Assembly: GCA_041484445.1 (NCBI GenBank)
Contig: JBGPHP010000001.1
Coordinates: 4,150-68,149 of the forward strand
Direction of reading: 5' to 3'
DNA length: 64,000 nt
Origin: Gemmatimonadota bacterium
GTDB taxonomy: Bacteria > Gemmatimonadota > Gemmatimonadetes > Gemmatimonadales > GWC2-71-9
Shown: positions 1 to 64,000 of the stretch, piece after piece
Numbering within the stretch: the first letter of the stretch is position 1
Layout of the letters: each line of letters begins with the position of its first letter
The notes under the pieces: model-generated
Databases searched by the model: none
The model's input: only the letters and a program-made list of their open reading frames with translations
Told to the model about the DNA's origin: nothing
Translations under genes and position numbers: made by a program

Positions 1-1
1 G

Positions 2-745
2 GCGCGCTACCTCGTGAGCCGCGGCTGCCACACAGACCTCTTGATGGTCTCGGCCCTCGGGGATCTCGGGCGCGTGCAGCGGCACCTCGACGCGGACCCC
101 GCCTCGATCCGCATGACCGTCTCGGAGCGCTGGTTCCCCAAGCGCGACCCCCGAAGCGGCGGCTCGATCTACATCTGGACGCTGGGCGGACACAAGACCG
201 CCCACGTCATCGCGCGGGAGTTCGGCCACGAGGGCGTGCTCGCGGTGCTGATGGAGCGCAGCTCGGAGGAATTGAGGCTAGGCCTGGCGTGTGAGCTGGG
301 AGACGAGGCGCTGTTCGCGCAACTGCTCGCGAGCCGCCCCGACCTGGCACGGACCCTGACCGACGACGACCGGCAGAAGCTGGTGAGCGCAGCGGAGAGC
401 AACAATGGCAACGCGGTGCGCCTCATGCTGGCCGCGGGGTGGCCGCACGACGTGCGCGGCCAGCACGGCGGCACGCCGCTCCACTGGGCCGCGTGGCACG
501 GGAACGCGGAGATGGTACGGGACCTGTTGCGTCACCACGCGGCGGTGAACGCGAAGGGCGACGACCACGACCTGAACCCGCTCGGCTGGGCGTTGCACGG
601 ATCCGGACACAGCTGGCACCGCCACACCGGCGATTACGCGGGCGCCGTCGAGGCGCTACTCGAGGCGGGTGCGACAGCGCCCGAGCGCCCGGACGGTTTC
701 GAGGCGAGCGAGGCGGCGCTGACGGCACTCCGTGCCGGCAGCTAG
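2..745 (+). CDS. Ankyrin-repeat protein, 5' end probably outside the window
   Basis: The frame is open to the window edge (the track start at 14 is GTG). ANK consensus GGTPLHWAAWHGNAEMVRDLLRHHAAVNAKG plus degenerate upstream repeats. GC3-rich. Confidence 0.75.
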   Translation, partial: ARYLVSRGCHTDLLMVSALGDLGRVQRHLDADPASIRMTVSERWFPKRDPRSGGSIYIWTLGGHKTAHVIAREFGHEGVLAVLMERSSEELRLGLACELGDEALFAQLLASRPDLARTLTDDDRQKLVSAAESNNGNAVRLMLAAGWPHDVRGQHGGTPLHWAAWHGNAEMVRDLLRHHAAVNAKGDDHDLNPLGWALHGSGHSWHRHTGDYAGAVEALLEAGATAPERPDGFEASEAALTALRAGS

Positions 746-2877
746 GGCGCGTCGCTCTCGCCCAGCTGCCCCGTCGTGAGCTCCGTGACGATGCGGCGCG
801 CTCCGTACACGTTCGCGAGCGCCGCCTGGATCGCGCGCACGTCCACCATCACGTTACGGCCGCGCTCGGGGAGATAGATGTAGTCGCGCACCAGGGCGTC
901 GATGTTGCGGTCGAAGTTGAGCCCTACGATGCGCAGGTCCCGTGTCACGACCGGACTCCCCGAATTGCCGCCGTAGGTATCGGCGGTGGACACGAAGTCG
1001 AGCGGCGTGCCGAGGTCGAGTCCGGCGGGTGGCGTGCGCCAACGGTAGGGCAGATCCCATTCACTTCCCGGGCCGTTGGCGCGGAAGCGGTCGTACATGC
1101 CGTAGAACGTGGTGAACGGGGGCGCCAGCGTGCCGTTATAGGCGTAGCCCTGCACGACTCCGTCGGCGATACGCGGGGAGAACGTCCCGTCGGGCGGGAC
1201 GGTCTTCCCGAAAACCGCGAAGTGCGCCCGGCCCAAGTCGCTGGATAGCTCGCGCTCCTCGGTCGTGAGCGCGCCGAAGTCGCGGTTGAAAGCCCGGATC
1301 GCCGGGAGCAAGACAGCCAACAGCGTGAGCGCCGGGTCATCCGTCGAGAGCCCGGCGGAGAGCGCCAGATCGGCTTTGGCCGAGTCGGCGAGCGCCGAGG
1401 TGCTCAACAACCCCTCGGCGGCCGCCTCCGGGGTGGCCTGCCCCATGAGCGCGGCCTTGGCGAGCGGGTGCGCCGCTCCGTAGGCCCGTACGATGTCGCC
1501 CAGCTCCAGGGTCAGGAAACGCCTCTCGAGCTCGGGCGGTAGGTTGCCGACGGCGCGCAGGCGCCGACTGAACACCGCCGCCGAGTCTCCGCTGGCACCT
1601 CCGATCTGCGCCGCGTTGATAGCGCGCCGCGCCAGCGCCGATCCCGCAAAGCCGCTCGGGAAAAAGACGAACGCGCGATACGGGGCCGCGAAGGTCGCTT
1701 TGCGGCGCTGCAGGTCGGCCATGCGATCCAGCAGCCGGCCGTAACGGTCCTTCAGCTCGCGCCGCGCCGTCAGGCTTTCCGCCAGCTGCCGCTCGGCATC
1801 GCGCCGCCGCGCCATGATCCCGGGGTCGAGGAGGGCCCCGAGCCGACCCTGCGACGATTTCAGGCTGTTCGAGACGCCGAACATCCAGTTGCGCATGTCC
1901 AACGAGTCCCCGGTGACTCGATGGCCATCGTAATAGGCGCGTAGGGCGCTCAGACGCGTAGACAGAAAACTCACCTGCGCCGGCACGCTCACCGCACGTT
2001 CGTACTCGAGCTGCGACATCGGTTTCAGACGGGAGGTAGAGCCGGGGTTGCCGATCACGAACACCGCGTCGCCCGGTGCGACGCCCTGACTCCCCCAGGT
2101 GAACCAGTTCGGCGTCTCGTAGGGCTTGCCGTCGGCGCCGTAGATCCGGATCACCGAGAAATCCAGATCGTAGCGCGGGTAGGTGAAGTTGTCCGGGTCC
2201 CCGCCGAAGAACCCCATCTGCAGCTCCGGCGCCGCGACCAGCCGGACGTCGGTGAAGCGGCGGAACACGTACCCCGAGTAGCGCCCGCCGTTGTAGAGCG
2301 ACACCACCTGCACCCAGATCGAATCGCCGGGCGACGCGAACGCCGTCTTGAGCCGGGCGGCGGCGGTCGTGCTCGCCTCACGACGCACGCGGGCGCGGGC
2401 CGTGTCGAAGGTCGCCCGGTCGACCACAGGCTGGATCTGATCCGTAATGTCCTGCACGGCGAGCAGCTGGTCGGCGAAGAAGTCCGGCATGCGCCGCTCG
2501 TCGGCCAGCGAGTGCGCCACGAACCCCGAATCGAGCAGCGTTTCGCCGGGCTTCGTGACGGCCACGATCCCTTCGCGTGAGCAGTGATGGTTGGTGACCA
2601 CGAGTCCGTGGGGCGACACGAAGGAGGCCGAGCACCCGGGGATGCGCAACGCCGCGAGACGGGCGCGGGTGAACCACGCCGAGTCGGCCGCGAACCCGTA
2701 GGTGTCCGAGAAGTACCGGTCGGGGGGGTACTCGAACGTCCACATCTTGCCGTTGTCGAACCGGCCGGCCCGATTGGTATCGGCGGGTTGTTGGGCGGCG
2801 AGCGTGATCGGCACCGCGAGCAGCAGGAAATTGAGCGATTTCATCGGGACTCCACGTGGCATGGCGATTAGACGCAC
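742..2877 (-). CDS. S46 family dipeptidyl-peptidase (DPP7/DPP11-like), secreted
   Basis: 711-aa ORF with an N-terminal signal-like segment. S46 hallmarks are SFVSPHGLVVTNHHC (catalytic His region) and YGGNSGSPVV (catalytic Ser). Confidence 0.9.
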   Translation of the reverse strand: MRLIAMPRGVPMKSLNFLLLAVPITLAAQQPADTNRAGRFDNGKMWTFEYPPDRYFSDTYGFAADSAWFTRARLAALRIPGCSASFVSPHGLVVTNHHCSREGIVAVTKPGETLLDSGFVAHSLADERRMPDFFADQLLAVQDITDQIQPVVDRATFDTARARVRREASTTAAARLKTAFASPGDSIWVQVVSLYNGGRYSGYVFRRFTDVRLVAAPELQMGFFGGDPDNFTYPRYDLDFSVIRIYGADGKPYETPNWFTWGSQGVAPGDAVFVIGNPGSTSRLKPMSQLEYERAVSVPAQVSFLSTRLSALRAYYDGHRVTGDSLDMRNWMFGVSNSLKSSQGRLGALLDPGIMARRRDAERQLAESLTARRELKDRYGRLLDRMADLQRRKATFAAPYRAFVFFPSGFAGSALARRAINAAQIGGASGDSAAVFSRRLRAVGNLPPELERRFLTLELGDIVRAYGAAHPLAKAALMGQATPEAAAEGLLSTSALADSAKADLALSAGLSTDDPALTLLAVLLPAIRAFNRDFGALTTEERELSSDLGRAHFAVFGKTVPPDGTFSPRIADGVVQGYAYNGTLAPPFTTFYGMYDRFRANGPGSEWDLPYRWRTPPAGLDLGTPLDFVSTADTYGGNSGSPVVTRDLRIVGLNFDRNIDALVRDYIYLPERGRNVMVDVRAIQAALANVYGARRIVTELTTGQLGESDAP

Positions 2878-2899
2878 GGCGGGATGGGAGCGTTGCGAC

Positions 2900-3634
2900 T
2901 CACACGTCGCAGTCGTAGCCGTTCTCCAGCAGCTCGCGGGGCCCGGCGGGCCCGAGGATGAGGAGCGAAAAGGACGACAGGCAGGTCGAGCCGTCTCCGG
3001 GATCCCATTCGATGAGGGCGATCGTTCCGGTCGGATCCCGGTGGAACAGGGTCACGTGCAGCACTTTGGGAAAGGCGAAACTGGGTCGGGGGAATCGATG
3101 CTCCCTCCCGGCCACGGAGATCGCGAAGCTGTCCCGCCCCACGGCAGTGACCGCCGTCGCATCGAGCGCGGGGTCCCGCAGCGTCGCGCCGCTCACGTAG
3201 AACGCCGCCGCTTCAGGCGTGCGGCCCAGGGCGCACGCCACGCCTCCCGCGACCGGCTCGGCCGTGAGCGTCAACGTCGAATCGAAGAAGTAGGCGACGT
3301 TCCCGCGGAGCACCGTGGGAATCACCGGTGCGGCGCCGCCGCGATACAACACGACCCAGAACCGGTCTCCCACGCTCGCCGGGATGGACGCCTCGAAGGG
3401 AACGGACATCGAGTTGCCCAGCTCCGGCTCGAGCCCCGCGCGCAGCACGTCGGGGCTCGGATGCGCGAACCGCTCCTGCCCCAGTGACTGGACGGCGAGC
3501 GACCGCCAATCGACGAGCCCGGCGGGCAGATCGAGACACACCTCACCGCGCTGCGATGACGCGTTGCCCCAGTAGACGGGGCCCGTCGCGCCCGCCACGG
3601 CAACGGCGACGCATGCCAGCGTCGCGCATCTCAT
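2900..3634 (-). CDS. Secreted hypothetical protein
   Basis: 244-aa ORF with a signal-like N-terminus (MRCATLACVAVAVAGA) and normal amino-acid composition. No family recognised. Confidence 0.6.
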   Translation of the reverse strand: MRCATLACVAVAVAGATGPVYWGNASSQRGEVCLDLPAGLVDWRSLAVQSLGQERFAHPSPDVLRAGLEPELGNSMSVPFEASIPASVGDRFWVVLYRGGAAPVIPTVLRGNVAYFFDSTLTLTAEPVAGGVACALGRTPEAAAFYVSGATLRDPALDATAVTAVGRDSFAISVAGREHRFPRPSFAFPKVLHVTLFHRDPTGTIALIEWDPGDGSTCLSSFSLLILGPAGPRELLENGYDCDV

Positions 3635-3653
3635 GGGCAGCCGGAGCGCACGG

Positions 3654-4061
3654 TCAATCCTGCGTCTTCTCGGGTCCGGATGGGGGGCTAGGGTGGGGGC
3701 GCAGTGACCGCGCCACGAGCCCGATCCCCGCCGCGAGCAGCCCGAGGATGATCAGCGTGTCGAACAACGACGTCGCTTGGAAGTAGATGTGCAGATTGGC
3801 GAGGATCCCGGCCACGATGATCAGTGCCCCGGCGCCGGTCAGTCCCCACCCCGGAATGGAACGGCCGTTGAAGAACAGCACGCCGATCCCGACGAGCAGC
3901 GGCAGAAGCGACAGGCCGAACGCGTTGTAGCCCCAGAGCGTCCAGCCCCCGCTCGCCACCGTAACGCGCGTGAGGAGCAGATAGCCGCCGGCCACGATCA
4001 TCGCGGCGCCGCCCAGGAACGTACCCACGCCTCCCGGGGTGCCGCCCGCTCCTCGGATCAT
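3654..4061 (-). CDS. Small integral membrane protein (about 4 TM segments)
   Basis: Hydrophobic Gly/Leu-rich segments. I moved the start to the internal ATG (MIRGAGG...) because the upstream 38 codons are Arg/Pro-rich and crowd the divergent ABC gene. Confidence 0.6.
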   Translation of the reverse strand: MIRGAGGTPGGVGTFLGGAAMIVAGGYLLLTRVTVASGGWTLWGYNAFGLSLLPLLVGIGVLFFNGRSIPGWGLTGAGALIIVAGILANLHIYFQATSLFDTLIILGLLAAGIGLVARSLRPHPSPPSGPEKTQD

Positions 4062-4165
4062 CCGTGGTCTCTCATCGTGGATCAAATGTGTGGATCCGCG
4101 GACGGCGGCGCCATGTGCGGTCGCGGGCGACGCCGCGCAAGGTGGACGGCTACCTTTCACTTCCT

Positions 4166-6028
4166 GTGACCGCACCCCGATTCTTCCCCCCCTCCCGCCC
4201 GGCCCCCGACGGGAAGCCCCCGACCTGGGGCCAGCGACTCGAAGCGCTGCGCCACGTGCCGCCGCTCTTGCGCCTGGTGTTCCGCACGCACCGCGGCTAC
4301 ACCGTCGCGATCCTGGCGCTGCGCACCGTCCGGTCGGTCATTCCCGTCGCCGTCCTGTGGATCGGCAAGCTCATCATCGACGGCGTGATCGCCGCAATCG
4401 CCGTGACGCACGCCGGGCAGCCCGTGGACTGGTGGACACTCGGCGGCCTGGTCGCCCTCGAGCTCGGCATCGCCGTCGTCGGCGAGGCGCTGGCGCGCGC
4501 TTCGTCCCTGCTCGAGAGTCTTCTGGGCGACCTGTTCGCGAACCGCATCAGCGTGCGCCTGATGCAACACGCCGCGACGCTCGATCTGGCCCAGTTCGAG
4601 GACGCCGACACCTACGACCACTTGGAGCGCGCCCGGCGCCAGACGGTCGGCCGCATCGGGCTCTTCGCCCTGCTGCTCTCCACCGCCCAGGACCTGGTGA
4701 CGCTCGCCTCGCTCGCGGGTGTGCTCCTCGTGCAGCTGCCGTGGCTCCTGCTGCTCCTGGCCGTCGCGGTGGTGCCCTCGTTCCTCGGCGAGGCGCACTA
4801 CGCCTCGCTCGGCTATTCGCTGCTGTTTCGCTGGACCCCGGAGCGCCGGCTGCTCGACTACCTGCGCTACATGGGCGCGTCCGACGAATCGGCCAAGGAA
4901 GTGAAGCTGTTCGGCCTCTCCGATTTCCTCGTGGGCCGATACGCGCGCCTGTCCGACGAGTTCTACGAAGCGAACAAAAAGCTCGCCGTGCGCCGCAACG
5001 TGGTATCGACGGCGCTCGTGACCCTGGGGACGCTGGGGTACTACGCCGCGTATGCGGTGATCGTCTACCTCACGGTACTGGGCCGCTACACGATCGGCTC
5101 CCTGACCTTCCTCGCGGGCTCGTTCCGCTCGAGCCGCGATCTGATCCAGCGCATCCTGCTCTCGTTGTCGAACATCTACGAGCAAAGTCTCTACCTGGGC
5201 GATCTGTTCACGTTCTTCGACGTCCAGCCCCGGGTCGTCTCCCGCGCCGGAGCCCGGCCCGTGCCGTCGCCGATCCGGCAGGGCTTCGAGTTCAAGGACG
5301 TCGGGTTCCGATACCCGGGGTCGGAGCGGTGGGCCGTCCGGCACCTGACGTTCACCATCGGGCCGGGCGAACGGATCGCGCTGGTGGGGGAAAACGGCGC
5401 CGGCAAGACGACGCTCGTGAAGCTGCTCGCCCGCTTGTACGACCCGGACGAAGGACAGATCCTGCTCGACGGCGTGGACCTGCGTGACTACGACCTGGTG
5501 AGCCTGCGCCGCAACATCGGCGTGATCTTCCAGGACTTCGTGCGCTACGACTTCATCTTCAAGGAGAACATCGGGGTGAGCGAGATCGAGCGCCTGGAGG
5601 ACGACGCCCGAATCCACGAGGCGGCGCGCCGCAGCCGCGCCGAAGACGTCGCGGGACGGCTTGCCGGCGGTTACGGTCAAATGCTCGGTCGACGCTTCGA
5701 CGGCGGGGTCGAGCTCTCCGGGGGCGAGTGGCAGAAGGTCGCGCTGGCGCGCGCCTATTTGCGCGAGGCACAGGTGCTGATCCTGGATGAGCCCACCGCG
5801 GCGCTCGACGCGCGCGCCGAGTACGAGGTGTTTCTCAGATTCGCCGAGCTGACGAAGGGGCGCATGGCGGTGCTCATTTCGCACCGCTTCTCGACGGTCC
5901 GCATGGCGGACCGGATCCTGGTGCTGCAGGGCGGCGAGCTCATGGACCAGGGGACCCACGGAGAGCTCGTCGCGCGTGGCGGGCTGTACGCCGAGCTCTT
6001 CGGCCTGCAGGCGGCCGGCTACCGCTGA
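4166..6028 (+). CDS. ABC exporter, fused permease plus ATPase (MsbA-like type I exporter)
   Basis: Six-TM N-terminal half. Walker A GENGAGKTT, signature LSGGEWQKVALARA, Walker B VLILDEPTAALD. The start is uncertain: GTG at 4166 was chosen, and the ORF is open from 4064. Confidence 0.85.
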   Translation: MTAPRFFPPSRPAPDGKPPTWGQRLEALRHVPPLLRLVFRTHRGYTVAILALRTVRSVIPVAVLWIGKLIIDGVIAAIAVTHAGQPVDWWTLGGLVALELGIAVVGEALARASSLLESLLGDLFANRISVRLMQHAATLDLAQFEDADTYDHLERARRQTVGRIGLFALLLSTAQDLVTLASLAGVLLVQLPWLLLLLAVAVVPSFLGEAHYASLGYSLLFRWTPERRLLDYLRYMGASDESAKEVKLFGLSDFLVGRYARLSDEFYEANKKLAVRRNVVSTALVTLGTLGYYAAYAVIVYLTVLGRYTIGSLTFLAGSFRSSRDLIQRILLSLSNIYEQSLYLGDLFTFFDVQPRVVSRAGARPVPSPIRQGFEFKDVGFRYPGSERWAVRHLTFTIGPGERIALVGENGAGKTTLVKLLARLYDPDEGQILLDGVDLRDYDLVSLRRNIGVIFQDFVRYDFIFKENIGVSEIERLEDDARIHEAARRSRAEDVAGRLAGGYGQMLGRRFDGGVELSGGEWQKVALARAYLREAQVLILDEPTAALDARAEYEVFLRFAELTKGRMAVLISHRFSTVRMADRILVLQGGELMDQGTHGELVARGGLYAELFGLQAAGYR

Positions 6029-6031
6029 CGC

Positions 6032-8284
6032 TCAGGGCGAGAGGTTCATCCCTTTCAGGATTGCCTGGAACCTGGGATGCGCGCGCAGGTCCGCGAACAG
6101 GAATGAGCCCTTGATCCCGTAGATCCCGCCCGCTCGCTCCTGTCTGGCCTGCTCCAACCAGTCGATCGCCGTTTCCGCGTCGCCGAGGCCGGCCGGAACG
6201 TAGGCGAGGTGATACGGGCTCACGTATCGCTGGCGCGAGAGCTCCTCCAGCCTGTGTTGCACCTCTCGCGCTTCCGCGCTCCGTCCGGCGATCGCGTAGG
6301 CCTCCCCGAGCTGCCCCAGCAACATGGCGTCTTCGGGAGCGAGCGCGACCGATTGCTCCAGCTCGGCGATCCCCTCGTCGATCCTGCCATTCTTCAGATA
6401 TGCCCACGCCAGGGTCGCGCGCCCTCTCGCGTACTGTGGGTCGAACTCGACGCTCCGGAGTGCCTGCTCCAGCGCCTCCGGATATCGTCCCGCCCTGAGC
6501 AGCGCCGACGCCACGTCGGCGCGATGGGTCAGCGGGTCGAGCTCCTGCGCGCGTTTCACGAGCGCGCAGGACTCGTCGTAGCGCCCCATGGCGCCGCACA
6601 TCCACCCGTAGTGATCGTAGATGTCGGCCCCACCGGGACTCAGCTCGAGCGCCAGCGTGAACTCACGCTCGGCGCCGGCCCAATCGTAGTCCCAGATGAA
6701 CTTGAGCAGCGCCAGCACGCCATGCGCCTCGCCCAGCCGCTGATCCAGGGTCAGGGCCTTTTCCACCGCCTGTCTCGCCCGCTCGTAGGCCTCGCCCGGT
6801 CGCAGGCCGCGGCCTCCTTGGCCGGTGGAAATGAGCTCCGCATAGGCCACCGCGACGGCCGTGTATGCCATGGCGTAGCCGGGGTCCACCGCAATCGCGC
6901 GCTCGAAGTACTCGATCCCTTTGGTAATGCCATCCTGGGTGTAACGGCGATACCAGGCGCGGCCCTGGAGGTAGAGCTGGTAGGCCCCGAGATCGCTCGT
7001 CGGCGGGACGTGAATCCGGGCCCGCTCCTCGTGCGAGAGCTCCGCGCGCAGCGCGGTCGCGATCTGGACCGCGACGTCGGTCTGGATCGCGAAGATGTCG
7101 GTGAGCTGGCGATCGTAGGTCTCGGCCCAGAGATGCTGGTCCGTTTGGGCGTCGATGAGCTGGGCAACGATCCGCACGCGATCCCCCGCGCGCCGCACGC
7201 TGCCCTCGAGCAGCGTCGCCACCTCGAGCTGGGCGGCGATGTCGCGCAGGCTCTTGTCCCGTTTCTTGAAGGGCATCACCGACGTGCGCGAGATCACCTT
7301 GAGCGCGCGGATCTTCGAGAGCTGGGCGATCACGTCCTCCGTGATGCCGTCGGCGAAGTATTCGTTGTCGGGGTCCGCGCTCAGGTTCAGAAAGGGCAGT
7401 ACGGCGACCGATCCCGCGTGCGGCGACGCGCCGTCGGAGTGGGTCAGCGCCTCGGCGAACGCCGCAGCCGACGGGAAACGGTCGGCGGGGGCCCGGGCCA
7501 GGGCCTTGGTGATTGCATGGTCAACGGCCGCCGGGACGCCGTCCCGCAGGCGGCGCACGCCCGAGACGTGGTCCGTCATCCGCTTGGCGATCACGGCCTG
7601 CGCCGTCGGCCCGGTGTGCGGCGGCTCGCCCGCGAGCATCTCGTACAGCACACAGCCCAGGCTGTATACGTCACTGCGCGCATCCAAGCCGCGCTCTCCC
7701 ATTCCCTGTTCTGGGCTCATGTACTCGGGCGTGCCGACCAGCATGCCGGTCTCGGTGAGTCGCTCGCCGGTCGTCCCGGTAGCCGCGAGTGCGATGCCGA
7801 AGTCGGCGACCATCGCTTCGCCTTCGTAGAGCAGAATGTTCTCGGGTTTGATGTCCCGATGAATCACTCCCTGCCCGTGGGCGTACGCCAATGCCGACGC
7901 CACCTGCCGGGCGATGCCGACGGCCATGTCGACCGGTAACTGGTGCTCGCGCTCGAGCGCCTGCCGCAGCGATTCCCCTTTGATGAAGGGCATGACGTAG
8001 AAGAGGAAGCCGCCGGCATCGCCAGAATCGTGGAGCGATAGGATGTGGGGATGGTTCAGGGTTGCCGCGACCGCGATCTCGCGCAGAAACCGGTCCGGTC
8101 CGATGGCTGTCGCCAGCTCGGGGCGCAGCACCTTCACCGCCACCGGCCGATGGTGTTTCAGGTCGTCGGCCAGGAAGACGGTCGCCATGCCTCCGCTCCC
8201 CAGCTCGCGCACGATGGCGTAGCTGTGGCCGAGGGCCGCGCGGAGACGCTGCAAGTGATCTGGTTGCATCGGAGCTTGGAACAT
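6032..8284 (-). CDS. Ser/Thr protein kinase with a TolB-N-like middle domain and C-terminal TPR repeats
   Basis: Kinase motifs GSGGMATVF, AVK, HRDIKPENIL, DFG and SPE. Middle region VAVLPFLNLSADPDNEYFADGITEDVI. TPR-like C-terminus. ATG at 8284 (MFQAPMQ), with an alternative ATG at 8269. Confidence 0.9.
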   Translation of the reverse strand: MFQAPMQPDHLQRLRAALGHSYAIVRELGSGGMATVFLADDLKHHRPVAVKVLRPELATAIGPDRFLREIAVAATLNHPHILSLHDSGDAGGFLFYVMPFIKGESLRQALEREHQLPVDMAVGIARQVASALAYAHGQGVIHRDIKPENILLYEGEAMVADFGIALAATGTTGERLTETGMLVGTPEYMSPEQGMGERGLDARSDVYSLGCVLYEMLAGEPPHTGPTAQAVIAKRMTDHVSGVRRLRDGVPAAVDHAITKALARAPADRFPSAAAFAEALTHSDGASPHAGSVAVLPFLNLSADPDNEYFADGITEDVIAQLSKIRALKVISRTSVMPFKKRDKSLRDIAAQLEVATLLEGSVRRAGDRVRIVAQLIDAQTDQHLWAETYDRQLTDIFAIQTDVAVQIATALRAELSHEERARIHVPPTSDLGAYQLYLQGRAWYRRYTQDGITKGIEYFERAIAVDPGYAMAYTAVAVAYAELISTGQGGRGLRPGEAYERARQAVEKALTLDQRLGEAHGVLALLKFIWDYDWAGAEREFTLALELSPGGADIYDHYGWMCGAMGRYDESCALVKRAQELDPLTHRADVASALLRAGRYPEALEQALRSVEFDPQYARGRATLAWAYLKNGRIDEGIAELEQSVALAPEDAMLLGQLGEAYAIAGRSAEAREVQHRLEELSRQRYVSPYHLAYVPAGLGDAETAIDWLEQARQERAGGIYGIKGSFLFADLRAHPRFQAILKGMNLSP

Positions 8285-8360
8285 CACTCTGCGGCACGAC
8301 CGACGGAACCCCGGCCAGATATCGCTTGAGTCTGCTGGGGCATGCTGGGAGTGGGGACCG

Positions 8361-9107
8361 CTAGCAGGCGGAATCCTGCTGCTGGGCATCCCAACAGAGC
8401 ACGCTGCCACCGCCGAGCCGCACGCCGCCTGTTCCTGCCGTCGGATTCCAGTGCAGCAGGAAGTTGTCGGGCGAGTTGGTCGCGACCCACTCGATCTGAC
8501 GATACGGCTCGTTCCAGGTGTAGGTGAGCACGCCGTCCGGTCCTTTGGTGAACTGCAGGTAGTTGGTGACCCCGTCGTAGCTCCACTGGATCGATGCGGT
8601 ATCGGCGGGACTCGCGCCCGCCGGATCCTCGATCACCCAGTACCCCGGGCTCCCGTAGACGCTCGCCAGCCCGGAATACCACTTGTAGTCGGAGAGCGGC
8701 GGAGTCCGCCCCGGCGCGGACAGGTACATGATCCAGCCGTTGCTGATGCCGACGGGGCCGCCCAGGAGCGACCCGTGGTAGGCCTGGCCTCCCGCCGTCG
8801 TGTCGAAGTCCCATTGCCAGTAGTCGCCCTGGTTGCTGGGCTGCTGCGCTTCGGCCGCGCGCAGCGTGGCCAGCGGAACCGCGAGTAGGCGGTTGATCGC
8901 CGTGTCGACGAAGGTGATCCGGTCGAGGGCAAGATCCCAGTTCGCCGTCGATCCGCCGGGCGCCGGTGTGTGCGTGTGGAAGAACGAGACATCGGCATCG
9001 AGCGACTGGACGGGCGGCAGAATGGGCTGGGCGCCGCCGCCCAGCATCTCTGATTTGACGTCGCAGGCAGCGAGGGCCAGCACGAGGAGGATCGCAGGCT
9101 TCACCAT
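8361..9107 (-). CDS. Lipoprotein, function unknown
   Basis: ATG at 9107 gives MVKPAILLVLALAAC, a lipobox with Cys. 248 aa, Trp/Tyr/Gly-rich, ends in Cys. The upstream part of the 471-aa track ORF is Arg-rich shadow. Confidence 0.7.
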   Translation of the reverse strand: MVKPAILLVLALAACDVKSEMLGGGAQPILPPVQSLDADVSFFHTHTPAPGGSTANWDLALDRITFVDTAINRLLAVPLATLRAAEAQQPSNQGDYWQWDFDTTAGGQAYHGSLLGGPVGISNGWIMYLSAPGRTPPLSDYKWYSGLASVYGSPGYWVIEDPAGASPADTASIQWSYDGVTNYLQFTKGPDGVLTYTWNEPYRQIEWVATNSPDNFLLHWNPTAGTGGVRLGGGSVLCWDAQQQDSAC

Positions 9108-9117
9108 GAATGACAAA

Positions 9118-9152
9118 CCCCCTGTCCGCCCGAAAGGTAGGCGGACAGGGGG
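9118..9152 (-). terminator. GC-rich hairpin (13-bp perfect stem) followed by TTTGTCATT
   Basis: CCCCCTGTCCGCC (9118-9130) pairs with GGCGGACAGGGGG (9140-9152) around a 9-nt loop. It starts 17 nt after the TAG of the repeat-protein gene. The downstream ATG (9107) is only 10 nt beyond the hairpin. Confidence 0.6.
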
Positions 9153-9169
9153 TCGGGCGTGAAGCCGAT

Positions 9170-10960
9170 CTACGGCGCGCGCGTCACCGTGATGCCCCAC
9201 CCTTCGGGATCGTCCGGCGGATCGTCGTTCCAGTCGCCATAGGCGTGCGAGCCGTCCGTGTCGTAGTGCAGCACGTACCGGCCGGCGAGCAGTCGCACCG
9301 TCCCGTCGAACAGGCGATTCTTGCTCGCGCCGCCGGCGTGGGTCGTCGAGCGATACGTCATCTCCCACACCGTATCGCCCGTCGCGGCGTCCTCGATCCA
9401 CCCGTAGTCGGCCATTTCCCCACCGCTGGCTTCGCCGATGGCGTACACGCGGACCGTCGTCACCTGGTCGAGCGTGAACAGCTCGCGTTTGTGCTTGTCG
9501 CTCTTCACCCGCACGATCTCGGCGATGGCGTCGGCCGTGGTGCGCTGGAACGGGGCGACGACGCTCGAATCCACCCGGCCGCTCGCGGGGAAGACGCTCA
9601 CGCCCCAGTACTCGTTCTCCGGCGGGGGCGCAGCGTTCCAGTTGCCGAAGGAGTGCGACCCGTCGCTCTTGTAGTAGACGAGATAGCTCCCGGCCTCGAG
9701 CCGGAGGGTGCCGTCGTACAACCGGTTCTTGTCCGCGCCACCGGCGGCTTCGGTGTCTTCGTAGCGCATCGCCCACACGCGGCGGCGCGTCGTGGCGTTC
9801 ACGATCCAGGCGTAGTCGTCCATGTCGCCGTCGGGGGTACTGCCTTCACCCAGGGCATAGACCCGCACGTCCATCGGCCGCCGCAGCGTGAAGCCCGCCG
9901 AGCGGAGGGCATCGTCCCCGATGCCGGTGAGCGAGACGATCGTCTGCTCGGGGACCGGCTGCCACGCGAACGGCTTCACGGCGGCGCGACCGGCCGCGTC
10001 GGCGATGCGCAGCGTCATGCCCCAGAAGTCGGGATCGAACGGCGGCATGGCATTCCACTCACCAGGGTCGTGCGAGTCGTCGCTCACGAAGTAGGCGACG
10101 TACCGGCCGGCGGGCAGCCGGACCGTGTCTCGCACCATGCGGTTCTTGTGCGCGCCACCCGCATCGGCGGTGCGGCGGTATTCCATTTCCCAGACGCGCC
10201 GTCGCGTATCGGCGTTCTGGATCCAGCCGTAGTCGAACGCGCCGTCTTTCCGCAGCTCACCGATGGCGTAGACCTCGATGTCGGCGGGCCGCGTGAGCTC
10301 GAAGGCTTTGCGCGTCGAGGCGCTCGGGCCGTCGTCCAGCAGCGACAGCACGATCGACCCGGTGAACGACTGCGACGCGCTGTCCAGGTCGCGGTCGACG
10401 GCTACCCGGCCCACCCCGCGGATCACGATGCCGAGGTCCCGGTACGAGCCGTCGTCGACGTACGGTCCGCGGTAGCGAACACGGCCGCGCCGCTGGTCGC
10501 GACGCAGCGAGATCAGGTCCTTGAAGTCCCCGCTGTACGAAACCGACGTCGCCACGAAGGAGCCGAAGTGCGCCTCGTACACGCCGGCCGGGAGCCTGAT
10601 CACGCCGGAGAACCGCCGCAGGCCGTTGGGCGAGCGCTCGGTCTCGGCAGTCCGCAGGTCCCACACCACCGCGCGGGTGCGGACATCCAGAATCCACGCC
10701 GCGGCGGGCCAGGTGGTGCGGTCATCGTCGTCGCCCCATCGCCAGCCGTCCCGATCGCGGTCGCGCCGCGGTTCGGCGCCGGTCGCCTCGACCTGGAGCA
10801 CTTGCGGCGTGGCAAGCACGAACGCCGCGGAGCGGTGCTCCTGCGGCGTCAGGTCACGAATATCCACCAGGGCGGACTGAGCGCGAAGCGACGGCGTGCG
10901 CCAGACGGCGAGCGCAAGCGCCGTCAGGGCAGTCCGTTGCAGGATGACACGCGATGGCAT
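9170..10960 (-). CDS. Secreted protein built from four copies of an unrecognised ~100-aa module
   Basis: 596 aa with signal peptide MPSRVILQRTALTALALAVWRTPSLRAQS. Three clear modules and one degenerate module share DYGWI..VWEM..AGGA.KNR..GTVRL.AGRYV..Y..D.SH..WN..PP..P..WG. Confidence 0.8.
   Translation of the reverse strand: MPSRVILQRTALTALALAVWRTPSLRAQSALVDIRDLTPQEHRSAAFVLATPQVLQVEATGAEPRRDRDRDGWRWGDDDDRTTWPAAAWILDVRTRAVVWDLRTAETERSPNGLRRFSGVIRLPAGVYEAHFGSFVATSVSYSGDFKDLISLRRDQRRGRVRYRGPYVDDGSYRDLGIVIRGVGRVAVDRDLDSASQSFTGSIVLSLLDDGPSASTRKAFELTRPADIEVYAIGELRKDGAFDYGWIQNADTRRRVWEMEYRRTADAGGAHKNRMVRDTVRLPAGRYVAYFVSDDSHDPGEWNAMPPFDPDFWGMTLRIADAAGRAAVKPFAWQPVPEQTIVSLTGIGDDALRSAGFTLRRPMDVRVYALGEGSTPDGDMDDYAWIVNATTRRRVWAMRYEDTEAAGGADKNRLYDGTLRLEAGSYLVYYKSDGSHSFGNWNAAPPPENEYWGVSVFPASGRVDSSVVAPFQRTTADAIAEIVRVKSDKHKRELFTLDQVTTVRVYAIGEASGGEMADYGWIEDAATGDTVWEMTYRSTTHAGGASKNRLFDGTVRLLAGRYVLHYDTDGSHAYGDWNDDPPDDPEGWGITVTRAP
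9182..10309 (-). repeat. Protein-level tandem repeat: three modules with an exact 137-aa (411-nt) period
   Basis: Modules begin at residues 218, 355 and 492 of the 596-aa protein (KAFELT / AGFTLR / ELFTLD). A degenerate fourth copy lies at about residues 45-135 (nt 10556-10828). Confidence 0.8.
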
Positions 10961-11171
10961 GAGGATCCTCGATCGAGTGATCTCTGTTGGACAGCGAATA
11001 CAGGCCGTCGGTTGCGGACCGGCACCCCGGCTAAGTCAAGTTGCGTGCCTCGGGATGACGATCCGGAATACGCTGTCTGCCAACGATTTGATTCAGGAGG
11101 ACCCGGGCGACCTGTCGCGGTGGTGTGCGTGATTGGGACGCCCGGGTCCCGCAAGCGGACGGTTGGGAGGG

Positions 11172-11681
11172 CTATACGTAGCGAGCCAATGCCATGGCCG
11201 CGACAGCCAGCACGAGGAGGACTGCCACCACCTGGCCCGCCGACGCAGCTCGCAGCCGCAGTCCCTGCGCCACCGCCAACTGGGTATCGCGCTCGGCGGC
11301 AGGGGCCCGCGCGGCCGCCTCGGCGAGGACGCCAGCCCGCTGCATCGCGGGACGCACAATGGACACGCCGATCACGAAAGCGGCGATCGCCGCTGCCCCA
11401 CCGAGACCGAACGCCATGCCGGTTGCGGAATGCATGAACGAGGGCTGGAATCCGCCGGACACTCTCCAGAAGAGCCAGAACCCGGACAGGATGTTCAGGC
11501 CTGCGACCACCGGCATGATGGCGAGGAACCGCCGGCGGGCGAGGCCGGCCGCGACCTTGGCGCCATCAGGTCCTGCGTCGCGCACGGCGGGGAAGAGAAA
11601 GACAGCGGAGAATATCATGGTCCCGGCCCAGAAGACGCCGAGCAGGATGTGGACCAAGCGCATGACGAGCAACAGGAACAT
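11172..11681 (-). CDS. Integral membrane protein (4 TM), function unknown
   Basis: 169 aa starting MFLLLVMRLVHILLGVFWAGTMIFSAVFLFPAV, with four hydrophobic spans. Confidence 0.7.
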   Translation of the reverse strand: MFLLLVMRLVHILLGVFWAGTMIFSAVFLFPAVRDAGPDGAKVAAGLARRRFLAIMPVVAGLNILSGFWLFWRVSGGFQPSFMHSATGMAFGLGGAAAIAAFVIGVSIVRPAMQRAGVLAEAAARAPAAERDTQLAVAQGLRLRAASAGQVVAVLLVLAVAAMALARYV

Positions 11682-11787
11682 TACGGTAGCTCCCGTGGTG
11701 GAATGGTGAATGCCGCCGAAGAATAGCTGGTCCAGAGGGTTTTACCACCTCGCTGTCGCGGCAGCGCCGTGCTACCATTGTGCTCCC

Positions 11788-12081
11788 ATGACCGCACCCA
11801 ACGAGCGCCGGCGACCGCTCGATCGCCGCTCCATCCTCGATCGGCGCGGCGGCGCTCCGCGGCCGGAGCATCCGGCGGCGGACCGGCGCATCAACGGCGA
11901 TCGGCGAACGGCCGGCGAGCGGCGGCTGTCCATTCTTTCGGCGGGGGACCAGATCCGTGAGGCGCTGCGGCTCCTCACCCGTGTGGTAGAAAGCGGCTCG
12001 GCGCCCGATGAGGAGCAGCGCACGCTCGAAGCGGCGATGCTGCGGCTGCGGTTCGCGCTGGACCGGCTGGAAGAGTCCTGA
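11788..12081 (+). CDS. Small Arg-rich hypothetical protein with (D/E)RR repeats and a helical C-terminus
   Basis: ATG at 11788 gives MTAPNERRRPLDRRSILDRRGG...ADRRINGDRRTAGERRL followed by an amphipathic helix. GC3 bias is acceptable. No family recognised. Confidence 0.45.
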   Translation: MTAPNERRRPLDRRSILDRRGGAPRPEHPAADRRINGDRRTAGERRLSILSAGDQIREALRLLTRVVESGSAPDEEQRTLEAAMLRLRFALDRLEES

Positions 12082-12122
12082 CGAAGGGCGCAACCCTGGA
12101 CCGGCGGGCAGCATCTAAGGGG

Positions 12123-12365
12123 GTGACTGGCTACCCGGAGCCCCTGATGAGCGCCCTGACATTCACGCACGCCGGACCCGTGCATACGGGTCCCTGTCTG
12201 ACGCTGCCCGCCCGGTTGCACGGCCGGTGGTCTCCGGTGGGCACCGCCCGCGAATACTGCCTGCACGATCTGACCGGTAGTCCGCTCGGCACGATCGCCG
12301 CTCCTATGGCGCGTCCCGTCGTCGGCTCGTCCGCACCGACCGTCTACCTCCGCCGCGGCCACTAG
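12123..12365 (+). CDS. Small hypothetical protein (weak call)
   Basis: 80-codon ORF (GTG start, internal ATG at MSALTF). The only support is moderate GC3 and the strong hairpin 9 nt after its TAG. Confidence 0.3.
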   Translation: MTGYPEPLMSALTFTHAGPVHTGPCLTLPARLHGRWSPVGTAREYCLHDLTGSPLGTIAAPMARPVVGSSAPTVYLRRGH

Positions 12366-12374
12366 CAGCGGGCT

Positions 12375-12409
12375 GCGCCACCCCGTTCGCGATCGGAACG
12401 GGGTGGCGC
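12375..12409. terminator. Hairpin with a 14-bp perfect stem between convergent genes
   Basis: GCGCCACCCCGTTC (12375-12388), loop GCGATCG, then GAACGGGGTGGCGC (12396-12409). It lies 9 nt after the plus-strand TAG and 6 nt after the minus-strand TAA. The plus-strand side is followed by TGTTCGTTA. Confidence 0.7.
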
Positions 12410-12415
12410 TGTTCG

Positions 12416-13375
12416 TTACGGATTCACACTCGCCCCCATATTCACCACCTCGAAGTTGCTTCCTGCCACCTGCTTCAGGGTGTTGAGCTCGGCGTCATTC
12501 CAGCGGGCGTCGGGGGCTCCCGAGATGAACCAGTCCCCGCCGTTGTCCGCGACCATCATGCCGTAGGTCTTGAGCGCCTGCAGGATCACGCGCGCGCTCG
12601 GCGGGAAACCGGAAATGTCGAAGCTCGCCTTGAGGCGCACCCGCATCCCCATGGGCGGCCGGTTGGAGCTGGTATCGGCGCTCGCGTAGTGGCGTGCGGG
12701 GTACACATAGGCGCGTCGCGTGGTCTGGACCGTGAAACGCAACGCATGCCGGATCACACCCAGCTCCACCACCTCGTCGTAGCGGACCAGACCGGGAAAG
12801 ATCGGGAGCCCGGCCGCATCGGCCGACGTCCAGCCGTCGGGACGAACCGCGTTGGAGCCGAGATCGAAAATCGCCCCCGACCCGGCGGTCCAGTCGCGCG
12901 AGCGAGGTACCGGGTAGGCGGCGAACAGCTCGTACAGCCTCCAATAGTCGCGATCAACCACGAGCACGTGACGGTCGCCACCGGAGGAGGCCCCTCCTTC
13001 GACGGGTGCACCGGGTGGGATGGGATAGGGCCCCGAGTCGCTTTCGTCGGCGTAGTCGAAGGCCACCTGTACGCCAGGCGTATTGCCACTCACGACGACG
13101 TAGGGAATTCCGAACGGCCCGCCGTTGTAGTTGGCGCCGAAGTCGGGGTGAAGTCCCTTGGTGAGCCCGATGCTGGCGATCAGCGCGCTCGAATTGGGGT
13201 CGAGCGGCATCAGATCCACCGGCGTGTTCCAGAGATTGTCGCCGGGGAACGGGCGCCGGCCCTGTAGGCTGGCGTTGACTCCGAGACCGGGGTCGCTGAC
13301 GGACGCGGTTGGGCCGGCGGCGCGGCACCCCAGCGCCAGGCAGATTGTGACGAAGGCCCGTCGGGAAGGCGTCAT
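12416..13375 (-). CDS. Secreted hypothetical protein
   Basis: ATG at 13375 gives MTPSRRAFVTICLALGC, a signal or lipoprotein-like N-terminus. 319 aa with ordinary composition. No family name recalled. Confidence 0.7.
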   Translation of the reverse strand: MTPSRRAFVTICLALGCRAAGPTASVSDPGLGVNASLQGRRPFPGDNLWNTPVDLMPLDPNSSALIASIGLTKGLHPDFGANYNGGPFGIPYVVVSGNTPGVQVAFDYADESDSGPYPIPPGAPVEGGASSGGDRHVLVVDRDYWRLYELFAAYPVPRSRDWTAGSGAIFDLGSNAVRPDGWTSADAAGLPIFPGLVRYDEVVELGVIRHALRFTVQTTRRAYVYPARHYASADTSSNRPPMGMRVRLKASFDISGFPPSARVILQALKTYGMMVADNGGDWFISGAPDARWNDAELNTLKQVAGSNFEVVNMGASVNP

Positions 13376-13492
13376 ACTAGTGGAGATATGTCGCAGCGGG
13401 TGGAGGGGGGATGTGACCGTCACCACGGGGGCCCGGGCAGCATGCCGCGCTTCCAGACCTTCGCACGAAACCAACAGCTTACGGAGGCGTTC

Positions 13493-14038
13493 ATGAAGCA
13501 GCTTCATGCGACGGCGCTCACGGCCATGTGCCTGCTGGCGGCGAGCGCCTCACTCGTCGCGCAGGATCCGGGATACGGCGGTATGGGAGGGATGGGCCGT
13601 ACCGGCGGCTGGCGCGAGCGCGGCCGTCCGGAACGGGCGATGCCGACTACGGGCCAGCTCGAGGGGCCGCCCCTCCCGGACTTCTTCATCCCACGCTTCG
13701 AGCTCGACAGCGGCCAGGCGGGAGAATACCGCGTGGTCTATGACTCCTTCATGAGCGCCACCGCGGCGATCCGCGACAGCGCTCAGGCCGCTCGGCGCGC
13801 CATCGACGCCACACTTCAGGGTGGCGACCGCGAGGCCGCCCGCTCGAGCTTCCCCGTCCTGCGGGCGTTGGGAGATTCCCTCGTCAAAGAAGACGCGCGC
13901 TTCGACCAACGCTTGAAGAGTTTTCTCGCCGCGAGTCAGCTGAAGGCCTACAGGAAGTGGAAGGACGAGCAGCAGCGACAGGAAGAGGCGGAAGGTCGCG
14001 AGGAAATGGAGCAGCGCGGGGGACGGCGCCGCGGCTGA
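13493..14038 (+). CDS. Periplasmic helical protein with a Gly/Met-rich N-terminus and a charged C-terminus
   Basis: GGAGG lies 5 nt before the ATG at 13493. Signal peptide MKQLHATALTAMCLLAASASLVAQ. C-terminus KWKDEQQRQEEAEGREEMEQRGGRRRG. Confidence 0.7.
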   Translation: MKQLHATALTAMCLLAASASLVAQDPGYGGMGGMGRTGGWRERGRPERAMPTTGQLEGPPLPDFFIPRFELDSGQAGEYRVVYDSFMSATAAIRDSAQAARRAIDATLQGGDREAARSSFPVLRALGDSLVKEDARFDQRLKSFLAASQLKAYRKWKDEQQRQEEAEGREEMEQRGGRRRG

Positions 14039-14110
14039 GGGCCAGCCTTCGAGTCTGGCATCCCTTCGGCAACGTCCGTAAGTTGCCGGCCGGTCCCATC
14101 CGGAGAGTAG

Positions 14111-16570
14111 ATGATGCGATTCGCAGGCTCCGCCTTCCTCGTCGCGCTCGCCACCGTCGCGGCGCGGCCCTCGGTCGCGCAAAGCAACGCCGAGCGCATG
14201 GCGAACGATCACTATACGCGCTCGCACGACTACGATCTCGTGGACCAGCGCATCGCCCTGCGGGAGTTCGACTGGGACTCGACGTCGTTCGAAGGGCGGG
14301 TGGCCACGACGCTCGTCGCCCGGCGCCCCGGGCTCGACTCGGTGGTGCTCGACGCGGGCGCCAAGCTGCGCGTGACGCGCATCGCCGACGCCGCCGGCCG
14401 TACGCTGCGCTTCACGGCACACGGGGATACGCTGGTGGTGTTTCCTGCGGCCCGCGTCGCTTTCGGCGACACGACCCGGTTCACCATCACCTACCACGGC
14501 CGGGTGGAGAACGGGACCGGGCTCACATTCATTCAGCCCGAGGGCCGGGCGCATCGCCCGCGTCAAATCTGGAGCCAGGGAGAGGATCACAACAATCACT
14601 ACTGGTTCCCGACCTACGACTTTCCCAACGACAAGATGACGTGGTCGCTCGAGGCTACGGTGCCCGGTGGATTCACGGCCGTGTCCAACGGCAGCCTCAC
14701 GGCGGACCGCCGCAACGCCGACGGCACCCGCACCATGAGCTGGCGACAGGACAAGCCCAGCGCCACCTACCTCGTGTCGTTGATCGTCGCGCCGCTCGTG
14801 AAGATTCCCGACGCGTGGCGCGGCCTTCCGGTGGACTACTACGTCTATCGGGAAGACAGCGCCCTGGCCCGACGGTTGTTCCACCGCACGCCGGACATGA
14901 TCGACGTCTACTCGACGCTCACCGGCGTCCGGTACCCGTGGGCCAAGTACGCACAGACCACCGTCGCGGACTTCTTCGGCGGCATGGAAAACGTGAGCGC
15001 CACGACGCTCGTGGACTGGCTGCCCGATGCGCGGGCGTACGCCGACCGGCCGTGGTACGACTGGATCCTCATTCCCCACGAGCTGTCGCATCAGTGGTTC
15101 GGGGACTACGTGACGACGATGAACTGGGCCAACATGTGGCTCAACGAGGGCTTCGCCGAATTCATGCCGGGCCAGTACTGGGAAACCCGGCTGGGCCGGC
15201 ACGCCGCCGACGACTACTACCTGGACGAGTATCAGCAGTTCATGCAGATCGACGTGCAGCGCCGTATGCCGCTCGCTTCACTGGGGTCGAACAACATCTA
15301 CCCAAAGGGCGCCCTCGTCCTGCGGATGCTCCAGCACCTGCTCGGCCCCGAGCGGTTCTGGGCCGCCATCCACCGCTACCTGACCGACCACGCGTACGGC
15401 ACGGCCACGACCGACGACCTGCGGCAGGCCGTGCTCGAGGCCACGGGCGAAAACCTCGACTGGTTCTGGGACGAATGGATGTACCAGGCGGGATACCCGG
15501 AGCTCACCGTCACCGCGACGTACGATTCCGGCGCGGCGCGCCTCACCCTGCACGTGCTGCAGACCCAGCCGGACACCGCCAAGGCCGACACCACCGGACT
15601 CCGCATCACCACGCCGGCCGTCTTCCGCATGCCGCTCACGATCCGGATCGGGACGGCGGCGGGCGACGTGGTCGAGCACGCCCAGCTGGACCAGCGGGAG
15701 CAGTCGATCGCGATCGACGGGGTGAAGCGCGCGCCGACCATGGTCGTGTTCGACGACGGCAACGCCGTGCTCAAGACGCTCACGTTCGACCAGCCCACGG
15801 CCTGGCTCGCCACGCAGCTGGAGCGCGATCCCGATCTCTGGAACCGTCAGTGGGTGATCGAGCGCCTCGCCTCGCGCCGCGCCGACTCTGCGGCCGGGGC
15901 GGCGCTGGCCCGGGCGGCGGTCTCGGCGGACTACTTCCTGACGCGGGTGCAGGCGACGGAAGCACTCGACAGCGCACCCGCCGCGGTGGCGCTGCCGGCG
16001 CTCGAGCGCGCCCTGGCGGATAGCTCCGCGCAGGTCCGGGCCGCGGCTGTGACTGCGCTCGGCAAGATCGGCGGGGAACGCGCCATGGCACTCGCGCGCG
16101 GCGCGTGGACTCGCGATGCGAGCTACGAAGTCCGGGGCCACGCGCTGACCGCCCTCGCACGGCTCGACACTGCGGGCCGCCACGCGCTCATCGCCCAGGG
16201 CCTCGCCACTCGTTCCTACCGGGACGCCATCGTGAACGGTGCGCTGGGCGCGATCCTCGAGGCGAACGACACGACGTTCATTCCGCAGGTGGACAGCGCG
16301 GCCGGCAACGCCATCGAGCCGTCGTTCGTGCTCGCGATTCTCGGCGCCCGCGGCAACACCCGCGCGCTCGACCTCCTCGTGGGTCACCTGAACGACGACC
16401 GGGCCGGTGTGCGGCGGTGGGCGCTGATCGCCATCGAGAACGCACTCCCCCCTGAGGTTGCTCAGACCCGGCTCGCCGCGGTGCGCGACCGGCTCACCCA
16501 CCCCGACACGCAGCAGGCGGTGACGGAAGCACTCGATCGCTTGTCTAGAGGGAGCAGTCCGCACCAGTAA
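14111..16570 (+). CDS. M1 family aminopeptidase (aminopeptidase N-like) with C-terminal HEAT-like repeats
   Basis: GGMEN exopeptidase motif (FGGMENVS). Zinc motif HELSHQWFGDYVTTMNWANMWLNEGFAEF (HExxH-18-E). Signal peptide present. GGAG lies before the ATG. Confidence 0.92.
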   Translation: MMRFAGSAFLVALATVAARPSVAQSNAERMANDHYTRSHDYDLVDQRIALREFDWDSTSFEGRVATTLVARRPGLDSVVLDAGAKLRVTRIADAAGRTLRFTAHGDTLVVFPAARVAFGDTTRFTITYHGRVENGTGLTFIQPEGRAHRPRQIWSQGEDHNNHYWFPTYDFPNDKMTWSLEATVPGGFTAVSNGSLTADRRNADGTRTMSWRQDKPSATYLVSLIVAPLVKIPDAWRGLPVDYYVYREDSALARRLFHRTPDMIDVYSTLTGVRYPWAKYAQTTVADFFGGMENVSATTLVDWLPDARAYADRPWYDWILIPHELSHQWFGDYVTTMNWANMWLNEGFAEFMPGQYWETRLGRHAADDYYLDEYQQFMQIDVQRRMPLASLGSNNIYPKGALVLRMLQHLLGPERFWAAIHRYLTDHAYGTATTDDLRQAVLEATGENLDWFWDEWMYQAGYPELTVTATYDSGAARLTLHVLQTQPDTAKADTTGLRITTPAVFRMPLTIRIGTAAGDVVEHAQLDQREQSIAIDGVKRAPTMVVFDDGNAVLKTLTFDQPTAWLATQLERDPDLWNRQWVIERLASRRADSAAGAALARAAVSADYFLTRVQATEALDSAPAAVALPALERALADSSAQVRAAAVTALGKIGGERAMALARGAWTRDASYEVRGHALTALARLDTAGRHALIAQGLATRSYRDAIVNGALGAILEANDTTFIPQVDSAAGNAIEPSFVLAILGARGNTRALDLLVGHLNDDRAGVRRWALIAIENALPPEVAQTRLAAVRDRLTHPDTQQAVTEALDRLSRGSSPHQ

Positions 16571-16590
16571 GGAACCGGACGCGTTCGCCG

Positions 16591-17394
16591 TCAGTCCAGC
16601 GGGATCTCGAAGCGCGTCTTCATGACGATCCTGCTTCCGGCGCTCGTCAGCCCGAACCCGACGCCGAGGTTGATCTCGAAGCCTTCGCCCAGTCTAAGGT
16701 CCACCCCAGGATAGATCTGGTGGACCCGGTCCGCCGCGATCTCTCCGAGCTTGCCATAGTACTCCAGGCTCAATTCGACCGTGGGACTCACCGCGAACCC
16801 GACGCGTGCGCTGGGCTCGAACTCCCACTCCCCGGTGCGGGCTCCGCCGTGGGCCCGCAGGCCGCGCTCGAGGACGGGGTCGACATCGAACAGCAGCCGA
16901 CCGAGACGCCGCTCGACGATCGGCCGGATCTCGAGACCGATCGCGCTTTCGTCGTAGGCCGCGGGTGAGAACTCGAGTTCCGCCGCGAGACTGAGCCCGA
17001 CCGGCAGCCGCCACGCCTCCGGGACGCGCACCCGCGAACGGACGCGCGCCCCCGCGTAGCCGAAGCCCGGTCCCGGGCGATACGCCGACAGCAGATACGC
17101 GGCGACCTCCCAGTGGTCGGTCAGCCCGTGGGTGAGCTCGAACGCCAGGTGTCCCTGGTGCTCGGATGGGGCGACGGTGCCGTCGAACGCGCTCGTGCCA
17201 CGGGCGACGTAATTCAGGTGCGTGTCCAACTCCCACTCCCCGCGCGCCGCCGTGCGATAGCCGTACACTTCGATTTCGAACGGATCCTGGGCGGCGAGTC
17301 GACCGGGTAGGGTGATGGCCGCGAACAGCATCACCGCGATGCGAGCCACACGTGGGAGGGCTGGTTTCGATAGCACTGCGAGCGGTCCTCTCAT
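16591..17394 (-). CDS. Outer-membrane beta-barrel-like protein, uncharacterised
   Basis: ATG at 17394 (MRGPLAVLS...). Signal peptide ending AAQ. Alternating beta-strand pattern. The C-terminal half aligns by eye to the product of 28563..29042. Confidence 0.65.
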   Translation of the reverse strand: MRGPLAVLSKPALPRVARIAVMLFAAITLPGRLAAQDPFEIEVYGYRTAARGEWELDTHLNYVARGTSAFDGTVAPSEHQGHLAFELTHGLTDHWEVAAYLLSAYRPGPGFGYAGARVRSRVRVPEAWRLPVGLSLAAELEFSPAAYDESAIGLEIRPIVERRLGRLLFDVDPVLERGLRAHGGARTGEWEFEPSARVGFAVSPTVELSLEYYGKLGEIAADRVHQIYPGVDLRLGEGFEINLGVGFGLTSAGSRIVMKTRFEIPLD

Positions 17395-17523
17395 GGGCTG
17401 TTGCGAAACACGGGCGGCGACGAGGAACCCCAGTCTAAATGGGAGATTCCCAGCAGTCAAATATTAGATGAGAGTCGTTCTCAATGCACTGACGGCAAGT
17501 GCCACGGAACCGGTCCGTGCGTT

Positions 17524-19791
17524 CTAGAGGTCGGTCCCGATTCGGAGCACGATGTTACGTCCGGGGTTAAGTGCGAACGCCTTGTAGCGGCTCAAGAAGT
17601 CGCGGTACCGGGTGTTGAGCGCGTTCTTGACCTGCAGCTCCAGGTGCAGCACCCGTCCTCCCAGACGGGGATCGAGATTGCCGAACAGATCGAGGAGCCC
17701 GTACCCGGCCGTTCCCTGGTCGAACGGGCTGAGCCGCGTCTGGCGGGCCACGAGGTCGACATCGAAACCGGCGCCGGCCCCGCCGCGGTGCCACTCGGCG
17801 CCGAGCTTTACGCGCAGCGGCGGCACCTGCGGCAACGGCTCGCCGTCACTGCGTCGCTCGCCTCGCACGTAATCCACCCGCACCGAGAGCGCCACGGTGC
17901 TCCAGGCCGCCACCTCGAGCGAGGCCTCACCGCCCACCAGCCGCGCGTTCGTCTGGCCGTAGCGGTACACCGGCAGCGAGTCCTGCGTGCTGCCGGTGGG
18001 TGCGATGTAGATGTAGTGGTCGATGCTGTTCGAGAACGCGGCGATCTCGCCGCGCACCCGGTCCGCCTGCCAGCGGGCGCTCACGTCGAAGTTGAGTCCC
18101 ACCTCGGGCACCAGGGTCGCCTCCCCGATCTCGAAGCGCGCCTCACCCGGGTGCGGACCGTTGGTGAACAGCTCGAAGAAGGTCGGCGCGCGCCACGCCC
18201 GGCCGACGTTGGCGGCGAACGCGACTGCGGCGACGGGTCGGAACACGAGCCCGACGTCGCCCGAGCCGGCGGTGTAGTTACGCCGCTGGTCTCCGATTCC
18301 CAAGGGGGTATTGGAGTCGGCCTCGACCCGGCGGAGGTCGAGCCGCGCTCCCGCTAACGCGCTCCAGTGCGGGCCCAGCGCCAACTGCTCGAAGGCGAAC
18401 GCCGCTGCCCCGGCGGCGCGCGCGTCGGGCACCAATGGCTCGTCCCCGCGGGTGGCGCTCGTCTGGTAGTAGCCTGAAGCGCCGATCGTGCCGGTGACTC
18501 GCGCGCCTGCGGCGTGGTGCACGAGCAGGTCGAGGCTCGTGGTGTTGAGCAGCAGGTCGAAGCCCTTCTCGGTCGACGCTGTATCGCCTTCCACGGTCTC
18601 GGCCAGCCAATGGCGCTGCCACTGGCCCTTGGCCTCGAGACGCAGAGGCCCGAGCGGGAACGTGCCGCCCAGCTGCATGCGGTCGTCGGTCAGCTTACGG
18701 ACCGGCCCTTCTTCCTTTCCGCCGACGGGTGGGGGCGGCGGTAGCGAGCCGGTATCGGCTTCGAGCAAATGGAATTCCCCGCCGTAGTGCGTGAAGCGCG
18801 CCGTCGCCTTGCCCCAGCTGCCCTGCGTGCCCAAAGCCGCTTCCCCGGAAAACGCGGTGAACCCGGTGTTCTCGAGCTCTCCCACCGGGGTAGACAGCGC
18901 CTCCGAGTGACGGCCGACAACACCGGCCAGAAACCCAACCCCGCGCGTCGCGCCGACGGCCCGCAGGGCGCTCCCGAACTCGTGGTTGTTGCTGGCGCCG
19001 TACGCCTCGACGTGGGCACGCACCGGCGTGCGCGCGCTACGGGCGTCGGGCACATCTTCGGGGATCACGTTGACGACGCCCCCCAGGGCGTCGGAGCCGT
19101 ACAGGACGCTCGCGGGGCCGCGGATCATCTCCACCCGATCGGCGAGGCGCGTCTCGACCGACGGGCCGTCCTCGTCGCTCCAGGAATAGTCTTCGAGGCG
19201 ATTCCCGTCTCCCAGCACCAGCACGCGCGCCCCGGAGAGGCCGCGGATCACCGGCTTGCCGATCTCGCCACCGGTCGTAAGGGCACGGACGCCGGCCAGC
19301 GTCTCCAGGGCGTGGGCCAGCGAAACGCGGTATTCGCGAGCGAGGGCGGCCGCGCCGAGGCTGACGGCGGGGAGCGGAGATGATAACGGATCGGCGGGAG
19401 CGCGGGTCGCCGTGACTGTGACGGCGTCGAGCTGAACGACCGACGGCCGCAGCACGACGCTGAGCGCCGACGCGCCGGGCACCGCGATGCGGCGCGCCAG
19501 CGGCGCGAAGCCGGCCCGCCGGAAGACGATGGTGTACCCCCCATCGGGCACCCCGGCGAACGCGAACTCCCCACCCGCACGAGTGGATGTCCGGCGGGAC
19601 AGCTCAGCGAGCAGGACCTCGACGCCCGCCAGCGGGTGTCCGGCGGAATCGGCGACGACTCCCTGGATGCTGTCGGCGGAAGAACGATGGTCCCGGAGCG
19701 CGGTCGCGCTGGTTGCGCCGGTCGCCGCCAGGGCACCGACGCCGAGGGCGACGCTGAGACGCAGCGGAAGCATGAGAGGCATGCGTTTCAA
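17524..19791 (-). CDS. TonB-dependent receptor with an N-terminal carboxypeptidase-regulatory-like domain
   Basis: 755 aa with a signal peptide. CarbopepD_reg-like IQGVVADSAGHPLAGVEVLL...GGYTIVFRRAGF, then a plug (DAVTVTATR...IRGLSG) and a beta-barrel. Confidence 0.88.
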   Translation of the reverse strand: MKRMPLMLPLRLSVALGVGALAATGATSATALRDHRSSADSIQGVVADSAGHPLAGVEVLLAELSRRTSTRAGGEFAFAGVPDGGYTIVFRRAGFAPLARRIAVPGASALSVVLRPSVVQLDAVTVTATRAPADPLSSPLPAVSLGAAALAREYRVSLAHALETLAGVRALTTGGEIGKPVIRGLSGARVLVLGDGNRLEDYSWSDEDGPSVETRLADRVEMIRGPASVLYGSDALGGVVNVIPEDVPDARSARTPVRAHVEAYGASNNHEFGSALRAVGATRGVGFLAGVVGRHSEALSTPVGELENTGFTAFSGEAALGTQGSWGKATARFTHYGGEFHLLEADTGSLPPPPPVGGKEEGPVRKLTDDRMQLGGTFPLGPLRLEAKGQWQRHWLAETVEGDTASTEKGFDLLLNTTSLDLLVHHAAGARVTGTIGASGYYQTSATRGDEPLVPDARAAGAAAFAFEQLALGPHWSALAGARLDLRRVEADSNTPLGIGDQRRNYTAGSGDVGLVFRPVAAVAFAANVGRAWRAPTFFELFTNGPHPGEARFEIGEATLVPEVGLNFDVSARWQADRVRGEIAAFSNSIDHYIYIAPTGSTQDSLPVYRYGQTNARLVGGEASLEVAAWSTVALSVRVDYVRGERRSDGEPLPQVPPLRVKLGAEWHRGGAGAGFDVDLVARQTRLSPFDQGTAGYGLLDLFGNLDPRLGGRVLHLELQVKNALNTRYRDFLSRYKAFALNPGRNIVLRIGTDL

Positions 19792-19830
19792 ATACCGGAC
19801 GTTCGGAGCCGGCGCAAGATGAGCAGCGGA

Positions 19831-20139
19831 TCAGGTGGGCTGGTGCAACACGTCGTAGTGGACCGAGCGGGCATCGAAGCGCGCCAGCAACGCCCGCGCC
19901 GCGGGGGGGACGACCGCCGCCTCGAAGTCGGGGCCGGCGAATTCCCGGACGGCGTCCCACGAATCGAACAGCGTCATGGTCACGAATTCCACTTCCGGAC
20001 CCGCATCGCGACGCAGCAGGTATGCTCCCTGATAGCCGGGCACGCGATGAATCCCGGGAAGCACCTCGCGCCGCAGCAGCGCCTCGTAGGCATCTGCGTT
20101 CTCGTGGTTCGTCCACCCATGCCAGAGGCGACCGATCAT
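19831..20139 (-). CDS. Antibiotic-biosynthesis-monooxygenase (ABM/Dabb)-like small protein
   Basis: 102 aa with the size and pattern of a ferredoxin-like ABM domain (MIGRLWHGWTNHENADAYEALL...FVTMTLFDSWDAVREF). Confidence 0.6.
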   Translation of the reverse strand: MIGRLWHGWTNHENADAYEALLRREVLPGIHRVPGYQGAYLLRRDAGPEVEFVTMTLFDSWDAVREFAGPDFEAAVVPPAARALLARFDARSVHYDVLHQPT

Positions 20140-20184
20140 ACGTATAGACTAGTCGAGATCGCACCGCGCCGGTATCGTGCCGGT

Positions 20185-20667
20185 ATGCCTCCAGCAAAGG
20201 CCGCACCACCGGCGCTACGCATCGCCCTGCCCGCCGATGCCGCGGAGCTCGCCCGGCTGCGCTATGAGTTTCGCTCCACCGAGCGGTCCGCGACGGAGCC
20301 GCGCGAGGCGTTCGTCGCACGGGCGACGGCGTGGATGCGCGAGCGGCTGGCCCCGGGGACGTCGTGGCGGTGCTTCGTCGCCGTGCGCGACGGGGCGATC
20401 ACGGGCCACGTGTGGATCACACTGGTGGACAAGGTGCCCAATCCCGGGGGCGACGAGCCGGAGCGACACGCATATCTCACGAACCTCTATGTGCGTCCGG
20501 CCGAGCGCGGCGGGACGGGCAGCGCGCTGCTCGAGGCGGCGCTGGCCTGGTGCCGCGAGGCACATGTGGACACGGTAATTCTGTGGCCCAGCGAGCGCAG
20601 CCGCACGCTGTATGCGCGCTATGGGTTCGATGCCTCCCATGCCGTCATGGTGCTGCCGCTTCGCTAA
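20185..20667 (+). CDS. GNAT family N-acetyltransferase
   Basis: ATG at 20185. Motif A LYVRPAERGGTGSALLEAAL. C-terminus YARYGF. Confidence 0.85.
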   Translation: MPPAKAAPPALRIALPADAAELARLRYEFRSTERSATEPREAFVARATAWMRERLAPGTSWRCFVAVRDGAITGHVWITLVDKVPNPGGDEPERHAYLTNLYVRPAERGGTGSALLEAALAWCREAHVDTVILWPSERSRTLYARYGFDASHAVMVLPLR

Positions 20668-22118
20668 GGGCGCGGGGCGATTCTGAGCGCGCCCTCCCGG
20701 CGCGCGACCGTAGCATGCGGCGCGCGGAGCGTGAACCGTCGCGCCTCGACCCGCAACGCCGCCACCTCGACCGCGCCGGTGTCCGGCACGGCGAGCGGCG
20801 CGCCGCCCGCCGTGATGACGAGCGAGTCGCTATCCGCGATCACCGTTTGGTACTCACCCGTGCGGCGATCCTCCGTCGCCGGCTGCTCGAACGACACGGA
20901 GACGCTGTCACCGCCGCACAAGACGACGAACCGGGCATGGAGCATCCGGCCGTCCCCCACCTGCAGCAGATTCTGCGGGTCGAATCCGCAGTAGAAGAAC
21001 CGCCCCCCCGGGACTCCCGTCGCCTCGACGACGAGTCGCGCTCCCGGCTGCTGCATCACGCTGTCCACCTGTGCCAGCCGTCGGGCGCGCAGGCCCGCCA
21101 CCGCACGCTCGGCTTCGGGACGCGTCGCCCGCTGCAGCTGGTGGAGGGAGTCGGGCCATGCGGTCCCGAGTAGCGCCGCGCCGTGATACCCCGCGACCAG
21201 CGCGAGCTCGTCTTGGATCGTCCGGTCCCCGACGACCAGGGCGCGCTTCCATGTGGGCCCGGCCAGACGATCCAACAGGAGGCTCATCGTGCTGCCGGTC
21301 GCATAGAAGCGCCGCCGCACCGAGTTCCGGGTCCGGGTCAGCAGACTGTCGAGGAGCGCCGTCTCATCGTCCACGATCCGGCGTGCGGCTGTGTCTCGGG
21401 GCGTCCCGCCGTTGCGGCCCAGCTCGCTGACCCCGCGCAACAGGGCGTATTGGGCCAACCCCTCGTTCAGCTCGCCCATCCGCTCGAAAGTCACGAAGCT
21501 GGAGTCGAGCCGTGATTGGCGCGCGTCGCGCACCGCCAGGAAACGGCGCGTGAGGGCCTTGGTTTCCGCTGCGGTCTGCGCGCGGAACGCCCGCCGCAGG
21601 AGACGGGCTTCGATCGCCCACAACGTTTCGTTCTCCACGTCGAACACGGGGTAGTCCGCGACCAGCATCGCGTTCTCCCAGGTGCCGAAGCGTCGACCCT
21701 CGCGCCGGGTCATGCGCTCGAAGGAGTGGAATTCCTCGTGCAACGCGAGGCCGAGCACGTCTGCCGCGGTCGCGGTCGAATCGACGCTCAGGAAGGCGAT
21801 GAAGCGATTGCTCGGGAACGACACCGTCTGGGTGTCGGTCCAGAACGCCCTCGCGCCGGGGAGCGGAGCGAACCCGGCCGGAGCAGTGTCGCGCCAAGCG
21901 ACGAACAGCTTGGCTCGTCCGGGAATCACGTACAGCGTGGGAATCGACTCCGGGTGAAAGCCGGGCCAGATGCGTGGCCCGATCACCGATCCCAGGGTGG
22001 CGATCCGGGCGTGCAGGCGGGCGATGGCGCGCGCCGTGTCGGCAGGTCCCTGCCCGGCGAGTGGAGCCGCGGCCAGGACGGACGCCAGCATCATCAAATA
22101 CGAAGACCTTCGTAACAT
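20664..22118 (-). CDS. Secreted HExxH protein (candidate uncharacterised zinc metallopeptidase)
   Basis: GGAG lies 8 nt before the ATG at 22118. Signal peptide MLRRSSYLMMLASVLAAAPLAGQ. LALHEEFHSFE, and 83 residues later LNEGLAQYA. No named family recognised. Confidence 0.7.
   Translation of the reverse strand: MLRRSSYLMMLASVLAAAPLAGQGPADTARAIARLHARIATLGSVIGPRIWPGFHPESIPTLYVIPGRAKLFVAWRDTAPAGFAPLPGARAFWTDTQTVSFPSNRFIAFLSVDSTATAADVLGLALHEEFHSFERMTRREGRRFGTWENAMLVADYPVFDVENETLWAIEARLLRRAFRAQTAAETKALTRRFLAVRDARQSRLDSSFVTFERMGELNEGLAQYALLRGVSELGRNGGTPRDTAARRIVDDETALLDSLLTRTRNSVRRRFYATGSTMSLLLDRLAGPTWKRALVVGDRTIQDELALVAGYHGAALLGTAWPDSLHQLQRATRPEAERAVAGLRARRLAQVDSVMQQPGARLVVEATGVPGGRFFYCGFDPQNLLQVGDGRMLHARFVVLCGGDSVSVSFEQPATEDRRTGEYQTVIADSDSLVITAGGAPLAVPDTGAVEVAALRVEARRFTLRAPHATVARREGALRIAPRP
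22099..22114 (-). promoter_or_regulatory. Perfect palindrome TACGAAG-N2-CTTCGTA on codons 2-6 of the HExxH gene (putative BlaI-family operator)
   Basis: The plus strand reads TACGAAGACCTTCGTA. The arms are identical to the site at 23771-23786. Confidence 0.6.
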
Positions 22119-22161
22119 TGGACACGCTCCGGGCAAATAGTCGAGTGCCACCTGTCTCAGC

Positions 22162-23367
22162 TCAGGGAGTCCGGGACGACCAGGAGAAGCCCTGTGGACG
22201 GAGCTTCAAGGAGAAGGTGCCGCGCGACCACGGCAGCACGACGCTGTCGCCGCGCTGCTCGATGCGCTCCACCGGCACCCGCACCCCGCCCACCACGGCG
22301 CGCACCACGCGGCCGTGCTCCACGGCGATCGTGAAGGCCCCGGCGGGGTCGGAGGCGTGCACCACGAAATAGGACGGTACGAGGGCGCCGGGGCGCAGGG
22401 CATCGAGTGTCCCCGGCAACAACGCCTCTCCGGCGACGGCGAGCAGCGCCGCGGTGATTCCGCCGCCGGTGGCGAGCGCGGCCAAGCCCCGCCCCGCCGG
22501 GACGCGGGGGCCAGGCCGGGTCAGCCGCTCGAGTCGGGCCGCGAGGGATCCTCCGGTCGCCGCGAGCGCCGGTGCCGTCGCGTCCGCGCGCAATACCTCG
22601 AGTCGCGCCAGGGCGCGGGCATACGTGCGCGGATCCCCCACCGCCCGGACGGCGATTTCGTCGCAGCTCGCTTCCCGCTCGTGCCGCACAGCGCCCGATA
22701 CCCACCACCCGGCGGGATGGAAGCACAGCAACGACTCCACCAGCACCTGGATCAGGTTGGCCAGGCCATCGTGGCGTCGCACGTGTCCCAGCTCGTGCGC
22801 CAGGATCGCCTCGAGCTCACGGGCCTCGAGGGGGGCCAGCGTGGTGGGGATGAGGATGCGTGGGCGCCGCGTGCCGATCAGCGTCGGCACGGTCACGGCG
22901 CTCGAGAGGGCGATCGCCACGCGACGGTCGACGCCGACGCGGTGCGCGGCGCGAGCGAGGGCGTCGATCCATAGCTGCGGCGCGGGCTGCGTGCCCCCTC
23001 GACCGAGTCGAGCGGTCAGCCACCAGCCGCCGATCCAGCGCACCAGCATGATGGCCGCCAGCACGACCCACACCGCGGCGAGCCAGCGAGCCGCGGGCGT
23101 GAGCGCGTCGTACACGCCGGCCAGCAGCGCCGGGGCGGCCGCCGCTCCGCCGACCGCGAGCGACGGCCGATGCCGGCCGGCCCAGGCGAGGTAGCCTGCG
23201 TCGAGTACGGGGAGCAGCAGGAGCAGTAGCAGCGTCGCGTACGCCGCGGCGTAGCGCACCCGCGCGCCCAGCCCCCCGACCCCGAGTCCGAGCGCCAGTC
23301 CGCCGGCCAGGAGTACCGCCTGCCAGCTGAAGTGGACGAGCGCCCATCCCCACAGGGCGAGGCTCAC
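22162..23367 (-). CDS. BlaR1-like M56 family membrane sensor-peptidase
   Basis: 401 aa, multi-TM. M56 zinc motif ILAHELGHVRRHD. 4-nt overlap (ATGA-type) with the upstream BlaI-like gene. Confidence 0.88.
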   Translation of the reverse strand: MSLALWGWALVHFSWQAVLLAGGLALGLGVGGLGARVRYAAAYATLLLLLLLPVLDAGYLAWAGRHRPSLAVGGAAAAPALLAGVYDALTPAARWLAAVWVVLAAIMLVRWIGGWWLTARLGRGGTQPAPQLWIDALARAAHRVGVDRRVAIALSSAVTVPTLIGTRRPRILIPTTLAPLEARELEAILAHELGHVRRHDGLANLIQVLVESLLCFHPAGWWVSGAVRHEREASCDEIAVRAVGDPRTYARALARLEVLRADATAPALAATGGSLAARLERLTRPGPRVPAGRGLAALATGGGITAALLAVAGEALLPGTLDALRPGALVPSYFVVHASDPAGAFTIAVEHGRVVRAVVGGVRVPVERIEQRGDSVVLPWSRGTFSLKLRPQGFSWSSRTP

Positions 23368-23756
23368 GTGCGCTCCCGGTCCAGACGAGCGAGCAGCGCG
23401 CGCACTGCCGCCAGCTCGGCGCCGCGCGCCGGCCGGCTCGACAGCGCCCGCAGCGCGAGTCGCGCGGCCGAACCGCCGAACGCGCGCAGGGCGAGGTCGT
23501 CCACCAAGCGCCGTTGTGTGCGCTCCGAGGGCTCGGCGGCGGCGTAGATGTGGGTGCGCGACGACTTCTCGCGCGACACGAGCCCCTTGGCGTGCATGAT
23601 CTGGAGCAGTTTCAGCACGGTCGTGTACGCCGTGTCCTGTCCCCGTCCCAGGGCGACGCGGACGTCACGAACGGTGCTCGGGCCCCGGGTCCACAGGACC
23701 CCGAGGATCTCGAGCTCCGCCCCGGTGGGAAGCGGCGGCCCGCGTCGCGCTGTCAT
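23364..23756 (-). CDS. BlaI/MecI/CopY family transcriptional repressor
   Basis: 130 aa. Winged-helix N-terminus ELEILGVLWTRGPSTVRDV...YTTVLKLLQIMHAKGLV. Paired with the M56 gene. Confidence 0.88.
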   Translation of the reverse strand: MTARRGPPLPTGAELEILGVLWTRGPSTVRDVRVALGRGQDTAYTTVLKLLQIMHAKGLVSREKSSRTHIYAAAEPSERTQRRLVDDLALRAFGGSAARLALRALSSRPARGAELAAVRALLARLDRERT

Positions 23757-23770
23757 CGGAGCCAGTTATA

Positions 23771-23786
23771 TACGAAGAGCTTCGTA
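23771..23786 (-). promoter_or_regulatory. Perfect palindrome TACGAAG-N2-CTTCGTA, 15-30 nt upstream of the BlaI-like ATG (putative autoregulatory operator)
   Basis: The plus strand reads TACGAAGAGCTTCGTA inside an AT-rich island. On the minus strand it fills the spacer between TTGCGT and TATAAC, and the ATG follows 8 nt after TATAAC. Confidence 0.65.
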
Positions 23787-23810
23787 GACGCAAGAGCCGC
23801 GGATACAGCC

Positions 23811-24782
23811 TTACGGTCGCAGCAACACCTTCCCCGCCGTTGTGCGGCTCTCCAATGCACGGTGCGCGTCGGCCGCCTGGGCCAGCGGCCATTCGCGATC
23901 GATGTGCAGCACGAGCGTTCCGTCCTGCACCCACCGCAACAGCTCCTCCACGCGGGTCTCGAGCTCCGCGCGGGTCGCCACGTAGTGGCCCAGCGTCGGC
24001 CGGGTGAGAAAGAGCGAGCCGCGCTGGTTCAGCACCTGCGGGTCGAGCGGCGCCACGGGCCCGCTCGACTGTCCGAACAGCACCATCATGCCGCGGCGGG
24101 CGAGACAGCGCAGTCCCGCATCGAAGGTGGTGCGCCCCACCGAATCGTAGACGACCTGCACCCCCGAGCCTCCCGTCAGGCGCCGGACTTCGGCTTCGAA
24201 ATCCTGCTCGGTGTAGAGGATCACGTCGTCGGCGCCCGCTTCGCGGGCGAGCGCCGCCTTTGCCGCCGTGGACACGGTCCCGATGACCCGCGCACCGCGT
24301 CGCTTGGCGATCTGGCACAGCACCAGCCCCACCCCGCCCGCGGCGGCGTGCACCAGGCAGGTGTCGCCGGGCTCGAGGGGGTAGGTCGTGCAGGCGAGGT
24401 AGTGCGCGGTCATTCCCTGGAGCATCAGGGCAGCGCCCTGCGCCGCGCTTACCCCATCAGGGAGCGGGACGACGCGATCGGCCGGGGCGACGGCGTACTC
24501 GGCATAGGCACCCAGCCCGCCGTGGTAGCAAGCGACTCGGTCACCGACGCGAAATCCTGTGACACCAGCGCCGAGCGCGGCGACGGTGCCCGCCGCTTCC
24601 TGACCCGGCACGAACGGCGTCGCGGTCTTGTAGAGTCCAGTGCGTTGATAGACGTCGATGTAGTTGACCCCGACGGCCTCCACGGCGATGCACAACTGCC
24701 CCGGTCCGGGCTCGGGGCTCGGGACGTCGTCGAGCAGCAGCACTTCCGGCCCGCCGCGCGCGTGGACGCGGATCGCCTTCAC
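23811..24782 (-). CDS. qor: NADPH:quinone oxidoreductase (zeta-crystallin/MDR family)
   Basis: 323 aa with [14 protein letters not shown] and AAAGGVG nucleotide-binding motifs. Confidence 0.88.
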
Positions 24783-24792
24783 GCGGGCGCCT

Positions 24793-25779
24793 TCAGAGGT
24801 TGACCCCCCGCATGGCCCGCTCGGGATAGCGGGGGCCCGCCGTGGCGCCCTTGGGATACGCCTGATCGAGACGACGCAGATCTTCCGGCGTCAGCCGCAC
24901 GTTGAGCGCGCCGACGTTCTCCTCGAGATAACGGCGGCGTTTGGTCCCTGGGATCGGCACGATGTCCGTCCCCTGGGCCAGGACCCACGCCAGGGCGAGC
25001 TGACCGGCGCTGCAGGGCTTCTCGCGCGCGATCGCCTCGATCCGCTCCGTGAGCGCCAGGTTCCGCGCGAAGTTCTCTGCCTGAAACCGGGGGTGATTGC
25101 GGCGGTAGTCGTCCGCCGGCAGGTCCTCGGGACGGCGAAAGCGCCCGCTCAGGAATCCGCGCCCCAAAGGACTGTAGGCAACGAACCCGATGCCGAGCTC
25201 GCGGCAGGTGGCGAGGACCCCGTCTTCGGGGTCACGGGACCAGAGTGAGTACTCTGTCTGCAGCGCCGTGATGGGGTGCGTGGCCTGCGCGCGACGGAGC
25301 GTGGTCGGCGCGGCCTCCGACAGGCCGAGGTAGCGGACCTTCCCCACGTGGACGAGCTGCGCCATCGCGCCGACCGTCTCCTCGATCGGCACCGCGGGAT
25401 CGACCCGGTGCTGGTAATACAGATCGATCCGCTCCACGCCGAGGCGCTCGAGCGAGGCGTCACACGCGGCGCGCACGTACTCCGGACGCCCGTTGACCCC
25501 CAGCCACGCCCCGTCGGGTCCCCGTACGTTGCCGAACTTGGTGGCGAGGATGACCTGATCGCGCCGGTCCGCGATGGCGCGACCCACCAGGCGCTCGTTG
25601 GTGAGCGGCCCGTATACGTCGGCGGTGTCGAGAAACGTGACGCCGAGATCCAACGCGCGGTGGATCGTCGCGACCGATTCGACGTCGTCGCGTCCCGCGT
25701 AGAAGTCGGACATCCCCATGCAGCCCAGCCCGAGAGCGGGCACCGTCAGTCCCTGAGATCCCAGCCGCCGCTGCTCCAC
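24793..25779 (-). CDS. Aldo/keto reductase
   Basis: GTG at 25779 gives [24 protein letters not shown], a typical AKR N-terminus. [10 protein letters not shown] is also present. The upstream 32 codons of the track ORF are probably non-coding. Confidence 0.88.
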
Positions 25780-25887
25780 ACACCCTCCGATCGGTCCAAC
25801 TAGATGAAAACCCGTTCTGCACTCCGGAAGCTGGCGCGGAGCGCCGCGGGGGACAACGCGCGTGGGCAGACGCATGGACGTCGAGCT

Positions 25888-26412
25888 TCACGGCCGGGTC
25901 TTGGCATGACCCTGGCTCCGCCACCAACGACGGATGCGGGTGCGAGCCCACAGGTAGTGCGCCGCCGTGCTCGCGCGCAAATAGTCGCTCAGCGTCCACG
26001 ACGGACCCGTCCAAGAGAAGCGTCCCAGGGTTACCAGGTCCTCGTCCGGCAGCGCGTTGATGAGGGCAACGACCCGTTCGTGGTATGACCGGTAATCTCG
26101 CACCACAGCCTGCAGCGAGCGACGATGATGCTTGCGATAGATCATCTCGTTCAATCGAGGCAGCTCTCGCAACGTGAACCCGGGTGCAGGCATTGCCGGA
26201 TGCTCGCCCCGCCGACCAGCCGCATACCAGCCAAGGTTCATTTGCTGCCACTCAACCAAGTGGGCGAGAACGTCCTTGACCGACCACCCGCCCCGAGTGA
26301 CGCCTGACCTCGTCATCTGACGGGATGTCAGCAGCGCGAGTGTGTCGTCGAGCGCGGCGCGCTCAATACGGATCTCGGCGAGCAAATCGTGCTTGCGGAG
26401 TCGCCTGCCCAT
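25888..26412 (-). CDS. ClbS/DfsB (DUF1706)-like or DinB-superfamily four-helix-bundle protein
   Basis: ATG at 26412 (MGRRLRKHDLLAEI...). WSVKDVLAHLVEWQQMNLGWY. The remaining 425 N-terminal codons of the 600-aa track ORF are antisense shadow over feoB. Confidence 0.65.
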   Translation of the reverse strand: MGRRLRKHDLLAEIRIERAALDDTLALLTSRQMTRSGVTRGGWSVKDVLAHLVEWQQMNLGWYAAGRRGEHPAMPAPGFTLRELPRLNEMIYRKHHRRSLQAVVRDYRSYHERVVALINALPDEDLVTLGRFSWTGPSWTLSDYLRASTAAHYLWARTRIRRWWRSQGHAKTRP

Positions 26413-26420
26413 ATTGCGCT

Positions 26421-28286
26421 CTACCCGACGAGTACCTTCGCGAGCAGCGCCGCGCCGTAGGCGAGCGTCAGCATGTAGCCGAACTGCAGCAGCGGATAGC
26501 GCCAGCCTCCTGTTTCCCGGCGCACGATGGCGATGGTGGACAGGCACTGCATCGCGAAGGCGAAGAACACGAGCAACGCCACCGCTCCGCCAGGGGTGAG
26601 GTCGTGGCGCAGCGCCCGCTGCAGGCCCGAGGAGCCCGCGTCGCCGTCGATGCCGTGAATCGTGCCGAGCGTGCCGACGATCACCTCCCGAGCGGCGAGC
26701 GAGGTGACGAGACCCACGCCGATCTTCCAGTCGAAGCCGAGCGGCCGGATGGCGGGCTCGATGGTCCGGCCGATCGTTCCCGCCACGCTGTGAGAGAGGT
26801 CGGGCGCCTTGCCGTCGACGAGCGGCAGGTGGCAGAGGAGCCAGATCCCTACGGTCACGCCCAAGATCACCGTACCGGCGCGGGTGAGAAACACCCTGGA
26901 ACGATCCACCACCCGGAGCCCGAGCGAGCGCAGGGTCGGCCACCGGTAGGGTGGCAGCTCGAGCAGGAACGGGGTCCGGTCGCCTCTCAGGATCGTGGAT
27001 CGGAGCAGCCGTGCGGTGCCCACCGCGGCGAGGAACCCGAGGACGTAGAGGCCCAGCAGCGCCGCGGCGCGGACGCCGAAGATCGGGCCCAGGAGCGGTG
27101 TGTTGGGCAAAAAGGCGGCGATGATCAGGGCGTACACCGGCAGCCGGGCCGCGCACGTCATGAACGGCGCAACGAGGATGGTGGCAAGGCGGTCGCGCTT
27201 GCTCTCGATGGTGCGGGTGGCGAGGATCGCCGGGACCGCACACGCGTACGCCGAGAGCAGCGGGATGAACGACTTCCCCTGGAGGCCGATGCGGGCCATC
27301 GTGCGGTCGGCGATGAGGGCCGCGCGCGCCAGGTACCCCGAATCCTCGAGAATCCCGATGAAGAGGAACAGGACGGCGATCTGCGGCAGGAAGACGATCA
27401 CGGAGCCGACGCCGGCCACCGCTCCCTGCACCACGACGTCGCGCGCCACCCCCGCGGGCAGGAATGCGGCTGCCCAGCCGCCGATCGCGCCGACCAGGGT
27501 TTCCAAGCCATCCGAGAGCGGCGCCGCCGCGGAGAACATCGCCTGAAACACGCCGAGGACCACCGCCAGCAGCAGCAGCGGTCCGGCGACCGGGTGCAGG
27601 AATACGCCGTCCAGACGTCGCGTCCAGAGCGGCGGCGCGGGCGCCCGGTACGTGGACCGCGACGCCAGCCGGCCTGCCCACATCCGGCAAGCCGGGATAT
27701 TCTGGATCGTGGGGAGCGGGATGCGCGCGGGAACGGCGAAGCGACCGGCCAGGAATTCGTGTATCGTCTCGATCCCGCGTCCGGTCGCGGCGCTTGCGGG
27801 AACGACGGGCGCGCCGAGCTGTTGCGCCAGGGCGGCGGCGTCGAGCGAGCCGCCGCGGCGCTCCAGATCGTCGGAAAGATTCAGCACCACGAGCGTGGGG
27901 AGCCCGAGTGCCAGCACCGGTGCGGCGAGCACCAGGTGCCGCGCCAGATTGGTCGAATCGAGCACGAGCAGGATGGCGTCGGGCCGGGGCGTCCCGGGCA
28001 GACGTCCGCGGAGCACGTCGTCGGTGATCCGCTCGTCATCGGAACGGGGCTGCAGTGTGTAGGTGCCGGGGAGATCGAGCAGCTCGACGTCGCCCCGGGC
28101 CCCCAACCGGAGACGGCCGCGACGCTGCTCCACCGTGACACCGGGATAGTTCGCCACCCGTTGGCGCAGCCCCGTGAGCCGGTTGAAGAGAGTCGATTTT
28201 CCGGAATTGGGAGGGCCCACCAGGGCGACCGTTATAGCCCTGGTGTCATCCCGCGACGCGAGCACGCAATCGTGGCAGCCGCTCAT
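26421..28286 (-). CDS. feoB: Ferrous iron transporter FeoB
   Basis: G-domain VALVGPPNSGKSTLFNRLTG followed by a polytopic membrane domain. 621 aa. Confidence 0.93.
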   Translation of the reverse strand: MSGCHDCVLASRDDTRAITVALVGPPNSGKSTLFNRLTGLRQRVANYPGVTVEQRRGRLRLGARGDVELLDLPGTYTLQPRSDDERITDDVLRGRLPGTPRPDAILLVLDSTNLARHLVLAAPVLALGLPTLVVLNLSDDLERRGGSLDAAALAQQLGAPVVPASAATGRGIETIHEFLAGRFAVPARIPLPTIQNIPACRMWAGRLASRSTYRAPAPPLWTRRLDGVFLHPVAGPLLLLAVVLGVFQAMFSAAAPLSDGLETLVGAIGGWAAAFLPAGVARDVVVQGAVAGVGSVIVFLPQIAVLFLFIGILEDSGYLARAALIADRTMARIGLQGKSFIPLLSAYACAVPAILATRTIESKRDRLATILVAPFMTCAARLPVYALIIAAFLPNTPLLGPIFGVRAAALLGLYVLGFLAAVGTARLLRSTILRGDRTPFLLELPPYRWPTLRSLGLRVVDRSRVFLTRAGTVILGVTVGIWLLCHLPLVDGKAPDLSHSVAGTIGRTIEPAIRPLGFDWKIGVGLVTSLAAREVIVGTLGTIHGIDGDAGSSGLQRALRHDLTPGGAVALLVFFAFAMQCLSTIAIVRRETGGWRYPLLQFGYMLTLAYGAALLAKVLVG

Positions 28287-28516
28287 GAGGGGGGACGCAG
28301 GCGGAGGCAGCGCGCCGTCTCGCGACGCAGGGCGACTTCGGCGCCGTCCACGCGAAAGACGCGCGGATCCCCTCCCGGGGCGGCGCGCACGGCGACGACA
28401 CGCACGCCCGGAAAGAAGCCCATTTCCATCAGCCGGGCCGCATCGTCCGGCGGCAACGCGAGCTCGTCGAGCACCGCATCGCTACCAAAGGGGAGGTCTT
28501 CGAGGGTGTTGGTCAC
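28283..28516 (-). CDS. feoA: FeoA family protein
   Basis: 77 aa SH3-like protein (LMEMGFFPGVRVVAV...). 4-nt overlap with feoB. Confidence 0.85.
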   Translation of the reverse strand: MTNTLEDLPFGSDAVLDELALPPDDAARLMEMGFFPGVRVVAVRAAPGGDPRVFRVDGAEVALRRETARCLRLRPPS

Positions 28517-28562
28517 GGTTCCAAAGGAAGGGCTGGCGGGAGCAAAGCTTCACGAAGTTTCG

Positions 28563-29042
28563 GTGAAGGGAGCTTTACTCGTGCTACTCGCCCTCGCGGT
28601 GCTCGCCGCCGGCCCGGTCGGGGTGAGCGTGTCGCAAGAGATCGGCTACCAGCGGCGGGCCTACTCGGAAGACACCTGGACCTGGGAGATCCGGCCGATC
28701 GTGGACCGGCGCTTCGGCCCGCTCTACGTCTCGCTCAATCCCGTCTTCGATCGCGCCCTCAAGGGGCCCGGCGCCGGCGCGGGATTCGGCTTCTCGCCCA
28801 ACGCCCAGGCGACCCTCGACCTCTCCGCCAGAGTGACCGCGGCGCTCGAATACTACGGCGGATTCGGACCCCTGAACGATCTTGCCCCACTCGATCGCAG
28901 CGCGCAGCAGATCCTCCCGGCCGTGGATCTGAATCTGGGAGATGACTGGGAGTTCAACTTCGGTGTAGGGATCGGACTCACGCCAACGACGGATCGGTTG
29001 TTGATGAAGCTCATCCTGGGTCGGAGGCTGGGCGGCACGTGA
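28563..29042 (+). CDS. Half-length paralog of the 16591..17394 outer-membrane protein
   Basis: A GTG at 28563 (or 28581) gives signal-like VKGALLVLLALAVLAAG. The remainder aligns by eye to the C-terminal half of the 16591..17394 product (EIRPIVDRRFG / EIRPIVERRLG; LEYYG; NFGVGIGLT / NLGVGFGLT). Confidence 0.55.
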   Translation: MKGALLVLLALAVLAAGPVGVSVSQEIGYQRRAYSEDTWTWEIRPIVDRRFGPLYVSLNPVFDRALKGPGAGAGFGFSPNAQATLDLSARVTAALEYYGGFGPLNDLAPLDRSAQQILPAVDLNLGDDWEFNFGVGIGLTPTTDRLLMKLILGRRLGGT

Positions 29043-29707
29043 GGGGCGGACCAGCGTTCCTGTTCGACCTCGACGGCACCTTGGTCGACAGCGTGTACCA
29101 GCACGTGCTCGCCTGGCGCGAGGCGCTGGAGCGGGTGGGGGTCGAGCTGTCGGTGTGGCGGATCCACCGGCGCATCGGCATGAGCGGCGGGCTGCTGGTC
29201 AACGCGTTCCTGCGTGAGACGGGACGCGAGATGAGCCCGGAGGAAGCCGTGCGGGTCCGTCGCTTCCACGCGGAAGCCTACGCTCGGTTGTCCGGGACGG
29301 TGCGGCCGCTCCCCGGTGCGCGCGACCTCCTGGCGCACCTCTCCCGTCTCCGGGTTCCCTGGGCCGTCGCCACGAGCGGCTGGATCGAGAGCGCGAAGCC
29401 GACGCTCGAGATGCTCGCAATCCCGGCCGACGTCCCGGTGATCACGCGCGACCAGGTGGAGCATGCCAAACCCGATCCCGATCTCTTCCTCGCTGCTGCC
29501 GAACGGCTGGGAATCCCGATCACGGAATCCGTCGTCGTCGGGGACAGCGTCTGGGACCTCCTCGCCGCGCAGCGCGCCCGCGCGCTCGGCGTGGGGCTCT
29601 TGTCGGGCGGGTACGGACAGGACGAGCTCGAGCGGTCCGGTGCCTACCGGGTCTATCAGGACCCCGCCGACCTGCTGCGCCACCTCGACGAAGTAGGCGT
29701 GCGCTGA
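29039..29707 (+). CDS. HAD-superfamily hydrolase (phosphoglycolate phosphatase-like)
   Basis: Motif I FLFDLDGTLVDS and motif IV VGDSVWDLLAA. GTGA overlap with the preceding gene. Confidence 0.88.
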   Translation: MRGGPAFLFDLDGTLVDSVYQHVLAWREALERVGVELSVWRIHRRIGMSGGLLVNAFLRETGREMSPEEAVRVRRFHAEAYARLSGTVRPLPGARDLLAHLSRLRVPWAVATSGWIESAKPTLEMLAIPADVPVITRDQVEHAKPDPDLFLAAAERLGIPITESVVVGDSVWDLLAAQRARALGVGLLSGGYGQDELERSGAYRVYQDPADLLRHLDEVGVR

Positions 29708-29715
29708 TCCGCCGC

Positions 29716-31623
29716 TCAGGGGGCGGCCGGCGGCGGGGCCCTGAGATAGCGATCCAGGAATTCGAGTGCCGTGCGGTAGGCGGTGAGGTTGTTCTCCTTC
29801 CGGATGAACCCGTGCCCCTCGTCGGGAAACACGACGTACTGCGCCACGCCACCACGTTGCCGCACGGCGTCGACGATCTGATCGGATTCGACCTTCAGCA
29901 CGCGCGGATCGTTGGCACCCTGGAGCACCAGCAACGGGTGCTTGATCTGATCGGCGTGGAACAGCGGTGAAATGCGGTACAACCGCACCGAGTCGTCGGT
30001 CCCGGGATCACCCATTTCGGTATAGAGCGCCGTCCGGAACGACTCCCACCACGGCGGGATGCTGCGCAGCGTGCGGACCCAGTTGGAAATCCCGAAGAAG
30101 TCCACGCCGACCGCGAACACATCCGGGCGGAACGTCACGCCCGCGAGCGTGAGGTAGCCGCCGTAGCTGCCGCCGATGATGCCGACGCGCGCCGTATCCA
30201 CGTAGCCGAGCGTCGCGAGGAACCGCTTGGACCAGACGAGGTCGTCGAGGTCGGCTTCACCGTGGTGGCGATCGTCCATGCGGCCGAACGCCTTGCCGTA
30301 GCCGCCGCTGCCCCGGTTGTTGACGCCGAGGACCACGTAGCCGTGGTTGGTGAGGTATTGCACGAAGGCGCTGTAGCTGATCCGCGTCTGCCCGCCCGGG
30401 CCGCCGTGAATCCACAGGACTGCCGGTGCCCGGTCCCCGGCGCCGACCTGGAGCGGCCGGTAGAGCAGCGACGGGATCTGGACACTGTCGTAGGAAGCGA
30501 ATCGCACCACCTGGGCGTCCACCAGGTTCGCGGCGTCGAGGTCGGGGCTCAGGTTCTGGGTGAGCTGGCGCGCGGCCCCGGTCGCGAGATCCATGACGAA
30601 CAGATTCCCGGGCGCGCGACTGCCGTTCACGTAGTACGCCATCCGCCGCTCGCTGGGAGCGATGGTGATGCCGGTGACATCGCCGGCCGGCGGCGTGGGG
30701 AGTGCCACTCGGGCGTGGGTCGCCGCTTCATAGACGCGGATCTCGGTGCGGGCGTCGTTGTTGATACCGATTACGAGGTATTTCCCGTGCTTCGAGAAGT
30801 AGGCGTACATCACGTCCCAATCCGCTCGCTCGACCGTATCCCGCTTCCCAGTGGCCAGCTCGTAGCGCGCCAGGTACTGGAAGTCGTTGCCTTCGTTCGT
30901 CAGGAAGTACAGGTAGCGCCCGTCGGGGCTGAAGACCTGGGGCGCATGCAGGACGTCGCCCGAATGCGGGCTGATGTGCGTGATCGTCCCACTGCGCCCG
31001 TCACGCAGGTACATCTCGTTGTTCTGCGTGGTGAGCTCGCGGGTGAGCGCGAGCCAGCGGCCTTCGGGGGAGATGGCGCTCAGCGCGTACCCGACGGTGT
31101 CGCGGAACAGCTCGTGCGGGGTGAGGGTCGCGACCGGCATCTCGAACACGTCGAAGAAGCGCCGGTCGCGGGCGTTCGTACCGTAGAAGAACGACTTGTC
31201 GTCCCCCGCCCAATCGTAGAACACCGCCTTGAGACTGTCCCCTGGCGTCAGGTCGCGTGCCGTGCCGTCGGCGGCGCGTAGATACAGATGATCGTTCTCG
31301 TTGCCACCGCGATTCTGCCGGTAGAGAAAGCGGCGCTCGCCGGGGAGGAAGTCGATGGCGAAGATGCCGTCGGTCGTCGACGTCGTGATCTGGCGTGGCG
31401 CGCCGCCCTGTGCCGGTATCTCCCAGGCGTTGAACACCCCGGACCGGTCGCTCGTCACGAGCATCGAGGCTTCGTCCGGCGCGAACGATGCGCCGAACAT
31501 CGCCGTCGTGTTCATGAATTGCTCGATCGTGTACTGCGGAACCGTGCGGTGTTGCTGCGCGTCCACACGGGCGGAGCCGAGCGTGAGGCACGCGGCGAGG
31601 ATGGAGAGGGACCGGGTTGCCAT
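29716..31623 (-). CDS. S9 family prolyl oligopeptidase / dipeptidyl aminopeptidase with an N-terminal beta-propeller
   Basis: Nucleophile elbow GGSYGGYLT. ATG at 31623 gives signal peptide MATRSLSILAACLTLGSARVDAQ. The track ORF extends to 31665. Confidence 0.9.
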   Translation of the reverse strand: MATRSLSILAACLTLGSARVDAQQHRTVPQYTIEQFMNTTAMFGASFAPDEASMLVTSDRSGVFNAWEIPAQGGAPRQITTSTTDGIFAIDFLPGERRFLYRQNRGGNENDHLYLRAADGTARDLTPGDSLKAVFYDWAGDDKSFFYGTNARDRRFFDVFEMPVATLTPHELFRDTVGYALSAISPEGRWLALTRELTTQNNEMYLRDGRSGTITHISPHSGDVLHAPQVFSPDGRYLYFLTNEGNDFQYLARYELATGKRDTVERADWDVMYAYFSKHGKYLVIGINNDARTEIRVYEAATHARVALPTPPAGDVTGITIAPSERRMAYYVNGSRAPGNLFVMDLATGAARQLTQNLSPDLDAANLVDAQVVRFASYDSVQIPSLLYRPLQVGAGDRAPAVLWIHGGPGGQTRISYSAFVQYLTNHGYVVLGVNNRGSGGYGKAFGRMDDRHHGEADLDDLVWSKRFLATLGYVDTARVGIIGGSYGGYLTLAGVTFRPDVFAVGVDFFGISNWVRTLRSIPPWWESFRTALYTEMGDPGTDDSVRLYRISPLFHADQIKHPLLVLQGANDPRVLKVESDQIVDAVRQRGGVAQYVVFPDEGHGFIRKENNLTAYRTALEFLDRYLRAPPPAAP

Positions 31624-31666
31624 GAACGTCTCCGATGGGGAAGCGTCCATCATATCGCCCGGCATC

Positions 31667-32434
31667 TCACCCGGCTACGTCAACGCGGCCCACGCGGAGC
31701 GCCAGGTCCCATCGCACCGGCCGGCGCGTATCGTGGGAGCCCCAGACTCGCCCCAGCTCACGGGTGACAGCCTCGAGCAGCGCACCGCCCCCACCCTGCT
31801 CGCCCTCCGTCCCCCGCAGCGCGGACCAGGTCCCCACATATCCCAGCACGTGACCGAGCGTCCAAGTCTCTCGCATCTCCTGCGGCGGCGTGGGCAGCTC
31901 CGCGAACGGAAACGGCAGCGCGCGGTAGCCGTTCTCGACGTGACGACGCTGGGGCGGCCACAGCGGCCCTAACGATCCGTAGAACGCATCGATGACCGAG
32001 TCGATCTCGGGCGCGATCCGGATCAGACCGTAGCTCACGAGCGCGAGGATCGCGCCGGGGCCGCTCACGCGCCGGACTTCCGCGTAGTACGCCGGCAGGT
32101 CGAACCAATGCGCCGCCTGCGCCGCCACCGCGAGGTCCACCGTCCCCGGGGGAATCCCCGATGTTTCGGCGCTGACCCGCCGGTATTCGACGCGCCGGTG
32201 GGGTGCCGCCCGGGCAAGCTGCTCGACGCTCACGTCGGTGGCGATCACCCGGGTAAACCGTTGCGCCAGACCGACCGACAGCTGTCCCGAGCCGCACCCC
32301 GCATCCCAGGCCAGATCATGAGCCGGCGCGAGCTCGGCCAGGAGGTCCACCAGCGCCGCGGGATATGCGGGGCGGTACGCCGCATAGCCGCCGGCAACGC
32401 GGGAAAAGTGGTCTGGCAGGTTGGGGGTCTCCAT
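31667..32434 (-). CDS. Class I SAM-dependent methyltransferase
   Basis: SAM-binding motif DAGCGSGQLSVGLA. 255 aa. Confidence 0.85.
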   Translation of the reverse strand: METPNLPDHFSRVAGGYAAYRPAYPAALVDLLAELAPAHDLAWDAGCGSGQLSVGLAQRFTRVIATDVSVEQLARAAPHRRVEYRRVSAETSGIPPGTVDLAVAAQAAHWFDLPAYYAEVRRVSGPGAILALVSYGLIRIAPEIDSVIDAFYGSLGPLWPPQRRHVENGYRALPFPFAELPTPPQEMRETWTLGHVLGYVGTWSALRGTEGEQGGGGALLEAVTRELGRVWGSHDTRRPVRWDLALRVGRVDVAG

Positions 32435-32527
32435 CGGTTACCCGGATACCATAGCTCGATTCCGGCCGGCTCCAAACCGGGCGCCGGCTACCGGCATCGA
32501 ATCATCGAACCTTTGGGAGCCGCCCCC

Positions 32528-34390
32528 ATGTCGAGACCGATCGCCGCTATCGCCATCCTCGCCGCCCTGGTGCCGCTCGCCGGGCGCCTGGTCGCTCAGC
32601 ATCCCCTGCACCATCCGGTCGATGCCGTCGAAATCCGCTACGCCGCGTCGCAGCCCGTCGTCGCGTACACGCTGCGAGTGGACAGCGCCGATCTCTCGGG
32701 CTTCGACGTCGAGATGCGGATCCGCCACGCTCCGGACACGTTCCGGCTGGCGATGGTGGCGCACCCGGAATACGACGATCGTTACTGGCGGTTCATCGTC
32801 AATCTCCGGGTCGAGGGGGTGACCGCCGGGGCCACCGTGGCCCGCGCGGATAGCGCCGTGTGGCGCGTCGTCGCACCCGGTGGCGAGAGTGTGGTGCGCT
32901 ACCGGCTGCAGCTTCCTGCCGCCGAGGGCCAGTTCCGCTCCGCGTGGGTGCCGTTTCTCGCTCCCACCGGCGGTCTCATCGGGGGTCCGCACAGCTTCCT
33001 GTACATCGTCGGGGCGACGTTGGTCCCGGCCCACGTGACGCTGTCGCTTCCATCCGGGTGGGCAATCGCCACCGGGCTCGAGCCGACCGTCGATCCCAAC
33101 ACGTTCTTCGCGCCCAGCGTGGACGTCCTGGTGGATGGGCCGATCCTCATGGGCCGGCTGCGCAGCTGGCGCTTTGCGGTCGATGGCGTGCCGCACCGCG
33201 TGGTGTACTGGCCGCTCCCCGACGCGCGGGCGTTCGACACGACCGCGCTCGTGGCGGGACTGGAGCGGCTCTCACGCCAGGCCGTGGCGCTGTTCGGCCG
33301 GGCGCCCTACCGGGATTTCACTTTCCAGATCCAGGACGGCGCCGTCGGGTCGCTCGAGCACCGGAATTCGGTATCGCTCGGCGCCCCGAGCATATGGCTC
33401 ACCCAGGATCTGACCGACTTCTTCAGCGAAACCTCGCACGAGTACTTCCATACCTGGAACCTGATGCGCATCCACCCCGTGGAGTACGGCGACGTGGATT
33501 ACCACACGCCGCCGCGGTCGCGCGGCCTGTGGTGGGCGGAAGGCATCACCATGTTCTACGCCGACCTGCTGCGGCGACGCGCCGATCTTCCGAGCTACGA
33601 CTCCACGCGGGCCACCCACCTCGCGGGGTTGATCACGCGCTACCGGGCGAGTCCCGGGAATGCGCGATTCTCTCCTGAAAGCGTGAGCGTCGTGTCCTAC
33701 GGCGCCCCGCCGGGGGTTCTCGGAGACTACAGCGCGAGCGTCCATCTCCAGGGAGAGCTGCTGGGCGCGATGCTCGATTTCATCGTGCGCGACGCCACCG
33801 CCGGCCGCCGGTCCCTCGACGATGTGGTGCGGGCTGCGCTCGAGCGCTTCTCGGGTGAGCGGGGCTATGCTGGAGCCGATCTCGAGCAGACGGTCGCGGA
33901 CGTCTGCGGCTGCGCGGTGGGGGACTTCTTCGATCGCTACGTTCGGACCGCCACCCCGATCGAGTTCGACCGGTACCTCCGTCTCGTCGGGCTCCGAACC
34001 AACATCACGTGGTCCCCCGCGCTCGCACGCGATGGTCAACCCGCGACCGATCTCCGCGTGTATGGCTGGGTGCCGTCCGGAGCGCGGTCGGTGAGCCTCC
34101 TCGTCACGAACCCGGCGAGCATCTGGGGTCGCGCCGGCTTGCACACGGGCGACCGGATCGCCGCGGTCAATGGTGCGCCGCTGGCCGACATGACCGCCTT
34201 CCGCACGCTGTTCGGCGGTCTGCGCATCGGCGACACGGTGCGGATCGAAGTCGCGCGGGCGACCGGCTCGTTCCGGACGACGGTCGTCGTGACGGGGTAC
34301 GACCGACCGACGGTGCGGCTGGAGGAATTCCCGCAGGCCACCGAGCGCCAGCGGGCGCTGCGCGCCCGCTGGTTGGCCGGCAGCCCCTAG
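32528..34390 (+). CDS. M61 glycyl-aminopeptidase-like peptidase with a C-terminal PDZ domain
   Basis: ATG at 32528 gives signal peptide MSRPIAAIAILAALVPLAG. HEYFHTWN ... WWAEGITMFY zinc motifs. PDZ-like GLHTGDRIAAVNGAPL. Confidence 0.88.
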   Translation: MSRPIAAIAILAALVPLAGRLVAQHPLHHPVDAVEIRYAASQPVVAYTLRVDSADLSGFDVEMRIRHAPDTFRLAMVAHPEYDDRYWRFIVNLRVEGVTAGATVARADSAVWRVVAPGGESVVRYRLQLPAAEGQFRSAWVPFLAPTGGLIGGPHSFLYIVGATLVPAHVTLSLPSGWAIATGLEPTVDPNTFFAPSVDVLVDGPILMGRLRSWRFAVDGVPHRVVYWPLPDARAFDTTALVAGLERLSRQAVALFGRAPYRDFTFQIQDGAVGSLEHRNSVSLGAPSIWLTQDLTDFFSETSHEYFHTWNLMRIHPVEYGDVDYHTPPRSRGLWWAEGITMFYADLLRRRADLPSYDSTRATHLAGLITRYRASPGNARFSPESVSVVSYGAPPGVLGDYSASVHLQGELLGAMLDFIVRDATAGRRSLDDVVRAALERFSGERGYAGADLEQTVADVCGCAVGDFFDRYVRTATPIEFDRYLRLVGLRTNITWSPALARDGQPATDLRVYGWVPSGARSVSLLVTNPASIWGRAGLHTGDRIAAVNGAPLADMTAFRTLFGGLRIGDTVRIEVARATGSFRTTVVVTGYDRPTVRLEEFPQATERQRALRARWLAGSP

Positions 34391-34400
34391 ACCGACTCGA

Positions 34401-35207
34401 TCAGAACACGACCTCGAGCTTGAGGCCCACGGAGTACTTCAGCAGATCACCGATGTCGCTTTCGAGGGGTACGCGCACCAGCACACCGGGCCGAAACTGG
34501 CCGAACGTCATCGAGCCGCCGAGCGCCAGGTCATGGACGGTGCGCTCGCCGATGCTCCCCGGCTCGGTGAGGAGCGCACGGCCGGTAAAGGTGATCCCGA
34601 AACTGGCCCGCGCGGTCTCGTAGCCCCCCTGCACGCCGTAGTCCAGGAACAACTCGGAATCGGCCCCAGAACTGCTCCCGACCGGCTTGACGAGCGTCGG
34701 ACGCAAGGCGACCCGCATGCCGAGATGGCTCGGCGCGCGGTACCGATACCCCGCCGTGGCGCGGATGCTGAGCAGGTCCTCCCCGTATGCCTCCAGGTCC
34801 ATGAAGTCGGCCAACACACCCACGGCCTGCGCGAAACCGCGCTCCGGCGTCGAGGCACTGACGATGGGGATCCGCACACCAAAATCCCCGATGAACGATG
34901 CGGTGGGTGCCGTAGAGGCCCCCAGAAACGGGTTGCCGATCAGCAGGGCGCCGGAGGGGGCCCCGTCCACCTTGGCGTTGACGAACGGAAGCTCGGCGGT
35001 GAGCACCATCGCACCCACCGGCCAGCGGAAGCTGAGCTGGTCGACCGTCGTGAGCGTTGAGGTACCGCCACCCTCGAACGCCGGCCGGAGCGCGTCGAGC
35101 GAGATGCTCTTGATTGCGGGCTCGCTCCAAGGTTGGAGGACTTGCGCGGAACCCGCGCTCAACGACGTCACCACCATGCAGGAGACCAAGCCCATCACGC
35201 GTTTCAT
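34401..35207 (-). CDS. Outer-membrane beta-barrel-like hypothetical protein
   Basis: 268 aa with a signal peptide ending SAQV, an alternating strand pattern and a C-terminal ...LKLEVVF aromatic terminus. Confidence 0.65.
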   Translation of the reverse strand: MKRVMGLVSCMVVTSLSAGSAQVLQPWSEPAIKSISLDALRPAFEGGGTSTLTTVDQLSFRWPVGAMVLTAELPFVNAKVDGAPSGALLIGNPFLGASTAPTASFIGDFGVRIPIVSASTPERGFAQAVGVLADFMDLEAYGEDLLSIRATAGYRYRAPSHLGMRVALRPTLVKPVGSSSGADSELFLDYGVQGGYETARASFGITFTGRALLTEPGSIGERTVHDLALGGSMTFGQFRPGVLVRVPLESDIGDLLKYSVGLKLEVVF

Positions 35208-35274
35208 TGCAGACGCTCCGTGTTCGAGGACGTCGGATGATGTCGTGCCGCGGTCAAGTAGGCATCAAGCCCCC

Positions 35275-36234
35275 CTAGCGGCCTCCCCCGACGTCGATCC
35301 GGCCCAGGCGCTGCGTGCCGCTCAGGGCGAGCCACAGCCGGCCCCGGGTCGAATCGACGGTCATGTTGCGCACGATCGCACCGCGCGTGGGGATCGCCAC
35401 CGTCTGCACGCGCTCGGTAGCGGGATCGAAGACGACGATCTGCCCTGTCGCAGCCTCGTCGTACCAGATGCGCCCGTCGGGCGCGATCGCGATTCCATAG
35501 GGGCCGCTGCTGCCGCCGCCGGGGCTCGCGAACTCACGCACCTGCCCGGTGGCCGGATCGAGCCGGCCGAGGTAGCCGCGGGCGTAGTCCGTGTACCAGA
35601 TGATCCCCTTCGGGTCCACCTGCAGGCGGCGCGGCCGTGCCCCGGCGTCTGGCAGGGTGAACTCGCGCAGGGCGCCGTCCGCCGGGTTGATGCGGACGAT
35701 CTTGTTCGACCCCAGGAGCGCCATCCACAGCGAGCTGTCCGGCGCCCCCACGAGGCCGTAGGGCCGCGCGTCCGGCGTCGCGAGCGGGAAGGTCTTCACC
35801 GCCCCGGTTGCGGGATCGAGGCAGCCGTAGAGGTTGGCGCCCTGCGCCGTGAACCAGACCTTTCCCCCGTGAAATACCGGAGTGTGCGGGTCACGGGCCG
35901 CGGCGGGCATCGCGTATTCCTTGATGGCACCGCTCGCGGGATCCAGGCGCCCGATCAGGCCCTTGGCATTCCCCGTGTACCACACCGCGCCGTCCGGCGC
36001 CACGATGATGCCATGGGGTCCCGATGCCGGGGTGGGCGTCGGGTAGTCGGTGACCTTCCCGGACGCGGCGTCGAGCCGTCCGATGGTGCTGTTGCGCTGA
36101 TCCGTGTACCAGACGGTGCCGTCCTTGCTCACCGCCGGATCATGCGGGAAGGCACCCGTGCGCGGCAGCGGATACTCGACGACGGCGGGTCCTTGGACAG
36201 CGGCTACGAATGCGAGGGCGATGAGGCGCTTCAT
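35275..36234 (-). CDS. Vgb (streptogramin lyase)-like beta-propeller protein
   Basis: Repeated GP.GI...PDG..WYT blades (GPHGIIVAPDGAVWYTG, GPYGIAIAPDGRIWYDE). Signal peptide MKRLIALAFVAAVQG from the ATG at 36234. Confidence 0.8.
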   Translation of the reverse strand: MKRLIALAFVAAVQGPAVVEYPLPRTGAFPHDPAVSKDGTVWYTDQRNSTIGRLDAASGKVTDYPTPTPASGPHGIIVAPDGAVWYTGNAKGLIGRLDPASGAIKEYAMPAAARDPHTPVFHGGKVWFTAQGANLYGCLDPATGAVKTFPLATPDARPYGLVGAPDSSLWMALLGSNKIVRINPADGALREFTLPDAGARPRRLQVDPKGIIWYTDYARGYLGRLDPATGQVREFASPGGGSSGPYGIAIAPDGRIWYDEAATGQIVVFDPATERVQTVAIPTRGAIVRNMTVDSTRGRLWLALSGTQRLGRIDVGGGR

Positions 36235-36258
36235 GGGTGGTCCCTCCATCTGAATGGC

Positions 36259-37023
36259 TCACGTCTCTGCCAGGCGGCGCAGCGCTGCTCCAGCGTACCG
36301 GCTCGAAATCAACTTGGTTCCATCCCGTAGAAACACGACGTAGCTCCCCTTCCCGTAGGGCTCGAGCGCGCGGATCGCCGAGACGTTGACCAGGGCCGAG
36401 CGACGGATGCGGATGAACCGTTCCCCCAGGCGCCCCGCCGTGCGCTCGACCGTCTGACGCATGAGATGCTCCGCAGCGCCGACGTGGAGCTTCACGTAGT
36501 TCCCCGCAGCCTCTACCCAGTCGACGGCGGCGACGGGCACGAACTGCAGCCGTCCGTTCTCCCGGACGACGAGGCGCTCGACGGGATCGAGGACCTCGCG
36601 CGGCCGCCCGGCGAGCTGCGCGATCAGCGCTTCGAGGCGCCCCGCGGCGCGCTCCCGGCCGTCGCGCTCGGTGGCGCGCGCCGCGCGCGCATACGCCTCG
36701 CGGAACCGATCCGGATCGATCGGCTTGAGTAGGTAGTCCACCGCGTGGGCTTCGAACGCCCGCAGCGCATAGCGGTCGTACGCGGTCACGAAAACGACGG
36801 CGGGCACCGCCTCCGACCCGACCCGTTCCAGTACGTCGAATCCCGACAAACCCGGCATCTGGACATCGAGAAACGCGAGATCCGGCGACTCGCGAACGAT
36901 CGCCTCCACGGCGGCGGCCCCATCCCCGCACTCGGCGACGATTTCCGCCTCGGGCAGCGTCGCGAGCTGCTGGCGCACCGCCAGCCGGCCGAGCGGCTCG
37001 TCGTCCACGATCACGATGCGCAT
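36259..37023 (-). CDS. LytR/AlgR family response regulator (REC plus LytTR)
   Basis: REC domain MRIVIVDDEPL...FLDVQMPG. LytTR domain with FIRIRRSALVNVSAI. Its start overlaps the kinase stop (TGATG). Confidence 0.9.
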   Translation of the reverse strand: MRIVIVDDEPLGRLAVRQQLATLPEAEIVAECGDGAAAVEAIVRESPDLAFLDVQMPGLSGFDVLERVGSEAVPAVVFVTAYDRYALRAFEAHAVDYLLKPIDPDRFREAYARAARATERDGRERAAGRLEALIAQLAGRPREVLDPVERLVVRENGRLQFVPVAAVDWVEAAGNYVKLHVGAAEHLMRQTVERTAGRLGERFIRIRRSALVNVSAIRALEPYGKGSYVVFLRDGTKLISSRYAGAALRRLAET

Positions 37024-38132
37024 CAGCCGGCCGTCCGGAACGGAATGTCGACCCGGACCACGGCGCCTCCCGCGGGGACCGGACGCAGCACAAAGCCGTG
37101 CGAATCCGGATAGAGCTGCGCCAGCCGGGCCCGCGTGTTGGCCAGGCCGATGCCGGGAACCGGTGGATCCGCGGTCGGGCCCGGCCCGTCGTCTTCGACC
37201 TCCAGGTGGAGTCGGTCGCCCGCCCGTTCGACCCGGAGCACGATCGTCGCACCCTCGGGCCGTCGACTCACGCCGTGTTGCACGGCGTTTTCGACCAGCG
37301 GCTGGAGAATCAGCGCCGGAACCAGCGCGGCCCGCGCCTCGGCCGAGATCTCCTCCCGGAAGCGCATCCGTTCGCCGAATCGCATTCGTTGGATATCGAC
37401 GTACGGAGCGAGCAGCGCCAGCTCGCGCTCGAGGGACACCTCGGCGGCACCATCGCCCTCGAGCGTCTGCCGCAGCAGTTCACCCAACCGCGCCAGCATC
37501 TTCTGGGCGCGGGCGGGATCGGCAGCGGCGAGCGCCGCGATCGCGTTCAACGTGTTGAACAGGAAGTGCGGATGGAGCTGCAAGCGCAGGGCGTCGAGCT
37601 GCGCGTGGGCCAGCCGGCTCTCGAGCAGCGCGGTTCGCGTGGCGAGCTCGGCCGCCCCCGTGCGCTCGGCGTGGTACAGGCGCGGATAGATGAACGCCGT
37701 GTGGACGCCGAGGATGAGCCAGTAATACAGGCAGCCGGTGAAGGTCCCCCACACGATGCCCGGCCCCAGGCCCGCCAGCCACTTCCCCAGATCGGGCGCG
37801 GGGGGCATTCCGAACCCCGCGAGTATCCCGTAATGAAACAGGTACGTCGCGGTGATCTGGACCGGCGCCAGCAGGAGCATCAGGCCGAGATGGCGTGGCA
37901 GCGGACGGAGACCGGCCCCCGGCTCGAGGCGCCAGCGCCTGGCCGCGGCGAGCACGACCGGCGTGCAGGCCGCCCACGTCAGCGCATAGACGAATTCGTG
38001 GAAGATGTCCCACTGCCATTCGAGCGTCCCGTGGCGCGATACCCGAACGAGCACGTTCTGCGCGCTGAAGAATACTCCCACGCCGAGCCACACGATGAGG
38101 ATGCGCGCGGCGCGACTGCGCACGATACCCAT
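37023..38132 (-). CDS. LytS-type sensor histidine kinase (His_kinase plus HATPase_c)
   Basis: Multi-TM N-terminus. LQLHPHFLFNTLNAI H-box. QPLVENAVQHG N-box. ATG chosen at 38132, with an alternative at 38168. Confidence 0.88.
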   Translation of the reverse strand: MGIVRSRAARILIVWLGVGVFFSAQNVLVRVSRHGTLEWQWDIFHEFVYALTWAACTPVVLAAARRWRLEPGAGLRPLPRHLGLMLLLAPVQITATYLFHYGILAGFGMPPAPDLGKWLAGLGPGIVWGTFTGCLYYWLILGVHTAFIYPRLYHAERTGAAELATRTALLESRLAHAQLDALRLQLHPHFLFNTLNAIAALAAADPARAQKMLARLGELLRQTLEGDGAAEVSLERELALLAPYVDIQRMRFGERMRFREEISAEARAALVPALILQPLVENAVQHGVSRRPEGATIVLRVERAGDRLHLEVEDDGPGPTADPPVPGIGLANTRARLAQLYPDSHGFVLRPVPAGGAVVRVDIPFRTAG

Positions 38133-38314
38133 GGGCCAAATCTGGGGAGGGCGAGCACGCCCGGGCAACGGTGCCTTCCACAGCCCGCGGCCTCCGTCCC
38201 ATTCGTCACGCGTTCGTCCGCATTCATCCCACCCCGCACCGCGTCGACGGCACCGTCATTGTCGTCCCCGCCCCGACCCCGCACCGTTGACGCACACCGA
38301 CCCGGAGTATTCCC

Positions 38315-38752
38315 GTGAAAGCGTCTCTCTTCCTGTCGCTCGGCCTCGCCTGCGGAGTCGTTCCGCTCGCCCGGGCCCAGAGCGCCGCCGACAGCGCGGC
38401 GATCCGTACGACCGCCCTCGACTACATCGACGGGTACTATTCGGCCGACGCCCCGCGGATGGAGCGGGCCCTCCACAACCATCTCGCGAAGCGGCTCGTG
38501 TACAGCGACTCGGCGGGACGCAGCCATCTCGTGGACCTGACCGCTCTCGAGCTGGTTCAGGCAACCGGCCGACACCCGGCGGCACCCGCCGCGGAGCGGC
38601 GCGAGGACGTCAAGATCCTGGACATCTTCGGCAACGCCGCCATGGTGAAGATCGATGCGACGGGATGGGTCGACTATCTGCAGGAAGTCAAATGGAACGG
38701 CCGGTGGGTGATCATCAATGTGGTGTGGGAGAACCGCCCGGCGTCGAGATGA
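38315..38752 (+). CDS. NTF2-like 'putative lumazine-binding' family protein, secreted
   Basis: Signal peptide MKASLFLSLGLACGVVPLARAQ. ALDYIDGYYSADAPRMERALHNHLAKR is typical of that family (recalled, not searched). Confidence 0.7.
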   Translation: MKASLFLSLGLACGVVPLARAQSAADSAAIRTTALDYIDGYYSADAPRMERALHNHLAKRLVYSDSAGRSHLVDLTALELVQATGRHPAAPAAERREDVKILDIFGNAAMVKIDATGWVDYLQEVKWNGRWVIINVVWENRPASR

Positions 38753-38995
38753 GCGTGGACGGCTGACGACGCGAAACAACGCCGTTGGATCCCGAACCCT
38801 TCGGATCTTCCCTCGCACGAGACCTGCCGGAGGGAAGGTCCGGAGGTATCCCATGCACCAGTTTCGATTCTGCGTGCTCGGGGTGTTCTCGCTCAGCTGC
38901 GCCATCCCCGGATTCGAGCACGACCCGCACGCCGTGTCGCCGGCTCGTGCGGCGGCTGGGCGAGGCGGCGCTCGCCAAGCTCGCGGGCTCCGGTC

Positions 38996-40894
38996 TCACC
39001 CTGCCCCAGCGGCCTCCACGAGGCGCTTCCGCTGACCCGGCAACACCAGGTCCTGCTTGACGACCTCCCGTACGATCCGGGCGACGAACCCGTAGCCCCG
39101 CCCGTCGGCGACGATCCACCGGTTCCATTCCAGCTCGTCGAGCCCTCCCGTCGCCTCTTCCATCGCGAGTCCGGTGGCACGTTGTAGTCGATCCGCCGTG
39201 ACGCTTCCCCCGAGCACGGCAAGGGCCTGCAGCAGCCGCTGAGCGGCAGGGCCGAGGCGCCGGAATCCGACCCGGATAGCGCCCACCACAGTCTCGGGCA
39301 GATCGCCGGGCAGGGTCTGGTCGAGCGTGCGGAAGGCCTCCGGCCAGGCACCACGGACCTTCGTGAGATCCAGGCCGGCGGCGACCGCGCTCAACAACTC
39401 CACCACGAGCAGCGGCAAGCCGGCCGAATCGGTACTCACCCGCCGGGTGAGGCGCTCCAACGCGGCCTCGTCGTAGTCCGGCATAGCCCAGTGAGCCAGC
39501 GCTTTGATCTCGGCGTTGCCGAGTGCGGCGAGCCGTACGACGCCGCCCGCCACGTCGCGGCCGAGGGTCGCGCGCAGCTCCTCCAGCTCGGGACGTGCCG
39601 CGGCACCATTCGAGGTACAGAGGACGTACAGCGGGCGGTCGGCCAGGTCCCGCAGCGCGGCGCCGACTGCGAGGACGGAATCACGATCCAGCAGCTCAAC
39701 GTCGTCCACCACCAGCGTCACCGGCTGCGCCGCGAGCGCCGCGCTCAGCACTTCGCTGAGCGCCCAGGCCGGCGGGCCTTCGGCGGAGACGCGGCGAGCG
39801 GCGGTGAAGCGGTCGGCCCACTCAGGGAGGCGCTCGATGAACCACGCCAGCGCGCCCGGTGCCGCACCGCCGACGCCACCCGCGTCGAGCAACCCGCCCC
39901 GGGCGAGACCGAGAATCCCACTCCAGGGCGTGGCGAGATCGCTCTCGACGGCCCGGATCACGGCCGTGGCCACTCCCTCGAGACGCATCCGAGACGTGAT
40001 CTCCTCGGCCAGGCGCGACTTTCCCACTCCGGCGTCGCCGACCAGGACCGTCGCACCCGCGCGCCCGGCGTCCCGTCCGAGTCGCCATGCGGCGATCAGG
40101 CGCTCCAGCTCCGCGCTCCTCCCGGTCAGTGGGGCGCGGCGTCGGTCGGACGGCTGCTCTCGTCCCCGGCTGCGCAGCACTCCCGGCGTCCGCCGAATCC
40201 GCTCGGCCAGGTCGCTGCACGATGCGCTGGGCCGGGTCCCCACCTCCGTCGCGAGCCGCGATGCGAGCTCGTCGTATTCCCGGAGCGCCCCGGCGTAGTC
40301 CCCGTCGAGCGCCAGCGCGCGCATCAGGCTCACCACCGCGGCTTCAGCGCAGGGGGCGATGGCCACGGCGCGGCGGGCGGCGCCGGCCGCCGCGCGCTGT
40401 GAGCCGCCGTCCACCTCCGCTTGAGCGAGTCGCAGCAGCGCGTCGATCGCGCGCCCGTTCCAGGATCGTCGCTCGCCGCTGAGCCACTCTTCGAATCCGG
40501 TCGCCCCCGGCACGGCGAGCCCCTCGGCGAACGTCCCGGTCACCAGCGCGGCGGCGTCACGCCAGTGTTCCCCGGCGACGAGGCGCGCGAACTCATCGGT
40601 GTCGAGCCGCACGACGTCGGGCGCGAGCCGCACCTGGTCCGCGACGGTATCGAGGGAGTGTTCGCCGACGGTCTGCCGCAACGTCGAAAGCGCGACGGTC
40701 AGCGAACGCCGTGACGCGTGGTCCGGCTTGTCGGGCCACAACAGGCCCACCAGGTGATCGCGCGTGCGGCTCCGCTTGGGCGAGCACGCCAGGTACACGA
40801 GCAGGGCGAGGTTCTTGCGCCACAACAGCTCAGCGGGGGGAGCGGCTCCGTTCACGCTGACGCGGATCGGGCCGAGCAGCTCGAGGTCGATCAT
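38996..40894 (-). CDS. AfsR/SARP-like regulator: winged-helix DNA-binding domain plus BTAD plus P-loop ATPase plus helical C-terminus
   Basis: ATG at 40894 (MIDLELLGPIRVSVNG...LVGLLWPD) gives an OmpR-type wHTH/SARP domain. The BTAD region ends ALREYDELASRLATEVGTRP. Walker A GDAGVGKSRL and Walker B LVVDDVELLD. ATGA overlap with the upstream kinase gene. Confidence 0.8.
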   Translation of the reverse strand: MIDLELLGPIRVSVNGAAPPAELLWRKNLALLVYLACSPKRSRTRDHLVGLLWPDKPDHASRRSLTVALSTLRQTVGEHSLDTVADQVRLAPDVVRLDTDEFARLVAGEHWRDAAALVTGTFAEGLAVPGATGFEEWLSGERRSWNGRAIDALLRLAQAEVDGGSQRAAAGAARRAVAIAPCAEAAVVSLMRALALDGDYAGALREYDELASRLATEVGTRPSASCSDLAERIRRTPGVLRSRGREQPSDRRRAPLTGRSAELERLIAAWRLGRDAGRAGATVLVGDAGVGKSRLAEEITSRMRLEGVATAVIRAVESDLATPWSGILGLARGGLLDAGGVGGAAPGALAWFIERLPEWADRFTAARRVSAEGPPAWALSEVLSAALAAQPVTLVVDDVELLDRDSVLAVGAALRDLADRPLYVLCTSNGAAARPELEELRATLGRDVAGGVVRLAALGNAEIKALAHWAMPDYDEAALERLTRRVSTDSAGLPLLVVELLSAVAAGLDLTKVRGAWPEAFRTLDQTLPGDLPETVVGAIRVGFRRLGPAAQRLLQALAVLGGSVTADRLQRATGLAMEEATGGLDELEWNRWIVADGRGYGFVARIVREVVKQDLVLPGQRKRLVEAAGAG

Positions 40895-43590
40895 CCCGCC
40901 GGCACCCTGCAGTCCCGGGCCGTGGCAGCTCGCGCGCTGTCCGCTCGGGCGGCATAGAGAGGCTCCGCGTTCGCCCACAGCCACGCCACCTCGCGCAGCA
41001 GGGCGCATTCCCCCGCCGCGGCGCTGAACCGGAGGCGACGCCACCGCCCCAGCGTGCCGAACGCCCAGTCCACCTCCATCGGCTGTGGCCCACCGGTCGG
41101 GAGCGAAATGCCGTCCGAGCTCTCGTACCAGATCAGCTCGAGATCCGCGTCGTGCGGCTCACCGACCCGTTCCCGCCACTCCGCCCGCAGCAAATGGAGC
41201 ACGGTGCGGAAACACGGGTCGCCGACCCACGCTGCGGGAAGCTCGATGAGACCATCACTCTGTACGATCGCATCCCCGTAGCGGCCCGCCAGAGCGGTGT
41301 CATAGGCGCGGAGCAGTCCGGTGAGCGATGCCGGCGCTCCCACTTCGAACGCCGGCCGCGCGGCCCCGAAACGTCGCGCGAGAAGCGCCGCCATCCAGCC
41401 GGCGCGAGCGCGCAGGCTCGCGGGCGCGCGACTCGCAAAGACCTGGAGCCGGTGTATCAGATCCGGCCACGCGGGGGCGCCCGAATCGGGATCGAACATC
41501 CGCAGCACCGCGTCGATCTCGAGTCCTAACAAGTCGAAGTCTGGGTCTCCGAATTCGGTGTGGATGCGCGCCAGTGTCCGGCGCGCCAGCTCCGGCCGCC
41601 CGGCGGTGAGGTGTCCGAACACCTGGGCGACCATCGCCGACGGACGATGATAGTCGCGCGCTTCGAGCTGCTCGCCGAGCCACACGGCACCGTTCGGCGC
41701 CGCAAAGTGATTGAGGTAGCGTGCGCCGGCATCCAGGGGCTCGTTGCTCCGGCCGGCGGCGGCGCCGACGAGCGATGCCGTGCGTCGGGCCGCGTCGGCG
41801 GGTGGCAAGAAGCGCCAGGCGAATGCGGCCTGGAGGAGATCTCGCATGCCGCTCGAGGCGGCTCCGGGGGGACCGAGGGCTCCCAGGGTGTCGAGCGCGG
41901 CCCGAGCCGACGACTCGTTGCCCTCAGCGATCCACAACCAGGCGAGGTGCTCCCACGCCGGCGCGAAATCGCGCCGGATTTCCGTTACTCTCGCGAATTC
42001 CACCGAGGCACTCAGACGCGGGCGACCGACGAGCGGGCCGCGATGCAGCAGCTCGTCACCCAACCGGAACGGGGCGAACAGAAAGCCGGGGGAGCGCCGG
42101 GCGAGGGCGTCGAGCGAATCGAGCCGAGGGTCGAGGGTCAACAGCTCAGCCCGGATCAAGGTTTGATAGTCTGGCGGGAAGCGATCGAGCTGTGCCCGGT
42201 ATTGCAGGGCGTCGCCGGTATCCGGCGGCAGTGCGAGGAAGCGGGCGACTTCGGCATGGCGCCAGGCGCACAGCCCGCACGAATCGTCGAGCGCTGCCGC
42301 TTCCGCGTAACCGAGGTATGCCGAGTCCAACCAAGCGCGCGCGAACGCCTTCTCGGCGCCGAGGAACGGGCGCAACGCGTCGGGGCGGCGCGGCAGGACG
42401 CGGACCGGGAGCCGCGGATCGAGCGGTCTCGCGCTGTACAGCCGCACCAGGATACTGTCGGCGAGGAGGTCAGCCGCCGGCCGCCACGCGGTGTCGGCGC
42501 TCGTGAGCGAAACCGGCGGCTGGCCCGGAAGCTGCACCCGGACGGCCAGCCCGGCCACCGAAACGCTCAGCGACCCCGACGCGACCGTCTTCGCCCGTCG
42601 CACCGGTGCGGGACCCAAGACCGTGAAATCGGGGAACCCCGTCAACCGTCCGGCGATGTGGAAGGCGATCGAGTCGCCCAGGCTCGCCGCGGCTCCGCTG
42701 ACGCGAAACCGCTCGATCCGCACGTCCACCTGTGGACTGCGGGGAAACGGGAACAGCCGCAGCGACACCGCGGCGACCACGACGACAGCGCCGGCATACC
42801 ACCACCCCGACGGGACAACCGACCGGCGCCACAGCGCGTGTTCAAACGCGCCCGCGCTGTGCCAGCGCTCGTCCGGGGACAGTTCGAGCGCGCGGCTCAG
42901 GGCGCGGCGGAGCTCCGGCGGGATGGCCGCAAGATCGGACTCAGTACCCTCCCAGTAACGTCCGGTCACCGCCTCGTACAGGACCATGCCGACGAGATAC
43001 AGGTCGGTCTGCGGATACTCGCGCCCGACGATCTGCTCCGGCGCCATGTATCGTCGCGTGCCCATCACCTGGCCGGGCTGGGTCTGGAGGGAGCCGGAGT
43101 CGGACTGCGATTTCGCGATACCGAAGTCCACCAGCACGCCCCGGCCGCGCACCAGGAAGATGTTGGAAGGCTTCACGTCCCGATGAATCACGCCGCGGCC
43201 GTGCGAGGCGTGCAGCGCGTCCAGCATGTCCCGGCCGAGGGAGAGCACTTCGGGAATCTCCAGCCGCCCGCGCGTCAGGCGCTTGGCCAGAGTCTCGCCG
43301 TCGAGGTACTCCATGATGTAGTAGATGAAGGGGTCGGTGTCCCGGCCCACGTCGTAGATGCGGACGATGTTGGGATGCTCGAACTCCGCCAGCGTGCGGG
43401 CTTCGTGGAGGAAGCGACGGGCCGCTTGTGCGCTGGCATTCTCGGGCAGGAGCGCTTTCACGGCCACCGGCCGGTCCAGAGCGGTGTCGTGTGCCAGGTA
43501 CACCGTCCCCATCCCGCCGCTCCCCAGCTCGCGTTGCAGCTGGAACCGGGGAGCGAGGAACTCTCGGAGCTGCTCGAAGAACGAGGCCAT
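40891..43590 (-). CDS. Membrane receptor Ser/Thr protein kinase with a ~600-aa extracytoplasmic region
   Basis: GSGGMGTVY, AVK, HRDVKPSNIF, DFG and APE motifs. A single TM (WWYAGAVVVVAAVSLRLFPF) follows the kinase domain. ATG at 43590 (MASFFEQL), with an alternative ATG at 43674 overlapping the upstream stop. Confidence 0.88.
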   Translation of the reverse strand: MASFFEQLREFLAPRFQLQRELGSGGMGTVYLAHDTALDRPVAVKALLPENASAQAARRFLHEARTLAEFEHPNIVRIYDVGRDTDPFIYYIMEYLDGETLAKRLTRGRLEIPEVLSLGRDMLDALHASHGRGVIHRDVKPSNIFLVRGRGVLVDFGIAKSQSDSGSLQTQPGQVMGTRRYMAPEQIVGREYPQTDLYLVGMVLYEAVTGRYWEGTESDLAAIPPELRRALSRALELSPDERWHSAGAFEHALWRRSVVPSGWWYAGAVVVVAAVSLRLFPFPRSPQVDVRIERFRVSGAAASLGDSIAFHIAGRLTGFPDFTVLGPAPVRRAKTVASGSLSVSVAGLAVRVQLPGQPPVSLTSADTAWRPAADLLADSILVRLYSARPLDPRLPVRVLPRRPDALRPFLGAEKAFARAWLDSAYLGYAEAAALDDSCGLCAWRHAEVARFLALPPDTGDALQYRAQLDRFPPDYQTLIRAELLTLDPRLDSLDALARRSPGFLFAPFRLGDELLHRGPLVGRPRLSASVEFARVTEIRRDFAPAWEHLAWLWIAEGNESSARAALDTLGALGPPGAASSGMRDLLQAAFAWRFLPPADAARRTASLVGAAAGRSNEPLDAGARYLNHFAAPNGAVWLGEQLEARDYHRPSAMVAQVFGHLTAGRPELARRTLARIHTEFGDPDFDLLGLEIDAVLRMFDPDSGAPAWPDLIHRLQVFASRAPASLRARAGWMAALLARRFGAARPAFEVGAPASLTGLLRAYDTALAGRYGDAIVQSDGLIELPAAWVGDPCFRTVLHLLRAEWRERVGEPHDADLELIWYESSDGISLPTGGPQPMEVDWAFGTLGRWRRLRFSAAAGECALLREVAWLWANAEPLYAARADSARAATARDCRVPAG

Positions 43591-43673
43591 GGCCGGCGGC
43601 CCCGCCAATGTAGCCTCGGGGGCCGCCGGCACCAGTTGCAGCCACGGACGCCACCGCGCCGCGACGCCTGCCA

Positions 43674-44852
43674 TTATTCGGCCACGTCAGCCCGTTCCCG
43701 CCACGGTCCAATGGTCGGCAGCAGGAACGTGGTGACGAGCCCGGCGTGATCCGAGGGCCAGAGGCCGCCGGCGGTCCGGTCGCCCGGCCGGTCACCCACG
43801 ACTTCGCGCCGCAGCGGGACGGCGAGTCGCGGCAGATTCCGTGTGAAGATGAAATCGATCCGCTGATTCAGGGTGGGCTGTGGATTGCCGAGATCCGCGC
43901 TCTCGCAGCACGTGGCGCCCGGATCGCGCTGGTGCGGTCGTAGCCAGCTGTCCGCAAAACCCGCCCCCGTGACCATGCCGTAGGACGGGGTCGCGGCGCC
44001 GGGCACCTGCCCCAGCACATCGGAATTGAAATCGCCCACGAGGATCGTCGGCCGGGTCTCCGACTGGAGCAGCCCCAGCAGCTCCTGCGCTTGCCCCACC
44101 TGTACGGGGACGGCCAGCTGCGCTTCGAGGTGCGTGGAGACGAACCGGAACGTACGACCGTGGATCGTCGCCTCTACGGACGCCCACCCTTCGAACACCC
44201 CCGTCTGCACGGGACCGAAGCTCACGGGAATGAACGCCTGGTATTTGCCGTGCTGCGCGTTGGCAAACTGCACGTCGGCGCGGGCGAGCACGGCGTCCCG
44301 ATCGGTCAGGCGGACGTCGTCGAAGGTCGGGTTTCCCGTTCCGTCGATGCCGGCGAACGCCGGGAGCTCCACGTCCGTGGTGGAGTCCGCGGCGGCGACG
44401 ACGTAGTGGAGGCCGCGCGCCGCGAGCGAATCCACCAGCAGCGCCAGAAAGTCGTACACGACGGCCGTCGCCGGCGTCGCTCCACCGAACACCGCATCCC
44501 CGGGATGCTGCACCCGGTACAGGGCCGCTTCCTGCAGGCCGACGAGGTGCGGCCGGCGGCGCGCGATCAGCGCCGCCAGGGCGCCGGCGCGCGCCGGGAA
44601 GTTCGTATGCTGCGCCAGGGCCCACACCCCGGCGGCGACGAACGGAACTTGATCGAGCGGCGTGGCCAGCAGCGGCGTCGGATCGGTACCGTAGTAGACG
44701 TTGTACGTCATGACCGTGAGGCCGGGGCCATCTCGGTCGTCGTGGTCATCGTTTCCCTGATTGGACCGGCTCGCGCTGATTCCCGCGATATCGCGGTCGG
44801 CGCAAGCCGCCGCCAGCACGGCGGCGGCGAGAAGCGAGCAGAGTGTGCGCAT
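43674..44852 (-). CDS. Endonuclease/exonuclease/phosphatase (EEP) family lipoprotein
   Basis: Lipobox LAAAC. LTVMTYNVYYG N-terminal motif and C-terminal SDHAGLV motif. Confidence 0.85.
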   Translation of the reverse strand: MRTLCSLLAAAVLAAACADRDIAGISASRSNQGNDDHDDRDGPGLTVMTYNVYYGTDPTPLLATPLDQVPFVAAGVWALAQHTNFPARAGALAALIARRRPHLVGLQEAALYRVQHPGDAVFGGATPATAVVYDFLALLVDSLAARGLHYVVAAADSTTDVELPAFAGIDGTGNPTFDDVRLTDRDAVLARADVQFANAQHGKYQAFIPVSFGPVQTGVFEGWASVEATIHGRTFRFVSTHLEAQLAVPVQVGQAQELLGLLQSETRPTILVGDFNSDVLGQVPGAATPSYGMVTGAGFADSWLRPHQRDPGATCCESADLGNPQPTLNQRIDFIFTRNLPRLAVPLRREVVGDRPGDRTAGGLWPSDHAGLVTTFLLPTIGPWRERADVAE

Positions 44853-44926
44853 GAGCTACCCCTGTGGAGGAAGTGATCGACGGGAGAAGCTCGGGTGGCA
44901 CCGTCAAGAAATGGTCAAGCCGGGGG

Positions 44927-44962
44927 TTGCTAAGTTTTTAGCATGATGCTAGAATTTTAGCA
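44927..44962 (+). promoter_or_regulatory. Sigma70-like promoter (TTGCTA-17-TAGAAT) overlapped by two tandem TGCTA(A/G)-N4-TTAGCA palindromes
   Basis: The -35 is at 44927-44932 and the -10 at 44950-44955. Palindromes are TGCTAAGTTTTTAGCA (44928-44943) and TGCTAGAATTTTAGCA (44947-44962). This is an AT-rich island 20 nt upstream of the BlaI-like ATG, with GGAG in between. Confidence 0.65.
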
Positions 44963-44982
44963 CTTCATCCGGAGCTGCGAAC

Positions 44983-45372
44983 ATGGCACCCCCGGCCCGC
45001 TCCCAGCTCTCACGGCGCGAGCGCCAGATCATGGACGTGATCTACCGGCTCGGCCGCGCGACGGCCGCCGACGTCCACGACGCCCTCCCCGACCGTCCCA
45101 GCTATTCCACGGTCCGCGCGTTGTTGCGCGTGCTCGAGGGCAAAGGCCATCTGCGGCACATCGAAGACGGCCCACGTTACGTCTACTCCCCGACCGTGCC
45201 GCGGGAACGCGCGCGGGAATCGGCGCTGCGCCAGGTCGTCAGCACTTTCTTCGGCGGCTCCACCGAAGCCGCGGTCGCGGCCCTGCTCGACTTGTCGAAC
45301 GCGCGACTCTCCGACTCCGAGCTGAATCGACTCGCCGGGCTCATCGCCCAGGCCAAGAAAGAAGGACGGTGA
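44983..45372 (+). CDS. BlaI/MecI/CopY family transcriptional repressor (second copy)
   Basis: 129 aa with RRERQIMDVIYRLGRATAADV...YSTVRALLRVLEGKGHL. Followed 3 nt later by an M56 gene. Confidence 0.9.
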   Translation: MAPPARSQLSRRERQIMDVIYRLGRATAADVHDALPDRPSYSTVRALLRVLEGKGHLRHIEDGPRYVYSPTVPRERARESALRQVVSTFFGGSTEAAVAALLDLSNARLSDSELNRLAGLIAQAKKEGR

Positions 45373-45375
45373 CCC

Positions 45376-47853
45376 ATGCGCGATTTCGTCCTCGACTCGC
45401 TGGCCAAAGCAACGCTGCTGCTCGGCGCCGCGGGCCTGGTCACCCTGGCGTGGCGTGCGGCCGCGCCGCGGCACTTCGTCTGGACGCTCGGACTCACCGG
45501 CGCCCTGGTCCTCCCGGCGGCCAGGCTGTTCGGGCCGGCGTGGCGCGTGCCGGTGTTCCCGGCACCCGCGCTGATGGCGGAGCCGGCGCCGCCGGCGCCC
45601 GGCGTGAATGATCCCGCGACGACGACCGTCGCCGGACCGCTGCCTGCTGTCACCAGCGCCACGGCCTCGATCGTGGCGGCGGCACCCGCAGCCGCACGCC
45701 CGAGGCTCGGCCCGTGGCTGATCGCCGTCTGGCTCGTCGGGATGGCGCTCGTGCTCGGAGCGTACATGGCCGGCGCCTGGCGCGTGGCGCGGATCGCGCG
45801 CCGCGCCCACCCCATCCAGTCGCGGGACTGGCTCGAGCTCCTGGCCTCCATCGCCGCCCAACTGGGGCTGCGCACGCCGGTGCAGCTGCTCGCCGCAGCG
45901 GGTCCCGCGATGCCGATGACCTGGGGCATCAGGCGGCCGGTCGTCCTGCTCCCGGCCGACGCGGAGCAGTGGTCCGCCGAGCGCCGCCGGGACGTCCTAC
46001 TCCACGAGCTGGCCCATGTCGAGCGGCGCGATTGCCTGACGCAGCTCCTCGCCGTCTGCGCCTGCGCCGCGTACTGGTTCCATCCGCTCGTGTGGGTTGC
46101 CGCGGCGCGGCTGCGCATCGAACGCGAGCGCGCCTGCGACGACCGGGTCCTCGCCGGCGGCGCCAAGCCGTCCGACTATGCCGGGCATCTGCTCGACATC
46201 GCGCGCACGTTGCGGGCGGCGCCGGTCACCGGACTCGCCAGTGTCGCCATGGCCCGGCCGTCGCAGCTCGGCAGCCGCCTCCTCGACGTGCTCGATCCCG
46301 CGCGGCGTCGCGACGCGTTGAACCGCCGGCTGGTGGTCCCCAGCGCTCTCGCCGCAGCCCTCGTCGTGCTGCCGCTCGCCGTCCTGCGTCCCACGCGCCT
46401 GTCGGCGCATCAGGCGGCCCGGACGACGCTGCCGTGGACCTCGAGTGACGATCCGCAGGAAACCCTGCAGGCGGTGCATCGCGCGATGGCGCAGGAGCCT
46501 GCGCTCCACCATCCAACCCCCGATTCGAGCGGGTGCCAGCCGCGTTCGTCCCGCAACAGCTCCGGCAGCACCAGCAGCTCCAGCACCTCCAGCGAACACA
46601 GCACGGGGCACCGCACACAGCTGCTGTACAAGACCGGCAGCTGCTCGCTGGAGCTCGTGGCGGAGGGGGGATTCCACTTCACGACCGACTACACCGACAT
46701 CTCCCAGATCGATGCCGGCGGCTCGGTCGTGCTGGAGCGACGCGACGGCAACCAGGAGCGCCGCGTGGAGATGCGACCCGGTTCGGGCGGTGTGGCGCAC
46801 CGCTGGTTCGTGGACGACACCGAGCGTCCCTACGATGCCGAGGCCCGCGCCTGGCTCACCGCGACGCTCACGGAGCTGCTGCGCCGGACGGGATATGCCG
46901 GCGAAGCGCGCAGCCGCTGGATCCTGCAGACCCGCGGGCAGGACGCCCTGTTCCAGGAGATCACCCAGATCTCGGGGGATTACGCGAAGCGCCTCTACTA
47001 TCAGGAGCTCGTGGCCGATGGCCGGTTGGATCCAGCCGGCGTCGCGAGAGTCGTGACACAGGCGGGGAGCGAGATCTCCAGCGACTATGACCTGGCGGAG
47101 ATCCTGGTGCTCGTGGCGGCCCGCTACCCATTGAGCGAGCCCTCCCGCACCGCCTTCGTGACCGCGGCCGATCACATCCAGTCCGATTATGACCGCCACC
47201 GGGTGCTCGCGGTGGTGCTGGCCGGGAAGAGCCTGCCCGATGAGCTCGCGACCGCCGTCCTGGGGTCAGCCGGTCATATCGAGTCGGACTACGACCTCGC
47301 CGAAGTGCTCATCGTGCTCATCCAGAAACACCCGATCACGGCGGCGATGAGCCCCGCGTTTTTCCAGGCCGTAAACGGCATCGAGTCCGATTACGACCGC
47401 CGTCGCGTCCTGGCGACGCTCCTCGCGCAACGCGAGACGCCGCCGGCGCTGGTCGCCGCCGCCCTCACGTCGGCGGGACAGATCTCGTCGGATTACGATC
47501 GGGCGGAGCTGCTGGTGCAGGTGGCCGAGGGCCCCGGCGTGGATGAAACCTCGCGGAGCCCTTTCTTCGCGGCGGCCGACGGCATCGGCTCGGACTACGA
47601 CCACGCCCGGGTGCTGACGGCCTTGAGCGAGCACGCGGGCCTGGCCGAGTCCGCGGCGGCGGCCGTGATCGCCTCCGCTCGTCGCATCGGCTCGGCCTAC
47701 GATTGCGCCAACGTGCTGGTCGCGGTCGCGCAGCACCTGCGCCTCACGAGCGCGTTGCGACAGGCCTACATCGAGGCGGCGAACCAGATCGGCTCCGAAT
47801 CGGACCGTAACCGCGCTCTCGCCGCCCTGGCAGGCAGCTCGCAGCTCGACTGA
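45376..47853 (+). CDS. BlaR1-like M56 sensor-peptidase with a long C-terminal extension (Ser-rich linker, ~110-aa domain, 34-aa repeat array)
   Basis: 825 aa. M56 motif LLHELAHVERRD. Linker SSRNSSGSTSSSSTSSEHS. C-terminal SDYD repeats. Confidence 0.88.
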   Translation: MRDFVLDSLAKATLLLGAAGLVTLAWRAAAPRHFVWTLGLTGALVLPAARLFGPAWRVPVFPAPALMAEPAPPAPGVNDPATTTVAGPLPAVTSATASIVAAAPAAARPRLGPWLIAVWLVGMALVLGAYMAGAWRVARIARRAHPIQSRDWLELLASIAAQLGLRTPVQLLAAAGPAMPMTWGIRRPVVLLPADAEQWSAERRRDVLLHELAHVERRDCLTQLLAVCACAAYWFHPLVWVAAARLRIERERACDDRVLAGGAKPSDYAGHLLDIARTLRAAPVTGLASVAMARPSQLGSRLLDVLDPARRRDALNRRLVVPSALAAALVVLPLAVLRPTRLSAHQAARTTLPWTSSDDPQETLQAVHRAMAQEPALHHPTPDSSGCQPRSSRNSSGSTSSSSTSSEHSTGHRTQLLYKTGSCSLELVAEGGFHFTTDYTDISQIDAGGSVVLERRDGNQERRVEMRPGSGGVAHRWFVDDTERPYDAEARAWLTATLTELLRRTGYAGEARSRWILQTRGQDALFQEITQISGDYAKRLYYQELVADGRLDPAGVARVVTQAGSEISSDYDLAEILVLVAARYPLSEPSRTAFVTAADHIQSDYDRHRVLAVVLAGKSLPDELATAVLGSAGHIESDYDLAEVLIVLIQKHPITAAMSPAFFQAVNGIESDYDRRRVLATLLAQRETPPALVAAALTSAGQISSDYDRAELLVQVAEGPGVDETSRSPFFAAADGIGSDYDHARVLTALSEHAGLAESAAAAVIASARRIGSAYDCANVLVAVAQHLRLTSALRQAYIEAANQIGSESDRNRALAALAGSSQLD
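46969..47850 (+). repeat. Protein-level tandem array: one 35-aa, seven exact 34-aa and one truncated repeat (I.SDYD...VL...)
   Basis: Repeats start ISGDYAK, ISSDYDLAEIL, IQSDYDRHRVL, IESDYDLAEVL, IESDYDRRRVL, ISSDYDRAELL, IGSDYDHARVL, IGSAYDCANVL and IGSESDRNRAL. The summed lengths (294 aa) run exactly to the stop codon. Confidence 0.85.
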
Positions 47854-47854
47854 T

Positions 47855-49267
47855 TCAGACGATCGGGCCGAACTGGCCCTTGCTGGGCTCCGCTCAGCAA
47901 AACCAGGGCTCGGTGAGCCGCGCCGATCGACGCCGCGCACGGGGCGTCGCGCCGACGCGGGGCTCGGGCCCGGGTCGGTCGGCAAGTGCTGCCGCGGCGG
48001 CGCGGATCCGCTCGAGTGTCACGCCAGCGTCCGCGGCGCGCTCGGCGGCCTCTTCCACCAGCCGGCTCACCACCCCATACAGGCGGTCCATGCGCGGATC
48101 GGGGTGCGTCCAGCGATACGTCAGCGCGGTCTCGTCCAGCTCCCCCAGGTGCTCGCGCATCCACGGCTTCGCGAGCAGCGCGGAACCCGGCGGCACGAGC
48201 AACCGGATGGCGTATTGGATCGGATCGACCTGATCGATCAACCCCTCGGCGACGGTCACGTCCAGCATGTCCAGGTAATCGTCGAACGTCGTCCACGGGG
48301 TGAACGCGACGAACGAAGGCCGCAGCGCGATGGCGGCATCCCGCGTGATGCCGAGCGCAGTGAACACGTCGGCGCGCGTGTGTCCTTTCTCCAGCCGGGC
48401 CAGGACGACGTCGCTGAACGATTCGACCGCCGACACGATGAACAGGCATCCGAGGGCGGCGAGCTCGGGGAGCATGGTACGATGCCGCACCAGATGCTCG
48501 ATCTTGGCCGTAATGTCGAACGTCACCTCGGGGAAATCCGCGTGCAGCGCCCGGGTCACGCGCAACGCATGCCCGGGCCCGTTCAGAAAATCGGGGTCAC
48601 CGAAGGTGATGTGACGCGCGCCCGACTCCACCTGTTGCCGGATGTCCGCCAGCACCACCGGAGCGGGCACCGCGAAGAAACGCCCGTCATAGACCGGCGG
48701 GATGGGACAATGGAGGCAATGATGCAGGCACCCCCGGGTCGACTCGACGTATCCCGCGGAGACCAGCTGTCCGTCCCGCTCGAGCCGGGCATACCCCGGT
48801 GAGCCGGGGGCCCTCGTCCGGCGCGGGAGCGGGAAGTCGAGACGCGCGAGCAGCGGGCGGGACGCGCCGGCAGTCGCCTGTCGTTCTCCCCGACTCACCT
48901 GCTCGACGAGCGAGACCAGCGCCTGCTCGAGCTCGCCACCGAGCACCGCGTGCCCCCGACCGGCCAGCAGGTAGGCGGCGTTCAGTGTGGCGTAGAGTCC
49001 GTAGAAACAAATGAACGCATCGGGATTGAGGACGTGGATACGCTCCGCCGCTCGCACGCCGAGGCGGAGCGCCGTATGCATCGGGACCGAGATGCCGACG
49101 AAGCGTGCCCGGCGCACCGCCGCTTCATCGAGGGGCTCGACGGCGAGATCGATCTGCGCCGGTCGAAACCCGGCGCGCTCGAGGAAAGCGGCGGGCCAGG
49201 CTGTGCCGAGCGGCCGGTGCCCCAGCTCGTAGCACGAAACGAGAAGAACCTCGCCCGGAGCCCGCAT
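47855..49267 (-). CDS. B12-binding-domain radical SAM protein, probable selenoprotein (C-U-A-E-P tail; in-frame TGA at 47894-47896)
   Basis: CX3CX2C motif GCLHHCLHC. The track ORF ends ...LTEPWFC at a TGA. Read-through gives U-A-E-P-SKGQFGPIV and a second TGA at 47855-47857. Confidence 0.7.
47865..47879 (-). promoter_or_regulatory. Candidate bacterial SECIS hairpin (GGGCC-AGUUC-GGCCC)
   Basis: The stem starts 14 nt after the UGA, placing the apical loop 19 nt downstream. The loop contains GU. The stem is only 5 bp, so this is tentative. Confidence 0.4.
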
Positions 49268-49290
49268 CGCCGAATCTGAAGGGCCGAGCC

Positions 49291-50979
49291 CTATTGCCGG
49301 CAGGGCGCGGTCGGATCGGGTTTCGGGTGATCCACCACGATGCGATGATCGAGGTCCGCGACGTGGAGCGCGATATCGGCCACGAAGCTCGCGACGCGGG
49401 CCATATGGTCGTAGTCGATGTACTCCGGCTCGTCGGTCACCTGGTGGTAGTCCGAGTGCAGGCCCGTCGTGAAGAACGTGATGGGGATGCCGTAGCGCGC
49501 GTAGGAATAGTGATCGCTGCGGCAGTAGATGTTGGACGGATGGCCGTCGGCGTCGATCGCGTAGTCGAGCGTCAGACCGTGGTGGCCCTGCGTGTTCACC
49601 GTCTCGATCAGGTTACCCAGCTCGGTCGACAGGCGGCGCGACCCGACGAGCTGCAGGTAGGTCGGCGTGCCGCGAATCGCCGTGCCCTCCTTGGTACGTC
49701 CCGTTTCGTCGGCCGCGTCGCCGCGACCGATCATGTCCATGTTGAGCTGCGCCACGATCGAGTCGCGTGACACGGTCGGGTGATCGGTGAAGAACCGGGA
49801 GCCGAGCAGCCCCTTCTCCTCGCCGGTGTGCCAGACGAACAGGATCGACCGTTTCGGCTTGCGCGGCATCGAGACGATGTGCTCGGCCACTTCGAGGGCG
49901 GACACGGTCCCCGATCCGTCGTCGTCGGCGCCGTTGGAGATCGAGTCGACCCGCGTGCTGCCCGGGTGCGCGGCGCGGAATGCCGCGAGCAGCGAGTCCA
50001 CCGTCACCTGTTGCGCCGGCGTCGCCTGCTTGCCGCCGTCGTCGGCCCCCTCGGGACGCACGACGTGGTTCCAGATGCGGATCGAGTCGTGGTCCACGGG
50101 CCGGGCCAGGCCGATGTGATCGTTGTGCGCGCCGATCGCCACGAATTCGCCCTTCAGCTTCGGGTCGCTGCCCGGGACGATGGCGACGACGTTCCGCGCC
50201 GGATCGGCGATCGCGGTGACGGTGTAGCGCACGTCGACCGCCGCGCCGGCGCCGGTCGCGCCCAGCGTGAGCGAGTCGAACCGCGTGCTGAACATCTTCG
50301 CCGCCGCGGCCTGCGAAATGAGGATGATCGTCGGCTGCGATTGGCCCGGCGGGTTGTCGTCCAGGAACATCTGCGGCCGCCGCAGGAATCCCGTGAACTG
50401 GGGCGGCAGGCTGTCGAGGCCGAGCAGCGCCACGCCCCAGGCCCCTTCGATCGTCGGCGCGCGACGGAGCGCCCGCAGCGAATTGAGCCCGCCGGTCGTG
50501 AGGACGACGAGCTTGCCGGCCACCTGTGCCGCCGGCAGCTGGTGGGCTGAATCTCCCATCATCCCGCCGAAGACGATCGGCACTGATGCAGTGCTCGAGG
50601 GCTGGCGGGTGAGCGGCAGGTATTCGGTGAACAGGGCGAGCGGGGCGCCCGCCACCGTGAAGGTCGATGTCGTGTCGAAACTGCGCGTCTTGAGCGGGAT
50701 CGTCTGAAAGTAGGTGCCGCTGTCGCCGGCGGGTTGCAGCCCCATGCGCCGCAGCTCGGCGGCGATGTAGCTCGTCGCCTTGACGTTGCCGGCCGTTCCC
50801 GCCTCACGACCCATCATCGAGTCGTCCGCGTAGACATAGAGCCGGCTCATCAAGTCCGCCGCCGTAATCGCCGAGGTCGTGGGCTGGGCCGCGCGCTTCA
50901 CTGGCAGCGAGCTCTGCGCCCGCACCGGCAGGGCCGCGAGTAACCCGATGAGAGGAAGGAACAGGACGCGGTTACGCAT
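49291..50979 (-). CDS. M28 family aminopeptidase with a PA domain, secreted
   Basis: Signal peptide MRNRVLFLPLIGLLAALPVRAQ. Zinc-ligand motifs GAHNDHIG, DDDGSGTV and GEEKGLLGS. Confidence 0.9.
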   Translation of the reverse strand: MRNRVLFLPLIGLLAALPVRAQSSLPVKRAAQPTTSAITAADLMSRLYVYADDSMMGREAGTAGNVKATSYIAAELRRMGLQPAGDSGTYFQTIPLKTRSFDTTSTFTVAGAPLALFTEYLPLTRQPSSTASVPIVFGGMMGDSAHQLPAAQVAGKLVVLTTGGLNSLRALRRAPTIEGAWGVALLGLDSLPPQFTGFLRRPQMFLDDNPPGQSQPTIILISQAAAAKMFSTRFDSLTLGATGAGAAVDVRYTVTAIADPARNVVAIVPGSDPKLKGEFVAIGAHNDHIGLARPVDHDSIRIWNHVVRPEGADDGGKQATPAQQVTVDSLLAAFRAAHPGSTRVDSISNGADDDGSGTVSALEVAEHIVSMPRKPKRSILFVWHTGEEKGLLGSRFFTDHPTVSRDSIVAQLNMDMIGRGDAADETGRTKEGTAIRGTPTYLQLVGSRRLSTELGNLIETVNTQGHHGLTLDYAIDADGHPSNIYCRSDHYSYARYGIPITFFTTGLHSDYHQVTDEPEYIDYDHMARVASFVADIALHVADLDHRIVVDHPKPDPTAPCRQ

Positions 50980-51109
50980 GAGACCTCCGGAGGCGGACAG
51001 AAGGATCAGGGAAACGGATGGGGCACCAACCCCCTATACGATCGTCAGCCGCGCAACGTTGCGGGAAGCCCCCCCGCAAACCCTATATTGGGCCGGCCTT
51101 CGAGGCTCC

Positions 51110-52198
51110 ATGAACCGCCCCAAAGATCCGGAACACCCGCCCGCCGGCGATTCGCGTCGCGTCGGTCCCGACGTCCTCCGCGCCGTGGCCATCCTCCTGG
51201 TGGTCGTGATCCACACGGCCTCGAGCGTCGTCAATGCCGGACCGGCCCAGGGGCTTGGGCGCTGGTGGGCCGGCGATCTGTTCGACAGCTTCGCCCGCGT
51301 CGGCGTGCCGTTGTTCGTGCTCCTCTCCGGCTGGATGCTGCTCACCCCCGAACGACGCCACGAGCCCATCGCCTCGTTCCTGTGGCGTCGCGGACAGCGG
51401 ATCGTCCTGCCGCTCGTCACCTGGTCGGCGCTGGCGTACGCCTGGTTGGCGCTGCGCGATCACCGCCCGGTCGCGTGGGTGCGGTTCGGACGCGACCTCC
51501 TCAACGGCCCCGTGTACTTCCACCTGTGGTACGTGTACATCCTGCTCGGCTTGTACCTGGCGGTCCCGCTCGTGCGGCCGCTCGCCGCCGAATCCTCCCG
51601 GCCGCTGCGGTGGTACACGCTGGGGCTCTGGTTCGTGGGAACGGCCTTGCTGCCGCTGTGGGAATGGTGGGGAGGACCCCACGTGGGGATTCCCGTGCTG
51701 GTGGTCAGCACGTACGTGGGCTACCTGCTCGCCGGGACGTGGCTGGCCGGGACGCCGGTGACGCCACGCGCGCGCTGGCAGCTCCTGCTGCTCATCGCAC
51801 TCACCGGGGCGTGGACAGCGGCGGCGACCGCCCGCCTGACGGGAGGCGAAGAGATGAACGTGGCGCTGTACGCCTACGATCGACCGAACGTGGTGGTGAT
51901 GAGCGTGGCGCTGTTCGTGCTGCTGACGCAGCCGGAGCCCGCAGCCTGGACATCGCGTCACCCCAAGACTCTGGGGATCATCCGGACCGTGGCGGCGACG
52001 AGCTTCGGCGTCTACCTCTTGCATCCGCTGCTGCTCGATGTCCTGGGCAGCGGAGTGCTCGGCTACCGGCTGACGGCCGCCACGCTTCACCCGATCATCG
52101 GCATTCCGCTGTTGTCGGTTGCGGTGCTGGCGGTGTCGGTAGCGCTGATGCTCGTCCTGCGCCGTATCCCGTTCCTCGGCAGAGCCCTGGGCGCCTGA
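51110..52198 (+). CDS. Acyltransferase family 3 (membrane O-acyltransferase)
   Basis: ATG at 51110 (MNRPKDPEH...). LRAVAILLVVVIHTAS and about 10 hydrophobic spans. Confidence 0.85.
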   Translation: MNRPKDPEHPPAGDSRRVGPDVLRAVAILLVVVIHTASSVVNAGPAQGLGRWWAGDLFDSFARVGVPLFVLLSGWMLLTPERRHEPIASFLWRRGQRIVLPLVTWSALAYAWLALRDHRPVAWVRFGRDLLNGPVYFHLWYVYILLGLYLAVPLVRPLAAESSRPLRWYTLGLWFVGTALLPLWEWWGGPHVGIPVLVVSTYVGYLLAGTWLAGTPVTPRARWQLLLLIALTGAWTAAATARLTGGEEMNVALYAYDRPNVVVMSVALFVLLTQPEPAAWTSRHPKTLGIIRTVAATSFGVYLLHPLLLDVLGSGVLGYRLTAATLHPIIGIPLLSVAVLAVSVALMLVLRRIPFLGRALGA

Positions 52199-52214
52199 GC
52201 GCCACGGCGATCGA

Positions 52215-52718
52215 TCAGCGCCGGTGGGTGACGGTCGTCGAGTCGAGTGTCGCTCCCGCGGCGTGATGGTCGCCGCGTTGCGCGGCCAGGAACTCGTGAA
52301 TCGCCTGCAACGCCGTGGAGTCGCGGGTCGTAATGCGCACCGCCCCACCCCCGGGGAGGGTGTCCATCCGATAGGTGATCGCGGCTCGGCGCTCGCGCAT
52401 CACCGCGGTCCCGGGGAGCGTATGCTGGTGTACCATCATGGTATGGCCGAAGTCACCAGCGGCGAAGGCGCGGGCGATCTCGGCGAGGTGTGCGCGGATC
52501 GCGCGTACGCCGGCCGTGTCTTCCGGCGATCGGGTCAGCACGATCCGGCCGCCGTCGGCCAGATCGTCGAAGCAATGCACACTCGTGTATTGGTCGACCC
52601 CCATCACCATCTTCCCGCGCTGCTGTAGGGCGGCGAACCCCGTGTCGGGGGGCGTCTGGGCAGGGAGTCGCCCGGCCAGTACGACCAGCAACAGCATGAC
52701 CGGCAATCGCGTCTGCAT
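52215..52718 (-). CDS. Secreted hypothetical protein
   Basis: 167 aa with signal peptide MQTRLPVMLLLVVLAGRLPAQ. No family recognised. Confidence 0.6.
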   Translation of the reverse strand: MQTRLPVMLLLVVLAGRLPAQTPPDTGFAALQQRGKMVMGVDQYTSVHCFDDLADGGRIVLTRSPEDTAGVRAIRAHLAEIARAFAAGDFGHTMMVHQHTLPGTAVMRERRAAITYRMDTLPGGGAVRITTRDSTALQAIHEFLAAQRGDHHAAGATLDSTTVTHRR

Positions 52719-52807
52719 AGTGTCTCCTCATCAGGTGGTCCCAGCAGCGCGTAGGTTACGGTATCCGTCGGCTGACCGCAGGAACAACGGTTCCAGGCCT
52801 GGTGCTC

Positions 52808-53482
52808 ATGCTCGACATTCGTACGATGCGACGAATCCCGACGTTCGCGGCACTTGCGCCCCCGGCCCTGCGCGAGCTCGCAGCGCGCGGGGTCGAGCGC
52901 CGCTACGCGACGCGCCAGACGCTGTTTCGCGCCGGCCACCCATCCCCGGGAATGTTTCTCGTGGTCGAAGGCCGAGTGCGCGTCGTCCGAGACGGGGCCG
53001 ACCGGCGGCAGGTGGTGCACACGGAAGGACCGGGAGCCACGCTCGGAGAAGTCCCGCTGTTCGACGGGGGCGTGTTGCCGGCGACGGCCGTTGCACTGCT
53101 GCCCACCCGCTGCCTCGTCTTCACGCTGGGGGCGATCGAGGCGGCGATCGGGCAGGACCCGCGGCTCGCACTGCTGCTGCTGGGCCAGCTGTCGCGCCGC
53201 GTGCGGCAGCTCGTGCTGCGGCTCGACCGGTTGTCGTTTCAGAGTGTTCGCGCCCGGCTGGCCGACTATCTGCTCAGTCGCTCGAGCGCCGCGACGAAGC
53301 ACGTCGTTTCGTTCGAGGGGACGCAGACCGACCTCGCCGAGGAGCTGGGCACGGTGCGGGAGGTGCTCGTGCGGGAGCTGCGGCACCTGCGACGTGAGGG
53401 CGTGATCCGAGCAACCGGGCGAGACGGTTATCAGCTGCTGGACGCCGGTAAACTGCGGCAGCTCGTCGCCGGCTCGCAGTGA
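52808..53482 (+). CDS. Crp/Fnr family transcriptional regulator
   Basis: cNMP-binding-like domain (FRAGHPSPGMFLVVEGRVRV) and C-terminal HTH (TQTDLAEELGTVREVLVRELRHLRREGVI). Start options are 52802 (GTG), 52808 and 52826. Confidence 0.85.
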   Translation: MLDIRTMRRIPTFAALAPPALRELAARGVERRYATRQTLFRAGHPSPGMFLVVEGRVRVVRDGADRRQVVHTEGPGATLGEVPLFDGGVLPATAVALLPTRCLVFTLGAIEAAIGQDPRLALLLLGQLSRRVRQLVLRLDRLSFQSVRARLADYLLSRSSAATKHVVSFEGTQTDLAEELGTVREVLVRELRHLRREGVIRATGRDGYQLLDAGKLRQLVAGSQ

Positions 53483-53486
53483 CCCG

Positions 53487-54314
53487 CTACGGCTGAGCGC
53501 CCTCGCCTGCGGTCGGGTGGAACTCGGCCGCGACACCGAGGAACGTGGCGGCGGCGACGAGCGCCGCCGGCGTCGTCCTCTTCCTGAGCTGGACGCGATA
53601 GGTCATCACGCTCCGGTTGTCCACGCCCGCGTCGCGCTGGGCCAGCCGCCAGTGCTTCACGTGCTGGCCGAGGGCGGTTTCGAGCCGCTCTTGTCCGGCG
53701 CGATCCGCCTGCACCACCAGGGTGCCGTGCGCCCCTTCGGGGTGGGCGATGCGAAACTCGCGGGTGAAGGTCGGACCCGGCTCCCCCGCATAGATGTCCC
53801 CGACGTTGAGGGCCCAGAGCGCCAGCACGGTGGCGTTGAAGAGACCACTCACCACGAAGCCTAGCTCGAGCGCCTGGACGCCCGCCGCCAACCCCACCGC
53901 GATGGCGAGGAAGATGTACACCGCGTCCTTCGTATCCTTGAGCGTGTTGCGAAACCGCACCGCCGCCGCGAGCCCGGCGAGGCTGAACGCCAGCGCGAGG
54001 CTGTTGCGCACCAGGGCGGCGATGCCGGCGACCGCCAGCGGCAGCAGGATCACCGTCTGCACCACCGACGGATCCCAGCGCTGCCGCCGCTTGGTCAGCA
54101 TGTAGACCCAGGCCACGGGGATCACGAGGGCCACCGCGCCGACCATCGCGAGCGCGACGGCGAGCGCCCCACGGTGCGACGCCGTCTCGCCTTCGGCCAC
54201 GGACACGGCCGCCCGGACCGCGGGCGACACACGCTCCAGGGCGAGCGTCGCGGCGACGAGGACGGCGTAGTAGAGCAGCAGCCGGAAGAGGGAGCGATTC
54301 GCCGGGTCGGGCAT
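53487..54314 (-). CDS. DUF4956-like membrane protein
   Basis: ATG at 54314 (MPDPANRSLFRLLLYYAV...). 4-5 TM segments. RFRNTLKDTKDAVYIFLAIAVGLAAG. The start overlaps the upstream stop (TGATG). The upstream 222 codons of the track ORF are shadow. Confidence 0.65.
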   Translation of the reverse strand: MPDPANRSLFRLLLYYAVLVAATLALERVSPAVRAAVSVAEGETASHRGALAVALAMVGAVALVIPVAWVYMLTKRRQRWDPSVVQTVILLPLAVAGIAALVRNSLALAFSLAGLAAAVRFRNTLKDTKDAVYIFLAIAVGLAAGVQALELGFVVSGLFNATVLALWALNVGDIYAGEPGPTFTREFRIAHPEGAHGTLVVQADRAGQERLETALGQHVKHWRLAQRDAGVDNRSVMTYRVQLRKRTTPAALVAAATFLGVAAEFHPTAGEGAQP

Positions 54315-55390
54315 CACGGGGCCGTGCAGTTGATCATGAACACACGTCGGACGGCCCGCGGGTCGTTGATGGTGCGGTAAAACTCGTCGTAGTAGTCGAG
54401 CGCCTGCCGGACCCGACCCGGGTCGAGCCCCTCCTGGCCGCGATACAGCGCGTAGATGGAATCCTTCAACAGGTTGAACCGCGCGAGGGTCGGGACGAGC
54501 TGCTCGGGGCTGCGGCAGCCGGCGCGGAACAGCCGCTCGCGCACCGTGCGGAGACCGAGACGGGCGTCGGGAATCGCATAGGGCGGTGAAATCACGCCGG
54601 ACCAATCGAAGTCGTACGGCACGGGATACACCACATTGGTCGAATCCCGGATGAGCACGATGTTGTGCAGCCCCCCTACCGACCAGTCGGTGTTCCCGGC
54701 CAGGTACTCGAACACCGCGAGCAGGCTCATCTGGGTGGAATCGACTTCGTCCTGGCTCACGCCCTGCTGCTCGAACACGTCGGCGTGGCTGCGGTGCGCC
54801 ATGCGATCGTCGTCCTCGACGAAGAACCCGCGCCGCGTCTCGGGCGGGTGTTTCGTGCCGGGGTCGACATAGGTGACGTCCACCAGACGGACGCGGAAGC
54901 TCCGGTCGGACAGGAGGCCGTAGACGCGGTAGAGCAGGTACTCTTCGAGGAGGTAGTCGCTCCAGCGGCCGCCGCCGCGGCACTGCACCACGAGCTTGAG
55001 CGCGTTCTGGTGCGCGAAGATCGTGTGCGCGGTGTGTTCCTTGTCGAAGGCGACCTTGAGCGGCGGGTACTGGCAGGTCCGTAACCGGTAGTGCCCGCGC
55101 GTGCGCAGGGTGACGTCGAGCCGGGTGCTGTCACCGCTTTCGGCGGTGAACGTGAGCACAGCGGGATGGTCCTGCTTCCGCTCGCCCCGGTCCCGGGCGA
55201 CGGCGCCGAAGTCGGCGGCCAGGCTCACGTGGAGCGGTGTCGCAACCTCGAACAGCCGGGGCGCCCGGCTACCGCTGTCACCCGGCGCCTGCGCGCTCGC
55301 GCCGGACGCCAGGCCCAGCGTCACGAGCATCACCCAAGGAAGCCGCACCGGGCAATTGTACGGGCGGCCCGCGTCGCACGCTACCACCAC
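54314..55390 (-). CDS. CotH-like protein (atypical-kinase fold family), secreted
   Basis: LDVTLRTRGHYRLRTCQYPPLKVAFDKE, LLEEYLLYRVYGLL, GNTDWSVGGLHNIVL and PYDFDWSG resemble the CotH pattern (recalled by eye, not searched). The start is uncertain (55390 or the internal M at 55330). Confidence 0.5.
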   Translation of the reverse strand: MVVACDAGRPYNCPVRLPWVMLVTLGLASGASAQAPGDSGSRAPRLFEVATPLHVSLAADFGAVARDRGERKQDHPAVLTFTAESGDSTRLDVTLRTRGHYRLRTCQYPPLKVAFDKEHTAHTIFAHQNALKLVVQCRGGGRWSDYLLEEYLLYRVYGLLSDRSFRVRLVDVTYVDPGTKHPPETRRGFFVEDDDRMAHRSHADVFEQQGVSQDEVDSTQMSLLAVFEYLAGNTDWSVGGLHNIVLIRDSTNVVYPVPYDFDWSGVISPPYAIPDARLGLRTVRERLFRAGCRSPEQLVPTLARFNLLKDSIYALYRGQEGLDPGRVRQALDYYDEFYRTINDPRAVRRVFMINCTAP

Positions 55391-55444
55391 CCTTGCGACA
55401 CCCGCCGTCCCGCCTCACACTTGCTGCCACGCCCTTCTTGAGGA

Positions 55445-57103
55445 GTGCCCGTGCGCGTCCTGACTTTCGTCGTCCTCGCCGCTTGTACCATGGCCGCCCG
55501 TGCCGCCACCGCCCAGGGACCGCGATTCGAGATCACGATCCCCGCGCAGCTGCGCGGCACACCGGTGACCGGACGCGTCTATGTGTTCGTCTCGTCCAAG
55601 CGTGACGAGGAGCCGCGCCTGGGAGACCATGGGGAGAGCGACTGCGTCCCCTTCTACGGCGTGGACGTGATCGGCCTCGCGGCCGGGACGCCGGTCGTGA
55701 TCGACGGGACGACGCTGGGCTATCCGGTGGCGAGTCTCAACGAGATCCCAGCCGGTGACTACTACGTGCAGGCGCTCGTCAGCCTCTACACCGAGTTTCA
55801 CCGCGCCGACGGCCACACGCTCTGGATGCACGACGACCAATGGGAGGGACAGCAGTTCAACATCTCTCCCGGAAACCTGGTGAGCGAGGTGCAGCACGTG
55901 CACCTCGATCCCAAGAGCGGCTACACCATCCGGCTCTCGCTCGCCCGGGCGCTGCCGCCGGTGCAGGTCCCGCCCGACACCAAGTGGGTGCGGCGGATCA
56001 AGTTTCAGAGCAAGCTCCTCTCCGCCTGGTGGGGACGCTCGATCTACCTCGGCGCCACCGTCTTGCTGCCGCGGGACTACGACCGCGACACGACGCGCCG
56101 CTACCCGGTGGTCTACGAGCAGGGGCACTTCTCGCTGCGAGCCCCGTTCGGATTCTCGACCGACAGTGTGGCGGAAACACCCGAGCGCAAGGCCGAGCGC
56201 GAGCTGCGCACCATGCGCGAGCCCGGGTTCGAGTTCTATCGCGCCTGGCGCTCCGACAGCTTCCCGCAGGTGGTCGCCGTGACATTCCAGCATCCGACGC
56301 CGTACTTCGACGACTCGTACGCGGTGAACTCCGTGAACAACGGGCCGTACGGCGACGCCATCATGCAGGAGCTGATCCCGTATCTGGAGGATCACTTCCG
56401 GATCTCCCGCCAGCCGGCCGCCCGTTTCCTCACGGGAGGCTCGACCGGAGGATGGGAGGCGCTGGCGCTCCAGGTGTACCACCCCGACTTCTTCGGCGGC
56501 ACGTGGGTGCTCTATCCCGACCCGGTGGATTTCCGCAGTTACGAGCTGGTCAACATGTACAGCGATACGAACGCGTTCGTCTACCCGGTGTCGGACTGGA
56601 TGTGGTCCGAGGTACCGGCGGAGGTCGAGGTGACGGGCCAGCCGCGCATCACCGTGCGGCAGGAGAGTCAGTTCGAGGCGGTGTTGGGCAGCCACGCCCG
56701 CTCCGGCGAGCAGTTCGCGATCTGGGAAGCGACCTATGGCCCGGTCGGGCCGGACGGCTACACCGCGGAGCTGTGGGATCTCCGGACCGGGCACATCCGC
56801 CACGACGTGGCCGAGTACTTCCGCACGCACGACTACGACTTGCGGGACTACCTCGAGCGCAACTGGGCGGCGCTGGGACCGAAACTGCGCGGCAAGATCC
56901 ACGTCTTCGTCGGCGACTACGATACGTTCTACCTCAACCTGGCGGTGTACCGGCTGGAGGACTTCCTCAAGCGCACCACCCCGCCGGCCGACGCGGAATT
57001 CGGCTACGGCCGGCCGATGAAGCCGCACGGCTGGCAGCCCTGGACCAACGCCGATCTCATGCGGATCATGGCCGCGCAGGCTGCCCGTCCCGGGAGTCCC
57101 TGA
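55445..57103 (+). CDS. Secreted esterase-like alpha/beta hydrolase (enterochelin-esterase-like fold)
   Basis: Signal peptide ...VLAACTMAARAATAQG. N-terminal beta-sandwich-like region, then LLPRDYD...RYPVVY and nucleophile-elbow-like GGSTGGWEAL. The start is GTG at 55445 or 55451 (AGGAG lies just upstream). Confidence 0.7.
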   Translation: MPVRVLTFVVLAACTMAARAATAQGPRFEITIPAQLRGTPVTGRVYVFVSSKRDEEPRLGDHGESDCVPFYGVDVIGLAAGTPVVIDGTTLGYPVASLNEIPAGDYYVQALVSLYTEFHRADGHTLWMHDDQWEGQQFNISPGNLVSEVQHVHLDPKSGYTIRLSLARALPPVQVPPDTKWVRRIKFQSKLLSAWWGRSIYLGATVLLPRDYDRDTTRRYPVVYEQGHFSLRAPFGFSTDSVAETPERKAERELRTMREPGFEFYRAWRSDSFPQVVAVTFQHPTPYFDDSYAVNSVNNGPYGDAIMQELIPYLEDHFRISRQPAARFLTGGSTGGWEALALQVYHPDFFGGTWVLYPDPVDFRSYELVNMYSDTNAFVYPVSDWMWSEVPAEVEVTGQPRITVRQESQFEAVLGSHARSGEQFAIWEATYGPVGPDGYTAELWDLRTGHIRHDVAEYFRTHDYDLRDYLERNWAALGPKLRGKIHVFVGDYDTFYLNLAVYRLEDFLKRTTPPADAEFGYGRPMKPHGWQPWTNADLMRIMAAQAARPGSP

Positions 57104-57231
57104 CACTCCGCGCACAGGCGTGCCGCAACCAACGGCTCCACTCCCGCGTCTGATTCTGCTGTAGCGAAGAGTGGAGATGCCGTCCCACGAATCTCCGCCC
57201 GCGTTTCATTTCGGAGCGTCGGAGGACGGCT

Positions 57232-57915
57232 ATGGCATTCGCACTCATCGAGTCCGATCGGAAGCTCGGCAACAGCCTGTTCGGCGGAGGCGTTCCGTCC
57301 CTCATCATCCACTCGGCCATCATCGGTGCCGCGGTGTTGGCCACCCTGAGCGCGCGGCAGAGCACCGCCAGCATCGCCGCCGATACCACCCTCGTGTTTT
57401 TGGCGCCTCCACCCGAGCGGCAGCCGCCCCCGGCGCAACCGGAGCTGAGTGTACCGCTGAAAGGGTTCCAGACGATGGATGTGCCGGCGGTGATTCCCAC
57501 CGCCATCCCTCCCGTCACCCTCCAGGAGCGCTTCGATCCGAAGGACTTCTCCGGGGTTGGTGTCGAAGGAGGGCGCGCGACCGGCGTCGAGCCCAGTCTG
57601 GACCAGGTGTACGCCGCGAGCGCGGTGGACGAGCAACCGCTGCTCCTTGCCGCACCGCCGCCCACCTACCCCGCGCTGTTGCGGGACGCCGGGATCACGG
57701 GACGGGTGATGTTGCAGGCGGTCATCGACACGACGGGCCGGGTGGATCCGGGCTCCGTGAAGGTGCTGCGCAGTCCGAACCCCGGGTTCGAGATCCCGAG
57801 TCGGCAGTGGATCCTCAAGGCGCTGTTCCGGCCCGCTCGGCTCGGGGGACGTCTGGTCCGAGTGCTCGTCAACCTGCCGCTCGACTTCTCGATCACGGAT
57901 CGAGCCGGCAGCTGA
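57232..57915 (+). CDS. tonB: TonB family energy transducer
   Basis: GGAGGA lies before the ATG. N-terminal TM, Pro-rich linker PPPERQPPPAQPE, C-terminal YPALLRDAGITGRVMLQAVIDTTGRV. Confidence 0.85.
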   Translation: MAFALIESDRKLGNSLFGGGVPSLIIHSAIIGAAVLATLSARQSTASIAADTTLVFLAPPPERQPPPAQPELSVPLKGFQTMDVPAVIPTAIPPVTLQERFDPKDFSGVGVEGGRATGVEPSLDQVYAASAVDEQPLLLAAPPPTYPALLRDAGITGRVMLQAVIDTTGRVDPGSVKVLRSPNPGFEIPSRQWILKALFRPARLGGRLVRVLVNLPLDFSITDRAGS

Positions 57916-57918
57916 TCG

Positions 57919-58701
57919 CTACGGGTCGAAGTGCTGCAGCCGACTGCGATAGCGGCGGCTGAGCTTGAGCTTCGCCCCGTCGCTCAAGACGACGACCCAG
58001 TCTCCATGCGACCACGGCCGCAGCTCGGCCACGCGGTCCACGTTCACGATCGCCGAGCGGCTCACCCGCACGAAACGGCGGGGATCGAGCCGCTGCTCCA
58101 GGCGATCGAGCGTGGTTCGGACGCGGTAGGTCTCGCGGCCGGCGTGCAGCACCGCGTAATTGCGCGCCGACTCGATCCGGTCGACGCGCGCCAGCGGCAA
58201 CAGCACCGCGCGGTCCGCCTGTTCCACGAGCAGCCGCTCCAGCCGTTCCGGCCGTTCGCGCCGGACGTCGGCCAGGAGCTGCGTGAGACGGCGCCGGTCT
58301 TCCCCGTCGCGCCGCCGACCGACGGCCTCCTTCGCCCGCGCGAGCGCCAGCGTAAGTCGCTCCACATCGAACGGCTTCAGCACGTAGTCCACGGCGTGGA
58401 TCTCGAACGCGCGGACGGCGTATTCGTCGAACGCGGTGACGAACACGACGTGCGGCCGGACCCCGGGGTCGAGCGCCTCCAGCACACCGAAGCCGTCCAG
58501 CCCCGGCATCTGCACGTCCAAAAAGACGAGATCCGGCGATTCCTCGCGCACCAGGTCCACGGCGCGGACACCGTCCGCGGCCTCGAAGATCGTGCCGATC
58601 TCCGGATCGCCCGCCACGAAGCGGCGCACCTTCGCCCGCGCCGGCCGCTCGTCGTCCACGATCAGCACCGAGAGGCCGGCGGACCGCCCTGCCGCGCTCA
58701 C
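57919..58701 (-). CDS. LytR/AlgR family response regulator (second copy)
   Basis: GTG at 58701 (VSAAGRSAGLSVLIVDDERP...) overlaps the kinase stop (GTGA). REC domain plus LytTR with FVRVSRSAIVNVDRV. The remainder of the 642-aa track ORF is shadow. Confidence 0.85.
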   Translation of the reverse strand: MSAAGRSAGLSVLIVDDERPARAKVRRFVAGDPEIGTIFEAADGVRAVDLVREESPDLVFLDVQMPGLDGFGVLEALDPGVRPHVVFVTAFDEYAVRAFEIHAVDYVLKPFDVERLTLALARAKEAVGRRRDGEDRRRLTQLLADVRRERPERLERLLVEQADRAVLLPLARVDRIESARNYAVLHAGRETYRVRTTLDRLEQRLDPRRFVRVSRSAIVNVDRVAELRPWSHGDWVVVLSDGAKLKLSRRYRSRLQHFDP

Positions 58702-59783
58702 GGCGCCTCCCGGAACGGCAGCTCGACCGAGACGCGCGCCCCCCCGCCCTGCCGGTTTTCCAGGCGGAGCGACTGCTGCGCGCCGTACAACTGCTCCAGG
58801 CGGCGCGCCGTATTGGCGAGTCCTACGCCCTTCCCGATCGCTTCCTCCGGTGTCCCGTGGATGCCGTGACCGTTGTCTTCCACCTCGAGCACCAGGCGCC
58901 CGTCGTCGCGTCGCGCCCGCACCGCGATGCGCGCCGCCATCCCGGGCCCCGGATCGCCGTGGCGCAGAGCGTTCTCGACCAATGGCTGCAACACGAGCGC
59001 CGGAACCGCGGCGCGACGCGCCGCCGGCGCCGCCGACACCACGACCGACAAGCGGTCCCCGAAGCGGGCCCGCATGATGTCGAGATAGAGCTCGAGCGTC
59101 TCGAGCTCCGCATCGAGCGCGATCTCTCCTCCGCTCGGACGTCGCAGCGTGCGGCGCAGCAGATCCGCGAGACGCATGAGCATCGTGTCCGCCGCGGCGA
59201 CGTCCTCGTACATCACGGATGAGATCGTGTTCAAGACATTGAACAGAAAGTGCGGTCGCAGCTGTCCTTCCAGCGCCTCGAGTCGCACCCGGGTGAGCTC
59301 GGTCTCGACCTGCGCCAGGCGCAGCTCGCGGTCGCGCGACTCGCGATAGCGGTCGAACAGGTAGGCGAGGCCCATGAGCAGCGTGAACGCCAGCATGTCC
59401 ATGGGGAATTCCATCGCGAAGCGCAACGGCATGCGGCCGTAGTCGTACGGACCCAGTCCAGCCAGCGGGAACACCATGTGGCGGGTGAGGAAGTTCCACA
59501 TGGTATGAGCGACGGAGAAGAACGGCAGGATCGCCGCGTACACGGCGAAGAGCCGCCAGCCCGACCAGCCTCGGGCGCGCGCGCGGCGGGCCAGGGCGAT
59601 CGCCGCCAGGAACAGGACGGCGGCCCCGTAGGCCGCCGTCATTTCCTCGATCAGCGGGACGCGGAACGGCTCGACATGACCGCTGGCCAGGACGTCGAGA
59701 TAGTGGTAGGTGAACTCCAGCAGCCCGACGACGCTGAACGACCCCGCCCACAACAGTCCGAGCCGCCACGCTGAGCGCTTCAT
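58698..59783 (-). CDS. LytS-type sensor histidine kinase (second copy)
   Basis: 361 aa. TM-rich N-terminus. GQLRPHFLFNVLNTI H-box. QPLVENALRHG. Confidence 0.88.
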   Translation of the reverse strand: MKRSAWRLGLLWAGSFSVVGLLEFTYHYLDVLASGHVEPFRVPLIEEMTAAYGAAVLFLAAIALARRARARGWSGWRLFAVYAAILPFFSVAHTMWNFLTRHMVFPLAGLGPYDYGRMPLRFAMEFPMDMLAFTLLMGLAYLFDRYRESRDRELRLAQVETELTRVRLEALEGQLRPHFLFNVLNTISSVMYEDVAAADTMLMRLADLLRRTLRRPSGGEIALDAELETLELYLDIMRARFGDRLSVVVSAAPAARRAAVPALVLQPLVENALRHGDPGPGMAARIAVRARRDDGRLVLEVEDNGHGIHGTPEEAIGKGVGLANTARRLEQLYGAQQSLRLENRQGGGARVSVELPFREAP

Positions 59784-59792
59784 GCGGGGAAG

Positions 59793-62078
59793 CTATCCCC
59801 CGGTCCGACGGAACGAGAACGTGCCGCGCTCTGGATGCTCGCTGCAACTGCTCACTACGGTGACGTCGCCGTCCAGCAGGCCGCCGCCGTTCGCCTGCGC
59901 TCCCTCCCCGGTGAGCGTACCGCCGCAGTGCTTTTCAGGGTAGGTGAACGAGAAAACGAACCGCACGGCGGTGCCGGCGGCACGGGCCGACACCGTCCCC
60001 GAGATGCGGCCGCTGTCGGCGCTGGCTTCACCCGTCAACGAATCGCCGGCGGCGCGCAGCGTGAGCCGCGTGGGGTGGCGGTCGGTGTCGTTGATGCGCA
60101 GCTCCCCGAGCCACGATCCGGCAAGCCCGCGCGCCATGGTATCCGGCACCGGGGCGCCGGGAGCGGGGAGCGTGTACGCCATGACATAGTCACCCAGGGC
60201 GGTCCCCAGCCGGTCGTGGCCGCCCGCGGCGATCACGACATACTGCCGGCCGCCGGCGATGTAGGACATCGGCAGGGCGTGGCCGCCCGCCGGCAGCGGC
60301 GTGCTCCACAATTCGCGCCCGGTGTCGAGGTCGAACGCCCGCAGCCGTTGGTCGAGCGTGGCGGAGATGAACGCGAGCCCGCCGGCGGTGACGAGCACGC
60401 CGCCAAGCGAGATCGACCCGAACGGCGCGCCGGGCAAGGCGGCGGTGCCGGGCCAGTTGCCGAGCGGCACCCTCCACTTCACCTGTCCCCGGATCAGATC
60501 GAACGCCACCAGCTCGCCAAAAGGGGGCGGACTGCACGGCACACGATTGGGGGTGAGCAGCGTCTGTCGCATCATGCCGAACGGCGTGCCGCGCATGGGG
60601 CTGATCTCTTCGTTGGGGTGGGCCATCCGCGCCGCGTGCAGCGAATCGCGCGGGATCAGCGTCACCACCATCGCGAGATGATTGACGGGTGCCACGAGCA
60701 GGCCATCCCGCTCGTCCACCGACACGCCCGCCCAGTCGAAGCCGCCGATGTGCCCCGGGAAGTGGATCGTGCCCCGCAACGACGGCGGTGAGAAGATGCC
60801 GTCGGACCGGAGCCCGGCCATCCACACGCGGCACTGCTCGCGCGCCTCCGGAGTCAACCCGAAGGCGTCGGTCACCGGGAGACTCTCGGGAACGAAGCGG
60901 TACGCCGGCGGCGGGAACGGCTGTGTGGGCCACGCCTGCTCGCCGAGAACGTCGCTGGACGGTACGGGGCGCTCTTCGACCGGCACGAGCGGCCGGCCCG
61001 TCGCGCGATCGAGAATGAAGAGGTGTCCCATCTTGGTCGCGACGGCGAGGGCCGGTATCGCGCGCCCGCCGCGCCGCAGGGTGAAGGCGACGGGCTGAGC
61101 CGGGACGTCGTAGTCCCACAGATCGTGATGCACGACCTGGAAGTGCCACACGACCGCTCCGGTCGTGGCGCGCAGGGCGACCACCGAATTGGCATACAGG
61201 TCGCTCCCCAGCCGAAGGCCGCCGTAGAAGTCGGGACTCGCGCTCCCCACCGGGACGAACACCAGGCCGCGCTCGGGGTCCGCCGACAGGACGGTCCACG
61301 CGTTCGCCGCGCCGGTTTGATGCGCCCCCGGGCCCTGCCACGTGTCGTAGCCGGGCGCGCCGGGAGTGCGCGGGATCGGATCCCAGCTCCAGCGCGGCGC
61401 GCCGGTCCGGACATCGTAGGCGCGCACCACACCGTTCGGGGCGTCGGTCCGCTGGTTGTCGGAGATCGCCGAGCCTACGATCACGAGATCGCCTACCACG
61501 GTGGGGGGCGAGGTGACGCCGTACTCGTACTGGTACGCCGGGGCGTTCAGGAGATCGCGACTCAGGTCCACCGTGCCGTGCGTGCCAAAATCGTTGCACG
61601 GCGACCCGGTGTTCCCGTCCAGCGCGATGAGTCGGGCGTCGACGGTGGCCACGTAGATCCGGCGGCGGCAGACGGCTCCGGAAGCGGCGCGCGCGTCGAG
61701 CCACGTCGCGACGCCGCGGTTCGCCAGGTCGCCGTAGTCTCCCGACAAGTCGACGCGCGGATCGTAGGTCCAGCGCTCGGCGCCGCTCGCCGGGTCGAGC
61801 GCCACGACCCGCGCGAGCGGGGTGGAGACGAACAGCGTGCCGTCGACAAGCAGCGGCGTGGCCTCGAACCGGCCCCGTCCCCGCATCAGATCGCCCGTGC
61901 GGTACACCCAGGCGAGCCGCAGGCCGCCCACGTTCACCCGGGTGATCTGATCGAGCGGCGCGAAGCGGTGGCCGCCGGGATCGCCTCCGTATGCGGGCCA
62001 CTCGCTCGGTGCCGGTTGCTGGGCGAGCCCGGTGCTGGAGGCGAAAAGCAACGCGATGATGAGCAGGCAGGGCTTCAC
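59793..62078 (-). CDS. PQQ-dependent dehydrogenase (quinoprotein beta-propeller) with a ~124-aa extra C-terminal domain
   Basis: WPAYGGDPGGHRFAPLDQI and repeated W-containing blades. The start is probably the second GTG (VKPCLLIIALLFASSTGLAQQ, 62078). The track start at 62135 sits directly on the upstream terminator tail. Confidence 0.85.
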   Translation of the reverse strand: MKPCLLIIALLFASSTGLAQQPAPSEWPAYGGDPGGHRFAPLDQITRVNVGGLRLAWVYRTGDLMRGRGRFEATPLLVDGTLFVSTPLARVVALDPASGAERWTYDPRVDLSGDYGDLANRGVATWLDARAASGAVCRRRIYVATVDARLIALDGNTGSPCNDFGTHGTVDLSRDLLNAPAYQYEYGVTSPPTVVGDLVIVGSAISDNQRTDAPNGVVRAYDVRTGAPRWSWDPIPRTPGAPGYDTWQGPGAHQTGAANAWTVLSADPERGLVFVPVGSASPDFYGGLRLGSDLYANSVVALRATTGAVVWHFQVVHHDLWDYDVPAQPVAFTLRRGGRAIPALAVATKMGHLFILDRATGRPLVPVEERPVPSSDVLGEQAWPTQPFPPPAYRFVPESLPVTDAFGLTPEAREQCRVWMAGLRSDGIFSPPSLRGTIHFPGHIGGFDWAGVSVDERDGLLVAPVNHLAMVVTLIPRDSLHAARMAHPNEEISPMRGTPFGMMRQTLLTPNRVPCSPPPFGELVAFDLIRGQVKWRVPLGNWPGTAALPGAPFGSISLGGVLVTAGGLAFISATLDQRLRAFDLDTGRELWSTPLPAGGHALPMSYIAGGRQYVVIAAGGHDRLGTALGDYVMAYTLPAPGAPVPDTMARGLAGSWLGELRINDTDRHPTRLTLRAAGDSLTGEASADSGRISGTVSARAAGTAVRFVFSFTYPEKHCGGTLTGEGAQANGGGLLDGDVTVVSSCSEHPERGTFSFRRTGG

Positions 62079-62138
62079 GGTTCGACCTCGCGGTGTGTGC
62101 GCGAGGATCGTTAACCCAGGGAGGGTCCGTTTCACAAA

Positions 62139-62166
62139 CCGCGGGGGACGAAGTGGTCCCCCGCGG
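62139..62166 (-). terminator. Intrinsic-terminator-like hairpin (11-bp perfect stem) followed by TTTGTGAAA
   Basis: CCGCGGGGGAC (62139-62149), loop GAAGTG, then GTCCCCCGCGG (62156-62166). It lies 11 nt after the TAG of the small membrane-protein gene. Confidence 0.7.
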
Positions 62167-62177
62167 GACGAACAGGT

Positions 62178-62378
62178 CTAGGCTTCGCCTTCGTCCTTGC
62201 GCCGCCGCACCAGCCACCAGACGAGCAGCAGGAGCCCGATGATGAGGACGACCTTGACCACCGTCAGGAGCATCCCCAACAGCGTGCCGACGAGCGGCAG
62301 GAACAAGATCGAAAGGAGCTTCCAGAGGGCGATGCCGAGGAATCCGGCTGCCGCGACCGTCACGATGGGCTTGAACAT
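62178..62378 (-). CDS. Small two-TM membrane protein (66 aa) downstream of arsM
   Basis: ATG at 62378 gives MFKPIVTVAAAGFLGIALWKLLSILFLPLVGTLLGMLLTVVKVVLIIGLLLLVWWLVRRRKDEGEA. Followed by the terminator. Confidence 0.6.
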   Translation of the reverse strand: MFKPIVTVAAAGFLGIALWKLLSILFLPLVGTLLGMLLTVVKVVLIIGLLLLVWWLVRRRKDEGEA

Positions 62379-62430
62379 AGTGGTCGCCCTACGGGCCGGG
62401 GGGCGGAAAGGTGTCGCCCCCCGGCCACGG

Positions 62431-63258
62431 TCAGGCTGCAGGTTGCAACGGCTTGGTCGCCCGCACGAACGCACCCATCACCCGGCCGCCGATCTCACGG
62501 GCCAGGACCTCCGCGTCGAGCCCCGCGCCGGCGAGGAAGGCCCGCGCGTCTTCGAACGCATAGACGCGGGTCGGCTCGATCGCCACGTCCGTGAACCCGC
62601 TTGCGGCCAATAGCCCCGCGAACTCCTTCTCCTCAAGGGCCCCGGCGATGCACCCGACCCACAGCTCCATGCTGCGCCGTACCTCGGCGGGAAGCGTCCC
62701 TTGGACGACGACATCCGACACCGCGAAGTGGCCCCCGGGCTTCAGCACACGAAACGCTTCCGCCAACACCCGCTGCTTGTCGGCAGCGAGGTTGATCACG
62801 CAGTTCGAGATGATCACATCGATCGAGACGTCGGGGAGCGGGATGTGCTCGATGTCGCCCTTGAGGAACTCGACGTTGGTGACGCCGGCCTTCCGCTGGT
62901 TCTCACGCGCCAGGGCGAGCATCTCGTCCGTCATGTCGAGCCCGTACGCCTTCCCGCCCGGGGCCACACGCCGGGCGGACAGCAGGACGTCGATTCCGCC
63001 GCCCGACCCGAGGTCGAGGACGACGTCGCCCGGCTTGAGCTCCGCGAGTGCGGTCGGGTTGCCGCAGCCCAGGGAGGCAAGAACGGCGGTCTCGGGTAGG
63101 ACGCCCTTGTCTTCGGCCGTGTACAGATCGGTAGTGACGGGATCGCAACAGTCGCCGGCGGCCGCAGCCCCGCAACAGCTCGACCCCGAGCCGGCGAGCA
63201 CCCGCAGCGCCGCCTGGCCGTACTTCTCACGTACCGTGTCTTTGATCGCGTCGCTCAT
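62431..63258 (-). CDS. arsM: Arsenite S-adenosylmethionine methyltransferase ArsM
   Basis: AGGAG lies 7 nt before the ATG at 63258. N-terminal Cys cluster SCCGAAAAGDCC, SAM motif VLDLGSGGGID, and conserved WVGCIAGA Cys. Confidence 0.9.
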   Translation of the reverse strand: MSDAIKDTVREKYGQAALRVLAGSGSSCCGAAAAGDCCDPVTTDLYTAEDKGVLPETAVLASLGCGNPTALAELKPGDVVLDLGSGGGIDVLLSARRVAPGGKAYGLDMTDEMLALARENQRKAGVTNVEFLKGDIEHIPLPDVSIDVIISNCVINLAADKQRVLAEAFRVLKPGGHFAVSDVVVQGTLPAEVRRSMELWVGCIAGALEEKEFAGLLAASGFTDVAIEPTRVYAFEDARAFLAGAGLDAEVLAREIGGRVMGAFVRATKPLQPAA

Positions 63259-63271
63259 GGTCTGCTCCTGT

Positions 63272-63287
63272 ATCAAGAAACGTTGAT
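63272..63287 (-). promoter_or_regulatory. Inverted repeat ATCAA-N6-TTGAT between arsR and arsM (putative second ArsR site)
   Basis: The plus strand reads ATCAAGAAACGTTGAT. It has the same half-sites and spacing as the palindrome upstream of arsR and sits between a T8 tract and the arsM Shine-Dalgarno sequence. Confidence 0.5.
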
Positions 63288-63304
63288 GTATCGATGAAAA
63301 AAAA

Positions 63305-63631
63305 CTATGAACAGCAGGCCGTCTCACAGCTGCCCGCGTGCTTGCCGGGCCGCACCGCCGCGGCGAACGCCGCGATCTCATCTAGGGCTTCGCGGTTCAA
63401 CGAGTAGTGCACCCAGCGCCCGTCCCTGCGGTCGGTGACGAACCCCGAGTCCTTGAGAACGCGGAGGTGAAACGAGAGGCGGGACTGTTGCGCACCCAGC
63501 ACGTTCTGCAGCTCGCACACGCACCGTTCGCCGTGCGAGAGCATCCGCACGATTTCGACCCGGGTGGGGTCAGAAAGCGCGTGAAACCAGCGCGCGACAC
63601 GCGCCGTGGCCGGGAGAGTAGCCTGCTCCAT
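63305..63631 (-). CDS. arsR: ArsR/SmtB family metalloregulator
   Basis: 108 aa. LSDPTRVEIVRML, the metal-site helix ERCVCELQ, and a wHTH. Extra C-terminal Cys cluster GSCETACCS. Confidence 0.9.
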   Translation of the reverse strand: MEQATLPATARVARWFHALSDPTRVEIVRMLSHGERCVCELQNVLGAQQSRLSFHLRVLKDSGFVTDRRDGRWVHYSLNREALDEIAAFAAAVRPGKHAGSCETACCS

Positions 63632-63638
63632 GCCGCGT

Positions 63639-63666
63639 AATATATCAACATCGGTTGATTTGTCAA
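63639..63666 (-). promoter_or_regulatory. Near-consensus sigma70 promoter TTGACA-16-TATATT for arsR, with palindrome ATCAAC-N4-GTTGAT in the spacer; predicted leaderless transcript
   Basis: The minus strand reads TTGACA AATCAACCGATGTTGA TATATT ACGCGGC ATG. The -35 is at 63661-63666, the -10 at 63639-63644, and the palindrome at 63644-63659. Only 7 nt separate the -10 from the ATG. Confidence 0.65.
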
Positions 63667-63673
63667 ACGACCG

Positions 63674-64000
63674 TCAGCCGAGTGGCAGCTCCGGGCTTGC
63701 CTCGTGCGCCAGCAGCCAGCGTTTGCGCTCGATGCCCCCGCCAAAGCCGGTGAGCTCGCCATGCGCTCCCACCACGCGGTGGCAGGGGACGATGATGGGG
63801 ATCGGGTTCTTGCCGTTAGCGGCGCCCACGGCGCGCGCCGCGTCCGCGGCGCCGATACGGCGCGCGATTGCCGCGTAGCTCGACGTCGTGCCATAGGGGA
63901 TATCGCGCAGGGCGCTCCACACCCGCTCCTGGAACGGTGTGCCGCGCGGCGCGAGGGGCAAGTCGAATGTCGTGCGCGCGCACGCGAAGTACTCCTCGAG
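63674..64000 (-). CDS. ogt: Methylated-DNA--protein-cysteine methyltransferase (Ogt/Ada C-terminal domain), 5' end outside the window
   Basis: Active-site IPIIVPCHRVVG. The frame is open to the window edge (the track start at 63961 is TTG and probably internal). Confidence 0.88.
   Translation of the reverse strand, partial: LEEYFACARTTFDLPLAPRGTPFQERVWSALRDIPYGTTSSYAAIARRIGAADAARAVGAANGKNPIPIIVPCHRVVGAHGELTGFGGGIERKRWLLAHEASPELPLG

Follow-up and report, generated by a model that had tools for sequence, protein, structure and literature searches.

We have found that ORF calling truncates a radical SAM gene on the minus strand of a Gemmatimonadota contig at an in-frame UGA (47894-47896), and that the sequence as read through this codon encodes a 470-residue member of the NF040546 family. 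The protein is very probably a selenoprotein, recoded through a hairpin at 47865-47879. The gene is a new member of an already catalogued selenoprotein family, named so by NCBI curators. That the enzyme works like those of its sister family ArsL, making a heteroatom-containing amino acid, is a serious possibility that falls a little short of probable. All positions refer to the window, by which we mean the whole 64 kb stretch of DNA that was analyzed.

The called ORF (47894..49267; 457 aa) ends in ...RLTEPWFC, after which the in-frame codons GCG GAG CCC AGC AAG GGC CAG TTC GGC CCG ATC GTC (AEPSKGQFGPIV) lead to a second TGA. A single base (47854) separates the latter from the stop (47851-47853) of a convergent BlaR1/M56-like gene. 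An earlier note on this DNA had described the ORF, its C-[UGA]-AEP continuation and the second TGA, and these proved exact to the base. An open stretch of 12 codons past a stop is unremarkable at 69% G+C. TGA is also the commonest ordinary stop in the window (26 of 40 genes), so recoding at 47894-47896 would be site-specific. Features of the gene are listed in Table 1.

Table 1. Coordinates of the radical SAM gene, its recoding signals and its conserved elements in the window.
Feature	Position	Strand	Basis or remark
Complete CDS of the probable selenoprotein, 470 residues (M1-V470 including U458), plus true stop	47855..49267	minus	Translation; NF040546 read-through match
In-frame UGA, predicted selenocysteine 458, directly after Cys457	47894..47896	minus	TGA versus TGC/TGT at the aligned codon
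12 codons past the UGA (AEPSKGQFGPIV), dropped by ORF callers	47858..47893	minus	AEP[T/S]xxQ kept in TGA and Cys homologs
True stop codon UGA	47855..47857	minus	Translation
SECIS-type hairpin GGGCC-AGUUC-GGCCC	47865..47879	minus	Stem 47875-47879 x 47865-47869; apical loop AGUUC 47870-47874
C-terminal tail motif R450-L-T-E-P-W-F-C-U-A-E-P461	47885..47920	minus	Conservation in 80 family sequences
Radical SAM [4Fe-4S] motif C180-x3-C184-x2-C187 (CLHHCLHC)	48707..48730	minus	Translation
Radical SAM core domain, residues 175-313	48329..48745	minus	Pfam PF04055, 38.9 bits, cutoff 29.5
N-terminal Rossmann-like, B12-binding-like domain, residues 8-120	48908..49246	minus	PF02310, 29.4 bits, below cutoff 32.1
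Cys12, family-specific conserved cysteine	49232..49234	minus	99% in CUAEP family; Asn in B. cereus RCCLKC-tail protein
Cys274, family-specific conserved cysteine	48446..48448	minus	99% in CUAEP family; Val in B. cereus RCCLKC-tail protein

Against the NF040546 profile (CUAEP/CCAEP-tail radical SAM (seleno)protein; curated cutoff 500 bits), the 457-aa form scored 660.5 bits over profile positions 1-457 of 468, and the form lengthened by 13 codons (U entered as C) scored 679.3 bits over positions 1-467 of 468. The protein thus scores above the cutoff and carries the C-[U/C]-A-E-P tail and the CX3CX2C motif that mark membership, and the family name, which the earlier note had given from recall, is correct. 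The closest deposited sequence is 91% identical, and close homologs already carry the CUAEP/CCAEP-tail name at NCBI. At least 8000 database proteins match the family at E <= 1e-10. The family is mentioned as a CU-motif selenoprotein in a 2022 preprint (10.1101/2022.07.06.499078) and does not appear among the families tabulated in a 2026 review of prokaryotic selenoproteins.

The codon in question was compared across 79 sequences, comprising 78 homologous loci and the window. It is TGA in 59 and TGC/TGT in 20, and never Trp or another sense codon, while AEP[T/S]xxQ follows it in the TGA and Cys groups alike. At least four independent switches between Sec and Cys are needed on the neighbor-joining tree. 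Across 80 family sequences, R450, L451, E453, W455, F456, C457, C/U458, A459, E460 and P461 are 99-100% conserved. Of the 120 database proteins that match best, 103 stop at ...W[FYL]C and another 16 run on as CCAEP... A TGA-type copy with the tail ...ESWFC-U-AEPLEDPSGPVASQVR is also carried by Thermomicrobium roseum DSM 5159, a cultured organism with a complete genome sequence. An in-frame UGA aligned with Cys codons of orthologs and followed by conserved coding sequence, one criterion for a bacterial selenoprotein, is what was found. The earlier note had looked to orthologs for a Cys codon at this position, which they have, and had considered that homologs might end uniformly at ...WFC with nothing conserved beyond, which they do not. 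Its reading of the C-U-A-E-P tail as that of a selenoprotein is supported by this alternation, by the downstream conservation and by a covarying hairpin.

The stem of this hairpin begins 14 nt past the UGA and its loop 19 nt past it, so that the sequence, spacing and GU-containing loop proposed in the earlier note were correct; the loop G and U are nt 24-25 counted from the U of the UGA. With a 5-bp stem and a local fold of -10.5 kcal/mol, the hairpin agrees with all four published criteria of the bSECIS model, which has a loop of 3-9 nt, a stem of 4-16 bp, a G in the first two loop positions, a UGA distance of 16-37 nt and MFE <= -7.5 (quoted in PMC13188914). A hairpin of 5-8 bp, its AGUU(N) loop lying about 19 nt past the UGA, was present in all 59 TGA forms, whereas in the 20 Cys forms the stem was at most 4 bp, mostly 0-1, and the hairpin was kept in none. 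Mean local folding energy was -12.6 kcal/mol in TGA forms versus -4.9 kcal/mol in Cys forms (p = 1.8e-10). Relative to synonymous recodings, the TGA group was more stable (median z -1.56, with 27 of 59 at p <= 0.05), whereas the Cys group was not (z +0.44, with 0 of 20 at p <= 0.05). Within the pentaloop class, pairing holds in 93.9% of cells, with compensatory changes in five of six pairs; none of 500 shuffles paired as well, and slid controls pair at 47-53%. RNAalifold predicted the same helix. In two Cys forms that encode the same peptide, GQFGP (L017 and L018), GGG/GGA...GGT codons disrupt the stem. As a candidate SECIS element, the hairpin thus gained from the comparison, being present with compensatory changes wherever the codon is TGA and lost where it is Cys.

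Taken singly, the window hairpin is no better than chance with respect to codon choice, as 33% of synonymous recodings of SKGQFGPIV match or surpass its fold (p = 0.33); a 50-nt window fold gave z = -1.8 against dinucleotide shuffles. The case for a SECIS element therefore rests on comparative data, statistical significance being nil from the window sequence and overwhelming from the comparison of homologs. Rfam returned no SECIS or relevant family, either for the whole window at gathering thresholds or for 47780-47960 at permissive E-values, a null result that is uninformative because bacterial SECIS elements are gene-specific.

In translation, the hairpin loop AGUUC would almost certainly be bound by a complex of SelB.GTP.Sec-tRNA(Sec), and Sec would with near certainty be inserted at residue 458 to give a vicinal Cys457-Sec458 pair. 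This pair would be placed on the conserved RLTEPWFCUAEP, which closes a variable linker, rich in Ala, Arg and Pro, of about 50 residues. The genes selA, selB, selD and tRNA-Sec were found neither within the 64 kb window nor in 80 homologous loci: ARAGORN, applied to the window and to 60 loci, detected no tRNA-Sec, and tblastn with E. coli SelA, SelB and SelD gave no match in the window and the 80 loci. Given this absence, Sec decoding in the source genome has the standing of an inference. No credible second selenoprotein emerged when the window was scanned for further in-frame TGA codons flanked on each side by coding signal. In a tblastn search of plasmids for sel genes on the T. roseum megaplasmid, with E. 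coli SelD and SelA and with Miltoncostaea SelA as queries, Thermomicrobium was not among the matches listed, and the literature on Sec use in Gemmatimonadota and Thermomicrobium yielded nothing usable.

The lack of sel genes in the window and the 80 loci would suit a recoding of the UGA that does without Sec machinery, with the hairpin promoting either near-cognate read-through (Trp or Cys) or ribosome pausing, and a hairpin soon after a stop codon can stimulate read-through. We regard this as very improbable. Only Cys codons alternate with TGA among the 79 sequences, and the loop shows the SelB-type consensus G[G|U] as far from the UGA as expected. Selenoprotein is also how NCBI curators label the family, and many TGA forms belong to Methylomirabilota, which are reported as selenoprotein-rich. 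It is scarcely credible that the UGA is a real stop, with the protein ending at ...EPWFC and the downstream likeness belonging to an RNA element such as a terminator between convergent genes. Most members are annotated as ending there by gene callers and RefSeq, and the extension in the window is short, at 12 codons, but AEP[T/S]xxQ is conserved in frame as amino acids and unambiguously translated in the Cys-type homologs, and the NF040546 profile covers the extension with a gain of 19 bits. The hairpin is also kept in loci with quite different downstream neighbors and, lacking a U-tract, was ruled out as an intrinsic terminator. Insertion of selenocysteine is thus the preferred reading of the UGA.

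The domain architecture is that of a radical SAM enzyme. The cluster motif claimed in the earlier note was confirmed as C180-LHH-C184-LH-C187; it is invariant in the CUAEP family and common to the RCCLKC-tail (ArsL-family) protein. The N-terminal B12-binding-like region that the note had described, a feature that would place the protein among class B (cobalamin-dependent) radical SAM enzymes, corresponds to a Rossmann-like domain whose PF02310 score misses the cutoff. The AF2 model of a Cys-type homolog (P0025, 74% identical) has a pLDDT of 90.2, with lower values of 56-80 in the linker and tail. In a Foldseek search with this model, the nearest solved fold was AprD4 (TM 0.67, E = 2e-16), an enzyme that is not known to use cobalamin. 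No solved structure was found for the ArsL/CUAEP clade.

ArsL (NF040542) is the second-best family, at 285.1 bits over profile positions 1-413 of 423, and the next family scores 34 bits; the window protein falls below the ArsL cutoff of 450 bits. Over 407 aligned columns it has 36.6% identity with the B. cereus RCCLKC-tail protein, and the two share the motifs RGCxHxCxxC, HxTFxDxDFxN, PW and WxHPD. ArsL forms the carbon-arsenic bond of the antibiotic arsinothricin. Its three tail cysteines bind As(III) (10.64898/2026.04.29.721666); they are needed for C-As bond formation and are dispensable for SAM cleavage (10.1101/2024.02.01.577332; 10.64898/2026.04.29.721666). In ArsL, the CX3CX2C [4Fe-4S] cluster splits SAM into methylthioadenosine and a 3-amino-3-carboxypropyl (ACP) fragment, and the C-terminal cysteine tail holds As(III) as the soft-element substrate that receives ACP. 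By analogy, the Cys-Sec (or Cys-Cys) dyad would act as a swinging arm, binding a thiophilic or selenophilic substrate and presenting it, the family-specific Cys12 or Cys274 might assist, and the product would be a heteroatom-containing amino acid. Other CU dyads occur in selenoproteins that handle metals or organometals, and an interaction of the CU pair with an atom of a heavy metal or metalloid has been proposed (10.1101/2022.07.06.499078). For the CUAEP family, ACP-radical and 5'-deoxyadenosyl-radical chemistry appear equally compatible with the data.

Gene neighborhoods outside the Gemmatimonads bear on the product. The order seen in Methylomirabilota/Rokubacteria, Nitrospirota and several further phyla is radical SAM gene, Nfu-type Fe-S carrier or DUF169 gene, and ATP-grasp L-amino-acid ligase, all in one orientation, which suggests that the product is ligated into a dipeptide. 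The ligase (PF13535 and PF18603), for which BacD and DdaF are the nearest named families, occurs downstream and on the same strand in 31 of the 80 loci, 16 of Sec type and 15 of Cys type, and in 27 of the 44 non-Gemmatimonad loci with enough sequence; the ORF between it and the radical SAM gene is NfuA-like or DUF169. Neither the window nor any of the 18 Gemmatimonad loci with sufficient sequence has a ligase, Nfu, DUF169 or MFS partner near the gene. An M28 peptidase gene lies directly upstream (24-nt gap) and was considered as a functional partner; since only the closest Gemmatimonadales relatives share it (L002, L004, L005 and L006), it was set aside as lineage synteny. Apparent tandem paralogs of the radical SAM gene in some loci were single-linkage artefacts of spurious high-GC ORFs. 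Clustering with arsM and other ars genes, a mark of ArsL, is not seen in the CUAEP family: no homologs of ACR3, ArsC, ArsD or MIP were found within 10 kb of the gene in the 80 loci. The window holds a generic arsR-arsM pair 13 kb from the gene. Speculatively, CUAEP/CCAEP proteins could form a second and far wider branch of ArsL-type non-canonical radical SAM enzymes, in which the arm would hold some soft element besides arsenic (Se, Te, Sb or a persulfide/perselenide, for instance), ACP would be attached to it, and the ligase would turn the product, a new heteroatom amino acid, into a dipeptide antimetabolite. This fuller scheme is doubtful as a whole.

The dyad may instead have a redox role. 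Cys457-Sec458 could form a selenylsulfide on a flexible arm that re-reduces an active-site disulfide (e.g. Cys12/Cys274), with conventional 5'-deoxyadenosyl chemistry on an organic substrate. We consider this unlikely, though it merits real weight. Arms of this sort are found in mammalian thioredoxin reductase, as its GCUG tail, and in class I ribonucleotide reductase, as a pair of C-terminal cysteines, and most bacterial Sec residues replace redox-active Cys. Cys12 and Cys274 are invariant, family-specific and missing from the RCCLKC-tail protein, the tail follows a variable linker of lower model confidence, and arsenic or metal-resistance genes flank the radical SAM gene in none of the 80 loci. 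However, ArsL, the sole characterized relative, uses the homologous vicinal cysteines to bind its substrate rather than for redox, no conserved thioredoxin-like or reductase partner adjoins the gene, and CU dyads are enriched in metal/organometal proteins (Haft preprint, 10.1101/2022.07.06.499078). Many radical SAM enzymes with additional cysteine motifs hold an auxiliary iron-sulfur cluster; that Cys12, Cys274, Cys457 and Sec458 jointly ligate such a cluster is improbable. There are exactly four conserved Cys/Sec residues beyond CX3CX2C, and an NfuA-like Fe-S carrier gene follows the radical SAM gene in Rokubacteria-type operons. Vicinal residues, however, are geometrically poor co-ligands of one cluster, and we know of no established native Sec-ligated Fe-S cluster of this kind. 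ArsL without its cysteine tail moreover keeps the same iron and sulfide content (10.1101/2024.02.01.577332), so the ArsL tail binds no cluster. A substrate-presenting arm of the ArsL type is the role that we favor for the dyad.

The correct annotation of the gene is as a 470-residue selenoprotein and not as a 457-residue protein. Its truncation is shared by 103 of the 120 best database relatives, which lose the residue most likely to matter in a family that is large and spread over several poorly cultured phyla. The sister relationship to ArsL, selenium at the position of ArsL's substrate-binding cysteines and the ligase operon elsewhere together provide a testable hypothesis of carbon-heteroatom bond formation, for which the TGA-type copy of T. 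roseum DSM 5159 is an experimental handle. If the ArsL-type branch with its ligase is real, an unrecognized natural-product pathway would exist in uncultured soil/groundwater Methylomirabilota, Nitrospirota and Gemmatimonadota.

Several known systems can be set beside the gene and its product. Like the bacterial SECIS consensus and E. coli fdhF, the window hairpin lies inside the CDS just past the UGA, and, as in the consensus, its loop has 5 nt, the second of them G and the third U. These two bases presumably correspond to G23 and U24 of the fdhF element. The hairpin has no sequence similarity to fdhF and no evident bulged U. An adjacent Cys-Sec pair is also present in SaoL (MerB-like), HgcA and some MerT proteins, but these have unrelated folds, and the dyad in the window belongs to a radical SAM enzyme, 12 residues short of its C-terminus. 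The overall two-domain fold is held in common with AprD4 (6fd2), OxsB (5ul3), TsrM (6wte) and MgmA (9ccb), although identity is only 16-19% and none of the four has a Cys-Sec/Cys-Cys tail.

ArsL has the same order of parts as the window protein: an N-terminal Rossmann-like domain, then a radical SAM core, then a C-terminal tail that bears vicinal chalcogen residues. Its tail is R-C-C-L-K-C, with all three Cys on As(III), whereas C-U-A-E-P offers two ligands, one of them Se, and only the CC of RCCLKC aligns with the vicinal Cys-Sec pair. The ArsL-family RCCLKC-tail protein also lacks the extra conserved Cys12 and Cys274 of the window family. An ATP-grasp gene is found near members of both families, but the Bacillus RCCLKC-tail gene sits inside an ars island, whereas CUAEP genes in the 80 loci do not. 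Within NF040546 itself the window protein is an ordinary member, from which it differs in no defining feature.

The radical SAM gene belongs to NCBIfam family NF040546, "CUAEP/CCAEP-tail radical SAM (seleno)protein", the family whose name the earlier note had correctly given. The ORF ending at the UGA scored 660.5 bits (curated cutoff 500 bits) over profile positions 1-457 of 468; including the 13 residues gained by read-through (U entered as C) raised the score to 679.3 bits and carried the match to position 467 of 468, so the profile expects exactly the sequence past the UGA. Re-reading of minus strand 47700-49400 and translation reproduced all of that note's coordinates. The ORF ends in ...RRSARLTEPWFC before the UGA and continues in frame as AEPSKGQFGPIV to a second TGA (47855-47857), a single base away from where the convergent BlaR1/M56-like gene stops. 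Pfam recognized Radical_SAM at 38.9 bits and, below threshold, a B12-binding domain (29.4 against 32.1 bits). At least 8000 database relatives were found at E <= 1e-10, several of which carry the NF040546 name in NCBI naming; among the best 120 of these, the C-terminus is exactly ...W[FYL]C in 103 and runs on into CCAEP... in 16. NCBIfam curation already covers both the family and its status as selenoproteins. In the literature searched, the only relevant occurrence of "CUAEP" was a 2022 preprint on CU-motif selenoproteins, which mentions the family as uncharacterised (10.1101/2022.07.06.499078). A 2026 review that catalogues prokaryotic selenoprotein families (PMC13188914) has neither NF040546 nor 'CCAEP' in its main text, so that a curated family is missing from that catalogue. 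The family is under-documented, and the gene is a further member of it, in support of the earlier interpretation.

Homologs were gathered by scanning one genome per species, giving 80 loci mainly from MAGs of Gemmatimonadales, Methylomirabilota/Rokubacteria and Nitrospirota; the closest, from a Gemmatimonadota MAG, is 91% identical. TGA stands at the UGA position in 59 sequences (window included) and TGC or TGT in 20, and the following codons encode AEP[T/S]xxQ in TGA and Cys groups alike; orthologous Cys codons and downstream conservation were both checks proposed in the earlier note. Alternation between UGA and Cys codons, together with a translated, conserved downstream peptide, is the classical selenoprotein signature. 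A neighbour-joining tree built on the core domain requires, under parsimony, at least four Sec/Cys switches within the family. Of the 40 confident window genes 26 stop at TGA, so the genetic code is standard and the recoding is local.

The pattern of UGA plus hairpin in the window is by itself weak evidence. The 12-codon open stretch after the UGA is unremarkable given 69% G+C, the 50-nt fold has z = -1.8 versus dinucleotide shuffles, and 33% of synonymous recodings of SKGQFGPIV (local codon usage) fold as well or better. The family bears out the proposed SECIS hairpin. Around the UGA/Cys site, where the alignment is gap-free throughout, all 59 TGA forms have a 5-8 bp stem with a C:G closing pair and a loop of 4 or 5 nt (AGUU in 53, AGGU in five), whereas all 20 Cys forms have a stem of at most 4 bp, mostly 0-1 bp. 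Mean local folding energy is -12.6 kcal/mol for TGA and -4.9 kcal/mol for Cys forms (Mann-Whitney p = 1.8e-10, uncorrected for phylogeny). Compared with synonymous recodings of their own peptides, TGA forms are more stable (median z -1.56; p <= 0.05 in 27/59) and Cys forms are not (z +0.44; p <= 0.05 in 0/20). In the 33 pentaloop sequences pairing holds in 93.9% of cells, and compensatory changes occur at five of the six pairs, such as G-C to A-U (Gly-GGC...GCC to Ser-AGC...UCU); none of 500 shuffles attains this, and pairing falls to 47-53% when the partner is slid by one column. RNAalifold independently predicted the identical helix. The helix is retained while the encoded residues vary (GQFGP, GQLAL, SQLGS), and two Cys-type loci (L017, L018) share the GQFGP peptide with codon choices that disrupt it. 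The window element (AGUUC, 5 bp, 19 nt, -10.5 kcal/mol) agrees on all four counts with the bacterial SECIS model: a loop of 3-9 nt on a 4-16 bp stem, MFE <= -7.5 kcal/mol, a G among the first two loop nucleotides with G or U after it, and a distance of 16-37 nt from the UGA (PMC13188914). It is not terminator-like, and was rejected as a terminator. A separate weak terminator-like hairpin (GGCUC-ACC-GAGCC, then CUGGUUUUGC) lies inside the conserved RLTEPWF codons shortly before the UGA; such matches there number 2 versus 0.6 expected, and it probably arises as a side effect of the conserved peptide.

The analysis establishes membership of the family, the site-specific UGA/Cys alternation, the translated tail and the covarying hairpin of SECIS type. 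We infer with high confidence that selenocysteine is inserted by SelB at residue 458. That the UGA is a true stop, or is read through without selenocysteine, is very unlikely even with the two taken together. Homologs of E. coli SelA, SelB and SelD were found neither in the window nor in the 80 loci, tRNA-Sec was absent from the 60 homologous loci scanned with ARAGORN, and the window held no tRNA gene, Rfam match or second in-frame-UGA candidate. Outside the window, its proteins turned up only on metagenome contigs of 1-3.6 kb. Indirect support for Sec decoding comes from Methylomirabilota, carriers of many TGA forms, in which one MAG is reported with 63 predicted selenoprotein genes (PMC13188914).

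The cultured, completely sequenced Thermomicrobium roseum DSM 5159 has a TGA-type member on megaplasmid NC_011961.1. Its tail reads ...ESWFC-TGA-AEPLEDPSGPVASQVRMVDQPLR, its hairpin is GGACC-CGUCG-GGUCC, and its neighbours encode a PLP aminotransferase, an MFS transporter and a large GNAT protein. This analysis adds that copy, annotated as truncated, together with the quantitative SECIS analysis of the family, the ligase operon, and the sister relationship to ArsL along with an itemised account of where the two differ. The selenoprotein finding itself will be unsurprising to specialists in the field.

The M28 peptidase neighbour is common to the nearest Gemmatimonadales relatives only, and is best read as synteny rather than as a partner. 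The recurrent cross-phylum partner is an ATP-grasp L-amino-acid ligase (PF13535 with LAL_C2 domain PF18603), which among named NCBIfam families comes closest to BacD and DdaF, both dipeptide-antibiotic ligases. In 31/80 loci it is found downstream of the radical SAM gene in the same orientation (beside 16 Sec-type and 15 Cys-type genes); among the 44 non-Gemmatimonad loci whose downstream sequence extends for 2 kb or more, 27 have it. The intervening gene is DUF169 in Nitrospirota (18 loci) and a 93-residue NfuA-like Fe-S carrier in Rokubacteria, which matches the NfuA C-terminal domain with a GGGCQGCG motif (TIGR03341 97 bits, below cutoff). A further 13 loci show, instead, an MFS transporter gene directly upstream. 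All four partners are missing from the 64 kb window and from the 18 Gemmatimonad loci with enough sequence. Locus L039 (contig DATIWG010000074.1), labelled Nitrosotalea sp., an ammonia-oxidising archaeon bin, bears the bacterial MFS-radical SAM arrangement; the contig is probably mis-binned, since its MFS gene shares 76% identity with the MFS genes of Rokubacteria loci. Peptidase genes (S46, M1, S9, M61 and M28 families) are unusually numerous in the window, which further contains two Ser/Thr kinases, two LytTR-type histidine kinase systems and two BlaR1/M56-type sensor-protease genes.

Coordinates of the radical SAM gene, its elements and other features (window positions unless a locus is named)
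Feature	Position	Strand	Remarks
Radical SAM ORF, 457 codons	ATG 49265-49267; TGA 47894-47896	minus	translation of 47855-49267
Cluster motif CLHHCLHC	residues 180-187	minus	translation
Stem-loop GGGCC-AGUUC-GGCCC	47865-47879	minus	5 bp stem, loop 19 nt from UGA
Terminator-like hairpin	47907-47919	minus	
BlaR1/M56-like gene	45376-47853	plus	converges on radical SAM gene; stop 47851-47853
BlaI/CopY-type repressor	44983-45372		plus strand, directly upstream of BlaR1/M56-like gene
Second BlaR1/M56-type gene	22162-23756	minus	
M28 peptidase	49291-50979		upstream of radical SAM gene, 24-nt gap
Other peptidase genes	742-2877, 14111-16570, 29716-31665, 32108-34390		
ArsR/SmtB-family regulator	63305-63631	minus	directly upstream of arsM
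ArsM arsenite methyltransferase ORF	62431-63381	minus	NF008823 358 bits, cutoff 263
T. roseum copy	L086 11953-13479; NC_011961.1 796591-798027 and downstream		RefSeq WP_012643191.1, annotated truncated
NfuA-like ORF (~93 residues)	L022 about 11530-11810		equivalents in L008, L014, L029, L032, L043, L049, L050, L052, L066, L069, L072, L074, L079

The second-best NCBIfam model for the protein is ArsL (NF040542), the arsinothricin radical SAM enzyme of the RCCLKC-tail family, at 285 bits over profile 1-413 of 423; all further families score at most 34 bits. RCCLKC-tail proteins are 36.6% identical to the window protein (tblastn of plasmids) and have many invariant motifs in common with the CUAEP family, and in alignment the CU dyad falls on the CC of RCCLKC. 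ArsL is a CX3CX2C enzyme that converts SAM to methylthioadenosine and a 3-amino-3-carboxypropyl species, the latter being attached to As(III) (10.1101/2024.02.01.577332; 10.64898/2026.04.29.721666). Its three C-terminal cysteines are As(III) ligands (10.64898/2026.04.29.721666), required for C-As bond formation and dispensable for SAM cleavage and cluster content (10.1101/2024.02.01.577332).

ArsL-like chemistry is our tentative proposal, to which we give slightly less than an even chance: the Cys-Sec arm would bind a soft-element substrate and present it to the cluster-bound SAM fragment, and, where the operon contains the ligase, that enzyme would go on to join the amino-acid product into a dipeptide. 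A rather unlikely alternative would have the adjacent Cys457 and U458 act as a redox-active selenylsulfide shuttle; ligation of an auxiliary cluster by the tail, to be set beside the dispensability of the ArsL tail for cluster content, is very unlikely. The AlphaFold2 model of P0025, a natural Cys-type homolog (74% identical), has an overall pLDDT of 90.2, with lower values (56-80) in the linker and tail, and its predicted fold is nearest to the solved structures of AprD4, OxsB, TsrM and MgmA; the structure search found no solved structure of the ArsL/CUAEP clade.

The family differs from ArsL in several respects. The window protein falls short of the NF040542 cutoff of 450, the CUAEP tail offers only two ligands, one of them selenium, compared with three cysteines in ArsL, and the CUAEP family conserves two further cysteines of its own, C12 and C274. 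The window arsR-arsM pair lies 13 kb from the radical SAM gene on the same strand. Its ArsM has SSCCG and GDCCDP cysteine motifs and a likely true start at M42 ('MSDAIKD'); the arsinothricin-type ArsM model gives it a score of only 153 bits against a cutoff of 500, which marks the gene as a generic arsM and not an ArsL partner. Within 10 kb of the CUAEP genes in the 80 loci, no homologs of ACR3, ArsC, ArsD or MIP were found. In contrast, the RCCLKC-tail gene of Bacillus cereus pAH820_272 (242215-257426, locus L087) lies inside an ars island with genes for a MIP channel, a GTP-binding protein, GNAT, ArsR and ACR3 and with arsC, arsD and arsA, and an ATP-grasp gene 3 kb upstream encodes a protein 24% identical to the ligase beside CUAEP genes.
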